The notes: generated by a model not told the origin, from the sequence alone. A DNA stretch of 64,000 nucleotides from Blastocatellia bacterium (GCA_016713405.1 JADJPF010000015.1:1-64000), one strand, 5' to 3'. Shown: positions 1 to 64,000, numbered from the stretch's first letter. Translations and numbers: made by a program.

Positions 1-436
1 CACCATAAAGTAAATATTTAATTTTGATGTTCTTAGCAACTCGTAAATATGAAATAGCTAGTAGTGATAAAACAGGTAGTGAGCGAAAACTATGAGTTAT
101 GTCAAAAGCAACTTCGTCATTTTGATTAATAGATTCTGTAAGATTAGAAAATATATCCCAAAGCTCATTTTCGCTACTTCCATTAGGAATATTTATGGGT
201 TCAATAGATTGGCCTTCAAATTTTGTTTCTAACAAATTTTTTAACTCAGTCCAATTATTATGTTTTTGAACAGTTTCTGTTAAAACTATTAGAATTTTTT
301 CTGGTTTAAGCCAGCTAATAACAGCTTCAGAAAAAAACTTTGTTTTATATTCTAACTTCTTTGATGCGTCTTTTTCCCAAAAATAATTTGTTTCTTGATA
401 GTTACCTGTACCTACAAGAAATGTAATTAATTTCAT
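1..436 (-). CDS. csx1: CARF-domain CRISPR ancillary protein (Csx1/Csm6 family), N-terminal 145 aa; 3' part lies beyond the window start
   Basis: Minus-strand translation from the ATG at 436: MKLITFLVGTGNYQETNYFWEK...DEVAFDITHSFRSLPVLSLLAISYL. It shows the CARF hallmarks (N-terminal FLGTGNY beta-strand, D-x-THGFR-like 'DITHSFRS' motif). It is not in the ORF track because no stop is reached inside the window. It sits directly downstream of cmr6 on the same strand. Confidence 0.7.
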   Translation of the reverse strand, partial: MKLITFLVGTGNYQETNYFWEKDASKKLEYKTKFFSEAVISWLKPEKILIVLTETVQKHNNWTELKNLLETKFEGQSIEPINIPNGSSENELWDIFSNLTESINQNDEVAFDITHSFRSLPVLSLLAISYLRVAKNIKIKYLLYG

Positions 437-474
437 AAAATATACTCCAAAAATTTATAAATCATTTCAAATGT

Positions 475-1519
475 TCAACTAGCAGAATAATTTTTAAACT
501 TTTCATACCAATGTTTATCTTTAAACTTTTTCTTATCAACTTCGTCGGCTCTTTTTATTATTACTTCAGCCACTTTTAGTTTTTGACTAGGTTCTGTTAT
601 ATCTTCCCATTTTTTAATATAATTGCCAATTTCACCAGCAAATCTATTATTTGGTAAATTATTAATTGCCATTATCATAGGATCTTCTATTTTAGTTTCT
701 TTTTTTTCTAATACTGCTACTGACTGATTTTCTACAGATATTTTTCTTTCAGGAATTTCTAATTCCATACGACCATATCCGCTAGATGTTTTTGCTCCAA
801 CACCTAATTCTTTTAATGCTTCTTTTAGTATGTCAAAAGTTAAACTTACCCAATCTTCTGGGCCTGATAATGCAATTAAATATTCTCCTGTAGCAGTAAG
901 AAATGAAATAGGCGTTGTGCTGTCCCAATCTGCTGGTTGCAAGATTTTTATCTTGATAATAATCTTGGTGGTGGACTGTGATTACATCAGCATGTAAAGC
1001 TTGTTTATTAATTCCACTATCAGGAACATAAAGCGCGTCATAAAATGTAACAAAACCTGCTGCTTCTTTATTATTTTGATCATCTGCGGAAGTACCAAAG
1101 ACAGTTGCATAATTAGGAGAAGTTTTTTCCCAACCTTGTAAATAATCTCTTGCATAACTAGCTGTTACACCTTTTAATGCACTAGCAGGGATATAAGGCA
1201 CGCCATAAGTATGATGTAGCTTTATGGAAGTTTCTAAAACGCTTTCTGTGCCAAGCCCAACAGCCATACGGCCTTGAACCGTAGCTTTACCAGTTTGCAC
1301 ATCTGAAATTTGCTCTAAAGTTTGCTTCCAGCGTTGATAAAATTTTGTGTAAATTTCTGGTTGAGAAATTGTTCCTACTTCATTGACTAATCTAGTTTTT
1401 GGTTGCTCATTGTTATTGGTTGATTCCTGTTGAGTTGTAAGAAATTTATCTAGCCAAAGACCTGCATGGTTAGCTATTGATTTATCTAAATTAACAAAGA
1501 CATTTCGACAACTATTCAT
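475..1519 (-). CDS. cmr6: Cmr6 (RAMP, Cas7 group), split into ORFs 833..1519 and 475..942 by a +1 frameshift at an A5 run
   Basis: N-terminal ORF has the RAMP core (GLGTESVLETS..IPASALKGVTASYARDY). The C-terminal ORF carries the G-rich loop (GVGAKTSSGYGRMEL). The sequence continues ...VITVHHQDYYQDK | ILQPADWDS across 'gataaaaatcttgca'. Removing one A from the A5 restores the frame. About 100 aa of Lys-rich sequence follow the G-rich loop. Confidence 0.8.
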
Positions 1520-1540
1520 AAATATTTCCTTGTAAGTTTT

Positions 1541-1894
1541 TTAATTATCTTTTTCCTCTAACAAGCTTTGTGAAAGGCGTTTGTACCAAGACAAGGCATC
1601 TAAAACATCTTTAGTTAATTTCATATATTCGGCTAAATTTGCTTCACGGCTTTGTTTTAGTAAATCATCTTTGTTGCTGTTAGTGTTCAGTGTTTTAGCT
1701 AAGTCTTCCAGCAAAAAAGCACCATTTTTAGCATTAGCAAAAGCTAAGGCTTGAGCTAGACCAGCAGTATGGATTAACACAGGGAGTTTATCTGCCATTG
1801 TTTTGTATTTGTCTTTTTTTTCTTTAGATTCTGTAGCAACTTGGCTAACGTGTCCATAAGCACTGCTTGCATATTTTTGATTTCGTGTTGGCAT
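1541..1894 (-). CDS. cmr5: Cmr5 (small alpha-helical Cas11-group subunit of the Cmr complex)
   Basis: 117 aa. 'YKTMADKLPVLIHTAGLAQALAFANAK' aligns with the conserved Cmr5 helix (P. furiosus '[27 protein letters not shown]'). 'ALSWYKRLS' matches the C-terminal helix. It lies between cmr4 and cmr6, as expected. Confidence 0.8.
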   Translation of the reverse strand: MPTRNQKYASSAYGHVSQVATESKEKKDKYKTMADKLPVLIHTAGLAQALAFANAKNGAFLLEDLAKTLNTNSNKDDLLKQSREANLAEYMKLTKDVLDALSWYKRLSQSLLEEKDN

Positions 1895-1912
1895 AGTTTT
1901 TTTCCTCCTAAC

Positions 1913-2799
1913 TTACTGGTTTATTAATTTGACTGAGCATAAGCCATGACCAACGGTTGCTTTACCGCCAAATTGCACAGTTTTGTTAGTTATTGTTGTA
2001 ATAGCTTCAAAGACTTTGTTGGTAGTTATCTCTGCTTTCTTAGTAGGGTTAGCAATGACTAAGCCAGACAAAATTGTTTCTGTTGGCAAGGTTTCTTCAT
2101 ACCAAAGATTTTCTGCTGTTTTAGATTCATCATTTATAACAATTCTTGCAGAAACTTCTGTTGCAGTTTCTAACAAAAGCTTAATAAATCGTCTGAGACA
2201 ATACAAAAACGTGCTTTAAGCATATCTTGCCATTCTGGAGAGTCAGCAAAAATTCTTGGTGCTAGCCAATCAGCCCAATTGCTAGCTTTTACAACTTCAG
2301 TATTATTATTGCTTGGAGTTAAATCTAAATCTTCTAAAAATACCTTGCTATTATTGTTAACACCATGTTTTAGACAACTAGTTGTTATTACTAAACAAGA
2401 GGTTTCTTGTAATGTTTTTGGGGTTTCAGGCAATTTATTTATTCCTGCTACCTTAGCATCACGAACAAATCTTTGTAGAATGTAAGGCGAAGTCACCCAA
2501 GCAAACGTTCCTACAAGGCTACGAATAGGCAGCAACAACAAACGTTGATCAGAAAATTGCACAGATCCAGCATGTTCCATAGTTTGAGATTTTTCTTCAT
2601 TCCCAGTTCCAAAAATACTTTTTTGTTGTTTTTCGTCTGTGCAAAGATCTCGCAAACTACCTTTTACAGATGAACCTGGCAAAAAAGGTATTCCAGTAGC
2701 TTTTTCTCTAGCGATAGGCAAATCAATTACACCAATTCCTTGGCCTGTGCCAGCGTGCAAAGGCGATAGTGCATGGACAAAAGCTAAACGCGCTTCCAT
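1913..2799 (-). CDS. cmr4: Cmr4 (Cas7 backbone RAMP), split into ORFs 2170..2799 and 1913..2206 by a frameshift at 'acaaaaacg'
   Basis: N-terminus MEARLAFVHALSPLHAGTGQGIGVIDLPIAREKATGIPFLPGSSVKGSLRDLC is the canonical Cmr4 start (TPLHxGxG...IDLPI.RE..TG.P.IPGSS.KG.LR). The C-terminal fragment carries GKATVGHGLC (G-rich loop). The break lies in an A5 run. Confidence 0.85.
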
Positions 2800-2813
2800 A
2801 AAATTTCTCCTTG

Positions 2814-4080
2814 TTAATTTTGTTTAGTAAGAAAATCAAGAAATGCTTTAAGTATATTAGTTTCTTTATTTAATAATGGGGTTCCATTACTTCTTGTTAT
2901 TTTAAGTGCTTCTTGTTCTGTAAGGTTAATTTGGACATTTTTTGGCTGATTCCAATTATTAGCTTTTAAGACCACTTGATTATTAATCGCTTGTTGAGTA
3001 CCTTCTAAAACCGCAGCTAAACCTACATAACCATTGCTACATTTGATTGGCCGCAAAATAAGAGGACTAGCTAATCTATCAGAGTTTTTTAGAGCAAGTG
3101 TTGTATCTTGTGGATCACTAGTTTTATATCTGTTCCCATCCTTAAAATGAAAAATTATTGGTAAACCAAAAACTGCACGAGGAAATTTATTAACAGGATG
3201 TGTTGGATTATGATCTTTATTTTGGTTAACTAAATGTTGTCCTGTTAATCGCCTAATAGCATCTGGTTCAGGCCATCGGCTACGGCCTTGGTTCCCGTTG
3301 CGTTGTTGGCGAAAAATTTTTAGTTTACTGATTAAAATGTTACTGGCTTCTTTACCATTAGCAAAAGTTGTTGGAAGAATCTTAAATTCTAGCTTATGGC
3401 TTAAATGAGGAACATTTTGAGGCCAATTTGTAGAATCAATAACATGTTTTTTTAAGCCTGCACGAATATTATTTTCTACATCTTTTGTACTAATCTCTTT
3501 TGATTTCATAGAGATAGCTCCAAATCCGCGTCTAGTTCTTGCTCCAATGCCGCCAAATGTTTCCCAAGCCCAAAAAGCAGCTTCTACATCAGTTTGTAAA
3601 TCTTTTGGATATTTAATGCTTAATTTAAAAGTAATGTTATCTCTGAGTTTTTGTTTTCTTGTCTTAAAGCAAAAGCTGCATAAGGGTTAACATCCTTTGC
3701 AGATTGAATAAGTTCTAACACCTTGATAGTTGTTTCAACAAAAACTTGTACTTTTGAAGCAGGCTTTTCACCTTTTTTATCTTTGCTAGCTGTTCCCCAA
3801 ATCGCATCTTCTGCTCTTTTCATTTGTTCTAAGTTTGCAATGCCCCACCACGACAAGCACGCCACCAAAAAAGAAGTTGCCCACGAATGCTTGAACCACG
3901 AATTGTTGTTATTGGGTCGGCTTCGCCCGGCTTTACTCCACCACCAAACAAAGGTGTGATTAATTCATATTTACGTTCTTGAGTAATGTTTGATTCCTTA
4001 AGTGGAGGAAATTTTGGGCATTCAACCTTTGGTTTTCTATTCATTATTTCACCTCCATTATTTCGTTTTTTCCTGACCAA
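2814..4080 (-). CDS. cmr1: Cmr1-like double-RAMP subunit, in three pieces (3829..4080, 3620..3868, 2814..3509)
   Basis: N-terminal piece: ITPLFGGG..ITTIRGSSIRGQLLFWWRA (RAMP motif). Translating between pieces 2 and 3 recovers ...AAFWAWETFGGIGARTRRGFGAISMKSKE. That is the G-rich loop of the first RAMP domain, in a frame offset by 1 from piece 2. The total of about 420 aa fits Cmr1. Both breaks sit at short homopolymers. Confidence 0.65.
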
Positions 4081-5234
4081 GTGCCTAGCACGGCTAAACC
4101 AAAACTGTCTAAGCGGCTTTGTTCATCGTCGCTAACTGAACTTAACCAGATTTTGTCAACCCAGTTTTCTAACTCTTTTTCATTTGTCGTCTTCTCATCA
4201 AACTTTAAGAAAAACACTGTTCCAGCAGGTGCCAAGCGTCGTGTAGCTTTAGGCTTGTTAGTTTCAAAGTCCCAGCCAGAGATGACTTGAGGACGCTCTA
4301 CACGAATGGCTTTTATTTGTGGAGTTAAAGTTTTGTGAGGTGTTATCAAATATTCAGGTTGACAAATATCCTTAAAACAGCCTGGCGTTAACAGCAACAC
4401 TCTACAAGCTTTTGTGCAAAGAATTTGTTTTTTAATTTGGTCAGGACATTTAGCAAAAGGTATTGAATCGTTGTTTTTATGCCAATTGACTATTCGCCTT
4501 TCACCACCAAGCATGGCAACACCTTCGCGTAAATTAGCCTCAGTTTGCACAGCTAAAGCAAGACGAGTTAAATTAGCAAGCTTTTTATCAGCTTGTTTTT
4601 GATAAGTAAATTCTAAGCCTTGTGTTTGAAATAACGCGCCTTCTCTAGCAGTTTGGCTTTCATTCAAAATGCTTACATGTGTTCGTATATCTAAACTTGG
4701 GCCTTTATGCCCAAGATCAGAGAGATTAACATCTAGCTTATCTTGAGCGTTATTTAACCACTCTTCAAGTTTTTTCCAATACCAAAATCTTGGTGGAGGT
4801 TTATGAGGTTTTCTGTTGTCGCTTTGAGTCATGCCAACCAAAGAAAGGTTTGGAAAATCTGTTTGTAGATCAGTAAAACTATTTTCAGGCATGTTTATTG
4901 GTACAAGTTTTTTTATATTAACTGTAGTTTCATTATTTGAATCATTGTTAAGAATTACTAAATCCATTGGTGCAGGCATTAACCAATTTTGAATGCTTCC
5001 TGTTTCAGCAAGTTCAACTAAAAATGGCCCTTTAATAGCAATTTTTTTAACTTCACTAATTTTTCCTTTTTGGAAATTTCCTTGTGCATCTAGTCCAGCA
5101 CGGGTACGAACTCCGCCAGCAATCGTTGATGGGAAAGGAAAACTTAAGCTAGCGGCTCTCGCACCAGGATCACCAAATGGACGACCATCACGAAAAATTA
5201 TTGGATCACGGGGTTCAAGTATCCAAACAGTCAT
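4044..5234 (-). CDS. cmr3: Cmr3 (Cas5-group subunit), intact 396 aa
   Basis: Starts MTVWILEPRDPIIFRDGRPFGDPG, the signature Cmr3 N-terminus (PxDPLxFRDGRPF). Uninterrupted ORF, 4 nt after the cas10 stop. Confidence 0.85.
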   Translation of the reverse strand: MTVWILEPRDPIIFRDGRPFGDPGARAASLSFPFPSTIAGGVRTRAGLDAQGNFQKGKISEVKKIAIKGPFLVELAETGSIQNWLMPAPMDLVILNNDSNNETTVNIKKLVPINMPENSFTDLQTDFPNLSLVGMTQSDNRKPHKPPPRFWYWKKLEEWLNNAQDKLDVNLSDLGHKGPSLDIRTHVSILNESQTAREGALFQTQGLEFTYQKQADKKLANLTRLALAVQTEANLREGVAMLGGERRIVNWHKNNDSIPFAKCPDQIKKQILCTKACRVLLLTPGCFKDICQPEYLITPHKTLTPQIKAIRVERPQVISGWDFETNKPKATRRLAPAGTVFFLKFDEKTTNEKELENWVDKIWLSSVSDDEQSRLDSFGLAVLGTWSGKNEIMEVK

Positions 5235-5237
5235 ATG

Positions 5238-6743
5238 CTATTTTTCCTTTCCTATTAATTTTTTAACTTCAGCAAAAATGCGAGCAACTACAAGTTCATC
5301 AGCTAGATCTTTGATGGAAACTTTGTCTTCATCAATTCTTTTTTCAATGTTTGTTAAAACATCTTTATCTACTTTTTTGCGTCTAAAAATTCTTTTCGCT
5401 TCTACTTTAATTAAATCTTTTAAGTTAGCTGTATCACCTAAACTTAAAACTAAATCTCTTAATTCATAAGCCACCCCGTCAGGAATTTGACCATTTGCAT
5501 GCAATGTGATCCAATTTTTTAGACGGTCATCTATTTCGCCCCCAACTTTGCACAATCTAAAATTGTATGTATTGGCACAAACGCTAGCACATCATCGCCA
5601 CCAGCATAAACAAGTGAGCCTTTATGCTCTGCTACAATTCTTCGGACATTGCTAGCAAATCGACTTAGAGCGTTAGAAATATTTCTGTGTGCTTCTGGAG
5701 TGTTTTGGCTGTCAATAGCTTCACCCATTCGATCACCATCAGCTAAAAGCAGCCCGTAATAGGGGCTTGGGCGTTTGTCAGCAAGATTGCAACTTTTATA
5801 AAATTCGTTTAGTGCTTTTTTAGCTTGTTTTAGTTTCTCATCTTCATTTTTAGCAAAAAAATCAACTAATCTTTCTTCAAACAAAATATGTCCATCATAA
5901 TTTTCAAAAACAGGATGAGGATCTCGTGGCACATTTCCCAGTTCACTTTCAAGACCAAAATCTTGTTTTAAGGTAAGAATATATTTTCTTACAGCAGTTT
6001 TATGCTCTTCTTTTAGCAATTCTAAAAATGGCAAAGATGCTACGTGAGATGTAGAAAAGAATCTATCTTTCCCTTTCGCCGTTCTCCATGACGTTTTAAT
6101 AAGCCTACTACCCGCAAAGCTTTTCACCTCGACCAATACCATATTTACGCCAAAGTTTTTCATCATCAAATCGGTCATATTGTTTTTCAGGAATAACAGA
6201 TTCACGTTGTCCATCTAGCGACGATTTTGGCACACCTGCTTTTCCCCAAGAAACAGCATTGTAATTTTTAGTAGCTTTTCGTGCGGCCATTAAAGCTTCT
6301 GCTTGCTTGCGAGTTTCAACATATTTTTCTAAGCTCTCTAATTTTGTAGCTACCCAGAAAAACTCTAGCATGTCCGCTATTTGTGCATCTGCGGTTTTAT
6401 TATCAAAATATCCTCGAAGATTTTTCAAGCCATCTTCTTTAATTTCATTAAGTCGAGTTTTTACATTAGTTAGAGCTTGTTTACAAATTTCTTCAGGATT
6501 ATTTTTAACAATTGCTACTATTTTGTTTGCAACATCAAAACTAATATCAGGCTCTAAATCAGATAATTCTGTTGGAGCAGGGAAAATTAAGTTCTCAATG
6601 CCTTCTTTTTCCGCAATGCTATGAGCAGCCGTTTTTGAAAGCTCACTAAGTAGCCAAGAACCAAACCAAAGATCCCGACTTCGCCTAGCAGTGATAATAA
6701 AATCCTGCACTGGGCCGATATGAATAATAATTAAGTATTCCAT
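5238..6743 (-). CDS. cas10: Cas10/Cmr2 large subunit without an HD nuclease domain, in three ORFs (6108..6743, 5531..6214, 5238..5555) from two frameshifts
   Basis: ORF 1 starts MEYLIIIHIGPVQDFIITARRSRDLWFGSWLLSEL (Cmr2 N-terminal IGPVQ.FI..AR..RDLW.GS.LLS motif). ORF 2 has the palm/cyclase motifs YYGLLLADGDRMG and LVYAGGDDVLAFVP (GGDD). ORF 3 is the helical C-terminal domain. About 500 aa in all. The upstream region is AT-rich and non-coding, so there is no HD domain. Confidence 0.8.
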
Positions 6744-7209
6744 AGCACAACCTGTAAATGAAAGTTGATTAAATTGTTATTATGAAAAAGTAATATGCTA
6801 TTTTTGCTAGACGCAAAATTTACATAACTTTTTACTAATAATCAACTACTTAATCTTAAAAAGATAAAATTACTATTTATAGCTTTTTAACTAAAGCATT
6901 ATTTGTATTTTTATTGGGATTCTAAAACAAAATTGGCAGATTAAAAGAGCCAGCAAGCTTGCTGAGTGGAAAATTTTTAGGGTTTATGTTGTCTATTTAG
7001 CTACTCTCATTTTCTGACTGCTGCTAAATTCCCAAACTCTAGTTAATCCTTGGGAAATGTAAGTAATATAGATTCGTGAGAGTTTTTTAGAGTTTTTTGA
7101 CATTTTTTTCATAGAACTTTTTTGCAGGTTAAGCAAAAACACCCAAATTATGCTAGGAATATATCTTGCATGTTAAATGGGTTAGCATGATTATGGAGGT
7201 TAAACTGTT
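6744..7209. promoter_or_regulatory. AT-rich divergent intergenic region. It is probably the promoter of the cmr operon (minus strand) and of the 7210 ORF (plus strand)
   Basis: 466 bp with no ORF. Very AT-rich. It sits between divergently oriented genes. No direct repeats of the CRISPR type were seen. Confidence 0.35.
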
Positions 7210-7974
7210 ATGAAAAAGGTAATAAGCTTGTTGATCTCTAGAATAGCTATTATTAGTTCTCTAATAATAGCTACTACGCTAGGTGTAACAGCACAGTGGA
7301 ACAACCCGTATTGGGGAACAAGTTGGAATAATCCTACATCAAGCCTACTGCAAACTATGACTATGAATAAAGTTTTTGCCGATAGTATGAGAAAACCGTT
7401 TGAGCAAAGAGGCAAAGCTTTAGATCAAAGGTCGATACCAAAGCAAAATAAACTTACTCCATACCAGCAAAAATCTGTAACTTTCTCGCCTGTTGCTAAT
7501 ATGATTATGCCAAAACAGCTAGCTGAAACGATTGGAGCAACACCCAAGGATCGCAAAGAACTTCAAAAAGCATTTACCGAATTTTTGCAGGTTTTCGACC
7601 AGGAAGCCGCTTTAGACAAAGAAGAAAATAATGTTGCTCGTGCAGTCACTTTTTTTATTGTTTGCAACTACATTGTTGCTACAGGCTTGGAGTTTGAGGA
7701 AGAACAGATCAATTTTATGGAGAGAGATATAAATATTTACCTAGCAGAAAACGAGTATTTTTGCGCCTTTGATAACCACAGGAAGCAAGAACTTTATGAA
7801 AGCTTGGTCATTCTTGGCACCCTTGCTGCCGCAGGCTATCATGACGGAGAGGAAAACGGACGAAAAGAGCAAATGGAGAGATTCCGCTCTTTAGCACGTA
7901 ATGGCTTGGAAACCTTGCTAGGTGTACCTGTTGAGAGGTTGAAATTGACAAAAGTAGGGTTGGTTATTAAATAG
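7210..7974 (+). CDS. Hypothetical secreted protein
   Basis: 254 aa. N-terminal signal-like hydrophobic stretch MKKVISLLISRIAIISSLIIATTLGVTAQ. No recognisable domain. Confidence 0.5.
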   Translation: MKKVISLLISRIAIISSLIIATTLGVTAQWNNPYWGTSWNNPTSSLLQTMTMNKVFADSMRKPFEQRGKALDQRSIPKQNKLTPYQQKSVTFSPVANMIMPKQLAETIGATPKDRKELQKAFTEFLQVFDQEAALDKEENNVARAVTFFIVCNYIVATGLEFEEEQINFMERDINIYLAENEYFCAFDNHRKQELYESLVILGTLAAAGYHDGEENGRKEQMERFRSLARNGLETLLGVPVERLKLTKVGLVIK

Positions 7975-8243
7975 TTTTACTTCTGCTCGAATAATCCATT
8001 TCTATCAGATTTGCCTTTTTAATGTCTTCTTGTTTTTTTCCTTAACTCTAACAGAAATAGAATAAAGGGAAACAAAAGGATATTACGATACAACTCAATA
8101 AGCAAATCATACAAAATCAATAGTTTATCTATTAAAACATCTCAATTCTTGAGAGTTTTCTAATGATTAAGTAGTTTTATCTAAAATCAAAAATGCAGCC
8201 GTGCTACAAACAACAGGACTAAATTTTGACCATGCTGGCTATA

Positions 8244-9092
8244 TTATTGCTTGACCAGTTCTACACGACGGTTTTTTGCGCGACCTTCTTCGGTATCGTT
8301 GCTTGCCATAGGAGCTAAGGGGCCGACACCGCGGCTAATAAGGCGACTTGCAGAAATACCGTGTTGTGTAATGAGTGCTTGCACTACTGCTTCAGCACGG
8401 GCATGGGAAAGCCTCATATTTAGATCCAGCGAAGCAATATTATCTGTATGACCTACTACATAGACCTTCAATGCTAAGTCTGCTTTCAGCAATTTGGCAA
8501 TTTCGGTTACGGCGTTGTCTGATTCAGGTTTCAACTCAGATTTTCCTGTGTCAAAGTAAATTCCTGGAACCTCAACGTGTCCACTAGTTCTAAGGCTAGT
8601 TTTAAAGATTTCTGCACTTGAAGTTACTTCCTGGGTCATTGCTTCCTTTTCGATAATGGTTAGCATATAGCCTTTTCCCCAAGCAGTGTCAAGCAATGCC
8701 CAGACTTCCTTACCATTCTTAGCTACTTTCAGAACTGTATAGCGTTTATCTTCAAAAAGTGTTGTTCCACCGATTTGAGCGATAGCTTGCTGATGATTAC
8801 GTATGATCTGCAAGGGTGAAGGGGCTACTGTAGCATCAGTCTTATATCTAATTTCAAAGCGTTTTCCTTCTACAGCAGTTTCGGTTGTCTTTCCAGTTTT
8901 AAAAGCAAATCGGTCAAAAGCGACTGTTTTGCAATATTCTATATGCATGTCCTGCATGCGAGTAAAAAGCGGATGGTCTTGGCAGCCAGCTTTATCTGGA
9001 CTCTGAGACAATACAATACTACAAAACAAAAAAATCCAAATGATGAGAACATGGATGGAAACCAATAGAGATTTTAATTTAGTACATTGCAT
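8244..9092 (-). CDS. OmpA/MotB-family peptidoglycan-binding protein
   Basis: C-terminus VYVVGHTDNIAS..NMRLSHARAEAVVQALI..GISASRLISRGVGPLAPMASNDTEEGRAKNRRVELV is the canonical OmpA_C domain. N-terminal TM/signal segment. Confidence 0.8.
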   Translation of the reverse strand: MQCTKLKSLLVSIHVLIIWIFLFCSIVLSQSPDKAGCQDHPLFTRMQDMHIEYCKTVAFDRFAFKTGKTTETAVEGKRFEIRYKTDATVAPSPLQIIRNHQQAIAQIGGTTLFEDKRYTVLKVAKNGKEVWALLDTAWGKGYMLTIIEKEAMTQEVTSSAEIFKTSLRTSGHVEVPGIYFDTGKSELKPESDNAVTEIAKLLKADLALKVYVVGHTDNIASLDLNMRLSHARAEAVVQALITQHGISASRLISRGVGPLAPMASNDTEEGRAKNRRVELVKQ

Positions 9093-9377
9093 ATGATGCC
9101 TCCAGTCAAAAGTTGCTCATTGTTTTGCTTAATACATCAATTACTTACAATAACTACAAAAACAAGACTTCCAAAATCGTCCCACAACTTTGCTGATGTG
9201 CTTCTATACTTAAAGCAATGAGTATGCCTAATACTAAGCTTATAAAAATGGGTGGTTATATTTTGTATATGGGTTATATTTCCCAAAATTGAAGAATAAT
9301 TGGGGGAATTAACTGTAGTGATTGCAATGTCTATTGACCATATTTAATACTCCAAAGTATTTTTGTTTGAAGTTTAT

Positions 9378-10322
9378 TTATTTTCTTGCAGAGATATAAA
9401 TTTTTACAGGTGGTTGCACTTTGTACACTTGAGCAAAGTTGTTTTGGTTGATTGCTAAGGCTAAATGGCCGCGAGAATCAATGTAAAGCAGAGGTTGGTT
9501 AACTGCCACATCACTAAAGGTTTTTACAAAAGGTAAGGAAATATTTTGCTCCCCTATTTTTATATTTATTTTTTCACTAATTTTATAGCCTAGTTTATAA
9601 AAAACTTCTGCATCAACATTGGTGACTAAATTTCCATAGGGGCCATCTAGCCCGATGACCTCAGCACTTAAGCCTTTTTCATCAATTTGTGCAGCACTGA
9701 TATTAAGTTTTACTAGCTCATTAATTGGTAATATGGGCCCTACTTTAGCCCAATTTTCACCTTTTGCTATGTGTGCTGCTACAGGTGAAAAAATATCTCG
9801 GCCATGAAAAGTTGATGACAAGGCTTGACCAATCATTAATTTAGTGTTGGTAATTTCCCTTACAGCTTCTAATCCGTCTTGTTGCTCAACTAGCGTTAGC
9901 AAACCATTGTTAGGCAAAACAAAATATTGACCGCGCTTTGATTTAGCTACAATAGCTTTTCTTTCACTCCCAACACCAGGATCTATAACAACTGCAAACA
10001 CTGTTGCAGGCGGGTAATAAGCAGTTGTTCCTGCCAAAAATCGCGCTCCATCTAAAATTGAGTAAGGCGTAACTTGATGGCTAATATCAATAATTTTAAG
10101 TTTTGGTTCGATTGAAAGCATTACACCTTTACAAATTGCTACAGAATCGTCAATTACTCCAAAATCAGACATAAACAGTATTGTAGGGCTGTTAGTTTGC
10201 TGAGTTTTCGGAGTTCGCTTTGAAGTTTGATAACTGCTAGCAAAAGTCATTAAGCTAGGCGACACCAACAAATTAAAAAGAATAAAAAAAGTAGCAAAAA
10301 TAGATAAGATTAATTTTTTCAT
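9378..10322 (-). CDS. SAM hydroxide adenosyltransferase family protein (fluorinase/chlorinase-like, DUF62) with an N-terminal signal/TM segment
   Basis: ILFMSDFGVIDDSVAICKGVMLSIEPKLKIIDISHQVTPYSILDGARFL...VIDPGVGSERKAI matches the SAM_HAT N-terminal domain. The start was moved to the internal ATG (MKKLILSIFATFF...) so the gene does not overlap the upstream MFS gene. The ORF track extends it to 10406. Confidence 0.7.
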   Translation of the reverse strand: MKKLILSIFATFFILFNLLVSPSLMTFASSYQTSKRTPKTQQTNSPTILFMSDFGVIDDSVAICKGVMLSIEPKLKIIDISHQVTPYSILDGARFLAGTTAYYPPATVFAVVIDPGVGSERKAIVAKSKRGQYFVLPNNGLLTLVEQQDGLEAVREITNTKLMIGQALSSTFHGRDIFSPVAAHIAKGENWAKVGPILPINELVKLNISAAQIDEKGLSAEVIGLDGPYGNLVTNVDAEVFYKLGYKISEKINIKIGEQNISLPFVKTFSDVAVNQPLLYIDSRGHLALAINQNNFAQVYKVQPPVKIYISARK

Positions 10323-10336
10323 ATAGATAAAACACT

Positions 10337-11524
10337 CTAAGCTTTTTGTTTGATTTTTAGCATCATTATTGCAGAAAGAAAACCAAGAAATAAACAACTT
10401 ATCCAAAGTGTTGATGCTCCAAAGTTTTCTAAAACGTTTGTACCAAAAACTGGCCCTAAAGTAGTTCCAAAACCAAAAGACATTGCAAAAATGCCCATGT
10501 ATTCACCACGTCTACTAACTGGTGAAACTTCAGCAACATAAGCAGAACTTGCAGGAAATAAAATCATTTCTCCAAAAGTCCAAATAACAACGCTAATTGC
10601 TGCTGTGATTGGATCGCTAATCCAAATCATTGCACCAAACCCTAGTGCAATTAAAATACAACCTAATGCTAGAGAATATTTGTAAGCCCAAGTGTTGGTG
10701 ACGGAATTAATAGGAATTTCTAGAAATGTGATAATTATTGTATTTAATGTAAATAATAAACCATAAATGGCTTCTGACATTTTTAGATCTCTAACTAAAT
10801 AGAGTGCTGCTGTACTTTCTAGCTGAAAAAATACTAATATAGTTGGAATTAGTGCTAGTAGGAAGTAAATAAAAGCTCTATTTTTAACTGGGGGCAATGG
10901 ATTATCAATGTTTTCTAGCTTTGCATGACTTTCGCTTTTTACGATAAAAGCTTTTTTTACATGCTTAAAGAAAAGTATAAGCACAATTCCTGCTACTAGT
11001 GAAGTAACACCATCTACAACAAATAGAAGAGGATAAGAAAAATAAACTAAAAAACCTCCAACCGCTGGGCCAACACTCATTCCTAGATTTATTGCTAGAC
11101 GATTTAAGGCAAAAGCTTGTTTTAACTGCGAGCTTGGGACTATTTCGCTAATTATTGCCATACAAGCTGGCCTAAAAGCTTCACTAATTATTGACCAAAT
11201 AAAGGTGAGGGCAACAATAGCTGGAAAACTATTGATAAAAGGAAATAAAAACAATGTTAAACCAGATAAAACTAGGGAGGTTTTCATCACTTTACTTGCA
11301 CCAATGTTGTCGGCAATACGCCCAGCTATTGGAGCCGTCAGTATTCCACCAATTCCATGCGCTATTAAAGCAAGACTAGCTTTTTGTGCTGGAATATTTA
11401 ATGCTTTGGTTAAATAGATCATTAAAAAAGGCAGTACCATAGTACCAGCACGATTTATTAACACGGTTGCAGACAGTAACCATAACTCTTTAGGTAAACC
11501 TTTAAGATCTCGCCAAGGATTCAT
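10337..11524 (-). CDS. MFS transporter
   Basis: 395 aa, about 12 predicted TM helices. MFS-like loop motifs (GRIADNIGASK). Confidence 0.75.
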   Translation of the reverse strand: MNPWRDLKGLPKELWLLSATVLINRAGTMVLPFLMIYLTKALNIPAQKASLALIAHGIGGILTAPIAGRIADNIGASKVMKTSLVLSGLTLFLFPFINSFPAIVALTFIWSIISEAFRPACMAIISEIVPSSQLKQAFALNRLAINLGMSVGPAVGGFLVYFSYPLLFVVDGVTSLVAGIVLILFFKHVKKAFIVKSESHAKLENIDNPLPPVKNRAFIYFLLALIPTILVFFQLESTAALYLVRDLKMSEAIYGLLFTLNTIIITFLEIPINSVTNTWAYKYSLALGCILIALGFGAMIWISDPITAAISVVIWTFGEMILFPASSAYVAEVSPVSRRGEYMGIFAMSFGFGTTLGPVFGTNVLENFGASTLWISCLFLGFLSAIMMLKIKQKA

Positions 11525-11730
11525 AAAAATTCTTCTACCCAGACAACAGCAATTTGAGCTACAAATTGGGGATTCACGGGATTTTTAGATTAAAAATTAA
11601 ACTTCTATTTGCTATTTGCAAGAATATAAACTAAAAACAAATACAAAAAGGCTTGCTAAATTGTTCTCTTTGTTGGCAGATTTGGCTTTAATGGCTATAA
11701 AAACTAATTGTAAAAGAGGAGATTATACAG

Positions 11731-12534
11731 ATGTTTACTGTTGGTGTGGTGCAAATAAATTCTACAGATAAAGTTTTAGACAACTTAAATCGTTGCGAGA
11801 AGCTTATTTGTCAAGCTGCTGAACGAGGGGCAACAATGGTAGCTTTGCCAGAAAATTTTGCTTATTTACGCTCAGAATCAGAAGCTGTTGAATATCGACA
11901 AACTCTTACAAGTGATTTAGTTACATGGTGTAAAGAGCTTGCTCAAAGATTAAAAATTTTTCTCCTAGCAGGAAGCTTTCCAGAAAAAACGGAAACGTCT
12001 GATAAAATATATAATACAAGCTTAGTTTTTGACACGGAAGGTAATATTATTGCTCATTACCGAAAAATACATCTTTTTGATGTTACATTGCCTGATGGTA
12101 CAGTGTTGATGGAATCGCAGTTTGTTCAAGCAGGCGGTGAAATGGTTACTACAACGGTATTAGGTCATAAAATAGGTTTAACTATTTGTTATGATTTGCG
12201 ATTTCCTGAACTTTATCGACGGCTAACTTTAGCTGGAGCAAAAGCTATTTTTGTCCCTTCGGCTTTTACATTGCAAACAGGGCGCGATCATTGGGAAGTG
12301 TTACTGCGAGCGCGAGCAATAGAAAATCAAGTTTATATAATTGCTCCAGCGCAATTTGGACAGCATACCCCAAAACGTGCTAGCTATGGTCGAGCTTTAA
12401 TTGTTGATCCTTGGGGAACTGTAATTGCAAAAGCATCTGATAAAGAAACTGTAATTCTTGCTGATTTAGATTTTGATTACCTTGATGCAATTCGTCAAAG
12501 AATGCCTTGTAGCAAACATATTAAGTTAATTTAA
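11731..12534 (+). CDS. Carbon-nitrogen hydrolase (nitrilase/Nit family amidase)
   Basis: 267 aa. VALPENF, HYRKIHLFD and GLTICYDLRFPELYR motifs (Glu-Lys-Cys catalytic triad context). Confidence 0.8.
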   Translation: MFTVGVVQINSTDKVLDNLNRCEKLICQAAERGATMVALPENFAYLRSESEAVEYRQTLTSDLVTWCKELAQRLKIFLLAGSFPEKTETSDKIYNTSLVFDTEGNIIAHYRKIHLFDVTLPDGTVLMESQFVQAGGEMVTTTVLGHKIGLTICYDLRFPELYRRLTLAGAKAIFVPSAFTLQTGRDHWEVLLRARAIENQVYIIAPAQFGQHTPKRASYGRALIVDPWGTVIAKASDKETVILADLDFDYLDAIRQRMPCSKHIKLI

Positions 12535-12546
12535 CTAGGAGATTTA

Positions 12547-13488
12547 ATGACTAACTTACGCGGTAACAAAACTTTGGAGCTAGTTTTATCTCGTGACAGC
12601 ACGATTTCAATTCATGAACAATTAGTAACACAACTAAGCTTGCAAATAGTTAATGGTCTGCTTAAACCAGGTGATAAACTTGCCTCAGTTCGTACCCTAG
12701 CACGTCGCTTAGGTATTCATCATAATACAGTTAGCACTGCTTATGGAGAATTAGCAGACCGTAATTTAGTAGAAATTAAACATGGAAGTGGAGTTTATGT
12801 AAGTAAACCTAGTTTAATTACTTCAGAAGAGACAGATTTAGATAGCATTATTCGTAGCTTTTTAGATGTTGCTCGTAAACAAGGCTATTCTTTGCAATCA
12901 ATTCGTGAGTCAGTAATAAAATGGTTAGATAAACAGCCGCCAGACCATATTTTAATTATTGAGCCAGCAAAAGATTTACAAAAAATATTAATTTATGAGC
13001 TAAAGCAGCATTTTGATTGTGAAATTTTAGCAGCAACTCCAACAGAAGTAGCTACAAAAACAGCAATTTTAACAGGTGCGCTTTCAGTTGCTACTATTTA
13101 TCATTCAGTAGAAATTAAGAAGTTATTACCTAAAGATATTTTACTAATAAATATAAATTTACAAACAGGTCAACAAGAAGCTGAAAAGCTTAAAAAGTTG
13201 CCTGTAGGGGCAATGGTTGGACTAATTTCTATTGGGGAAACAATGCTAGAGTTTGCCCGAATTGTGATAGGCTCTTTACGAGGGGAAGATTTAATGGTTA
13301 GAACAGAAATTTTTGCTGATACTAAAAAATGGCAATCGCTAGTTAATGTTGCTGATTTAGTTATTACAGATAGTTTTTGTTTTGAAAAAGTGGCTCAAGT
13401 TGCAGGGAAAAAAGTCTTACAACTAAACTTAATTTCCCCTCAAATAGTTCGTTATTTGCGTAATGCCTTAAAAAATTCTTTTAGCTAA
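12547..13488 (+). CDS. GntR-family transcriptional regulator
   Basis: N-terminal winged HTH: KPGDKLASVRTLARRLGIHHNTVSTAYGELADRNLVEIKHGSGVYV. 313 aa. 12 nt after the nitrilase-family gene, so likely the same operon. Confidence 0.7.
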   Translation: MTNLRGNKTLELVLSRDSTISIHEQLVTQLSLQIVNGLLKPGDKLASVRTLARRLGIHHNTVSTAYGELADRNLVEIKHGSGVYVSKPSLITSEETDLDSIIRSFLDVARKQGYSLQSIRESVIKWLDKQPPDHILIIEPAKDLQKILIYELKQHFDCEILAATPTEVATKTAILTGALSVATIYHSVEIKKLLPKDILLININLQTGQQEAEKLKKLPVGAMVGLISIGETMLEFARIVIGSLRGEDLMVRTEIFADTKKWQSLVNVADLVITDSFCFEKVAQVAGKKVLQLNLISPQIVRYLRNALKNSFS

Positions 13489-13491
13489 TAA

Positions 13492-14007
13492 TTAGGCAAT
13501 AATAACTGTGATAGTTGAAAATTTTTCATGAAATCTTAAATCTAGCCAAAAACCTAAAGTGTATTTTTGCTCTTGGTCAGCACCGTTTAAGGCTAAAACT
13601 ATTTCTTCACCACTTTCTATAACTTGAGCCGTGACATTAAATTTTGCTAAATAGGGATTAATTTCTTGTAAAAGGAAATTTTTAATTTCTTCTACAACAT
13701 AACTTTCAATTACTTTATCTTCTGTATTTTCAGCTAAATGAAAATGTAAGTCTTCCTCATCATCTCCAATATGATTATGAAAATCTAAAGTTGTACAAAA
13801 GCGACGTGACATAATAAGTCGAGCAATTTCTTCATGACAGGAGCCACAACCGCCGCCAGCTTTGCACTTACGGCGGACTTGAGCTACAGTATTTGCATCT
13901 ATTTCTAAAATTGTGTCTAAAACTTTTTGTCGGCTAACTTTTAAGCATAGACAAATTAACTCATCTGGAGAGCCTGTATAAATTCTACGGTCGCCATGTA
14001 AGTGCAT
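13492..14007 (-). CDS. BFD-like [2Fe-2S]-binding domain protein with a NifU-like C-terminal region
   Basis: CLCLKVSRQKVLDTI...VRRKCKAGGGCGSCHEEIARLI is the BFD-like [2Fe-2S]-binding pattern (C-x-C...C-x2-C). The C-terminal part resembles the Nfu/NifU C-terminal domain. Confidence 0.6.
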   Translation of the reverse strand: MHLHGDRRIYTGSPDELICLCLKVSRQKVLDTILEIDANTVAQVRRKCKAGGGCGSCHEEIARLIMSRRFCTTLDFHNHIGDDEEDLHFHLAENTEDKVIESYVVEEIKNFLLQEINPYLAKFNVTAQVIESGEEIVLALNGADQEQKYTLGFWLDLRFHEKFSTITVIIA

Positions 14008-14039
14008 AAATTTTCCTTTTCTGATTTTATTAATAAAAA

Positions 14040-14606
14040 TTATTCAGCCGCTTCATAAGCTTGTTTAATCCAGTTAATAAGCTCTGAGTCTACTTCATCA
14101 ACAGTTGTTAACTTTACCTTAAAATGACACATACTATTAGCAGGCATTTCAGCTAGTCTATCAGTAGCTTGAAGACTTTTTAGGTTTATCCCCACTTCAA
14201 CACGACTATTAGTAGCAGGTGTAATCATTGCAAATTGTTTTTTACGACGTAGACTAACATAGCCTTTTTTTGGTGCAATTTCAAATGTGCCAAATTCATT
14301 AATTGCTTCCATTAGCTTTTCATGGATTGGTCGTAAACTAGCCTTAGTTCCTGCGTAAATTTCATTAAGTATGTCAGTTGATGAATTATCTTTAGTTTCA
14401 TTTTCAGCAGGCTTAAGAAATAAATGTGTTAGAGTGTTAGCATCTCCATGCCCTAAAGTTAAGTCTTTTTTAAGCATGTCTCGGATTTCACCATGTTTTG
14501 CAAGGCCACTTTGTTTAATTATTGACATTAAATCATCTAGAGTTTTACCTGTTTTTGTTTGAATATTTTTTAGCTGAGTTTCAATAGCTTTGTTAACATC
14601 ACTCAT
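14040..14606 (-). CDS. DUF4287/DUF5655 domain protein
   Basis: N-terminus MSDVNKAIETQLKNIQTKTGKTLDDLMSIIKQSGLAKHGEIRDMLKKDLTLGHGDANTL resembles DUF4287 family members. 188 aa. Confidence 0.5.
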   Translation of the reverse strand: MSDVNKAIETQLKNIQTKTGKTLDDLMSIIKQSGLAKHGEIRDMLKKDLTLGHGDANTLTHLFLKPAENETKDNSSTDILNEIYAGTKASLRPIHEKLMEAINEFGTFEIAPKKGYVSLRRKKQFAMITPATNSRVEVGINLKSLQATDRLAEMPANSMCHFKVKLTTVDEVDSELINWIKQAYEAAE

Positions 14607-14753
14607 AGATTTTTCCTTTCAATAGCTTGTTTTTATCATTTAAAAGGCTTTGCTAGCTTTGTTATGAGTACTAGATTTAAGCGTGTTATATTAGCAAGAT
14701 CAAGTTTTCTTTATCTATCAAATTTTCCAAAAAGCAGTTTAGGATAAATTTTT

Positions 14754-16118
14754 ATGTTTAGCCCAGAAACCATTATTACCGAGCAAATAGCAAATAATTA
14801 TTGGCCTACTTTATCACCAGAAATTTACAAAAAACGTCGGGAAGAATTTTTGTCAAAACTAGGTAATGGAGTAGCAATTTTTCCTAGCGCACCAACTACT
14901 ATTCGCACTAATGACACAGATTATCGTTATAGACAAAATAGCGATTTATATTATTTAACAGGATTTACTGAACCAGAAACAGTATGTTTACTTGCACCAA
15001 ACCACCTAGAACATAAGTTTGTCTTATTTGTTCGTCCTCGAAATGAGGAAAAGGAGATTTGGGAAGGGCGACGAGTGGGCCCGGAAGGAGCTAAAGAATT
15101 ACTTGGCGCAGATGCTACTTATGAAATTGAAAAGTTGGATGAAGAACTACCTAAATACTTAGAAAAAGTAGATTTTATTTACTATTCATTAGGCAATGAG
15201 CAGCGTTTTGACCAAAGAATTATTAATTTAATTAAATATTTTCGCTCAATGCGTCGGCGCAATGGTGTAGGGCCTTATTCAATAATTGACCCAACGGAAA
15301 TTTTACAAGAAATGCGGCTTATTAAAACACCTGAAGAACTAGAACTGATGAGACGTTCGGCTACAATTGCTGCACAAGCTCATTTAGCTGCAATGAAAGC
15401 AGTTAAGGTTGGGATGTATGAGTTTGAAATTGAAGCAATTATTGAGCATTATTTTCGTCGAAGTGGTGCTAATGCACCAGCTTATAACTCAATTGTTGGA
15501 GCAGGTGCTAATGCTACAATTTTGCATTATGTAGAAAATAACTGCCAGATAAAGGATAACGATCTTTTACTAGTAGATGCTGGTGCAGAATATGAGCATT
15601 ATTGTTCAGATATTACCCGAACTTATCCGGCTAATGGACGATTTACTAAGGAACAAAAAGAAATCTATGAAATTGTTTTGGCGGCTCAACTTGCTGCAAT
15701 TGAAAAAGTAAAGCCAGGTGCAGCCTTTGATGATGTTCATCAAGCAGCTTTAGATATAATTGTAGACGGACTTTTTAATTTAGGGCTGCTTTCTGGTGAA
15801 CGGGAAAAAGTTATAGAAGAAAAACAATATCAAAAGTTTTTTATGCACCGTACTAGCCATTGGTTAGGGATAGATACACATGATGTAGGTAAATATAAAC
15901 AATCCGATGAGTCGCGTATATTAGAGCCAGGAATGATACTAACCGTTGAGCCAGGAATTTATATTAGACCAATGGATGATGTACCAACAAAAGATCATAA
16001 TATTGGAATACGTATTGAAGATGATGTATTAGTTACTGAGCAAGGGTCAGAAATATTAACTGCTTTTGTACCAAAGCAAATCAATGAATTAGAAGCAATT
16101 ATTGGACGGGGGAATTAG
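14754..16118 (+). CDS. pepP: Xaa-Pro aminopeptidase (M24B)
   Basis: 454 aa. M24 metal-binding motifs (LLVDAGAEYEHYCSDITRT, HRTSHWLGIDTHDVG, GMILTVEPGIY, GIRIEDDVLVT). N-terminal AMP_N domain. Confidence 0.85.
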   Translation: MFSPETIITEQIANNYWPTLSPEIYKKRREEFLSKLGNGVAIFPSAPTTIRTNDTDYRYRQNSDLYYLTGFTEPETVCLLAPNHLEHKFVLFVRPRNEEKEIWEGRRVGPEGAKELLGADATYEIEKLDEELPKYLEKVDFIYYSLGNEQRFDQRIINLIKYFRSMRRRNGVGPYSIIDPTEILQEMRLIKTPEELELMRRSATIAAQAHLAAMKAVKVGMYEFEIEAIIEHYFRRSGANAPAYNSIVGAGANATILHYVENNCQIKDNDLLLVDAGAEYEHYCSDITRTYPANGRFTKEQKEIYEIVLAAQLAAIEKVKPGAAFDDVHQAALDIIVDGLFNLGLLSGEREKVIEEKQYQKFFMHRTSHWLGIDTHDVGKYKQSDESRILEPGMILTVEPGIYIRPMDDVPTKDHNIGIRIEDDVLVTEQGSEILTAFVPKQINELEAIIGRGN

Positions 16119-16122
16119 AAAA

Positions 16123-16833
16123 ATGAAGCGTTGCCCAATATGCGATAAGATGTGGGAGATTAATAAAGTATTTTGTCCCTGGGATGGATACCGGCTAAAG
16201 GAAATGACACCTGAAGAAGTGACAGAAAGAATGGCTGCTAATGCTATAGAGCCACAATTTGAAATCTTTGAAGAAATAAGAAAGATGGATAAAACATTGC
16301 TTGATTCTGTAGCTGAATTTGGGGCAACAGAAACCAGCAAATTAGTTGATATTGCTATTTCTGCATTGGAAAAACGCCGGGAACGTGACCAAGAAAATGT
16401 CCGTGATCAAATGAAACTAATAGATTTATTTAATCTGCATTGTAGGACAATGCAATATTTTGTTGATCGGCTGAAAGGACAAAGTGAATTATTCTCCTTT
16501 CAAATTGAACATAGAGACGATGTGGATCAAATGTATATGGTTTTTGTAGTCTCTTTTGGACAAGCTCAGTATCGACGGCATTTTCCTGTAAAGATTACTT
16601 ATTTTCGTGATCCTGTTAGGGAAGTTACTTTTGAAATCAATCTTCATGATATTGCAGATAATAAAGATAAAAGACACTTAAAAACAGAAAGAGTTGGAGG
16701 AAAAGCAGAAACAAATATTTTTGGACATAAATATTTTATAGCTGCTCCTAAAGGTTTAGAAGGTATTGAACTGCTCCAATGGTTGGAAAATTCATTTAAG
16801 GATGTTTTCAAACAAGCTTACTCAGTTGATTAA
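16123..16833 (+). CDS. Hypothetical protein with N-terminal zinc-ribbon (CPxC...FCPxDG)
   Basis: MKRCPICDKMWEINKVFCPWDGYRL zinc-ribbon, then about 210 aa of unknown function. The start was moved from the ORF-track 16102 to the ATG at 16123. Confidence 0.5.
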   Translation: MKRCPICDKMWEINKVFCPWDGYRLKEMTPEEVTERMAANAIEPQFEIFEEIRKMDKTLLDSVAEFGATETSKLVDIAISALEKRRERDQENVRDQMKLIDLFNLHCRTMQYFVDRLKGQSELFSFQIEHRDDVDQMYMVFVVSFGQAQYRRHFPVKITYFRDPVREVTFEINLHDIADNKDKRHLKTERVGGKAETNIFGHKYFIAAPKGLEGIELLQWLENSFKDVFKQAYSVD

Positions 16834-16840
16834 GTAGTTA

Positions 16841-16885
16841 AAAAATAAATGTCTTGCTTACATTTTAGCAAGACATTTATTTTGA
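16841..16885. terminator. Bidirectional intrinsic terminator hairpin between convergent genes
   Basis: aaataaatgtcttgc-ttacatttta-gcaagacatttattt: a 15-16 bp perfect stem flanked by A/T runs on both sides. Confidence 0.6.
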
Positions 16886-16903
16886 ATGTTTTCCAAAGTT
16901 ATT

Positions 16904-17686
16904 TTAATTTTGTTGTGTTGTGGGTTCTGCTGTCTCTACAGGTTTAGTTATTTCAGTAGTTCTATTCAGTAATATATCTGCATCTAATCTAACTTGTAAG
17001 CGTGAACCAGATAATAATTCAATATCACGTCCTCTTGCTAATAACACTCCACCTAAACCAACTCCAGCACCAATGCCAGCACCAATACCAGCACCAGCAG
17101 CACCTCCAGTAATTGCACCAATACCAGCACCTATGCCAGTTTGAGTTGCTACTGTTCCAGCTTTACTTTTTCCTTTGCTTGGATCTTTTATTTTACCTTC
17201 TCCATCTTCTTCTACTACTTGATCAGTGCGGTTAATCACAGAAAAAAGAGAAGCTTTCAAAGGAATTTTTGTTCCATCATCTAAAATTAGTTCATCAAAA
17301 CCAATGGTTAAAGATCCATTTTTTCCCTTACGTGCTGCTGCTTCAACATTTATTATGTGGCATTTAACCGATGCTCTAGTAAGTGCTAGTTTATCCTTAA
17401 CAAATACTGGTTCAGATAATCTAACAATAAACTCTTCACCTTTTTTATTAGTTTTTGAGCTTAAAGATTGATCTAAATGTAGGTTTAACAAAGTATTTTT
17501 AGGGATTTTGTCAGCAGTTGGAGTGTTTGAAGGAATTGAAGTGCTATTACTATTGCTACGGGAAAGAGAATTAGGAGTGTTACTATCACGAGATTTTACA
17601 CGTCCAGATTGAGCAAAAACATTAGCTGAAAAAAGATTGGCTATTAAAAAAAGAGTAAAAGATAAAGATAATTTTTTTAATGACAT
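16904..17686 (-). CDS. Secreted glycine-zipper protein
   Basis: Signal peptide MSLKKLSLSFTLFLIANLFSANVFAQ. Ser/Thr/Asn-rich linker. C-terminal GIGAGIGAITGGAAGAGIGAGIGAGVGLGG glycine-zipper. Confidence 0.55.
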   Translation of the reverse strand: MSLKKLSLSFTLFLIANLFSANVFAQSGRVKSRDSNTPNSLSRSNSNSTSIPSNTPTADKIPKNTLLNLHLDQSLSSKTNKKGEEFIVRLSEPVFVKDKLALTRASVKCHIINVEAAARKGKNGSLTIGFDELILDDGTKIPLKASLFSVINRTDQVVEEDGEGKIKDPSKGKSKAGTVATQTGIGAGIGAITGGAAGAGIGAGIGAGVGLGGVLLARGRDIELLSGSRLQVRLDADILLNRTTEITKPVETAEPTTQQN

Positions 17687-17781
17687 AATAATTATTTACC
17701 TCAAATTACCAGATCTACCCTTTGAATAATAGAATAGGCCATTGGATGTTGCAAACAATCTAATTAGGTAAATAGAGACTA

Positions 17782-18477
17782 TTACTTTTTAAGCTGAAAA
17801 GTCTCGTCATAATCGGCTAAGGTTGGAAAAACAAGTTTAGGTGTTTCGTTAACACTTAATAACCTTTGTTTATATTCTTCTAAGTAAGCTTTGCGGCGTT
17901 CAGTGTTAACACGGCTAACACCATAAGCTATAAATGGTGGTAAGACATCAAAGCCAACAAAATAAAGGATTCCATGATTAATAGGGAAAAGAATTTGGTG
18001 AATACTTCCATTTAATCCTAATGGAGTATACATTGACTCACCGCCTCCAGTAGTAAGCACAAGCATAGCTTTTTTGCCATGAAAAACACCCTGGTCATAC
18101 CATTTACCCCCGCCATAAATGCGACCCATAGCAAAAACACGATCTACCCAACCTTTTAATATTGCTGGAAGACCAAACCACCAAAGTGGGAATTGAAAAA
18201 CTAGTACATCACACCAATCTAGTTTAGCCATTTCAGCTTTTACATCAGAGGCAAAGCTATCTGTTTCTGAAGCAAAGATTTCTTCAACTTGTTGTTTATA
18301 GTAATGTGGCTCTTTGACATTAAGGAAATTGTGACGACCAGAAACAGGATTAAATTGTCTACCATAAAGATCAGATACTATTATTTCATGTCCTGAGCAG
18401 GCAAAACTTCTTTGGCTAAATTAAGCATCGCACCATTAAAGCTTTTTGGTTCTGGGTGTGCATAGACAACAAAATAC
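17782..18477 (-). CDS. NAD(P)H dehydrogenase (quinone)/flavodoxin-like fold protein (NQO1/MdaB-like), frameshifted near 18390
   Basis: ORF track gives only the C-terminal 149 aa. Translating upstream gives MKYFVVYAHPEPKSFNGAMLNLAKEVLPAQ, then a stop. A 1-nt shift at 'gtcctgag' continues GHEIIVSDLYGRQFNPVSGRHNFL...AKLDWCDVLVFQFPLWWFG into the listed ORF. Confidence 0.7.
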
Positions 18478-18558
18478 TTCTATCTTTTATACTCCTGCGC
18501 TTTTTGGGGAAGTTATTTTAGAAGTTTAATATGTTAAGACTTAGTTTTGTCAAACTGA

Positions 18559-18828
18559 TTATTCTGTTTTATTAATAATATTGCGCAATTTAGTACTAGG
18601 TACAAAACGAATTATGGTTTTACTAGTTGATGGCGGGGGATTTTCTAGGGGATTTTCTGATTTAGCAAAAAGCTTGAACCCTCCAAAATCCCCTAAACTA
18701 ACTTGTCCATCTTTTCTTAACCCTTCTGCTACACCACTTAAAATAAGATTAATAGCCCGTTCCGCTGAATCTAGCGGGAGATTTGTATCACGGGCTACTT
18801 TTTCAATTAAGTTAGTTTTTTTGCTCAT
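18559..18828 (-). CDS. HU/IHF-family DNA-binding protein (divergent arm)
   Basis: 89 aa. N-terminal helices typical of HU (MSKKTNLIEKVARDTNLPLDSAERAINLILSGVAEGLRKDGQVSLGDFGGFK). The beta-arm lacks the canonical R-N-P-x-T and reads ENPLENPPPSTSKTIIRF. Confidence 0.6.
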   Translation of the reverse strand: MSKKTNLIEKVARDTNLPLDSAERAINLILSGVAEGLRKDGQVSLGDFGGFKLFAKSENPLENPPPSTSKTIIRFVPSTKLRNIINKTE

Positions 18829-18833
18829 AGAAA

Positions 18834-27727: not shown

Positions 27728-28603
27728 ATGTTAGAAGTAAAATCACAAGTGCTTGGTCTTGCTACCAATATGGTAAGCCAGTTGGTTTACTACCGTAATG
27801 GTATGGAAAGACAAAAAAATATCGCCAAATTTATTAAAATTAAAGGCCATAGAATTTGGTATCAGGATATTGGGCAGGGTCAGCCTATTTTGTTTTTACA
27901 TGGGCTAGGGTCAAATTCTCTTAGCTGGTTGATGAGTGTTCCTATGTTTTGCCAACAATATAGAGTGATTGCTATTGATAATATTGGACATGGACGTTCT
28001 GATAAACCAGATTTAGATTATAAAATTACAGACTTTGTTAATTATGTTGAAGGTTTTTTGGATACGCTAAATCTTAAGGAAATTTATATAGTAGGTAATT
28101 CCTTGGGAGGTTGGATAGCAGCGCGGTTAGCAATAAAACGGCCTGAACTAATAAAACGGCTTGTTTTAGTTTGTAGTGCAGGCTTGCAACCTTGGCCGGA
28201 GCTTAGAGAAAAACTAGAAAAAGTTAAATTTGCCCCCCGTACAATTTCGGAAACTAGGTCAATGTTATCTCTTTGTTTTTATAATAAAGTACAATATGTT
28301 AATCAAGTTAGCGTAGTAATTAGCTATTTGCTACGGAATTTAGAATCTAACCATAAAACAGTAGAAAAGGTTTTAGCATCGGCTTTAGATCCTAATGAAT
28401 GGCTAGATGATAAATTAACTAAAATTAGAGCAGAGACTTTAGTTTTATGGGGTCAACACGATGAATTGATGCCAATAGAATTTGCTAGACAATTTGCAGA
28501 AAATATCCCTGGTGCCAAACTAGAAGTAATCCCCAATTGTGGGCATGTTCCACAAATTGAACGACCAAAAGAGTTTAACCAGTTATTAAAAATTTTTCTT
28601 TAA
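27728..28603 (+). CDS. Alpha/beta-fold hydrolase
   Basis: HGLGSNS oxyanion region. Nucleophile elbow GNSLGG. C-terminal His (CGHVPQIERP). 291 aa. Confidence 0.75.
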   Translation: MLEVKSQVLGLATNMVSQLVYYRNGMERQKNIAKFIKIKGHRIWYQDIGQGQPILFLHGLGSNSLSWLMSVPMFCQQYRVIAIDNIGHGRSDKPDLDYKITDFVNYVEGFLDTLNLKEIYIVGNSLGGWIAARLAIKRPELIKRLVLVCSAGLQPWPELREKLEKVKFAPRTISETRSMLSLCFYNKVQYVNQVSVVISYLLRNLESNHKTVEKVLASALDPNEWLDDKLTKIRAETLVLWGQHDELMPIEFARQFAENIPGAKLEVIPNCGHVPQIERPKEFNQLLKIFL

Positions 28604-28626
28604 TTAATTTTTGCTAAGGATTTTTT

Positions 28627-31600
28627 ATGGGGCAAGCTAATAACGCTACTTTAGCTGCTGATACACTTATAGCTGATAAATATAGAGTTATTGAGCTTAT
28701 TGGTTATGGTGGTGTAGGAGAAGTCTACTTAGCGAAAGATGAAAAAATACAACGACTTGCAGCTATAAAATTGCTTTTTAAGGAACTTAATAACGATATT
28801 GATCATAAATCTCGATTTCTTCGAGAAGCTCGGACAATTTCCTCTCTAAATCATCCTAACATTATTACCGTCTATGAAATAGGTTTTTTTGATGATCAAT
28901 TATTTATTGCTACAGAATATGTTGAAGGTCAAACACTACGCCAAATTGTAGAGAAAAAAGGGAGTTTTAAGCTAAAAGATTTTTTTAGTATTGCAATCCA
29001 ATCAATCCAAGGCTTAATGATTGCCCATCAAAATGGTATTGTTCATCGAGACTTAAAATTAGAGAATTTTATTTTGCGCTCAGATGGATTAGTAAAAATT
29101 CTAGATTTTGGCCTAGCAAAAGTTTCTGACAATTGCTCAAATACGGTTTTAAGAAGCGGTGCAGGCTTTAAGACTGATGCAGGTGTGATTTTAGGAACGC
29201 CTAATTATATGTCTCCAGAACAAGCCAAGGGGGAAGATGTAGATATAAGATCAGATATATTTTCTTTAGGATCAGTATTTTATGAGTTGTTAACAGGTAA
29301 AGTTGCTTTTGATGGCAATAGCCTAGTGCAAACCTTAATGAATTTAGCTGTATCACAGCCTCCACCAATGCCAGCAACTGTTCCTAGTAAGCTTAAAGCA
29401 GTAATAATGAGAATGCTGCAAAAATCACCAGCAGCACGCTATCAAACAATAGAACAAGTTTTAACAGAATTAGCAAGTTTATATGATGAGCTTAATTTAG
29501 CTAATAATCTTACTAATTATGTAACAACAGCCAATAAAATACCTACAGGAGTTTATAAAAAAGTTGGTACTGCTGCTTTAACCCCAACTACACCACAATA
29601 TGATCAATTTGTTGGACGTATAGAAGAACTCCAACTAATACAAACTCAAATCTTACAAATGGGTCAACAATCAGCCCATCCAATAATAATTTTATCTAAT
29701 AGTGGTGCAGGCAAGACGTTTTTATTAAGTAAGTTACAGGAAATTATTAGTCAACAAGATCTATTAGTTACATTAGTTAATCTTTTTGATCAGGATAATT
29801 TTACTCAACCTTATCAATGGATTTTACCGATGCTTGCTAATTTACTAGGCTTTCGCTTTGAAGATTCTTTAATGGATAAAAGCGGAGCATTAGCACAACG
29901 TGTTAACGCTAGAATAAAAGCTCGTTATGGTTTAACTTTGCCAGCAGAAATATGGAGTCAGAATTTAGAAACAAAACATGAAAGTGAAAAATGGCCTGTT
30001 TTTGAAGTTATTAATCAAATCCTTCAAGCTCTAGTTAAAGATAAAAAACTTCTTATCCTATTTGATAACTTACATTTAGCTAATGAGTTAAGCCTAGAGT
30101 TGATAGGTTATACAATTAGAAATAACAGTAATAAAAAAATATTTTTAGTTGCTACTACGAATTTATCAGAAATAAATCGATCAGGTAGTTTTCTTGAAGA
30201 CTGGTTTTTTAGACAAAGTAAATATGTGAAGTTTGAAATTGTTGACTTAAAATCTTTTACTTTAGAAGAAACAAAAATTTATTTTGAAGCTTTATTTCGT
30301 CAGATAGAAATTTCCGAGCGAGAGCTAAACTATATTTATCAAATTACTAATGGTAATCCTTATTACTTAAGCGAAGTTGTTCGTTTATTGGTGCAGGAAG
30401 GAAAAATACATTTAGTTGGTAGTTGGTGGCATTGCGAAGCTTTAGAAAATATTGCATTACCTAACACTATTGGAACAGCTTTACTTTATAAAATAGAGAA
30501 ATGTGACGAAGAGTTAAAAGAGTTAATTACTAAAGTTTCCATACTAGGTAATAGTTTTAGCTTTGATTTGCTTACAGAATTTTTAGAATTTGAGCCAGAA
30601 AAGCTAGAACCGTTATTAGTAGAAGCAGAAAAAGAGCATTTTATTTATGAGCAACGAAGCTCAAAAATAGATGAATATTGTTTTCAAAGCTCTGCTCTTC
30701 AACAAGTTTTGTATGATTCTCTTAGTAAACGTCAAAGGAGAAAGCTACACTCACAAGCAGCCCTAGCGATAAAGAAGATATTTCAAAATAATTTAAGGCA
30801 AGTTTTAAGCACACTTACTTTTCATCATTATGCTGCAACGGAATGGCAAGAAACTTTTTATTTTGGACAACAAGCAATAATACAATCTTTTGAACAATCT
30901 GCTTGGGGTGAAGTTGTAAAACTTGGTCAATTGGTTGAAGAAGCAGCCACAATTTTACAAGAAAATCAAGAAATTAATTTGGCTGATTTAGCTTTACTAG
31001 TAGATATAAAAAATAAACATGCTAGCGCGTTAGTAAATTTAGGTAAATTAGAGCTAGCATTGACCATAGCTCAAAGCGCGCTTCAACTAGCAGAGAAATT
31101 ACAAGATAATAATCTTCTGGCTCAAAGCTATGGAAATCTTTCACATTTTGGTTGGTATCAAGGGCGTTTCAAAGATGTAATCATTTGGGCAGAAAAAGGG
31201 TTATCTATTGCTCAAATAGCACAAAATAAATTTTGGCAACAACAGCTAAACTTGCAAACAGGCCGGGCTAAATTGCGAGTTGCTCATTACAAAGAAGCTC
31301 TATTTAATTTAACAGAAGCTTGTCGGCTAGCTGAACAACTCCAAGAAGAAAAGCTACTTGCTCATGCTCAGGTTTTTCAAGGTCTTTGTTTACAGCTTTT
31401 AGGTGAGCGTCAAAAGGGTTTTGAATTAGTTGAGAAGGGCATGGCATTAGCTAACAAATTAGGGGATTCACTCTTTTTATGCCGAGCTTATTCTATGCTT
31501 TCGGTTATGTATTTTTATGAATACAATACAGATTCTCTTAAAGAAGTTCATAAAAAAGGAGTTGTTTTATCTCGTCAAATAGGTTGGAGGCTTGGAGAGG

Positions 31601-32172
31601 TTTACCAGCATGTTTATTTAGGAAATGCTTATCTTTTTGAAATTAGTTTTGATATAGATCAGGCATCAAACCTTTTACAACATGCTTTAGCTCTTGCTTT
31701 AGAAATAGGGGACAAAGCTACTACACTTGTGATTAAACGGGGAATAGCCAAAATAGCTGCTTTAGAAGGAGATTATCATTTAGCTACCAATCAATTAAAA
31801 CAATTTGTGGCAGTGCTAAAAAGTTTTGGTGAATTGCCAGAACAAATGTTAACCCTAGAAGTACTAGCTCAAATTCAAGAATCAGCCGGAGAAAATGCAG
31901 TTGCTTATGATACTTATAATAATGCCCTAGAAATAGCTCAAAATATTGGAGCTATACATCAGCAATGGAGTATTTTACTTGGTAAAGCTCGCTGTTTGTT
32001 TAAGTTAGAAAAATTAGAGGAAGCTTTAGAGACTTTAAAATTATCAGAAAAAATAGTGAAAATTTTGTTAGAAGGTTTTACTAATGACGAAGATTCAAAA
32101 TGCTTAACTAAAGCAACTCAAAGTGTGTATCAGCTTTTAAGGCAGATTCAACTTCAAAGCTCTACAAATTAA
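28627..32172 (+). CDS. Ser/Thr protein kinase fused to a STAND/AAA+ NTPase and TPR repeats (1181 aa)
   Basis: N-terminal Hanks kinase (GYGGVGEVYLAKD, HRDLKLENF, DFGLAK, SPEQ). Walker A SNSGAGKTF after the kinase. A long C-terminal TPR-like helical array. Confidence 0.8.
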   Translation: MGQANNATLAADTLIADKYRVIELIGYGGVGEVYLAKDEKIQRLAAIKLLFKELNNDIDHKSRFLREARTISSLNHPNIITVYEIGFFDDQLFIATEYVEGQTLRQIVEKKGSFKLKDFFSIAIQSIQGLMIAHQNGIVHRDLKLENFILRSDGLVKILDFGLAKVSDNCSNTVLRSGAGFKTDAGVILGTPNYMSPEQAKGEDVDIRSDIFSLGSVFYELLTGKVAFDGNSLVQTLMNLAVSQPPPMPATVPSKLKAVIMRMLQKSPAARYQTIEQVLTELASLYDELNLANNLTNYVTTANKIPTGVYKKVGTAALTPTTPQYDQFVGRIEELQLIQTQILQMGQQSAHPIIILSNSGAGKTFLLSKLQEIISQQDLLVTLVNLFDQDNFTQPYQWILPMLANLLGFRFEDSLMDKSGALAQRVNARIKARYGLTLPAEIWSQNLETKHESEKWPVFEVINQILQALVKDKKLLILFDNLHLANELSLELIGYTIRNNSNKKIFLVATTNLSEINRSGSFLEDWFFRQSKYVKFEIVDLKSFTLEETKIYFEALFRQIEISERELNYIYQITNGNPYYLSEVVRLLVQEGKIHLVGSWWHCEALENIALPNTIGTALLYKIEKCDEELKELITKVSILGNSFSFDLLTEFLEFEPEKLEPLLVEAEKEHFIYEQRSSKIDEYCFQSSALQQVLYDSLSKRQRRKLHSQAALAIKKIFQNNLRQVLSTLTFHHYAATEWQETFYFGQQAIIQSFEQSAWGEVVKLGQLVEEAATILQENQEINLADLALLVDIKNKHASALVNLGKLELALTIAQSALQLAEKLQDNNLLAQSYGNLSHFGWYQGRFKDVIIWAEKGLSIAQIAQNKFWQQQLNLQTGRAKLRVAHYKEALFNLTEACRLAEQLQEEKLLAHAQVFQGLCLQLLGERQKGFELVEKGMALANKLGDSLFLCRAYSMLSVMYFYEYNTDSLKEVHKKGVVLSRQIGWRLGEVYQHVYLGNAYLFEISFDIDQASNLLQHALALALEIGDKATTLVIKRGIAKIAALEGDYHLATNQLKQFVAVLKSFGELPEQMLTLEVLAQIQESAGENAVAYDTYNNALEIAQNIGAIHQQWSILLGKARCLFKLEKLEEALETLKLSEKIVKILLEGFTNDEDSKCLTKATQSVYQLLRQIQLQSSTN

Positions 32173-32621
32173 AATGTTTCTGAGAGAATAAACTGTACCA
32201 AACGATTAGTAGCGTCTAAAGCTGCTTGTGCAATTCCTCTGTGCATCATAGGTTCTTCACATTGACAAGCCCCTGTTAACTCATATTTACTGCGTCCATA
32301 TGCTAAATCAGCAATTACTACTAACAATGGTGTATCAAGAAATTGAGGATTTAGCTTAATTGCATTTCGTAGAGTAAACTCAACTGAGACAGGTAAGGCT
32401 TCTTGAACTGCTTTTAAGGTGGCTGTTGCAACAGTGGCTAGAGAGTCTTCATTTGCTTCAGCTAAGTGTTTAGCCGTAATACGTTGCCCTTTTAAGGATA
32501 ATACTACGGAAGCTTCTTTAGGTGTATTAGAATCACCTATTATTAGATTTACATCAATTAAAATTAAACGTGCCATTTTTTTAGTAGAATTATGGGGTTT
32601 GGATAACTGGTTTTGTGGCAT
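32169..32621 (-). CDS. Hypothetical protein (150 aa)
   Basis: Clean ORF convergent with the kinase gene. No confident family assignment. Confidence 0.4.
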   Translation of the reverse strand: MPQNQLSKPHNSTKKMARLILIDVNLIIGDSNTPKEASVVLSLKGQRITAKHLAEANEDSLATVATATLKAVQEALPVSVEFTLRNAIKLNPQFLDTPLLVVIADLAYGRSKYELTGACQCEEPMMHRGIAQAALDATNRLVQFILSETF

Positions 32622-32815
32622 AACATTATATGTAGCAAAAAGAGTTTTGGCTAGCTAGCTTGGAAATTTATTGGATTTAACCAAATTAAAGAAATAAAGT
32701 TTTTGTTTAAATTTGAAGGTTAATTAAGATAAAAATACTTTTTGCCACTTTATAGAAGTTTGATAAGATCTAAAGGTACGTTAATAGTAAAAATCTTAGG
32801 GAGAAATCATTATAA

Positions 32816-33331
32816 ATGACTACAAATTATCCAAAACCTTCTGTTACAGTAGACACAATTATTTTTGCTTTACACCAACAAGATATAAAAATTTTGCTAA
32901 TAAAGCGTAAATATCCGCCTTTTGCTAATAAATGGGCAATTCCTGGAGGGTTTGTAGATGTAAATGAAGCTTTACCTTTAGCCGCAGCTAGAGAATTAGA
33001 GGAAGAAACAGGGCTAAAGGGTGTTGAATTAAAACAATTTTATAGTTTTGGTGATCCTGGACGTGATCCAAGAGGTCATACAGTAACTGTTGCCTATCAT
33101 ACTTTTTTAGCTGATCTTCCAACAGAAGTAACCGGAGCAGATGATGCAGATAAAGCAGAATGGTTTTCTATTAAATCTTTGCCGGAAATGGCTTTTGACC
33201 ATAAAGAAGTATTGGATTTAGCTATAAATGATTTGAAAAATAGAGTAGAAATAACTTTGAGGCTATCAGATTTTTTTAGTGGTGAGTTAAAAATATCTGA
33301 TTTGAGAAGCATTAATGGAATATTTAAATAG
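32816..33331 (+). CDS. NUDIX hydrolase
   Basis: Nudix box GGFVDVNEALPLAAARELEEETGL. 171 aa. Confidence 0.8.
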   Translation: MTTNYPKPSVTVDTIIFALHQQDIKILLIKRKYPPFANKWAIPGGFVDVNEALPLAAARELEEETGLKGVELKQFYSFGDPGRDPRGHTVTVAYHTFLADLPTEVTGADDADKAEWFSIKSLPEMAFDHKEVLDLAINDLKNRVEITLRLSDFFSGELKISDLRSINGIFK

Positions 33332-33343
33332 ATAAAATTTTAT

Positions 33344-33376
33344 TAAAATAGCCTCTTCCAAAAGAGGCTATTTTAA
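33344..33376. terminator. Bidirectional terminator hairpin between convergent NUDIX and kinase genes
   Basis: aaaatagcctctt-ccaaa-agaggctatttt (11-bp stem) with flanking A/T runs. Confidence 0.6.
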
Positions 33377-33380
33377 GGTT

Positions 33381-34463
33381 TTAACGAGCGAAGACCAAAC
33401 TAAGTAATCTTTGCCAAAAACTTTTCTTTTGCTCAGGAGGAGGTGGAGGAGGTTTTTCTTGTTTTGGCTCTTCTTTAATAGGAATTTGCTTAATTTCTGG
33501 AACTTCTGCTGGAGCATTAGACAAAGCTTCTTCCAATTCCTGGGCTAAAACAGCAGCAGATTGTTGTCGATCTTTAGCTTGCTTAGATAAGGATCGCAAA
33601 ACAGATTGTTCTAATCTAATAGGGATTTCCGGCTTTATTTCACGAGGAGGTTTAGGTTTTGCCTGAATATGTTGCATTAGCAACATTGCTGAGGTTTTAC
33701 CAGTAAAAGGAACATTACCAGTAAGCATTTGATAGAGTATTATCCCCATACTATAAATATCAGAACGGTTATCCAATTCTAGACCTTGAGCTTGTTCAGG
33801 TGAAATATACTGAGGTGTCCCTACCACAACACCAGCACTAGTAAGATTAGGGTCTTTGCCACTTTCTTTCATTTTAGCAATAGAAAAATCTATTACTTTT
33901 ACTTTTTCTGTGTCTTTACCATAATCAAGGATCAAAATATTATCGGGTTTAAGGTCTCTATGGATAATAGATTTTTGGTGAGCAACATCAACTGCTAAAC
34001 AAACTTGGCGCATTATTTTTACTGCGCGGCTGCTTTCAATAGTAGTTTCTCTTTTTAAGACTTCTTGTAAGCTTATACCATTAATTAACTCCATAACTAG
34101 GTACAAGACATTATCTGATGTTACGCCAAAGTCCATTATAGAAATAGCATTTGGATGATTAACTGTGCGGGCAGAACGGGCTTCACGTCGAAAACGTTCT
34201 ACAGCAGTGCTATCAGTAACTAAATGTGGATGGAGAATTTTGACTGCTACGGGCAGTCCCATATGTAGATGTTTGGCTTCATAAACATTACCCATACCAC
34301 CTTTACCAATTAATCTTTCAACTTGGTATTTGGCATCTAAAACCAAACCAACAAACTTATCTGGAGATTCTTCATCATCAACTAACCTTTTGCCATCATT
34401 TGGACAAAAGACCGCTGTTTCTGCAAAAAGCTGACTGCAGGCTGGGCATTTTTTCTTGGCCAT
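33381..34463 (-). CDS. Ser/Thr protein kinase with N-terminal zinc-ribbon
   Basis: MAKKKCPACSQLFAETAVFCPNDGKRL zinc-ribbon, then Hanks kinase motifs (GKGGMGNVYEAKH, HRDLKPDNIL, DFSIAK, SPEQ). Pro-rich C-terminus. Confidence 0.8.
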   Translation of the reverse strand: MAKKKCPACSQLFAETAVFCPNDGKRLVDDEESPDKFVGLVLDAKYQVERLIGKGGMGNVYEAKHLHMGLPVAVKILHPHLVTDSTAVERFRREARSARTVNHPNAISIMDFGVTSDNVLYLVMELINGISLQEVLKRETTIESSRAVKIMRQVCLAVDVAHQKSIIHRDLKPDNILILDYGKDTEKVKVIDFSIAKMKESGKDPNLTSAGVVVGTPQYISPEQAQGLELDNRSDIYSMGIILYQMLTGNVPFTGKTSAMLLMQHIQAKPKPPREIKPEIPIRLEQSVLRSLSKQAKDRQQSAAVLAQELEEALSNAPAEVPEIKQIPIKEEPKQEKPPPPPPEQKKSFWQRLLSLVFAR

Positions 34464-34677
34464 TATCTGTTCCTGTTTTTTATTAATATATTATTATTTA
34501 ATACTGAGATTTTAATAAGCCCTATATAAGTTACGACTTTCTTAGCCAAGAATCAAGAAAATCCTGAATATAATTTAGTAAAAGAAGCTAATATGATGTT
34601 TTATTGATGTAATAATTCAGGAGTTTAGCATAGTAACCCGCTAAAAATTAATAAAAATTAACGGGTTACTAACAAGA

Positions 34678-35865
34678 TTAGATGTTACCAATAGCGATCT
34701 GCATTTTTAAGGCACTTTGTCTTGTAAGATAAAATTTAGTTGTTCCATCTCTTCCACTTAAATTAAGAACTAAACCACCATCTTTTCCAGTTGAAATTGT
34801 GACACTAGTTCCATATTGACCGCCAAAACTACCAACAGATGTTTGTACAGCAGTAAGAGTAGGTTGACTATCAGTTCCTTTACTTAAAAGTTTTTCTAGA
34901 TCTTTTAGACCATTGTATGTAGTAATAAAGGTAATTTCTTTGTTTTCTTGTTTTATGCTGATGCGATAAGAGGTTCCTATTACTTTGTTAACAGCTTTAT
35001 AAAGCTCTAATTTTTGGCTTTGGTCAAAGGCAGAAAAAAATACTGAACGAGTAACATCGTAAACTTGCTTAATGTCTTCATCTGGATCATTATTTTTTAT
35101 TGTTGTGTTATTTGATGTTGCAGGGCGGGTATTAGGATTTGTTTTTCTTAAATCATCCATGCTCATAGCAGCAGGGGGACGGTTATTTGAATTGTTGGAT
35201 GTGTTGCTAGTAGGACGATTAGTAGCTAAATCATTAAGGGTTACACCTGGGCCTTGTAATATTGGAGTAGAGGGACGAATATAAATTAAGTTTAAGCTTG
35301 GTTCTGGTTCTTGAAAGCTTTTTCCTTCAGCTTCAGCTATTTCTATTGGAGACTTCTCAGAGTTGGCCCAAATACCTACTTTTTGTTTACGAGCTTGTGC
35401 TTCAGCAGATTTAAGTGCGCCATCAATTTGTAGGTCTTCTTTTGCTGGTGTATAAAATCCAACTCCTAGTTTTAGAAGTTCTGTGTTTGCAATATCTTTT
35501 TCTATTCCACGTGAAAAAGTAACATAAATAAGTGCGCGACCAAATTGATCTCTATGGCCTAAACTTCCATAAGCACGATCAAAAGATATTTCTATTTTTT
35601 TACCTAAAAGCAAATCTTCCGTTAAAGCACGTGCTTGATCTCCAAATGGTTGTCCTTCTTTTTTACCATGTTTAGCTTGTGGGGAGGTTATTCCTATTAA
35701 TTTGGCTACTTCACCATTATCTAATACTAAAGTGTCAGCATCTTGAACACTTATAACAACACGATTTTTCCAAGGGTCAATTTGAGCAAGTAATAAAATA
35801 GGGAAAAATAACATTGTCAAAGTTGCTAACCAAAAATTCTTGAGCATAAGCAAATCTCCAAACAC
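34678..35865 (-). CDS. Secreted SNase-like (thermonuclease) domain protein with a long C-terminal extension
   Basis: Signal/TM N-terminus, then VISVQDADTLVLDNGEVAKLIGITSPQ...FGDQARALTEDLLLGKKIEISFD...RDQFGRALIYV (staphylococcal-nuclease fold motifs). The C-terminal ~200 aa are Asn/Ser/Thr-rich. Confidence 0.65.
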   Translation of the reverse strand: MFGDLLMLKNFWLATLTMLFFPILLLAQIDPWKNRVVISVQDADTLVLDNGEVAKLIGITSPQAKHGKKEGQPFGDQARALTEDLLLGKKIEISFDRAYGSLGHRDQFGRALIYVTFSRGIEKDIANTELLKLGVGFYTPAKEDLQIDGALKSAEAQARKQKVGIWANSEKSPIEIAEAEGKSFQEPEPSLNLIYIRPSTPILQGPGVTLNDLATNRPTSNTSNNSNNRPPAAMSMDDLRKTNPNTRPATSNNTTIKNNDPDEDIKQVYDVTRSVFFSAFDQSQKLELYKAVNKVIGTSYRISIKQENKEITFITTYNGLKDLEKLLSKGTDSQPTLTAVQTSVGSFGGQYGTSVTISTGKDGGLVLNLSGRDGTTKFYLTRQSALKMQIAIGNI

Positions 35866-35973
35866 ATCAAATTACTAAAAATTTTATTGTTTTCTTATTA
35901 TGCTTATAAATGATTTTCTTTGCAATTGTAGATATAAATTCATTTCTTTTAACAATTACCTAGCACTTTTCAT

Positions 35974-37515
35974 TTAGTGAGAGGTATTGACTTTTTCTTG
36001 TTCAAGCAAAGAAATTTCCTTAAATTCATTTGATTGACTGCTTGGAATTAATAAAGCTGTTAAGAGTCCAAGTAGAGAAAGAAAAAAACAAATTGTAAAT
36101 ATTGAGTGTAAAGAATTTGATAGTCCTTGGGCAAATATATTTATTGACTCAAAACTTAAATTAAGACGAGTTGAAGAATCAAAAATTATACTAGGATTAT
36201 CAACTATTTGTGTAAGTTCTTGTCTTATTTGAGAGTTAGAAGCTTGTGCAGTTATTTTTGCTAAACTAAAAGCTAGCATACTTCCTAGTATACCTGTACC
36301 TAATACACCTCCAATATTGCGGAAAAATTGAGTTGAAGAAGTAACTACACCTAGTAGTTTATGCTCTACCTGGTTTTGTACAGCCATCAATATAGCAAAA
36401 GTAGCAAAACCCATGCCTATACCAATTGTTGCTATACTTAGGTAAATATAATATTTATTGCTGTTAGGGTTTATAGATAAAATAAGAAGAAAGTTTCCTA
36501 AAACTAGAGCTATCATTCCTAATATTACTAAAGGACGATAGCCAAAGCGTAAGATTAATTTACTGCTTATAAAAGAACTAAAAATCCAGCTAAATAATAG
36601 AAACATAATAGTTTTACCAGCTTCTGTTGCCGTGGATTTTAGAACAGATTGCATAAAAAGTGGTACAAATGACAATGTTCCAAAAAGTACACATCCTAAT
36701 AAAAAGTTTCCTACACTACTAATTAGAAAGATTCGTTCTTGAAATAAACTAAGCGGTAATATTGGTTCAACAGCTTGTTTTTCAAAATAGATAAAGGCAA
36801 ACAATAGAAGTAAACAAATTAGTAATAAACTTATTGTTATTAAAGAAGAGGAAATTTCTTTTGATTCTAAACAAACTATTAATAACAGAGAAATTAAAGC
36901 TGTTAATGAAATGGCTCCAGAATAATCAATTTTAGGTTTAGTTGTAGCAATAGGTAAGTTCTTCATACTAAAACTAATAACCAAAGTGGCTAACAAGCCA
37001 AAAGGGATATTTATATAAAAAACCCAACGCCAAGAAAAATTATCACTAATAAAACCACCTAAAACCGGCCCAAGTATAGAGGCAATACCCCAAACACTAC
37101 TAAATAAGCCTTGCATTTTAGCTCTTTGCTGTATGGTGTAGATTTCTCCAATAATTGTTAATCCCAAAGGAATAATTGCTCCAGCCCCAAGACCTTGTAA
37201 GGCACGAAAAATGATCAATTGATTCATAGATTGGGAAAGCCCAGAAAGTGCTGAACCAATTAAAAATATACTAATACCTAATAGATAAGCAGAACGTCTT
37301 CCATAAAGATCAGAAAGTTTGCCCCAAATCGGCATGCTAACAGTAGAAGTAAGTAGATAAATAGAAAAGACCCAGCTATATCTAGCCAATCCACCCAGAC
37401 TTGCTATTACTGTGGGCATTGCTGTTGAAACAACAGTTGATTCCATTGCCGCAAGTAACATTCCTGTTAATACTGCAATAGTAATCCATAAACGTTGTTG
37501 TCTAGATAGTTGCAT
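35974..37515 (-). CDS. MFS transporter, DHA2-like (14 TMS drug/H+ antiporter family)
   Basis: 513 aa, about 14 TM helices. MFS motifs (GKLSDLYGRR, LQGLGAGAIIPL). Confidence 0.75.
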   Translation of the reverse strand: MQLSRQQRLWITIAVLTGMLLAAMESTVVSTAMPTVIASLGGLARYSWVFSIYLLTSTVSMPIWGKLSDLYGRRSAYLLGISIFLIGSALSGLSQSMNQLIIFRALQGLGAGAIIPLGLTIIGEIYTIQQRAKMQGLFSSVWGIASILGPVLGGFISDNFSWRWVFYINIPFGLLATLVISFSMKNLPIATTKPKIDYSGAISLTALISLLLIVCLESKEISSSLITISLLLICLLLLFAFIYFEKQAVEPILPLSLFQERIFLISSVGNFLLGCVLFGTLSFVPLFMQSVLKSTATEAGKTIMFLLFSWIFSSFISSKLILRFGYRPLVILGMIALVLGNFLLILSINPNSNKYYIYLSIATIGIGMGFATFAILMAVQNQVEHKLLGVVTSSTQFFRNIGGVLGTGILGSMLAFSLAKITAQASNSQIRQELTQIVDNPSIIFDSSTRLNLSFESINIFAQGLSNSLHSIFTICFFLSLLGLLTALLIPSSQSNEFKEISLLEQEKVNTSH

Positions 37516-38141
37516 AAAGTGTTTTTCCTAGTTTGACAAATTAAAAAAATACAAAACATAATAAGTAACAAAAATGAATCTACGCAATAGATCTAAACAT
37601 AGTTGAACTATTTGCCAAAAGTAGTGACAATAACAAAAAACTTGCGCTACTATAACTAAAAATATTTAGTTATATCAGAAATTACTTAAAGTAATCTAAA
37701 GAATTAAACATATAAATAAGCTATAGTTTTTTATTGCTAAGGACAATAAGTTTTAGAGGTGATGATGTCATCAGAAGCAAAAAGCATTTTTTGTGAACAT
37801 ATTAGGGTAGGCGATAAACCTTTGTTTGAAGATGATGATCCAACAATAGATAGTTCACAAGTGGAAACAGCACCTGCTTTTCAATGTGGATTAAGTGTGC
37901 AGCCCTGTCGCTATGCAACACGTAAAAATCAATGCCCCACTTATCAAAATTATTTAGTAAAACTTTCCTCTATAAATTAGTTAAGTAAAAAGTTAAGATT
38001 ATTAAAAATCTTAATTTTCTGTTAAAAGTGCTTTTATAATAAACTATTGATTTGTTAGTTATTTGGAAACAAAGAAAATATTTAGACATTTAGATAATCA
38101 TATTTTTGTTTTATAAAAGATTTTATATATTTAAGGATGTT

Positions 38142-39266
38142 ATGGGTACAATACTTGTTATTGATGATGATAAATTTATTACAGAAATAATAGCTAGATT
38201 TTTAAATAAGCATAATCATGAAGTATTAAAAGTACATAAAGGTAAAGAAGGTATCAAAATAGCTATAGATACATTACCAGATGTTATTTTACTAGATCAA
38301 GTAATGCCAGATATTGAAGGCACTGCTGTTTGTGAGACCTTAAAAAATGATGAAAGAACAAAAGATATCCCAATAGTTTTTGTTACTTCTAAGGTTGAGT
38401 TAGATGATCAAGTACAAGCCTTAAGACTAGGAGCGCATGACTATATTTGTAAACCTATTGAGCCAAAAGAGTTAATTGCTCGTGTTGAGGCTGCTTTAAG
38501 GATCAAATATCTTCAAGATCAATTAAAAGATAAGTTACGCATTAGCCAAGAATTAGAAGAAACTCGCCAACATTTACTTGAACAATATATGAATTCTATG
38601 TTTGGGCAACTAGCAGAAAGTCTAATGCATGAATTAAATAATCCTTTAATGGCCGTTATTGGACTAGCAGAGCTAGTAAAAGGACGTGGTTTATCTAGAG
38701 ACAATCAATTGTTATCCCATATGGAAATGATTAGAGATATGGGATTAAGGGCTAGTGCTAAACTAAATAGTCTACTCTGTATTGCTAAAGATGAAGGTAG
38801 TAGTATAAGTATTGATGTTAATAAAATTGTTAAAGATGTTGTTGAATTAGTAAATGCACATCTTTTAATTGCAGGTGTGGAGTTAAACTTAATCTTGCAA
38901 GATAACATAAAGGAAATTAAAGGTAATCAAAGTCAAATTGCTAGAGCCATACTAGCCTTAATAAATAATGCTATTGAAGCTACAGAAAAAAGTTCAGATA
39001 TTAGCAATAAAAAAATTGCTGTTCATACATCACAACTACCAACAGGAGAAGTTAGTATAAAAGTCTATAATTTTACAGGACATATTTCTGAAGATATAAA
39101 AGAAAAACTGTTCCAACCCTTTTTTACTACCAAAAAGAGTAATTATCATGCAGGTTTAGGATTATATTTTGTCCAAAATATAGCTAAAGACCATAAAGGT
39201 CATATTAATTGGGAAAGTACATTAGAAAATACTTGGTTTGAGGTAGTTTTACCAGTTAATCTATAG
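38142..39266 (+). CDS. Hybrid response-regulator receiver / histidine kinase
   Basis: N-terminal REC domain (ILVIDDD..., LLDQVMPDIEG, phospho-acceptor context, K at PIVFVTSK). Then a HisKA-like H-box (LMHELNNPL) and HATPase_c (N-box NAIEAT, G-boxes GLGLYF). Start moved to the ATG at 38142. Confidence 0.7.
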   Translation: MGTILVIDDDKFITEIIARFLNKHNHEVLKVHKGKEGIKIAIDTLPDVILLDQVMPDIEGTAVCETLKNDERTKDIPIVFVTSKVELDDQVQALRLGAHDYICKPIEPKELIARVEAALRIKYLQDQLKDKLRISQELEETRQHLLEQYMNSMFGQLAESLMHELNNPLMAVIGLAELVKGRGLSRDNQLLSHMEMIRDMGLRASAKLNSLLCIAKDEGSSISIDVNKIVKDVVELVNAHLLIAGVELNLILQDNIKEIKGNQSQIARAILALINNAIEATEKSSDISNKKIAVHTSQLPTGEVSIKVYNFTGHISEDIKEKLFQPFFTTKKSNYHAGLGLYFVQNIAKDHKGHINWESTLENTWFEVVLPVNL

Positions 39267-39285
39267 ACTCACGTTTTTATTTAGG

Positions 39286-40326
39286 TTAATCTCCTATAGA
39301 TCCAATACTATCTAAAGGCCAATAGCGAAATATTGCTTTACCATAAATATATTTCTCTGGTACTAGTCCCCATGCACGACTGTCATTAGAAGCATCCCGA
39401 TTATCTCCCATTACAAAATAATGGTGTTCATCAACTATCCAATAACGATTGGGTATTACGTTAGATGTATATTCGGCAGAAAGATAAGGCTCAGGTACAT
39501 AACTATTATTAATGTATAATTTACCGTTAGTAATACGGATTTCATCCCCAGGCACACCTATTACTCTTTTAATAAATGATTGACTTGGGTTTTTTGGATA
39601 CCAAAAAACTACTATATCTCCTCTATTTATTGACTCAAATTGGTAAATAAATTTATTAATAAAAATCCGTTCTCCATCATGTAACTTAGGCAACATACTT
39701 GTGCCTTCTACTTTTACTGGTTGAATAACAAAAATAACTATCATTAATGCAACAGTAGCAGCAAAAAGAAAATCCCTAGTTAAAGATTTAGCCTCACTAA
39801 ACCAAACTTTAGAACTAGGAGTTTCTTTGTCTAAATTTACTAACTCTATTTGTAAATCATCTGTAGGTAAAAAACCTTTTAGAGGAGTATTTTTATTAGG
39901 GCGAATATAAAGACTTGGCATTGATAACTTTTGTTTTTTAATTGCTTTTTGACTAGAAATAAACAAATCTTCTTTTGTGCTTTCTTTTAAGGTCAGGGCT
40001 ATCTGATTATTGATTGTTTGGTTTTCTAACATAGCCTTGCCTAGGGCATCAGCTTCATCTATTTCTGTTATTGGCAATGCTTTATCTAAAACTATTTTAT
40101 CTACTAATAAATTTATAGGTTGATCTAATAAACAAGTTGCTGATTGCAGATCTGTTAAAGGTATTTCAATTATATTAGAATTAGTTGTAGATAATACACT
40201 TTGAGCATTTTCACTATCTATGTTATTTTTAAGTAAGTTATCGTGTGTAGTAGGATTATGTTTTTCTGTTTCTAAAGTTGGTTGAAGGTTGTTTTTAACT
40301 TGAGTAGTTAGATCTCTATTTTCCAT
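39286..40326 (-). CDS. lepB: Signal peptidase I with a long N-terminal extension
   Basis: C-terminal catalytic region EGTSMLPKL (Ser box), IKRVIGVPGDEI (Lys box) and GDNRDASNDSR. TM anchor before the catalytic domain. About 160 aa of extra low-complexity N-terminus. Confidence 0.8.
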   Translation of the reverse strand: MENRDLTTQVKNNLQPTLETEKHNPTTHDNLLKNNIDSENAQSVLSTTNSNIIEIPLTDLQSATCLLDQPINLLVDKIVLDKALPITEIDEADALGKAMLENQTINNQIALTLKESTKEDLFISSQKAIKKQKLSMPSLYIRPNKNTPLKGFLPTDDLQIELVNLDKETPSSKVWFSEAKSLTRDFLFAATVALMIVIFVIQPVKVEGTSMLPKLHDGERIFINKFIYQFESINRGDIVVFWYPKNPSQSFIKRVIGVPGDEIRITNGKLYINNSYVPEPYLSAEYTSNVIPNRYWIVDEHHYFVMGDNRDASNDSRAWGLVPEKYIYGKAIFRYWPLDSIGSIGD

Positions 40327-40533
40327 AAAATTTTGTTTATTTGAATTTTTAATAATTTGTATTGCTATTTGAAATTTTCTTTGGCTACAAAATTATAACC
40401 TAAATATACTTAGAGCAAAATAATTCTATTGCCTAATAAGTTAGATAAGAAAATTTTGTTTCAAAAAATTTTTGATTTTTTAAGAACTAAAGCTAATCTT
40501 AAAATTATATGGATAATTTAAGCGATTAAGCTC

Positions 40534-40563
40534 TTGACAGAAAGTAAATAAACAAACTATCTT
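40534..40563 (+). promoter_or_regulatory. Candidate sigma70 promoter for rpmE
   Basis: TTGACA (40534-40539) - 18 nt - tatctt, about 50 nt upstream of the rpmE TTG start. RBS ggagaaaaacc. Confidence 0.3.
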
Positions 40564-40614
40564 TACTGTTTCTGTTTTCAACATACAAATTCTTAACCTA
40601 AGTGGAGAAAAACC

Positions 40615-40824
40615 TTGAAAGAGAAAATTCATCCTCAATACAATGTAATTACTGTTAGTTGTTCTTGTGGAGAACAATTTCAAACTAAATCAACCAAAAA
40701 AGAATTAAGACTAGAAATTTGTTCTGCTTGTCACCCTTTTTATACTGGCAAACAAAAGCTAATTGATACTGCTGGGCGTGTAGATAGATTTAACAAGAAA
40801 TACGCACGCGCTATGCAAAAATAA
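40615..40824 (+). CDS. rpmE: 50S ribosomal protein L31
   Basis: [27 protein letters not shown]...[16 protein letters not shown] is canonical L31 with the Zn-binding CxxC pairs. TTG start at 40615. Confidence 0.9.
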
Positions 40825-41029
40825 GTTACTATAAGCGAGGTTGGAACTGGTGAAATACACGAGAGGAAAAATAAATTAATGTCCACTCATCCAACCAAAC
40901 TAAGCTATATACACTAGCTAACTAAAAACCACAATATTAGTCTTAAGTAAAATGCTACTTTGATAGCGTTACTTAGGTCTAGTGTTGTGGTTTTTGCTTT
41001 TAGTTAAGTTTTTTGCAAAGGGAAATTTT

Positions 41030-42127
41030 ATGAAAGAAGAAGAAATTATTGTTGGTGGACAAGCTGTTATTGAGGGTGTAATGATGCGTGTGCCAAATGC
41101 TTATGCTGTGGCTGTACGCCGTCCCGATGGAGAGATAGTTAGCTTACAAGAAAAACTTCCTCAACATAATATAAAATTCCCTTTGTTAAAGTTACCTATA
41201 GTTAGAGGTAGCGTTACTTTAATACATTCAATGTTACTTGGGGTTAAAGCCTTAACATTTAGTGCTAATGTAGCAATTGAAGCCGAAGAAATAGCAGCAG
41301 GTAAAACGCCAACAAAGAATACTCAAACTACAATTTTTGCTATTTTGCCTGCAATTGGGTTTAATTTACTGATTTTTGTCTTTCTACCATTGTTTTTAAC
41401 AAATCTGATTTTTTTAATGGCACGTGGGGAAAATTTTGAGAAATACCATCAACAAAATTTAATAAACAACCATCAAAGCATTGAAAGCCCAAACAACACA
41501 GGTACTTGGCAAAATAAAGCTTATGAAACGCTAGAAAAAGTAAAATTTTATGTTCGACCCGTTAGACCATCTCTACTTTTTAACTTAGTAGATGGTGTAA
41601 TTCGTATGTTGTTATTTTTAAGTTTTATTACTTTGATTTCTCGAATGGATGATATTAAAAGAGTCTTTCAATATCATGGGGCAGAACATAAGGTTGTTTA
41701 TAATTGGGAATCTGGCAAAGCCTTAACTGTTGAAAACGCTCGTTGTCAACCACGTCAACATCCTCGCTGTGGTACATCATTCTTAATGATTGTTATGTTA
41801 GTAAGTATTATTACTTTTTCTATTATTAAATTTGACACTTTTTTGTTGAATTTTCTAGCTAGAATTTTTTTAATTCCTTTAGTTGCAGGAGTTTCTTATG
41901 AATTTATTCGTTTTTCTGCCCGATGTTTAGCAAACAAAGATGGAAATCTAAAAACTAAAAATGTTTTAGCTGTAGCGTTATTTCAATTTTTAACTGCTCC
42001 AGGGCTTTGGCTACAAAATATTACTACTCAAGAGCCATCTGATGATCAATTGGAAGTAGCTATTTATGCCTTAAAAAAAGCCTTAGAAGTAGAAAATCCA
42101 ACTACTCTACAATTAGCCGCAGATTGA
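41030..42127 (+). CDS. DUF1385 (YqhQ-like) membrane protein, conserved neighbour of prfA
   Basis: MKEEEIIVGGQAVIEGVMMRVPNAYAVAVRRPDGEIV is the DUF1385 N-terminal signature. Multiple TM helices. The rpmE-DUF1385-prfA gene order is conserved. Confidence 0.75.
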   Translation: MKEEEIIVGGQAVIEGVMMRVPNAYAVAVRRPDGEIVSLQEKLPQHNIKFPLLKLPIVRGSVTLIHSMLLGVKALTFSANVAIEAEEIAAGKTPTKNTQTTIFAILPAIGFNLLIFVFLPLFLTNLIFLMARGENFEKYHQQNLINNHQSIESPNNTGTWQNKAYETLEKVKFYVRPVRPSLLFNLVDGVIRMLLFLSFITLISRMDDIKRVFQYHGAEHKVVYNWESGKALTVENARCQPRQHPRCGTSFLMIVMLVSIITFSIIKFDTFLLNFLARIFLIPLVAGVSYEFIRFSARCLANKDGNLKTKNVLAVALFQFLTAPGLWLQNITTQEPSDDQLEVAIYALKKALEVENPTTLQLAAD

Positions 42128-42194
42128 TATTAGAAAGCTAAAACACTCAACGGATTGCTTAATAAAATTTACTTGAGATTATAGAGGCAAAGTT

Positions 42195-43271
42195 ATGTTT
42201 GAAAAATTAGCGTCAATAGAAAATAAATATGAAGAATTAGCTCAACAAATGAGCGACCAAGAAATTTTGTCTGACCCTAGTCGTTACACAAAAATTGCTA
42301 AACAACATCGTGACTTAACAGAAGTTGTTAATAAATATCGTATTTATAAAACTTCTTTAGATGAATTGGAACAAGCCAATGAACTCTTAAGAGAGTGTGA
42401 CGATCCAGAAATGCGAGCCTTAGCTAGAGAAGAAGTTGGTAGTGAAGAAAAAAGACTTTCTCAGACAGAAGAAGAATTAAAAGTATTACTACTACCAAAA
42501 GACCCAAATGATGATAAAAACGTGTTGTTAGAAGTTCGTGCTGGCACAGGTGGCGACGAAGCTGCGCTTTTTGCAGCAGAAATTTTCCGTATGTATGCCC
42601 GTTATGCTGAACGTCACGGATGGAAGCTAACAGTTTTAGATTCTTCTGAAACAGGTATTGGGGGGCTTAAAGAAGCTGTAGCAATGATTGAAGGCGATAA
42701 AGTTTATTCTAAGCTTAAACATGAATCAGGTGTTCATCGTGTTCAACGTGTTCCACAAACGGAAAGCTCTGGGCGTATTCATACTTCTGCTGTAACAGTT
42801 GCTGTTTTACCTGAAGCAGAAGACGTTGATGTTCATATAGATATGAAAGATCTAAGAATTGATACTTTTTGCTCTTCTGGGCCAGGGGGTCAATCAGTAA
42901 ATACTACATATTCTGCTGTAAGACTTACTCATATTCCTACTAACACCGTAGTTTCTTGTCAGGATGAAAAATCTCAAATTAAAAATAGAGAAAAAGCTAT
43001 GCGAGTTCTACGCTCTCGTTTGTTAGAAGTTGAGCGACAAAAACAACAAGATGCAATCTCTGCTGAAAGAAAGCAACAAGTTGGCTCAGGTGATCGTAGC
43101 GAGAAAATTCGTACCTATAATTTTAAGGATAACCGAGTTTCAGACCATCGAATTGGTTACACTGTTCATCAATTGGATATGTTTATGGATGGAGAAATCG
43201 GAGATCTAATCCAAGCACTTATTACTTATTATCAAGCAGAAAAACTACGTCAACAAGCTGAAGCAGCCTAA
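42195..43271 (+). CDS. prfA: Peptide chain release factor 1
   Basis: 358 aa. PxT-type stop-codon recognition region and the GGQ motif ([23 protein letters not shown]). Confidence 0.9.
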
Positions 43272-43365
43272 ACAAATTAATATAAATGTTTAGAAATTGG
43301 CTAAAAGCTGTGTAAAGTATTTAGGCAATTTTAAGTATTCATACTTGTAAGCTATGCTAAAGAAT

Positions 43366-43396
43366 AAAACCTGCTAACACAGGTTTTATTTTTTTA
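43366..43396 (+). terminator. Rho-independent terminator after prfA
   Basis: aaaacctg-ctaaca-caggtttt followed by attttttta. Confidence 0.65.
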
Positions 43397-43522
43397 TAAA
43401 AAAGGCAAAATTATCTAAAATTTACACTTTCGCCAGTAAATTTCCAAACTTGTAAATAAGTGATTAAGTCTAATGAGGCAAATGAGCAAACCAATAAGAA
43501 AAAATTTAGGAGGCTCGAAAAG

Positions 43523-44722
43523 ATGCGCTTAATTATTTGCTTTTTTTTATTATTTTTAACTTTAACTTGGAGCAATGTTGCTTTAGCTCAAACTCAAACA
43601 AACACACCTGCTACAACTCAAGCCAATCCTAGGATTTTAGGCGAAGTGAAAGAAATTAATAAACAACAAAACTATTTAACAATTAAAACTCCTAATGGAG
43701 AATTTCGCGTTAATGTAGCAAGTAATGTTGTTTGTAAACGTGTTGCTCCTGATGCAAAAACTCTGGATGGAGCAGAAGAAATTACTTTTACTGATATTAT
43801 GGCTGGAGATCGTGTCTGGGCTAGAAATACTACTGCCGAAACTACACCAAATTCAGTACAAGCTAAACAACTTGTTTTAATGAGTGCTACTTCTATTGCT
43901 GAGCGTAATCGCCAAGAAAGAGATAGTTGGCAACGTAGGGGGGTTGTTGGTGAAATTACTGAGATAAATTCAACTACCAAAGAAGCTACAGTGAAGTTAA
44001 GAAATGGAAGCACTATGGTAGTAACAGTTACCCCTCAAGCAGATGTTCGCCGCTATCCCCCAGGATCAGTTGAGTTTACAGATTCTAAACCAATAAGTTT
44101 TGAAGAAATTAAAATAGGGGACACTATTTTTGGACGTGGTGAGCGTAGCGAAGATGGAAAGAATTTTCGTGCAGAAATGCTAATTACAGGTGATGTTCCT
44201 CGTCCAACTTTTGGGCAAATTGTTTCTATCAACTTAGAAAAACAAGAAATTATAGTAAGAGGCCAAGGACAAGAAACCCTCATACAAGTAACTGCACAAA
44301 CTCTTCTACGTAATATGCCAGAAAATCTAGGTGGCCCAGCGGCTACAGACCCAAATAGACCTCCAAGAACAAATAACCCAGATCAAACTAATCAAACTAA
44401 CCAAGTTAATCAAACTAACCAAGCTAACCAAGCTAATGCTACTGGGCAAAGTCCAAATCCTGCTCGTCGGGAAGGTTTTCAAGGTGGGCGAGGTGGTATG
44501 TTTAACCCTAATGAAATGATAGAAAGACTACGTAATGCACCAGCAATACAATTAACAGATCTAAAAGCAGGAGAATTTATTGTTGTTAACGGGCCAAAAC
44601 TAGAAGATGGTAAATCTATTAAGGCTTTATTTTTGGTTAAATTACGCATTCCTACCAATAATCAAAATACCCCCGCAATTAGTCCTAATGGCGGTGGCTT
44701 TGGGGAAATAGGGCCACAATAA
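43523..44722 (+). CDS. Secreted repetitive protein with an NQTNQ low-complexity tract
   Basis: ATG at 43523 with RBS taggagg. Signal peptide MRLIICFFLLFLTLTWSNVALAQ. Repeated beta-rich modules (GEVKEINKQQNYLTIKT..., GEITEINSTTKEATVKL..., GQIVSINLEKQEIIVRG...). Asn/Gln/Thr tandem tract. Confidence 0.55.
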   Translation: MRLIICFFLLFLTLTWSNVALAQTQTNTPATTQANPRILGEVKEINKQQNYLTIKTPNGEFRVNVASNVVCKRVAPDAKTLDGAEEITFTDIMAGDRVWARNTTAETTPNSVQAKQLVLMSATSIAERNRQERDSWQRRGVVGEITEINSTTKEATVKLRNGSTMVVTVTPQADVRRYPPGSVEFTDSKPISFEEIKIGDTIFGRGERSEDGKNFRAEMLITGDVPRPTFGQIVSINLEKQEIIVRGQGQETLIQVTAQTLLRNMPENLGGPAATDPNRPPRTNNPDQTNQTNQVNQTNQANQANATGQSPNPARREGFQGGRGGMFNPNEMIERLRNAPAIQLTDLKAGEFIVVNGPKLEDGKSIKALFLVKLRIPTNNQNTPAISPNGGGFGEIGPQ

Positions 44723-44807
44723 AGGGGGGTTAAAAATGAAAAAATTAAGTAAATGGAAAAGAGAATTTTTCCTAAATTGCTGTTTAGAAATTGCTAGGTT
44801 AGTTGGT

Positions 44808-47681
44808 ATGGTTGGGCTTACTTTTTGTTTAGTTTCCACAAGTTATGCACAATCTAAGCAAAATACTAAGTTAAAAGGACAGGTTTTAGATGAATCTGGG
44901 GCAAGTTTAGCTGGTGCAGAAGTTACATTAACTGAGGTTAATGGTAAAACTACTCAAACTGTTTCTTCTGAAAAAGGAGACTTTGAATTTTCAAGAGTTG
45001 ATTTTGGTACTTACACTCTAACTGTTTATGTACCAGGCTTTACTGTTTATGAAAGTTCAACTTTTAGCGTTGGAAATACTTCTCTTACACCTTTAGAAGT
45101 TCGTCTTGCTGTAGCTGCTGTAACAGAACAAGTTACAGTAGATTCTAGCTCTCCTGTTAGTCTTTCTTCAGAAAATAATGCTACAGCAATAGTATTAAAA
45201 GAAAAAGATTTAGAATCGTTACCAGAAGATCCAGATGAACTAGCTAGCGCGTTACAAGAATTAGCAGGCCCGGCTGCTGGCCCAAATGGAGCGCAACTTT
45301 TTGTTGATGGTTTTAACGGTCTTCGTGTTCCTCCAAAAGGCTCTATTAGGGAAATTCGTATTAATTCTAATCCTTTTTCTGCTGAATATGACCGTCTTGG
45401 TTTTGGGCGAATTGAAATTTTAACTAAGCCTGGACTTGATAAATTACATGGTGAAACTTTCTTTAATTTTAATGATGAAAGTCTTAATGCTCGCAATGCT
45501 TTTGCTCCTTTTCGCGCACCGCTTCAAATAAGACGTTTTGGAGGTAATTTATCTGGAGCAATTAAGCCTAAAAAAGCTTCATTTTTCTTGGATTTTGAAC
45601 GTCGAGAAACAGACGAAAATACTTCAATTAATGCCACTATTTTAGATAACAACCTTTTTGCTGTTCCTTTTTCTGATGTAATCTTAACTCCTCAAAGGTT
45701 TACTACTTTTTCAACTCGTGTAGATTATCAACTAGATCAAAAGACTACTCTTGTAGGACGTTATAGCTTTACAGATATTAGTAGACAAAATCAAGGAATA
45801 GGTAATTTTGCTTTAGATTCTCGCGGTTTTGATAGCACGATTCGTAATAATGTACTAAACTTTACTGCCACAACAATTATTAGTCCTAAAGTCATTAATG
45901 AAATACGTTTGCAGATGACTCGGCAATCATCTACAAGTCAAGGGGATAATTCCACGCCTTCGCTTAATGTTTTAGGGGCATTTTCTGGAGGAGGTGCGCA
46001 AGTAGGGCTTAATCGTCGAACAGAAGATAGTTTTGAGTTACAAGATTATATTTCTTATGCCTTAAGTACTCATACCTTAAAAACAGGTGTAAGGCTTCGT
46101 GGAACTAGAATAACTACCAGCAACACAGAAAATTTTGGAGGAAGCTATAGTTTTGCTGGTGATGTTAATCGTGATCCAATTACAGGATTACCCGTAGGTG
46201 GGACAATTACTAGTTTAGAGCATTTTCGCCGTACTTTATTGGGTTTGCCTGGTTATCGTCCTTCTCAATTTTCTGTTAATTCAGGAGATCCTTTTGTTTC
46301 TGTCAATCAATATGATGTAGGGCTTTTTGTACAGGATGAATGGAAAGCAAAACAAAATCTAACGGTTTCTTTGGGCCTACGTTATGAAGCACAAACAAAT
46401 CTAAATGCAAAATATAATTTTGCTCCACGCATTGCTGTTGCTTATGCTCCTCGTTCAGGTGCCAACAATTCAGCCAACAAGCTAGCAACTGTAATTCGCG
46501 GAGGTTTTGGCATTTTTTATGATCGGTTTAGTGAGGGTTTTACTTTAGAATCCCGTCGCTTAGATGGAAATCATATTACCCAATTTATCGCTACTAATCC
46601 TGACTTTTTTCCAAATATTCCTGATCTTTCTAGTTTGACAGCATTAAGACCTATTCGCCGTCAAATTGAGCCTAATTTGGAATCTCCTTATGTAATGCAA
46701 TTTGCTTTAGGAGTGGAACAACAACTTCCTTATCAATTAGTTACAACGGTAAATTACTTATTTGCTCGTGGTAATCATCTTTTACGCTCACGTAATATAA
46801 ACGCGCCGTTGCCAGGCACTTTTACTGGTATTCCTGGGTCAGGCATTCGCCCACTAGGAAATATTGGAGATATTTATCTTTATGAAGCAAGTGGGATTTC
46901 TAAAATGCACCAACTACGAGTTGGACTTTCACGTCGATTAGGGCGGGTTAGTTTCTTTTCTAGTTATGCTTATACAAAAGCTGATACTGATGCAAATGGA
47001 GCAAATGATTTTCCTGCTAATAGTTTTAATCTAGCTCCTGAATATGGAAGAAGTTCTTTACAAGTAAGCCATCAAGTATTTTTAGGTAGTACAATCACCG
47101 CACCTTATGGAATTAGAGTCAATCCTTTTTTAATAATTCGTTCAGGTCGTCCATTTGATATTACCACTGGGCGAGACAATAATGGGGATACTCGTTTTAC
47201 TGATCGCCCCTCTTTAGTTGCACCAGGAACACCTGGCAGTATTACAACAGAATTTGGCACTTTTAACCCAAACCCTAGACATGGTGAGCAAATTATCACA
47301 CCAAATTTAGGTGATGGGCCAGGTTTTGCATCCTTAAACTTGTCTTTAAGTCGCACTTTTAGCTTTGGTACTAAGCAAGCTGATGCAAATACTCAAGTTA
47401 GTGGCGGTGGAGGCCCAGTTGCAGGTGGTTTTGGTGGTGTGGCAGGTCGTGGAGGCCCGGGTGGTGGACGTGGTGGCGGTGGACGTGGCCCAGGTGGATT
47501 TGGTGATGCAGGAGATGGTAATAAACGCTTTAATATGGTACTTACATTTAGAGCCTCTAATTTATTTAATCGTACTAACTTAGGGGGTTTTACAGGTTCT
47601 CTAGGTTCACCAATTTTTGGGACTGCTAATTTTGCTAGTGAAGCAAGACGAATTGAAATGCAGATGCGCTTCCGCTTCTAA
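44808..47681 (+). CDS. TonB-dependent receptor-like outer-membrane protein with an N-terminal CarboxypepD_reg domain
   Basis: Signal peptide MVGLTFCLVSTSYAQ, then LKGQVLDESGASLAGAEVTL...FEFSRVDFGTYTLTV (carboxypeptidase-regulatory-like fold). Long beta-barrel region with a C-terminal aromatic end (...MQMRFRF). Confidence 0.75.
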   Translation: MVGLTFCLVSTSYAQSKQNTKLKGQVLDESGASLAGAEVTLTEVNGKTTQTVSSEKGDFEFSRVDFGTYTLTVYVPGFTVYESSTFSVGNTSLTPLEVRLAVAAVTEQVTVDSSSPVSLSSENNATAIVLKEKDLESLPEDPDELASALQELAGPAAGPNGAQLFVDGFNGLRVPPKGSIREIRINSNPFSAEYDRLGFGRIEILTKPGLDKLHGETFFNFNDESLNARNAFAPFRAPLQIRRFGGNLSGAIKPKKASFFLDFERRETDENTSINATILDNNLFAVPFSDVILTPQRFTTFSTRVDYQLDQKTTLVGRYSFTDISRQNQGIGNFALDSRGFDSTIRNNVLNFTATTIISPKVINEIRLQMTRQSSTSQGDNSTPSLNVLGAFSGGGAQVGLNRRTEDSFELQDYISYALSTHTLKTGVRLRGTRITTSNTENFGGSYSFAGDVNRDPITGLPVGGTITSLEHFRRTLLGLPGYRPSQFSVNSGDPFVSVNQYDVGLFVQDEWKAKQNLTVSLGLRYEAQTNLNAKYNFAPRIAVAYAPRSGANNSANKLATVIRGGFGIFYDRFSEGFTLESRRLDGNHITQFIATNPDFFPNIPDLSSLTALRPIRRQIEPNLESPYVMQFALGVEQQLPYQLVTTVNYLFARGNHLLRSRNINAPLPGTFTGIPGSGIRPLGNIGDIYLYEASGISKMHQLRVGLSRRLGRVSFFSSYAYTKADTDANGANDFPANSFNLAPEYGRSSLQVSHQVFLGSTITAPYGIRVNPFLIIRSGRPFDITTGRDNNGDTRFTDRPSLVAPGTPGSITTEFGTFNPNPRHGEQIITPNLGDGPGFASLNLSLSRTFSFGTKQADANTQVSGGGGPVAGGFGGVAGRGGPGGGRGGGGRGPGGFGDAGDGNKRFNMVLTFRASNLFNRTNLGGFTGSLGSPIFGTANFASEARRIEMQMRFRF

Positions 47682-47707
47682 TAAGTTTTACTGGGTTTCT
47701 TAACTTA

Positions 47708-47745
47708 AAATAGCCAGACTAAAACTAGTCTGGCTATTTTGTTTA
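47708..47745 (+). terminator. Rho-independent terminator after the TonB-dependent receptor gene
   Basis: aatagccagacta-aaac-tagtctggctatt (13-bp stem) followed by ttgtttatt. Confidence 0.65.
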
Positions 47746-47907
47746 TTATCTACTTTTTAACAAGGAGATTACAGCCCATTTTTCTTATTTCAAACTTACG
47801 TTAAGTAAATACTGCAAATACACTTAAGTTTATTAGATTGTTGTTTAAGTTATATATGTTAAAATGGGTCGTCTGCAAAATAGTAAAATATTGAGAAAAG
47901 ACAAATT

Positions 47908-48360
47908 ATGCAAATAATTGAAATAAATGAAGTTACAAAAATACTACAAACTGCAATTTCTCCTGTAGTTTTAGTTTCAGGTGTTGGGTTATTAGTACTT
48001 TCTATGACAAATCGATTTGCTAGAACTACGGATCGCGCTAGGGCTTTAGCAAGGGAGATTGAGGAGAAAAATATTGCTACAGATGATGTAAATAACTTAA
48101 AAGCTCAAATAGGAATACTTTATAAGCGTTCAAAAATACTAATGTTTTCTATTAGTTTTGCTATTACTAGTATATTTTTTGTTTCTTTATTAATAATAGC
48201 TCTATTTTCTGCCTCCACATTAGGGCTACATATTAACATTATAATAACAATTTTTTTTGTACTTAGCCTTATTTCTTTAACTATTTCCTTAGTTTTATTT
48301 ATTAAAGAGATAAGTTCATCTCTAAAAGCATTAAAACTAGAAATCAAAGAGCTTTTATAA
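47908..48360 (+). CDS. DUF2721-like small membrane protein
   Basis: 150 aa, two TM segments. The N-terminus resembles DUF2721 (ISPVVLVSGVGLLVLSMTNRFARTTDRAR). Confidence 0.5.
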   Translation: MQIIEINEVTKILQTAISPVVLVSGVGLLVLSMTNRFARTTDRARALAREIEEKNIATDDVNNLKAQIGILYKRSKILMFSISFAITSIFFVSLLIIALFSASTLGLHINIIITIFFVLSLISLTISLVLFIKEISSSLKALKLEIKELL

Positions 48361-48390
48361 TAGGTGATTTCTAGTTTTAGATGGCTTTCT

Positions 48391-49689
48391 TTAACGACCT
48401 ACACCAACATAATCAAAGCCTAATTTGCGGATATAGTTGGGATCATAAATATTGCGTAAATCAGCAATTGCAGGCTGTTTCATCAATAGTTTAACTTTTT
48501 CTAGGTCAAGTTTGCGGTATTGGTTCCATTCTGTAAGAAAAACTAGTAGATCTGCATCAGTTGCAGTTTCATAGGCATCATTGCAAAACTTAACTTTTGG
48601 AAGTAAAGTAGCCGCCTCGCTCATTGCTACAGGGTCATTAGCTTTGACATTAACACCTAGTTCTAAAAGTTCATTTACAACTGCAATGCTAGGGGATTCT
48701 CTGATGTCATTAGTATTAGGTTTAAAAGCTAATCCTAAAACTCCAATAGTTTTATCTTTAGGATTGCCAAGCATGGTTTTAATTTTACTTACCATTAAAT
48801 CTTTTTGACGTTCATTAACTTCGATTACAGAACGGACAATTTTGAAATCGCACTCTACACGATTAGCTAAATGTAGCAAAGCACGAGTATCTTTAGGAAA
48901 ACAAGAGCCTCCAAAACCTGGGCCAGGATGAAGAAATTCTGGGCCAATACGTTTATCTAAACCCATAGCACGGGCAACATTATAAACATCACAACCTAAA
49001 CGGTCACAAAGCATAGCAATTTCATTAATAAAAGAAATTTTAGTAGCTAAAAACGCATTAGAAGCATACTTAATTAATTCTGCTGTTTCTATGCTAGTTA
49101 TTACAAACGGAATATCAATTAAGTAAAGTGGGCTGTATAAATCTTTTAGAATTGCAACTGCTTGTGGGTCAGAGCAGCCAATTACAATTCGGTCAGGGTG
49201 CATAAAGTCTTCAATAGCAGCACCTTCACGTAAAAATTCAGGGTTAGAAGCAACAGAGAAATGACTTTCTGATTGAGAGTTTTCTGTAATTATTCTTTTA
49301 ACTAAAGCTCCTGTACCTGCTGGAACAGTGCTTTTGGTGACAATTACTTTATAACCGTTTAGATGTTTACCAATTTCTGCTGCTACTTCGGCAACTTGGG
49401 AGAGGTCTGCATCGCCATCTTCACGCGCAGGAGTACCAACAGCAATAAAGATTACTAAAGATTTTTTTACTGCTTCTGCTAAATTTGTAGTAAAGCTTAA
49501 GCGGCCTTCCTTAAAACCTTTATTAATAACTACATCTAGTCCAGGTTCATAAATAGTTGGTTCACCAGCCATTAATCTATTTATTTTGTTTTCGTCTTTG
49601 TCAACACAAGTAACATTAACTCCAAACTCAGCAAAACAAGCTCCTGTCACTAAACCAACATAGCCTGTTCCAATAATTGCGATATTCAT
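48391..49689 (-). CDS. ugd: UDP-glucose 6-dehydrogenase
   Basis: MNIAIIGTGYVGLVTGACFAEFG Rossmann start. Catalytic GGSCFPKD. 432 aa. Confidence 0.85.
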   Translation of the reverse strand: MNIAIIGTGYVGLVTGACFAEFGVNVTCVDKDENKINRLMAGEPTIYEPGLDVVINKGFKEGRLSFTTNLAEAVKKSLVIFIAVGTPAREDGDADLSQVAEVAAEIGKHLNGYKVIVTKSTVPAGTGALVKRIITENSQSESHFSVASNPEFLREGAAIEDFMHPDRIVIGCSDPQAVAILKDLYSPLYLIDIPFVITSIETAELIKYASNAFLATKISFINEIAMLCDRLGCDVYNVARAMGLDKRIGPEFLHPGPGFGGSCFPKDTRALLHLANRVECDFKIVRSVIEVNERQKDLMVSKIKTMLGNPKDKTIGVLGLAFKPNTNDIRESPSIAVVNELLELGVNVKANDPVAMSEAATLLPKVKFCNDAYETATDADLLVFLTEWNQYRKLDLEKVKLLMKQPAIADLRNIYDPNYIRKLGFDYVGVGR

Positions 49690-49725
49690 AAATTTTCCTT
49701 GTCAATAAAATTTGGTTTGTAAGTT

Positions 49726-51081
49726 TTATAATTTGATAACTTTATCTAAATTTTCTGTTACATAACGTGTAGCATTTCGAGTATCAATTATTAATGGGGC
49801 ATGATCGACTATAAATTGATAATTAAAATCGCTGTGATCTGTAACAATTATTACTGCATCAGAGTAGGTTAATACAGTACGATCTATTTCTACGCTTTCA
49901 ATAACAAGGTCATTTTCTAAAACTAAAGAAGGCACATATGGGTCACTATAAGCAATAATAGAGCCTTTTTGATGCAACTTTTGCAGAATTTCTAAGGCTG
50001 GTGATTCTCTAACATCATCAATATTTCGTTTATAGGCAACACCTAAAACTAATATTTTTGACCCATTTAGAGGTTTACGATGTTTATTTAAGGCATCTGA
50101 AACTATTTCAACAACATGACTTGGCATATTAGAATTAATTTCTTCTGCTAAGGAAATAAACCTAGCTTCAAAGCCATGCATACGAGCTTTCCAAGATAAG
50201 TAAATAGGATCTAGTGGAATACAATGACCGCCAATGCCGGGGCCAGGATAAAAGGGCATAAAACCAAAGGGTTTGGTAGCGGCTGCTTCTACTACTTCCC
50301 AAACATTTACACCTAAAGCATGGCATAACATAGCAATTTCATTTACTAGGCCAATGTTAACACTACGAAAAGTGTTTTCTAGTAATTTAGTTGTTTCTGC
50401 TACTTTAGCAGAAGATACTTTGTGAACATTACCAATTACTTTTTGGTAAACCGTAGCAGCAATTTCGGTTGAAAGCTGCGAGACTCCACCAACTACTTTA
50501 GGAATATTACCTGTATGAAATTGAGGATTACCTGGGTCAACTCGCTCTGGGGAAAATGCTAAGAAGAAATCCTGATCAACTTTTAAGCCTGTTTCCTCAA
50601 ATAGTGGCAATAAAACTTCATCTGTTGTACCAGGATAAGTAGTGCTTTCAAGCATTATTAATTGTCCTGGGTGCAAATGAGTTTTGATAGCTTCAGCAGC
50701 AGCTAAAATATAAGAAATATCAGGTTCTTTTGTTTTACTTAAAGGTGTAGGGACACAAATTATTACAATATCTGATTCTGATAAAACATCAAAACTTGTA
50801 CTAGCACTAAAAAGCAGGTTTTCAACCAGTGTTGAGACTTTTTCACTAGCAATATCTTTAATATAAGAAAAACCTTGGTTTAACTCTGCTACTTTTTCTG
50901 GGTTAGTATCTATTCCTAATACAGAAAAACCAGCTTGACCAAATTCTACGGCTAAGGGTAAGCCAACATATCCTAAGCCAATAATTGCTATACGTGCTTG
51001 TAGGGAAGAGATTTTACTAAGTAAAACATTTTGGCTACTTAAAACTGTGCAACTACTCATTAATAATGCTCCTAAAAACAA
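49726..51081 (-). CDS. Nucleotide-sugar dehydrogenase (UDP-N-acetyl-D-glucosamine/mannosamine dehydrogenase family, WecC/TviB-like)
   Basis: IAIIGLGYVGLPLAVEFG Rossmann motif. GGHCIPLDP catalytic Cys region. 451 aa. Adjacent to ugd. Confidence 0.8.
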   Translation of the reverse strand: MFLGALLMSSCTVLSSQNVLLSKISSLQARIAIIGLGYVGLPLAVEFGQAGFSVLGIDTNPEKVAELNQGFSYIKDIASEKVSTLVENLLFSASTSFDVLSESDIVIICVPTPLSKTKEPDISYILAAAEAIKTHLHPGQLIMLESTTYPGTTDEVLLPLFEETGLKVDQDFFLAFSPERVDPGNPQFHTGNIPKVVGGVSQLSTEIAATVYQKVIGNVHKVSSAKVAETTKLLENTFRSVNIGLVNEIAMLCHALGVNVWEVVEAAATKPFGFMPFYPGPGIGGHCIPLDPIYLSWKARMHGFEARFISLAEEINSNMPSHVVEIVSDALNKHRKPLNGSKILVLGVAYKRNIDDVRESPALEILQKLHQKGSIIAYSDPYVPSLVLENDLVIESVEIDRTVLTYSDAVIIVTDHSDFNYQFIVDHAPLIIDTRNATRYVTENLDKVIKL

Positions 51082-51148
51082 AAAATAATGCTCTTAAAAT
51101 GTTAATAGGCCACCAAAAGGTGGCCGAAGGAATTATTTACTGGTAGAT

Positions 51149-53429
51149 TTAAGGTAAGACGACTCGGCGAACTCTATGATTACCTGAATCTACTACTAAA
51201 ATGACTTTATCTTCTATCATAAGCATAAATCTTGGATCACGAAATGCTACTTTTGGTGCTGATCCGTCTTCAAAACCTCTAGCACCACCAATAACCGTTG
51301 TAACTACTCCATCAGGCGTAACTCTACGGATACGGCTGCCATCAAAATCTAGTACATAAAGATTTCCAGCCATATCAAAAGTAGATGAAATTGGGCCTTT
51401 TAGGACTGCAAAAAATCTATTGCCATCTCCAAAAGTAGGACTATTAACATTTACTTGGTTTAATGCGCTAGATTGAATGCGGCGACGAAGGCCAACAAAT
51501 ACCTGTACTTGATTGGAAGACATATCTACTTGGCGAATTGAGTTATTAGAAAAATCACTAACAAATAGTGTGTTATTTCTCATTATTAACCCTAATGGAC
51601 GGTTAAACTGTACGCTATTTCCATTTCCATCAGAAAGGCCAGGAAAACCATTACCTAAAACTGTAGAAACAGAAGTTGCCTCACCATTTTCTAAGGTAAT
51701 TTTACGAATTACATTATTAAATGAGTCAGATATTAATAGATTTTTGTCCATATCTATTGCAATTCCATAAGGGCCAGAAAAGACGGCTCTTGAAGGAATA
51801 TCATCTAAAAAGCCCATTTCGCCTACACGTTCTTTAGTACCATCTTCATTTCTTGCCATTCGACTTTTACCTGCAATTGTGTCAACTGTAAAAGTACCTG
51901 AACTATTAGGTCGTAATCTTCTGATAGCTTCATTACCAAAGTCTGTAACATAAATAGTGTTATCAGGAGTAACAACAATTCCAATAGGATTACTAAAGCG
52001 TACTGTAGGATTATTTTTATTTATTTCATCTGTATCAACATAACCAGGTATTCCATCAGGATCTCCTGCTATGGTGACAAGTTGACCTGAGCTTGGGTTA
52101 AATCTTCGGATAGCGTTATTGGTTTGATCTGCAATATAAATCATTCCATCTGGCCCAACTGCTAATTGGCTTGGATTAGTTAGCAAAGCATCTTTTCCTG
52201 AGCCATCAGTAAAACCTGGAAAACTACCTAATATTGTTGAAACTGTACCAGCAGGTTCTACTACTAAAGGGACAATATTTGTTGTTCCTTTATTGGTGCT
52301 AAGCTGTAAATTTAATGTAGTTGGACTTTCAAGTTGTTTAGTTCTAACAACTATTCTTATAGTACGTCTACTTAATTCTGTAACATCATCTTTTTTAATT
52401 TTTATTCCATTAAATGTAGCTTCTTTAAAGTTTTCTAGGTTTGCACCTATAACAATCATTTCTACATCTTTTGTACCAGCAACAATGTTGGAGGGATCAA
52501 TTGAATAAATTAAAGGGGTTTTATCAGAAGGTGTGACATCAAATAGTAAAGTTTCTGAGTCACCAACATTAGGAGTTACTACTTTTACTGTTATTTGTCC
52601 TACTTTAGTAAATAAGCTTGCATCAAAAGTTGCTTCAAGCTGAGTAGTTTTCTTTTTACCTTTTTGTAATGTTACTGGGACAGATTGACCATTAACAAGT
52701 ACAATACTATCTTTAGTAAAGTTACCACCTTTAATTTTTACTTTAGTTGTTTTTGCTCCAAGATCTGCACTACTTGGTTCTAACTCAGTTAGATTTGGCC
52801 CAGGAGAGGCAATAGTAATATTAAAAGTGTTAGAAAGAGTTCCATCACCATTTTCTATTTGAACAGGCAATGTACCAACAAAAGTAGTTTCAATAGGATC
52901 AACTGTTCCAATTGCAAAAGAAAGTTCGCCTTTGCGTCTAATTTGTGTAGTGGTCTTAAATCCACCAACTCTAACAATTGATTTGCTAGTAAAGTTATTT
53001 CCTTGAATTTCTACACCAAAGTTAGTAGCAATTTCATTAGCAATAACAATTCTAGGGCGAATTGCAGTAATTACTACATCACTAGCAGCAACAACATCAA
53101 TAGTATCAGTATTTGATATTGTTCCTTTGGACATTACAGCAATAGTAATTGTACCTGGTTGAGCAATTAAATTGGCTGGAACAGTGCCAATCAAAGTTCC
53201 CTCTTGGAATTGAGTATTTACAGGGCTACCATTAACTATTAATGAAGAATCTTTTTTATATTTGCTTTTACCCACCACTCTAACGCGAAGTTCGCTATCT
53301 CCAGCAGTTACTTTTTTAGGAAAAATATTTTTAATATTAGGAGTATTGTTTTTGGGCCAGAGCTTGGTTAGGATTAATAAAAACTAAGCTAAAAAAAACA
53401 ATTAAAAGACTAAATATCAGTCCTCGCAT
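51149..53429 (-). CDS. Secreted IPT/TIG-repeat + NHL-repeat (beta-propeller) protein. Its signal peptide is in a different frame (frameshift near 53340)
   Basis: The body has repeated Ig-like modules followed by NHL repeats (IYIADQTNNAIRRF, IYVTDFGNEAIRRL, LLISDSFNNVIRKI, LFVSDFSNNSIRQV, LYVLDFDGSRIRRV, ILVVDSGNHRVRRV). Upstream, in the -1 frame, an ATG at 53429 with RBS gaggaagg encodes MRGLIFSLLIVFFSLVFINPNQALAQ. Deleting one A from 'cccaaaaac' joins the frames. Confidence 0.7.
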
Positions 53430-53988
53430 AATTTTTAACCTTCCTCAGTATCAAACATAAGCTAAAATAATGTTGATAAAAATTTTTTAGATACACAATT
53501 AAGAAATCAGCAGTTTAACAAACTTACTCTGCTATCTTCAACCTAGATGCCTTAATTGTTTCCTAAATATCTTATAAATCAATTACTATTACTTTTGATA
53601 ACTCAATAAATTTAAGATACTAGATTTAATTTATTTCCCTTTTGTTTTATTCCAAAGAAAATAGTTTAGATAAATAACCTAGTGTATTTACCGTTTTAAT
53701 TTTACTAGATTCTAGCTTAAAGCTATAGATGTTAAACACCAGAATTGGATTAAAAGTTTAATTAGCTCCAAAAATTTTTGTCTCTCATGGATTTATAAAT
53801 ACTCCAAAAAATATATTTAAGCTGTTGTGGCTAGGATTGCTTAACAATTAGGAACAAAAGCTTGAGTATAAATAGAGTTTCTCTTATCCTATTGCATTGT
53901 CAAAATTAGTTCCTCTAAATCTTTTAAGAGTTCAGTTAAATTTTTAGTATTTTGTTAGGAAAGCAACTTACTTTCTCAGGATATTATT

Positions 53989-55023
53989 ATGGACATAGCT
54001 CTATTAATTGAATGGTCAGTCAAAATAGGCATAGTATTTTTTATCTTGATGACAGCCTTAGCCTATATTGTTTTATTAGAGCGTCGGCTACTAGGTTTTA
54101 TCCAAATGCGTTTAGGCCCTAACAGAGTTGGCCCATTTGGACTTCTTCAACCTTTAGCTGATGGAATTAAATTCTTCTTTAAGGAAGAAATAATTCCTCA
54201 TGAAGCAGATCGCGCACTCTATATTTTAGCTCCAATGGTTGCCTTAATTCCTGCTTTAACAACAGTTGCTGTAATTCCTTTTGGTGAAAGTGTAACTGTT
54301 AGCCTTTGGGGTTATACTCGTGAAATAGGACTTTATATTACGAAAGTAGATGTAAGTTTACTTGTAGTCTTTGCCTTAACCAGCATGGGAATTTATGGAA
54401 TTGTTCTAGCAGGTTGGTCATCCAATAATAAATATTCTTTAATGGGTGGTTTGAGATCTTCAGCACAAATGATTAGCTATGAATTAGCTATGAGTTTAGC
54501 TGTTGTTGGAGTAGTAGTTTTTAGCGGATCTTTAGATTTAACACAAATTGTTAAAGAGCAAATGAATACTTGGGGCGGCATTATACCTAAGTGGAATATA
54601 TTGACTCAACCTATAGGATTTTTATTATTTTTGATTGCTGCTATTGCAGAAACTAATCGTGTACCTTTTGACTTACCAGAAGCAGAAACTGAGCTAGTCG
54701 CAGGTTTTCACACAGAATATAGTTCTATGAAATTTGCTATATTCTTTATTGCTGAATATGCCAATATGGTGACAGCATCTTCAATGGCTACTTTACTATT
54801 TTTAGGCGGTTGGCACGGGCCATTTGTAAAAGAACTTCCCCTACTTGGGCCAATTTACTTTACCTTAAAAGTCTTATTTTTCTTGGTTTTATATATTTGG
54901 CTACGCGGCACTTTGCCACGTTTTCGCTATGATCAGCTAATGAAGTTTGGTTGGAAATTTATGATTCCAGTGGCTATAGCCAATGTTGTTTTGGTAGCTG
55001 GACTTGCTTTACTTTTATTTTAA
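53989..55023 (+). CDS. nuoH: NADH-quinone oxidoreductase subunit H
   Basis: 344 aa, 8 TM helices. LLERRLLGFIQMRLGPNRVGPFGLLQPLADGIKFF is the canonical NuoH/ND1 motif. Confidence 0.9.
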   Translation: MDIALLIEWSVKIGIVFFILMTALAYIVLLERRLLGFIQMRLGPNRVGPFGLLQPLADGIKFFFKEEIIPHEADRALYILAPMVALIPALTTVAVIPFGESVTVSLWGYTREIGLYITKVDVSLLVVFALTSMGIYGIVLAGWSSNNKYSLMGGLRSSAQMISYELAMSLAVVGVVVFSGSLDLTQIVKEQMNTWGGIIPKWNILTQPIGFLLFLIAAIAETNRVPFDLPEAETELVAGFHTEYSSMKFAIFFIAEYANMVTASSMATLLFLGGWHGPFVKELPLLGPIYFTLKVLFFLVLYIWLRGTLPRFRYDQLMKFGWKFMIPVAIANVVLVAGLALLLF

Positions 55024-55038
55024 TTAATAGGGATTATT

Positions 55039-55542
55039 ATGGAACAGGCTTTTTTCCTTGTTTTAGCGGTTTTATCAGTAGGCGCAGCCTTAAGCGTAGT
55101 AATTCAACGTAGCCCACTTTATAGTGCTTTTTCCTTAATTGGTTTATTTGCTTGTCTTGCCGCGCTTTATGTTTCCTTACAAGCACAATTTCTTGGTGCT
55201 ATTCAAATCATTGTTTATGCAGGTGCGATTATGGTTTTGTTTATCTTTGTGATTATGTTGCTTAACATACGCAAAGATGCTCAAGTTTTAGATAAGCATC
55301 GCTATCTTTGGGTTTTAGGTGTCCCTTTTGGGCTAGTGCTAGCTATAGAAGTTCTTTATACCTTATCTAAAGTAGCAAAAGTTAGTATTGATAAACCTGC
55401 TATAGGGGATAGCCAAAGTATAGGTTATGGCCTGTATACTACTTATTTAATGCCATTTGAGCTAACTTCAATACTAATTTTACTTGCAATAGTTGGTTCA
55501 GTAATTTTGGCTCGCCGAGATGATGAAAAAGAAGAGAATTAA
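55039..55542 (+). CDS. nuoJ: NADH-quinone oxidoreductase subunit J
   Basis: 167 aa, 5 TM helices. NuoJ/ND6-like. Confidence 0.8.
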
Positions 55543-55556
55543 GGAGAGATATTTTT

Positions 55557-55859
55557 ATGGTACCGCTTTCCTGGTATTTAGCTTTAAGTGCAGTGCTTTT
55601 TACTATTGGTGCTGTAGGAGTTTTTGTTAAACGAAATGTTATTTCTATCTTTATGTGTATTGAGTTAATGCTTAATGCAGTAAATTTAACCTTAATTGCT
55701 TTTTCTTCTTATTATAGAGAAATTTCAGGTCAACTATTTGTCTTTATTGTAATGACTGTTGCTGCTGCTGAAGCTGGTGTAGGATTGGCTTTAGTCATTG
55801 CTGTCCTTCGTAATCGTCAATCTTTGGATGCAGACGACGCAAATTTATTAAAGCTTTAG
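55557..55859 (+). CDS. nuoK: NADH-quinone oxidoreductase subunit K
   Basis: 100 aa, 3 TM helices. Conserved Glu residues in TM2/TM3 ([19 protein letters not shown]). Confidence 0.9.
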
Positions 55860-55893
55860 AAATTTTGCCAAAAAAAGTATAGAGGCATTATAA

Positions 55894-57974
55894 ATGTTAA
55901 GAGTAATAGTTTTTGCGCCACTTCTAGGTGCTATCATTTTAGGTTTATTTGGTAAACGCCTTTCTGAACGTATCATTGCACTAATTGCATGTTCATCAAT
56001 CGCTGTTTCTACAATAGCCGCTTTTGCCGCTTTTGCAAAATTACTTGCTCAACAACCTGACTCAGCAGGGGTACGTAGAATTAGTGATACTTTGTTTACC
56101 TGGATACAAGTAGGAGCATTTAGAGCAGACTTTGCTTTTATGCTTGATCCCCTTTCAGGTGTAATGATTTTGTTTGTTACTGGTGTAGGGCTTCTTATCC
56201 ATATCTTTGCAACGGCTTATATGTCTGGTGAAGATAGCTATTACAGATTTTTTACTTACTTAAATCTGTTTATGTTTATGATGATTACCCTAGTGCTAGC
56301 AGACAATTATTTAATGATGTTTGTTGGCTGGGAAGGTGTTGGTCTTTGCTCTTATCTATTAATTGGTTATTATTTCCTAAGAGATTACGCTAATGACGCT
56401 GCTAAGAAAGCTTTTATTGTTAATCGTATAGGTGATTTTGGCTTTGCTTTAGGTGTAATGTTAATCTTCTATCACTTTAATACTATTAGCTTTATTGATA
56501 AGACTGGTATTGCTAGCGTATTTACTTTAGCTGCTAATAAACCCATTGAAGATCTTGCCAGCACAGCTTTATTTGCTGGTGGTTTAACAACAATTGCAAT
56601 ACTTCTTTTTATTGGTGCAACCGGAAAAAGTGCGCAAATCCCTCTTTACGTCTGGCTTCCAGATGCAATGGCAGGCCCAACACCAGTTTCTGCACTAATT
56701 CACGCTGCTACAATGGTTACAGCAGGCGTTTATATGATTGTGCGTTCCAATATGATTTTTGGTAAAGCACCAATGGCACTAACCATAGTTGCTGTTGTTG
56801 GAGCTTTAACAGCCTTTTTTGCCGCTACAATAGGTATTGCTCAATGGAACATTAAAAAGTCCTGGCCTACTCTACAGTTTCACAGCTTGGTTATATGTTT
56901 TTAGCTTGTGGTGCAGGTGCTTTTGGCCCAGCATTTTTCCACGTTGTTACACACGCCTTCTTTAAAGCTTTACTCTTTTTAGGTTCAGGCAGTGTTATCC
57001 ACGCAATGCATCATAATGAAGATATGCGTACTATGGGCGGCTTAAGTAAATATCTAAAAATTACTTTTGCAACAATGGGTGCTGGTACACTTGCAATTGC
57101 TGGTTTTCCTTTACTTTCAGGTTTCTTTAGTAAGGATGAAATTCTTTGGAAAGTAAGAAGTTCTACTGTTCTACCAGGTAGTTTAGGCACTATTCTTTGG
57201 TTACTAGGTCTACTAACTGCTGCTATTACAGCTATTTATATGACCCGTATGATGGTTATCACCTTTTTTGGTGAGGAACGCTTTAGAAATGCTCATCATG
57301 ATGATCACGGTCATAGCGGACACGACGATCATAAAGCTCATGATGATAAACATGGGCATGATTCACATGGCGGACATGGTGGAAATCCTCATGAATCACC
57401 TTTAGCAATGACAATTCCTTTAATTGTTTTAGCTATTCTTTCTGTAGTTGGTGGTTTTATGGGTGTTCCAGAAGGTCTAGCAGAAAAATTTCTCCCTCAT
57501 TCACTACACCATTATACACATAGCTTTTATGCTTTCCTTCAACCAGTAATAAGCGTTCCAGTAATTGCTGGTAATGGTGGGGAAGCTTTAGCAAAAGACC
57601 ATGGAGCAGAGTTAGTTTCTACAATTCTTTCATCCATAGTTGCTTTAGTTGCAATTGGCATTGGTTATCTCGTCTTTAAAGGCAAACCTTTAATGCAAAT
57701 GCCTGCTTTCCTTGAAAACAAATATTTTATTGATGAAATTTATGATGCAGTTATTGTCAATCCATTAAAAGCTATTTCTACAACAGGACTTTGGAAATTT
57801 GTTGATGTTGTAATTATTGATGGTAGTGTTAATGGACTTGCTAAATTAGTAAATTTAACTGGTAGTGGACTACGCTATTTACAGCCAGGTATAACACGCC
57901 TTTATGCTGCCTTTATTTTTGGTGGGGCAGTGTTTGTTATTGGTTGGTTTTTTTATGTAGTCGTCAATCGGTAG
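55894..57974 (+). CDS. nuoL: NADH-quinone oxidoreductase subunit L, split into ORFs 55894..56904 and 56895..57974 by a frameshift at 'attaaaaag' (56850-56860). It carries a His-rich insertion
   Basis: Reading the +1 frame from 'aaaaagtc' gives KVLAYSTVSQLGYMFLACGAGAFG..HVVTHAFFKALLFLGSGSVIHAMHH, the universally conserved NuoL/ND5 motif. So the first ORF's end (WNIKKSWPTLQFHSLVICF) is out of frame. His/Asp-rich segment HHDDHGHSGHDDHKAHDDKHGHDSHGGHGG at 57290-57400. Confidence 0.85.
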
Positions 57975-57999
57975 TTAATAATTTATTGCGGAAAAAATT

Positions 58000-59550
58000 A
58001 TGAATGCCTTAAAACCTTATCTGCTTAATATATTAGTATTCTTCCCATTACTTGGCACAATTGTAATGCTGATGTATGACCAAATTGTTGGTAAAAATGA
58101 AGAAACCTTAAAAAAGATGGCTTTGTTTTTTTCCTCTATCACCTTTTTTGCTTCCTTACCTTTAATTTGGTGGTATAACGACCCAGCTTTAATAGTAAAT
58201 GTTCCTTGGGTGGAAACTTTAGGCATTAATTATCATTTACAAGTAGATGGTCTAAGTTTGTGGTTAGTTCTACTAACTACTTTTCTTATGCCTATAGCTA
58301 TATTGTCTGGTTGGACAGCTATTCACGACAAAGTAAGAGAATATCTAGCTTTTATGCTAGTGCTAGAAACAGGAATGATAGGCGTGTTTTTAGCAATGGA
58401 TATGATTGTTTTCTACCTGTTTTGGGAAGTAATGCTTGTACCAATGTATTTCCTAATAGGTGTTTGGGGTGGAGAACGCCGTATTTATGCTGCTATTAAA
58501 TTTGTTCTTTATACAATGGTAGGCAGCTTACTAATGTTAGTAGCTATTATTGCTCTTTACCTAATACATGGAGAAAATCAAGCAGGTGGAGCAAAAGCTA
58601 CTTTTGATATGGTTACTATTACCCAAAATTTAGCTCAATATAATTTCCTAACTCCTACACAACAATTTTGGATGTTTGCAGCCTTTGGGCTAGCTTTTGC
58701 GATCAAAGTTCCTCTTTTCCCATTCCATACTTGGCTTCCAGATGCACACGTAGAAGCACCAACAGCAGGGTCAGTAATTCTAGCTGGAGTTTTACTTAAG
58801 ATGGGAACTTATGGTTTTATGAGATTTAACTTGCCAATGTTCCCTGAAGCTGCACATCAATTTGCTGTTCCTATTATGATTCTAGCTGTAATTGGAATTA
58901 TTTATGGAGCTTTAGTGGCAATGGTGCAACCTGATATGAAAAAGTTAATTGCTTATTCATCAGTTAGTCACTTAGGTTTTGTAATGTTAGGAATGTTTGC
59001 TTTTACCGAAATGGGAATGCAAGGTTCACTATATCAAATGCTTAATCATGGTGTTTCATCAGGAGCATTATTTTTAATTGTTGGTATGGTTTATGAGCGT
59101 CGTCACACTAGACAAATTGCAGACTTTGGAGGACTTGCTACTCCAATGCCTCTTTTTGCTACCTTATTTTTAATTATTGCTTTTAGTTCTATAGGACTTC
59201 CTTTATTAAATGGTTTTGTTGGTGAATTTTTAATCTTGATTGGTACATTTAATTCTACTTACTCTAGAGCTTTTGCAGCTTTTGCTACTACAGGTGTAAT
59301 TCTTTCAGCTATTTATATGCTCTGGATGGTTCAAAGGGTAGTATTTGGTGAAATTACTAATGAAAAGAACCGACATTTACAAGACTTAAATTTACGTGAA
59401 AAAATTATTTTAGTCCCAATAGTAATATTAATTGTTTTTATGGGCGTTTATCCTAGCTTTTTCTTAAATCGTACTTCAGAAAAAGTTAACGAAATTCGCA
59501 AAGTTGTTGAAACACATAAAACAACAACCCCAGTAGCTACTACTAACTAA
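58000..59550 (+). CDS. nuoM: NADH-quinone oxidoreductase subunit M
   Basis: 516 aa. Antiporter-like subunit with the LIAYSSVSHLGFVMLG motif. Confidence 0.9.
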   Translation: MNALKPYLLNILVFFPLLGTIVMLMYDQIVGKNEETLKKMALFFSSITFFASLPLIWWYNDPALIVNVPWVETLGINYHLQVDGLSLWLVLLTTFLMPIAILSGWTAIHDKVREYLAFMLVLETGMIGVFLAMDMIVFYLFWEVMLVPMYFLIGVWGGERRIYAAIKFVLYTMVGSLLMLVAIIALYLIHGENQAGGAKATFDMVTITQNLAQYNFLTPTQQFWMFAAFGLAFAIKVPLFPFHTWLPDAHVEAPTAGSVILAGVLLKMGTYGFMRFNLPMFPEAAHQFAVPIMILAVIGIIYGALVAMVQPDMKKLIAYSSVSHLGFVMLGMFAFTEMGMQGSLYQMLNHGVSSGALFLIVGMVYERRHTRQIADFGGLATPMPLFATLFLIIAFSSIGLPLLNGFVGEFLILIGTFNSTYSRAFAAFATTGVILSAIYMLWMVQRVVFGEITNEKNRHLQDLNLREKIILVPIVILIVFMGVYPSFFLNRTSEKVNEIRKVVETHKTTTPVATTN

Positions 59551-59571
59551 AATTATAGAGAGAAGATTGCT

Positions 59572-61086
59572 ATGCAAGCACAAGCATTGAACCTTAACTA
59601 TTATTATGTGTTACCACATATAATTGTTGCTGTTACAGGCATTATGTCCTTACTTTTTGGTGCTTTTAATAAAAAAGCCCATCGAGATTTGGTCTTTATT
59701 AACCTAGCAGGAATTTTTACTGCGGGTGCTTCTACTTGGAAACTTTGGAATTTAGTAACTACTGCTTCACAAGATGGTGTTGGTAAATCTTTGACAGCCT
59801 TTAGTGGCATGGTAGTGCTAGACCATATGAGTTTAGCTTTTATCTTTATTTTCCTCATTGTAGCCTTTCTAGGAACAATCCTTTCCTTAAACTTTCTTGA
59901 AGATGAAGACCTTTCACCAGAAGAATTTTATTCTTTGCTAATGTTTTCTACCGTTGGCATGATGCTTATGGCTTCATCTGGTGATATGGTAATGATTTTT
60001 CTAGGACTGGAAATTTCTTCAATTGCTACATATGTTTTAGCTGGATATCGTCGTAAAGATTTAAGATCTAATGAATCAGCACTTAAGTATTTTATTTTAG
60101 GCTCTTTATCAACAGCCTTTTTGCTTTATGGAATGGCTTTAGTTTACGGTGCTACAGGTACTACTAACTTAGAATCTATTGCAACAGCAATTAAACAAGG
60201 TACAAATCTTGTAACTTCTCAACCAATGACAGTAGAAATTTTATATATTGGTGTAGCAATGTTACTAGTAGGTTTTGGCTTTAAGATTGCTACTGCGCCT
60301 TTTCATGTTTGGACACCAGATGTTTATCAAGGTGCGCCCAGTGCAGTTACAGCTTTTATGGCATCAGGGCCAAAAGCAGCAGGTTTTGTAGCTTTTTTAA
60401 GAATTTTTGTTATTGCTTTTGCAGCAGATACCTCTTTTGAGCTTAATGCCACTTGGACTAGCATTCTTCAAGTTTTAGCAATACTTACTATGATAATTGG
60501 TAATGTTGTTGCTCTGTCACAAACTGATATTAAAAGAATTTTAGCTTATTCATCAATTGCTCATGCTGGTTATGCTTTAATTGGATTTCTAGCTAATGAT
60601 TGGACATCAGTAGCTTTTTATATGCTTACCTATTCTGTTATGAATATTGGAGCTTTTGCAGTAATTTCTGTAATGGCTGGTAAAAATGAGCAAAATACTG
60701 AGTTAGAAACTTGGGCAGGAATGGGTTTTAAGTCTTTAGGACTTTCTATTGCTTTACTAATTTTTATGCTAAGTATGGCTGGAATGCCTTTAACAGGCGG
60801 GTTTATGGGCAAATTTTTAGTCTTTAAGACTGCTTGGGATAAAGGCTTATCTTTAGTAATAGTAGCTGTACTTAATAGTGCTGCCTCAATTTATTATTAT
60901 TTACGTCCAATGGTTGTACTGTTTTTCCGTGAAGGTAATGAAGAAACCCCAGCACCACTACTTTCTTGGAGTGCATATGTAACAATTTTATTAGCTTTAG
61001 CTGGTACGTTCTACTTAGGCTTAATGCCAGGAAAGTTATTTAGTCTATTAGAAGCTGCACGTGACACAGTTGCTTTAGTAAGATAA
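59572..61086 (+). CDS. nuoN: NADH-quinone oxidoreductase subunit N
   Basis: 504 aa. Antiporter-like subunit (ILAYSSIAHAGYALIG). Last gene of the cluster. Confidence 0.9.
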   Translation: MQAQALNLNYYYVLPHIIVAVTGIMSLLFGAFNKKAHRDLVFINLAGIFTAGASTWKLWNLVTTASQDGVGKSLTAFSGMVVLDHMSLAFIFIFLIVAFLGTILSLNFLEDEDLSPEEFYSLLMFSTVGMMLMASSGDMVMIFLGLEISSIATYVLAGYRRKDLRSNESALKYFILGSLSTAFLLYGMALVYGATGTTNLESIATAIKQGTNLVTSQPMTVEILYIGVAMLLVGFGFKIATAPFHVWTPDVYQGAPSAVTAFMASGPKAAGFVAFLRIFVIAFAADTSFELNATWTSILQVLAILTMIIGNVVALSQTDIKRILAYSSIAHAGYALIGFLANDWTSVAFYMLTYSVMNIGAFAVISVMAGKNEQNTELETWAGMGFKSLGLSIALLIFMLSMAGMPLTGGFMGKFLVFKTAWDKGLSLVIVAVLNSAASIYYYLRPMVVLFFREGNEETPAPLLSWSAYVTILLALAGTFYLGLMPGKLFSLLEAARDTVALVR

Positions 61087-61114
61087 GGGGCATTGCTTGC
61101 CCCTTATCTTTTCC
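61085..61114. terminator. Bidirectional terminator hairpin after nuoN
   Basis: aaggggca-ttgct-tgcccctt followed by atcttttcc. Sits between convergent genes. Confidence 0.65.
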
Positions 61115-61347
61115 TACTTTGATTTTGATTTAGGCTTTTTTTCACGTCTCCAAGTGTGAAATATACCAATCACTATATGCAGTAAAATAATAAAAAATCC
61201 CCAAAGTACATCAGGAGAAAGAAAATTACTAGCCATAATCGTTAGTGAAACAGCCTCGTTTAATGATGGACAAGCTAAAGTAGAATTACTAATAAATAAC
61301 ATTATAGTTAATGTTAGGAAGAAGCTAAACAAATCATTTAATTTCAT
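61114..61347 (-). CDS. Small hypothetical membrane protein (77 aa)
   Basis: Two hydrophobic helices and a Lys-rich C-terminus. No family assignment. Confidence 0.35.
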   Translation of the reverse strand: MKLNDLFSFFLTLTIMLFISNSTLACPSLNEAVSLTIMASNFLSPDVLWGFFIILLHIVIGIFHTWRREKKPKSKSK

Positions 61348-61379
61348 AATTTTACCTCAAAAGTATCAATTTATTTTTA

Positions 61380-62059
61380 TTATAAATTTTTAAGCATATC
61401 TTTAGCCACTTGTTTATCACGAGTGTCTTCTTTTTCATGGTTAGGTGAAAGAGGTGCTTTAATTACCCATTCTAAATGCTCACGAGCTTTATCTTTATTT
61501 TTTGTTGCCGCATAAACATCAGCTATATAAATATGATTTAAGTAGAATTTGGAGCCGTGTTTTAGAGCTTTAAGCATAAAATCAAGAGCTTTTTTATTAT
61601 CACCTCGTGAAAGCGGCCAAGAAGGTAACTGATTGTAAAGACGACCTAAAACCCTTAAAGGTGCGCCATAAAAGTATTTTTCATCTATTTCTAGAGCTTT
61701 ACGAGTATGTTTTTCTATTGGATCTATTAGTCGTACAGCTTCCAACATCCCTTTTCGCGCCCATAAAGCCCATAATTCACAGCCAACCAAAAATTAGACT
61801 CTAAAGAATCTTCATCAACTTCAACACCTTGTTTTCCGTATTCAACACCTTGTTGATAAATTTCTAAACGATCTTCTGCTTCAGCAACTTCACCTCGCCA
61901 ATAGTAAATTTGTGCTAGTAGCCCATATGCCCAATCCGTGTCAGGCTCTTTTTTTATTAACTTAACTAGCAAAGTTTCAGAATCTTTAAGATTAGTTTTT
62001 TTCTGTTCTCTAAGTTTAATTAAATTAAGTGCTTCATCATAAATTTTTTGATTTTTCAT
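61380..62059 (-). CDS. TPR-repeat protein, in two ORFs (61727..62059, 61380..61790) from a frameshift at an A5 run
   Basis: Both pieces carry TPR-like W-LG-Y/A-x-Y-x-G motifs (WAYGLLAQIYYWRGEVAEAE; ADVYAATKNKDKAREHLEW). Overlap at 'ccaaccaaaaattag'. Confidence 0.55.
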
Positions 62060-62063
62060 AGGT

Positions 62064-62435
62064 TTATCCCAAAAATGCTTTAATCCATTTTATTACTGGT
62101 GGTGAAAGCTGTATTGCTCCTATTATAGAAATAAGTAATAAAAATAAGTGAAAAAATATACTACTCAAAGATTTTAATTCTAAAATAGACATTCCTAAAA
62201 TAGAGCTAGAAAAAATAAGTCCGATAATAAAAAATGTAACTGTAAAAAATACTGTTATAGATATTTTTATTCCTAACTCTAGCTTTTCAAGCTCTGGAGC
62301 TATAACAATTTCTGCTGGTTTTCCAATAGGGTTGCCATCCATATCTATTAAATTAGAGCTACAATGATGACAATGATGAGCAGAGACTTGTAATAATTTT
62401 GAGCAAAAAGGACATTTCTTCATTAGTTTTGTCAA
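62064..62435 (-). CDS. Zinc-ribbon membrane protein
   Basis: N-terminus CPFCSKLLQVSAHHCHHCSSNL (4-Cys zinc ribbon), then two TM helices. 123 aa. Confidence 0.5.
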   Translation of the reverse strand: MTKLMKKCPFCSKLLQVSAHHCHHCSSNLIDMDGNPIGKPAEIVIAPELEKLELGIKISITVFFTVTFFIIGLIFSSSILGMSILELKSLSSIFFHLFLLLISIIGAIQLSPPVIKWIKAFLG

Positions 62436-62700
62436 AAACCTTAATTTTTAAGATGGATACTAAAACTTGTAAGATTAATTTTAAGGCTAAGTTTTAGCTG
62501 GGTTATTTTAAACGATAGGCTATTAAACAGCTAGTATTAATATTGTCCCAAATAGAAGAAAAACACAAAATTAATATTTTTTAGAAACCATTTACTTTTA
62601 TTTATTTAATAATTCTTATCCTAGACAAGCGGATAATTCTTTATGCTTGATCTATAATCACTCAAACTAACTATAAATAATTATAACTAGGGAAAATTAT

Positions 62701-64000
62701 ATGAGACTAACGCTGGCTATATTAACTAAGATATATAAGCTAATGTTTATTACAATATTTATTGGATTATGTTCAACTTTAACATTAGCTCAAGCAACTA
62801 AAGGCGATTTTAACCTTGAAATTAATCCAAAATCTGCAACTATTCCCGTAGGCAATGCAACCAGCTTTAGTATTTCTTTAACACCTGTAAATGGATTTAA
62901 TGAAGCAATAAAACTAACAGCTAGTTCTTCTGTAAAAATAGATATAGATTTCTCTACTAATTCAGTTAGACCGCCAGCTACAGTGACTATGAGAGTTAGC
63001 GTCCCTGATACTATACAACCAGGTAGCTATACAATAGGTGTTACAGCAAGTTCTGGATCAATTACAAAATCACAAAATATAACTATTAATGTCCCTTCGC
63101 CAACTTTTAGCTTAAGTGTTAGCCCTACGTCTGTACAAACTACACCAAACAGTAGCTTGGATTTTACTGTCTCAGTTGGTGGAGGAAGTGACTTAAAACG
63201 AGATGTTTCATTGAATGCTCAAAGCAAAGACGGCTTACCTGTGAGGTTGTCTAGTGATTTTGTTAGGCCTCCTGGCAGTGTTCGTATGACAGTTACTATT
63301 CCTACTGGAACGGAGATAAGAAATTATCAGGTAGTAGTTACTGGTAGTTTACCAGGCAGTACTACTTCACAAACTGCTACAGTTAACATTGATGTCAGAC
63401 CTTTACCAGATTATAGGCTTAGCTTTAATCCTACTTCCATTTCTTTGGCTGCTGGTGAGTCAGGAGATGTTTTTGTCAACATAGCTAGTCTTAACGGGTT
63501 TGATCAAAATGTAGACTTAAAAATAGACACTGAACTTAAAGCTTCCCTTTCTTCCACTGTCATTAATGGAGCAGGTACAACTCGTTTATCTATTAATACA
63601 GATCGGAATACGGCTGTTAAAGATTATTTAATTACAGTCAATTCCTCTAGTAATACTAAAGGAGGAGTAATTACAAAACGCGATACTCTAACAGTTACAG
63701 TTACTGCACCGCCTGATTTTACATTAGTTGCTTTACCAAATACTTTAGATATAGATCCAGGTAAAAGTGCTAATGTTAATGTTTCTATTACTCCTACTAA
63801 TAGGTTTACTGGAATAGTGAATTTAACAACAAATCCATCTAACCCTAATATTACAACTAGTTTAACTAGTAATAATATTGGCCCAAACTCAAGTGCAAGT
63901 TTAGCAATAAACGTTGGTGCTAATGTTGCACCAGGTACTTATGATATAAGCGTTTTTGGTTCATCTAGCGGAATACCGCAGAAAACAACAATAGTTAGAG
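62701..64000 (+). CDS. Secreted protein with tandem ~100-aa Ig-like repeats (S-layer/adhesin-like). 3' end lies beyond the window
   Basis: ATG at 62701. Signal peptide MRLTLAILTKIYKLMFITIFIGLCSTLTLAQA. At least four repeats of the pattern F.L.V.P.S......S..F.V.V.......V.L......(GL/GF)......F...P..S..MTV.IP....G.Y...VT. No stop before the window end, so it is absent from the ORF track. Confidence 0.65.
   Translation, partial: MRLTLAILTKIYKLMFITIFIGLCSTLTLAQATKGDFNLEINPKSATIPVGNATSFSISLTPVNGFNEAIKLTASSSVKIDIDFSTNSVRPPATVTMRVSVPDTIQPGSYTIGVTASSGSITKSQNITINVPSPTFSLSVSPTSVQTTPNSSLDFTVSVGGGSDLKRDVSLNAQSKDGLPVRLSSDFVRPPGSVRMTVTIPTGTEIRNYQVVVTGSLPGSTTSQTATVNIDVRPLPDYRLSFNPTSISLAAGESGDVFVNIASLNGFDQNVDLKIDTELKASLSSTVINGAGTTRLSINTDRNTAVKDYLITVNSSSNTKGGVITKRDTLTVTVTAPPDFTLVALPNTLDIDPGKSANVNVSITPTNRFTGIVNLTTNPSNPNITTSLTSNNIGPNSSASLAINVGANVAPGTYDISVFGSSSGIPQKTTIVR

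Follow-up and report, generated by a model that had tools for sequence, protein, structure and literature searches.

Is the type III-B (Cmr) CRISPR cassette at the edge of this Blastocatellia contig a working defense module, or one that mutation has silenced? The window, by which we mean the whole 64,000-nucleotide stretch analyzed here, begins at the end of an 85,471-nt contig of a Blastocatellia MAG, and the first-pass annotation read the cassette located there as a working interference-only module. That reading does not hold for the sequence as assembled, since four of the genes are interrupted in the window and intact in relatives. Judged from its sequence, the window copy is most likely an inactivated and decaying stand-alone III-B defense cassette at a strain-variable locus, a conclusion that we hold with moderate confidence, and it is best read as an inactivated member of a common and known III-B clade.

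Gene content and order

The minus strand carries six cmr genes and a CARF gene, arranged as cas10, cmr3, cmr1, cmr4, cmr5, cmr6 and a csx1-type CARF gene. The features, by window coordinates, are:

5238..6743, minus strand: cas10/cmr2, HD-less, in three ORF pieces (6743-6108, 6214-5531 and 5555-5238)
4044..5234, minus strand: cmr3 (Cas5-type subunit), intact, 396 aa; TIGR01888 2.6e-25, PADLOC Cmr3 1.2e-77
2814..4080, minus strand: cmr1, in three frames (4080-3829, 3868-3620 and about 3700-2814); TIGR01894 on the first piece
1913..2799, minus strand: cmr4 (backbone RNase subunit), in two pieces; TIGR02580
1541..1894, minus strand: cmr5 (small subunit), intact, 117 aa; TIGR01881 3.6e-13, PADLOC Cmr5 2.5e-31
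475..1519, minus strand: cmr6, in two pieces (1519-833 and 942-475); TIGR01898
1..436, minus strand: N-terminal 145 codons of a Csx1-type CARF gene; TIGR02221 6.9e-27, DxTHG 1.8e-10
6744..7209, no strand: AT-rich intergenic region of 466 bp between the divergent cas10 and DUF6683 genes

This is the order proposed by the first-pass annotation, and it is borne out by the ORF positions together with the NCBIfam and PADLOC profiles. The Cmr assignments, for which that annotation had called for a profile scan, were recovered for all six subunits by NCBIfam (Cmr2 as TIGR02577). Cmr5 thus lies in one operon with Cmr3, Cmr1, Cmr4 and Cmr6, as supported by the TIGR profiles and, for Cmr3 and Cmr5, by PADLOC. 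The two largest Cas10 pieces match TIGR02577 at 7.8e-21 and 5.9e-31, and the intact Cas10 ortholog matches PADLOC Cas10 at 1.8e-106 and Cas10b at 1.2e-73. Cmr3 is 100% identical to an NCBI entry annotated as [quoted passage not shown], the N-terminal segment of Cmr4 contains GVIDLPIAREK, and the probable true start of Cmr1 is the ATG at 4044. The module is a type III-B (Cmr) effector cassette with an HD-less Cas10 and an adjoining Csx1-type CARF gene. To its right, the 466-bp AT-rich region described as non-coding is free of ORFs of 60 aa or more, has a GC content of 28-31%, and is 99.6% identical to the same region in the relative L003; we presume it to be a putative promoter region.

The position of cmr1 between cmr3 and cmr4 had been called non-canonical, but in this clade it is ordinary: a Pyrinomonadales locus (L002), the close relatives L003-L006 (four to five of them), and two distant loci (L014 and L015) with 49% Cmr3 identity to the window all have the order cas10-cmr3-cmr1-cmr4-cmr5-cmr6. 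The cas10-cmr3-cmr1 order is presumably also that of Thermus thermophilus HB8, and a search by locus tags found no literature on the Cmr gene order of T. thermophilus. One further relative, L001, is labeled "uncultured Clostridia bacterium"; this label was set aside, as it conflicts with the synteny of L001 to Blastocatellia contigs.

Cas10 as assembled lacks an HD domain and half of Palm2

Both cyclase motifs noted for Cas10 are present, as LLLADGDRMG and VYAGGDDVLAF. The protein was also described as HD-less, and the intact ortholog (585 aa) agrees: it opens directly with Cmr2_N from residue 4, otherwise shows Palm2 only, and has no HD match in Pfam. This ortholog aligns over residues 3-537 with the 612-aa chain 9arw (E = 5.8e-32), with its residue 3 placed on residue 21 of that chain, and shares with it the Cmr2_N start, the GGDD Palm2 and the lack of HD. 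HD-less III-B Cas10 proteins of approximately 600 aa (9arw, 612 aa; 9lq5, 600 aa) occur with the same six subunits as in the window; both are deposited as "Type III-B CRISPR-associated protein Cas10/Cmr2", and no paper on PDB 9ARW was found in the literature. Unlike those systems, the window copy has four frame-disrupted genes and a half-deleted Palm2. An HD-less Cas10 is itself the majority state, as an HD domain is present in only 39% of 1113 type III loci (PMC11229360).

In the window, Cas10 is divided into pieces of 211, 227 and 105 aa. Scored relative to five orthologs, its lesions are a +2 "GT" insertion at about 6110-6111 that makes a TAG, an A4 to A3 contraction at about 6077, and a frame-shifting 226-bp deletion at about 5543-5550. 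The deletion takes out approximately 75 residues right after GGDD, corresponding to residues ~396-473 of L003, whose Palm2 domain spans 325-456. The window protein thus keeps GGDD, and about the second half of the Palm2 cyclase profile is gone. Cas10 is intact at 580-585 aa in L001, L003, L005 and L006, whereas the cas10 of L004 has an in-frame TGA (CGA to TGA) at codon 204 that is independent of the window lesions, showing that natural knock-out of this gene does occur.

Frame disruptions in cmr1, cmr4 and cmr6

Only cmr3 and cmr5 are whole; the other four of the six effector genes, cas10, cmr1, cmr4 and cmr6, are spread over two or three frames by a total of seven frame-disrupting lesions. 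Two fall in cmr1 (T3 to T2 at about 3841 and A6 to A5 at about 3653), and a tblastn search with the intact L003 Cmr1 (434 aa) returned three HSPs in three frames of the window. In cmr4 the lesion is a T5 to T4 contraction at about 2179, where four of four relatives have T5, and in cmr6 it is an additional A at about 937 (GCACC to GCAACC) that is absent from L004, L005 and L006. In each broken gene the profile matches divide exactly at the frame changes: TIGR02580 covers profile positions 2-194 on the first Cmr4 piece and 195-282 on the second, and TIGR01898 covers 4-132 and 134-195 on the two pieces of Cmr6. All four genes are single intact ORFs in the independent assemblies L001, L003, L005 and L006, and L004 has single intact ORFs for all of them but cas10. 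At each lesion site, all five of these independent assemblies show the undisrupted state. The L001 assembly breaks inside cmr3 and the L003 assembly breaks inside cmr5.

Decay or assembly error

As assembled, the module cannot signal, given its seven frame-disrupting lesions and half-deleted Palm2. The sequences themselves show which genes these are, where the lesions lie, that no relative has them and that there is no array; we infer that the lesions, or at least the large deletion, are present in the organism and are not faults of the assembly. Comparison with same-species contigs shows eight small indels in the 6.27-kb cassette versus five in the other 39.5 kb compared, a background of ~0.13 per kb that the cassette exceeds tenfold (binomial p = 8e-5). 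Compositional bias as the cause of this excess is ruled out by the equal homopolymer density inside and outside the cassette. Outside the divergent patches described below, the cassette has 46 substitutions to about eight small indels, a ratio that probably falls within the range of bacterial pseudogene decay.

The main alternative, possible though the less probable reading, is that the organism carries a complete and working cassette, an interference-only III-B module that uses an array elsewhere and signals to Csx1, with the frameshifts and perhaps the deletion being consensus or assembly errors. Errors of this kind would cluster here because the region is at a contig end and, in a mixed population, draws its reads from a single strain only. 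The cassette falls within the last 6.7 kb of the contig and within a strain-variable region, settings in which coverage and consensus quality tend to be poorest. The contig ends inside the CARF gene, and the L001 and L003 assemblies also break within the cassette, pointing to strain heterogeneity that troubles assemblers. The five background indels are small homopolymer changes: three 1-bp changes fall in runs of 4-6, one falls in a T2 run, and one adds 2 bases to an A6 run. They break nuoL and the genes for an NHL protein, a TPR protein, a flavodoxin-like protein and an aldo-keto reductase, whereas same-species contigs at 99.85-99.9% identity carry all five genes unbroken. This assembly thus demonstrably contains consensus indel errors, and some of the cassette frameshifts may be among them. 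Of the small indels in the cassette, seven out of eight alter a mononucleotide run by a single base: five affect runs of 3 or more, one affects a C2, and one doubles a lone A. Two lie in intergenic spacers. Nonsense substitutions, sought in the cassette as independent evidence of decay, were not found, and codon differences in the divergent patches have a synonymous to nonsynonymous ratio of about 1:1.4, which is what one would expect of functional alleles.

Set against this alternative, the tenfold local excess demands a special local cause. The clean 226-bp Palm2 deletion and the 2-bp "GT" insertion are not homopolymer slips and are atypical of consensus errors. Furthermore, an end effect should be strongest in the terminal 930 bp of the contig, and this stretch contains two ORFs without a frameshift. 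We continue to favor inactivation in the organism.

Mosaic alleles at a fixed site

Compared with L003, the window shows 100%-identical blocks that alternate sharply with 16 divergent patches of 75-85% identity, starting within cas10, and the 226-bp deletion falls exactly at the border of an identical block and a divergent patch. Both observations would suit an account in which the assembler or polisher fused at least two coexisting strain haplotypes into a chimeric cassette, with the mosaic and the deletion present in no real genome. We regard this as improbable, as independent assemblies show a comparable mosaic relative to each other and, where its patches were set beside L001 (in cas10 and the initial two-thirds of cmr3), the window is nearer to this third natural allele than to L003. 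These two findings mean that natural recombination accounts for the mosaic without a chimera. The mosaic among independent assemblies is seen in Cmr4 and Cmr1: the N-terminal part of the window Cmr4 is 99.5% identical to L006 and 82% to L003, and the L006 Cmr1 is ~50% identical where L003 is 83%.

That the interrupted genes are expressed by programmed frameshifting, or that their pieces work as split subunits, is scarcely credible. Nothing speaks for it except that most shifts lie in short homopolymers. It would require seven separate events spread over four genes, no relative conserves any of the shifts, and the Palm2 core is physically missing.

With inactivation by natural mutation retained as the preferred reading, the strains compared at this site have flanks that are 99.8-100% identical, and we tentatively suggest that the site may be a recombination hot spot in one Blastocatellia lineage where short cmr segments are shuffled, the effector downstream of cmr6 is swapped and cas10 is repeatedly knocked out. 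If true, this would indicate that the complex is under diversifying pressure, exerted for instance by anti-CRISPRs, together with recurrent selection against cyclic oligoadenylate signaling. Population mosaicism and effector swapping at a fixed site offer a modest lead on within-species diversification of type III systems. CRISPR biology otherwise gains little from the cassette: the HD-less Cas10, the gene order, the stand-alone arrangement and the absence of a local array are all ordinary and known. It does carry two cautions, namely that a cassette "complete" by motifs and gene order may be non-functional, and that homopolymer errors in MAG assemblies blur the distinction between real cas pseudogenes and artefacts.

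The CARF gene and predicted signaling

The presence of a CARF (Csx1-like) gene beside the cassette is confirmed by PADLOC, TIGR02221 and DxTHG matches. The fragment contains the CARF sensor domain and belongs to the CARF2 clade (TM1812/DxTHG), with PADLOC matches to CARF2 CARF_HEPN (8.9e-52) and Csx1/Csm6 CARF+HEPN (4.7e-50) and a weak match to Pfam Csx1_CARF (4.2e-4); the NCBI record is a "DxTHG motif protein, partial" of 145 aa. As the contig ends after these 145 codons, the effector half of the gene is missing. Csx1/Csm6-type CARF-HEPN ribonucleases are cA4- or cA6-activated ancillary effectors, and the window fragment matches their sensor side without the effector half. A distant protein of the same family in L002 (426 aa) has RNTVLH near its C-terminus, consistent with HEPN, and its C-terminal half has no Pfam domain. 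At the matching position, the close relatives encode other effectors: CARF7-DUF2103 in L004 and L006, and CARF7-RelE (Cami1-like) in L005.

By analogy to standard III-B systems, crRNAs in the intact relatives would be supplied by an array, whether nearby or at another site; the Cmr complex would bind target RNA, and Cmr4 would cut it. The Cas10 Palm domains would make cyclic oligoadenylate, which in turn would switch on the adjacent CARF effector. The signaling originally predicted for this locus is therefore plausible for the intact relatives only; the window copy, with a Cas10 that lacks the second half of Palm2 and carries two more frameshifts, and with cmr1, cmr4 and cmr6 frameshifted, cannot work as assembled.

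Source of crRNAs and the contig end

Neither an array nor a Cas6 to supply crRNAs is found within the 64 kb, in line with the earlier statement that array, cas6 and adaptation genes were absent from view. Tandem Repeats Finder and direct-repeat searches of the 64 kb returned no CRISPR-like array, and a Pfam search of all ORFs of at least 100 aa in the window returned no cas6, cas1 or cas2. The only repeats that the repeat searches picked up are one of 12 nt in coding sequence and one pair that forms hairpins, and tRNA and Rfam scans of the same sequence gave no match. Nothing further to the left is available in the assembly, as coordinate 1 is the end of the contig. In the closest relatives (L004-L006), genes for a LonC-like protease and an ABC transporter come after the accessory gene, and no array occurs over roughly 5 kb. 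The protease was considered as a CRISPR-linked effector and rejected; it has no PADLOC match and is present whichever CARF gene is there, and it is thus probably part of the core-genome flank.

The window and L004-L006, with no array in the sequence at hand, differ in this respect from the more distant loci. L014 and L015 (JGI metagenomes) and L002 (a Pyrinomonadales MAG) share with the window the gene order and an accessory CARF-type gene, and have an HD-less Cas10 of 598-600 aa and a Cmr3 that is 42-49% identical to that of the window. In L014 and L015, at least 73 repeats directly follow the accessory gene, and in L002 the contig edge, 4.8 kb upstream, carries three repeats that end in ATTGAAAC.

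Gene content of the cassette

Each of the six subunits of the type III-B (Cmr) cassette was matched by an NCBIfam model, namely TIGR02577 (Cas10/Cmr2), TIGR01888 (Cmr3), TIGR01894 (Cmr1), TIGR02580 (Cmr4), TIGR01881 (Cmr5) and TIGR01898 (Cmr6). Together with PADLOC matches, these profiles bear out the order cas10-cmr3-cmr1-cmr4-cmr5-cmr6-CARF proposed in the first-pass annotation, whose effector cassette stands as to gene content and order but not as to integrity, as the breaks in cas10, cmr1, cmr4 and cmr6 had been overlooked.

Cassette genes, all on the minus strand
6743 to 5238: cas10, three ORF pieces (211, 227 and 105 aa)
5234 to 4044: cmr3, intact, 396 aa
4080 to 2814: cmr1, three ORFs, split over three frames
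2799 to 1913: cmr4, two pieces
1894 to 1541: cmr5, intact, 117 aa
1519 to 475: cmr6, two pieces
436 (ATG) off coordinate 1: CARF gene, first 145 codons only

The CARF fragment matches TIGR02221 and the DxTHG motif model of NCBIfam and falls in the PADLOC CARF2 CARF-HEPN / Csx1 group (8.9e-52), in agreement with the Csx1-like gene first described. It is 100% identical to a 145-aa "CRISPR-associated DxTHG motif protein, partial" in NCBI, encoded on an 85,471-nt contig of a Blastocatellia bacterium MAG, and Cmr3 is 100% identical to that of the same MAG; because of these identities and the "partial" record, coordinate 1 is the contig end.

Both cyclase motifs first described were seen in the Cas10 translation, as LLLADGDRMG and VYAGGDDVLAF. 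The absence of an HD domain also holds: in an intact Cas10 ortholog, Pfam finds Cmr2_N from residue 4, otherwise only Palm2, and no HD, and its residue 3 aligns with position 21 of a III-B Cas10 of solved structure (9arw, 612 aa). Lack of HD is the majority state, with an HD domain in just 39% and the cyclase in 92% of 1113 type III loci (PMC11229360); component sharing in trans between CRISPR loci has also been noted (PMC11229360). The AT-rich region bounding the cassette on the right (6744-7209) is ORF-free, with 28-31% GC. As first reported, no CRISPR-like array was found across the 64-kb window, nor any tRNA or Rfam family, and no cas6, cas1 or cas2 turned up when essentially all window ORFs of 100 aa or longer were scanned with Pfam.

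Related loci

Related loci with homologous cassette genes
L003 (JGI metagenome): flanking proteins 99-100% identical, same synteny; cas10 (585 aa), cmr3, cmr1 (434 aa) and cmr4 intact; contig stops in cmr5
L006 (Logan): Cmr3 92%; entire cassette intact
L005 (Logan): Cmr3 85%; entire cassette intact
L004 (Logan): Cmr3 85%; intact apart from a stop codon in cas10
L001 (MAG): Cmr3 86%; cas10 intact; contig stops in cmr3
L002 (Pyrinomonadales MAG): Cmr3 42%; same gene order, every gene intact
L014/L015 (JGI): Cmr3 49%; same gene order
L016 (Caldilineaceae): Cmr3 48%; cas10-cmr3-RAMP, where the contig stops

The relatives' loci show that cas10-cmr3-cmr1-cmr4-cmr5-cmr6 plus an accessory gene is the norm for the clade, so within this clade the position of cmr1 between cmr3 and cmr4 is not non-canonical as had been suggested. 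The L003 cmr4 is a 308-aa ORF from an upstream TTG, or about 295 aa counted from ATG. The taxonomic label in the title of L001 (CAZBMZ010000032.1), "uncultured Clostridia bacterium", looks wrong, as L001 is syntenic with Blastocatellia contigs and its cas proteins share 84-86% identity with those of the window.

Lesions in the cassette

A multiple DNA alignment of the window with its relatives shows all relatives undisrupted at all of the lesion sites, making the changes window-specific.

Lesions called from the alignment
~6111: +2 (GT), creating TAG, cas10
~6077: A4 to A3, cas10
~5543-5550: 226-bp deletion, cas10
~3841: T3 to T2, cmr1
~3653: A6 to A5, cmr1
2814: C2 to C1, cmr1-cmr4 spacer
2804: T5 to T4, cmr1-cmr4 spacer
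~2179: T5 to T4, cmr4
~937: +1 A, cmr6

Frame changes coincide exactly with the splits in profile matches, as in Cmr4, whose first piece covers profile positions 2-194 and whose second covers 195-282. The 226-bp deletion begins 12 codons past GGDD and removes the equivalent of L003 residues ~396-473, so that the conserved TLSVGVAIVHH...AEKAAK segment is lost along with roughly half of the Palm2 profile (residues 325-456). The window cassette contains no nonsense substitutions.

Natural decay or assembly error

We lean towards true inactivation of the cassette, with at least cas10 dead. That the cassette is instead intact in the organism and mis-rendered by the assembly is possible, though we hold it to be less probable. 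Comparison of the window with the same-species contigs L008, L012 and L011 (99.6-99.9% identical across 39.5 kb) gave five small homopolymer indels outside the cassette, each breaking a gene intact in same-species contigs. With divergence of only 0.1-0.2%, a natural origin of such gene damage is out of the question, so the assembly carries consensus indel errors, at ~0.13 per kb.

Control indels outside the cassette
18393: flavodoxin-like gene, 149 vs 233 aa in same-species contigs
21089: aldo-keto reductase, 222 vs 367 aa
53349: NHL-repeat protein, 709 vs 759 aa
~56853: nuoL (55894-57974), A6 to A5, immediately ahead of the conserved YSTVSQLGYM segment
61751: TPR/TAtT-like protein, split, vs 226 aa

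The nuoL change, which serves to mark the quality of the assembly, can almost certainly be put down to a consensus error; the gene is present as 336-aa and 359-aa ORFs in the window and as a single 693-aa gene in the same-species contigs L007 and L008, which encode an identical NuoM. The cassette also lies at a contig end in a strain-variable region, where consensus quality is worst, and three assemblies break inside it. However, within 6.27 kb it holds 8 small indels (1.28 per kb), an excess over the other 39.5 kb compared (binomial p = 8e-5, Poisson p = 2e-6) at the same homopolymer density, and neither the 226-bp deletion nor the GT insertion fits a homopolymer slip. Outside the patches divergent from L003, the substitution rate of the cassette is five times that of the flanks (46 in 3.85 kb vs 14 in 5.77 kb), and the cassette's indel-to-substitution ratio there is within what we take to be the range for natural decay. 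L004 has an independent in-frame CGA to TGA stop at codon 204 of cas10 (L004 8256-10004) in an otherwise intact cassette; therefore, natural loss of the same cas10 does occur. Chimeric assembly or other causes are left with the small remaining probability.

Mosaicism and the accessory gene slot

The flanks are 99.5-99.9% identical to L003, while from within cas10 onward the cassette alternates 100%-identical blocks with 16 patches of 74-90% identity. For those patches that L001 also covers (in cas10 and the first two-thirds of cmr3), the L001 allele is nearer to the window than L003 is, and the N-terminal part of the window's Cmr4 is 99.5% identical to L006 and 82% to L003. Codon differences are ~1:1.4 synonymous:nonsynonymous. 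The mosaic pattern fits natural recombination among circulating functional alleles and does not resemble random decay.

Homology to the relatives ends at the cmr6 stop codon (~475-500), and the slot that follows holds three different cOA-sensor effector genes in closely related strains.

Accessory genes after cmr6
Window 1-436: Csx1-type CARF2-HEPN
L004 14771-15838, L006 7078-8145: CARF7-DUF2103 (PADLOC, 2.5e-133)
L005 12809-13927: CARF7-RelE, Cami1-like (PADLOC, 1.4e-130)

Past this gene, L004-L006 carry a LonC-like protease in convergent orientation and a MacB-like ABC transporter, with no array in the sequence there. The protease (L004 15929-18334, L005 14018-16423, L006 8228-10705; 801-825 aa; AAA_32, LonB_AAA-LID, Lon_C) was considered as a CRISPR-linked Lon effector; it has no PADLOC match and is probably a core-genome neighbor. 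Arrays do occur at more distant loci with the same gene order: at L014/L015 one of at least 73 repeats follows the accessory gene directly, and at L002 three repeats that end in ATTGAAAC lie 4.8 kb upstream of cas10. Given the relatives' synteny, an array just beyond coordinate 1 appears unlikely, although the window has an accessory region not shared with them.

Neither stand-alone III-B cassettes nor modular CARF effectors are new. The window cassette is probably dead, and mild novelty lies only in how subunit segments and effectors are shuffled between strains, with recurrent cas10 knock-outs.

Other features of the window

The window, L003 and L011-L013 have a DUF6683 and OmpA-family gene pair (7210-9092 in the window) between cas10 and a SAM hydroxide adenosyltransferase gene. 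In the more distant lineage of L001, L004 and L005 the pair is missing and just ~250 bp lie between cas10 and the adenosyltransferase gene, an indel polymorphism right at the edge of the cassette. Relative to L011, the window has a 289-bp intergenic insertion (~24285-24573) containing two near-identical hairpin repeats, CGTAGGGTT(TC/GA)AACCCTACG, at 24369 and 24501, which are the only copies in the window; the insertion is possibly a small mobile element or REP-like. The genes at 21326-23662 and 24842-27550 form a bacterial vault-like pair, also kept in L011 and L012; one product (778 aa) has the shoulder and repeat domains of Major Vault Protein, and the gene nearby encodes a 902-aa VIT and von Willebrand A protein. 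The genes at 28627-32172 and 33381-35865 encode, in turn, a 1181-aa protein that joins a Ser/Thr kinase to an AAA_16 (STAND-type) ATPase and TPR repeats, then another kinase of 360 aa and a 395-aa protein with an SNase domain. A 12-nt tandem repeat (CCAGCACCAATA-like) at 17045-17152, also found in L001 and L004, codes for a Gly/Ala/Ile-rich repeat within a 260-aa minus-strand ORF (16904-17686) that has no Pfam match.
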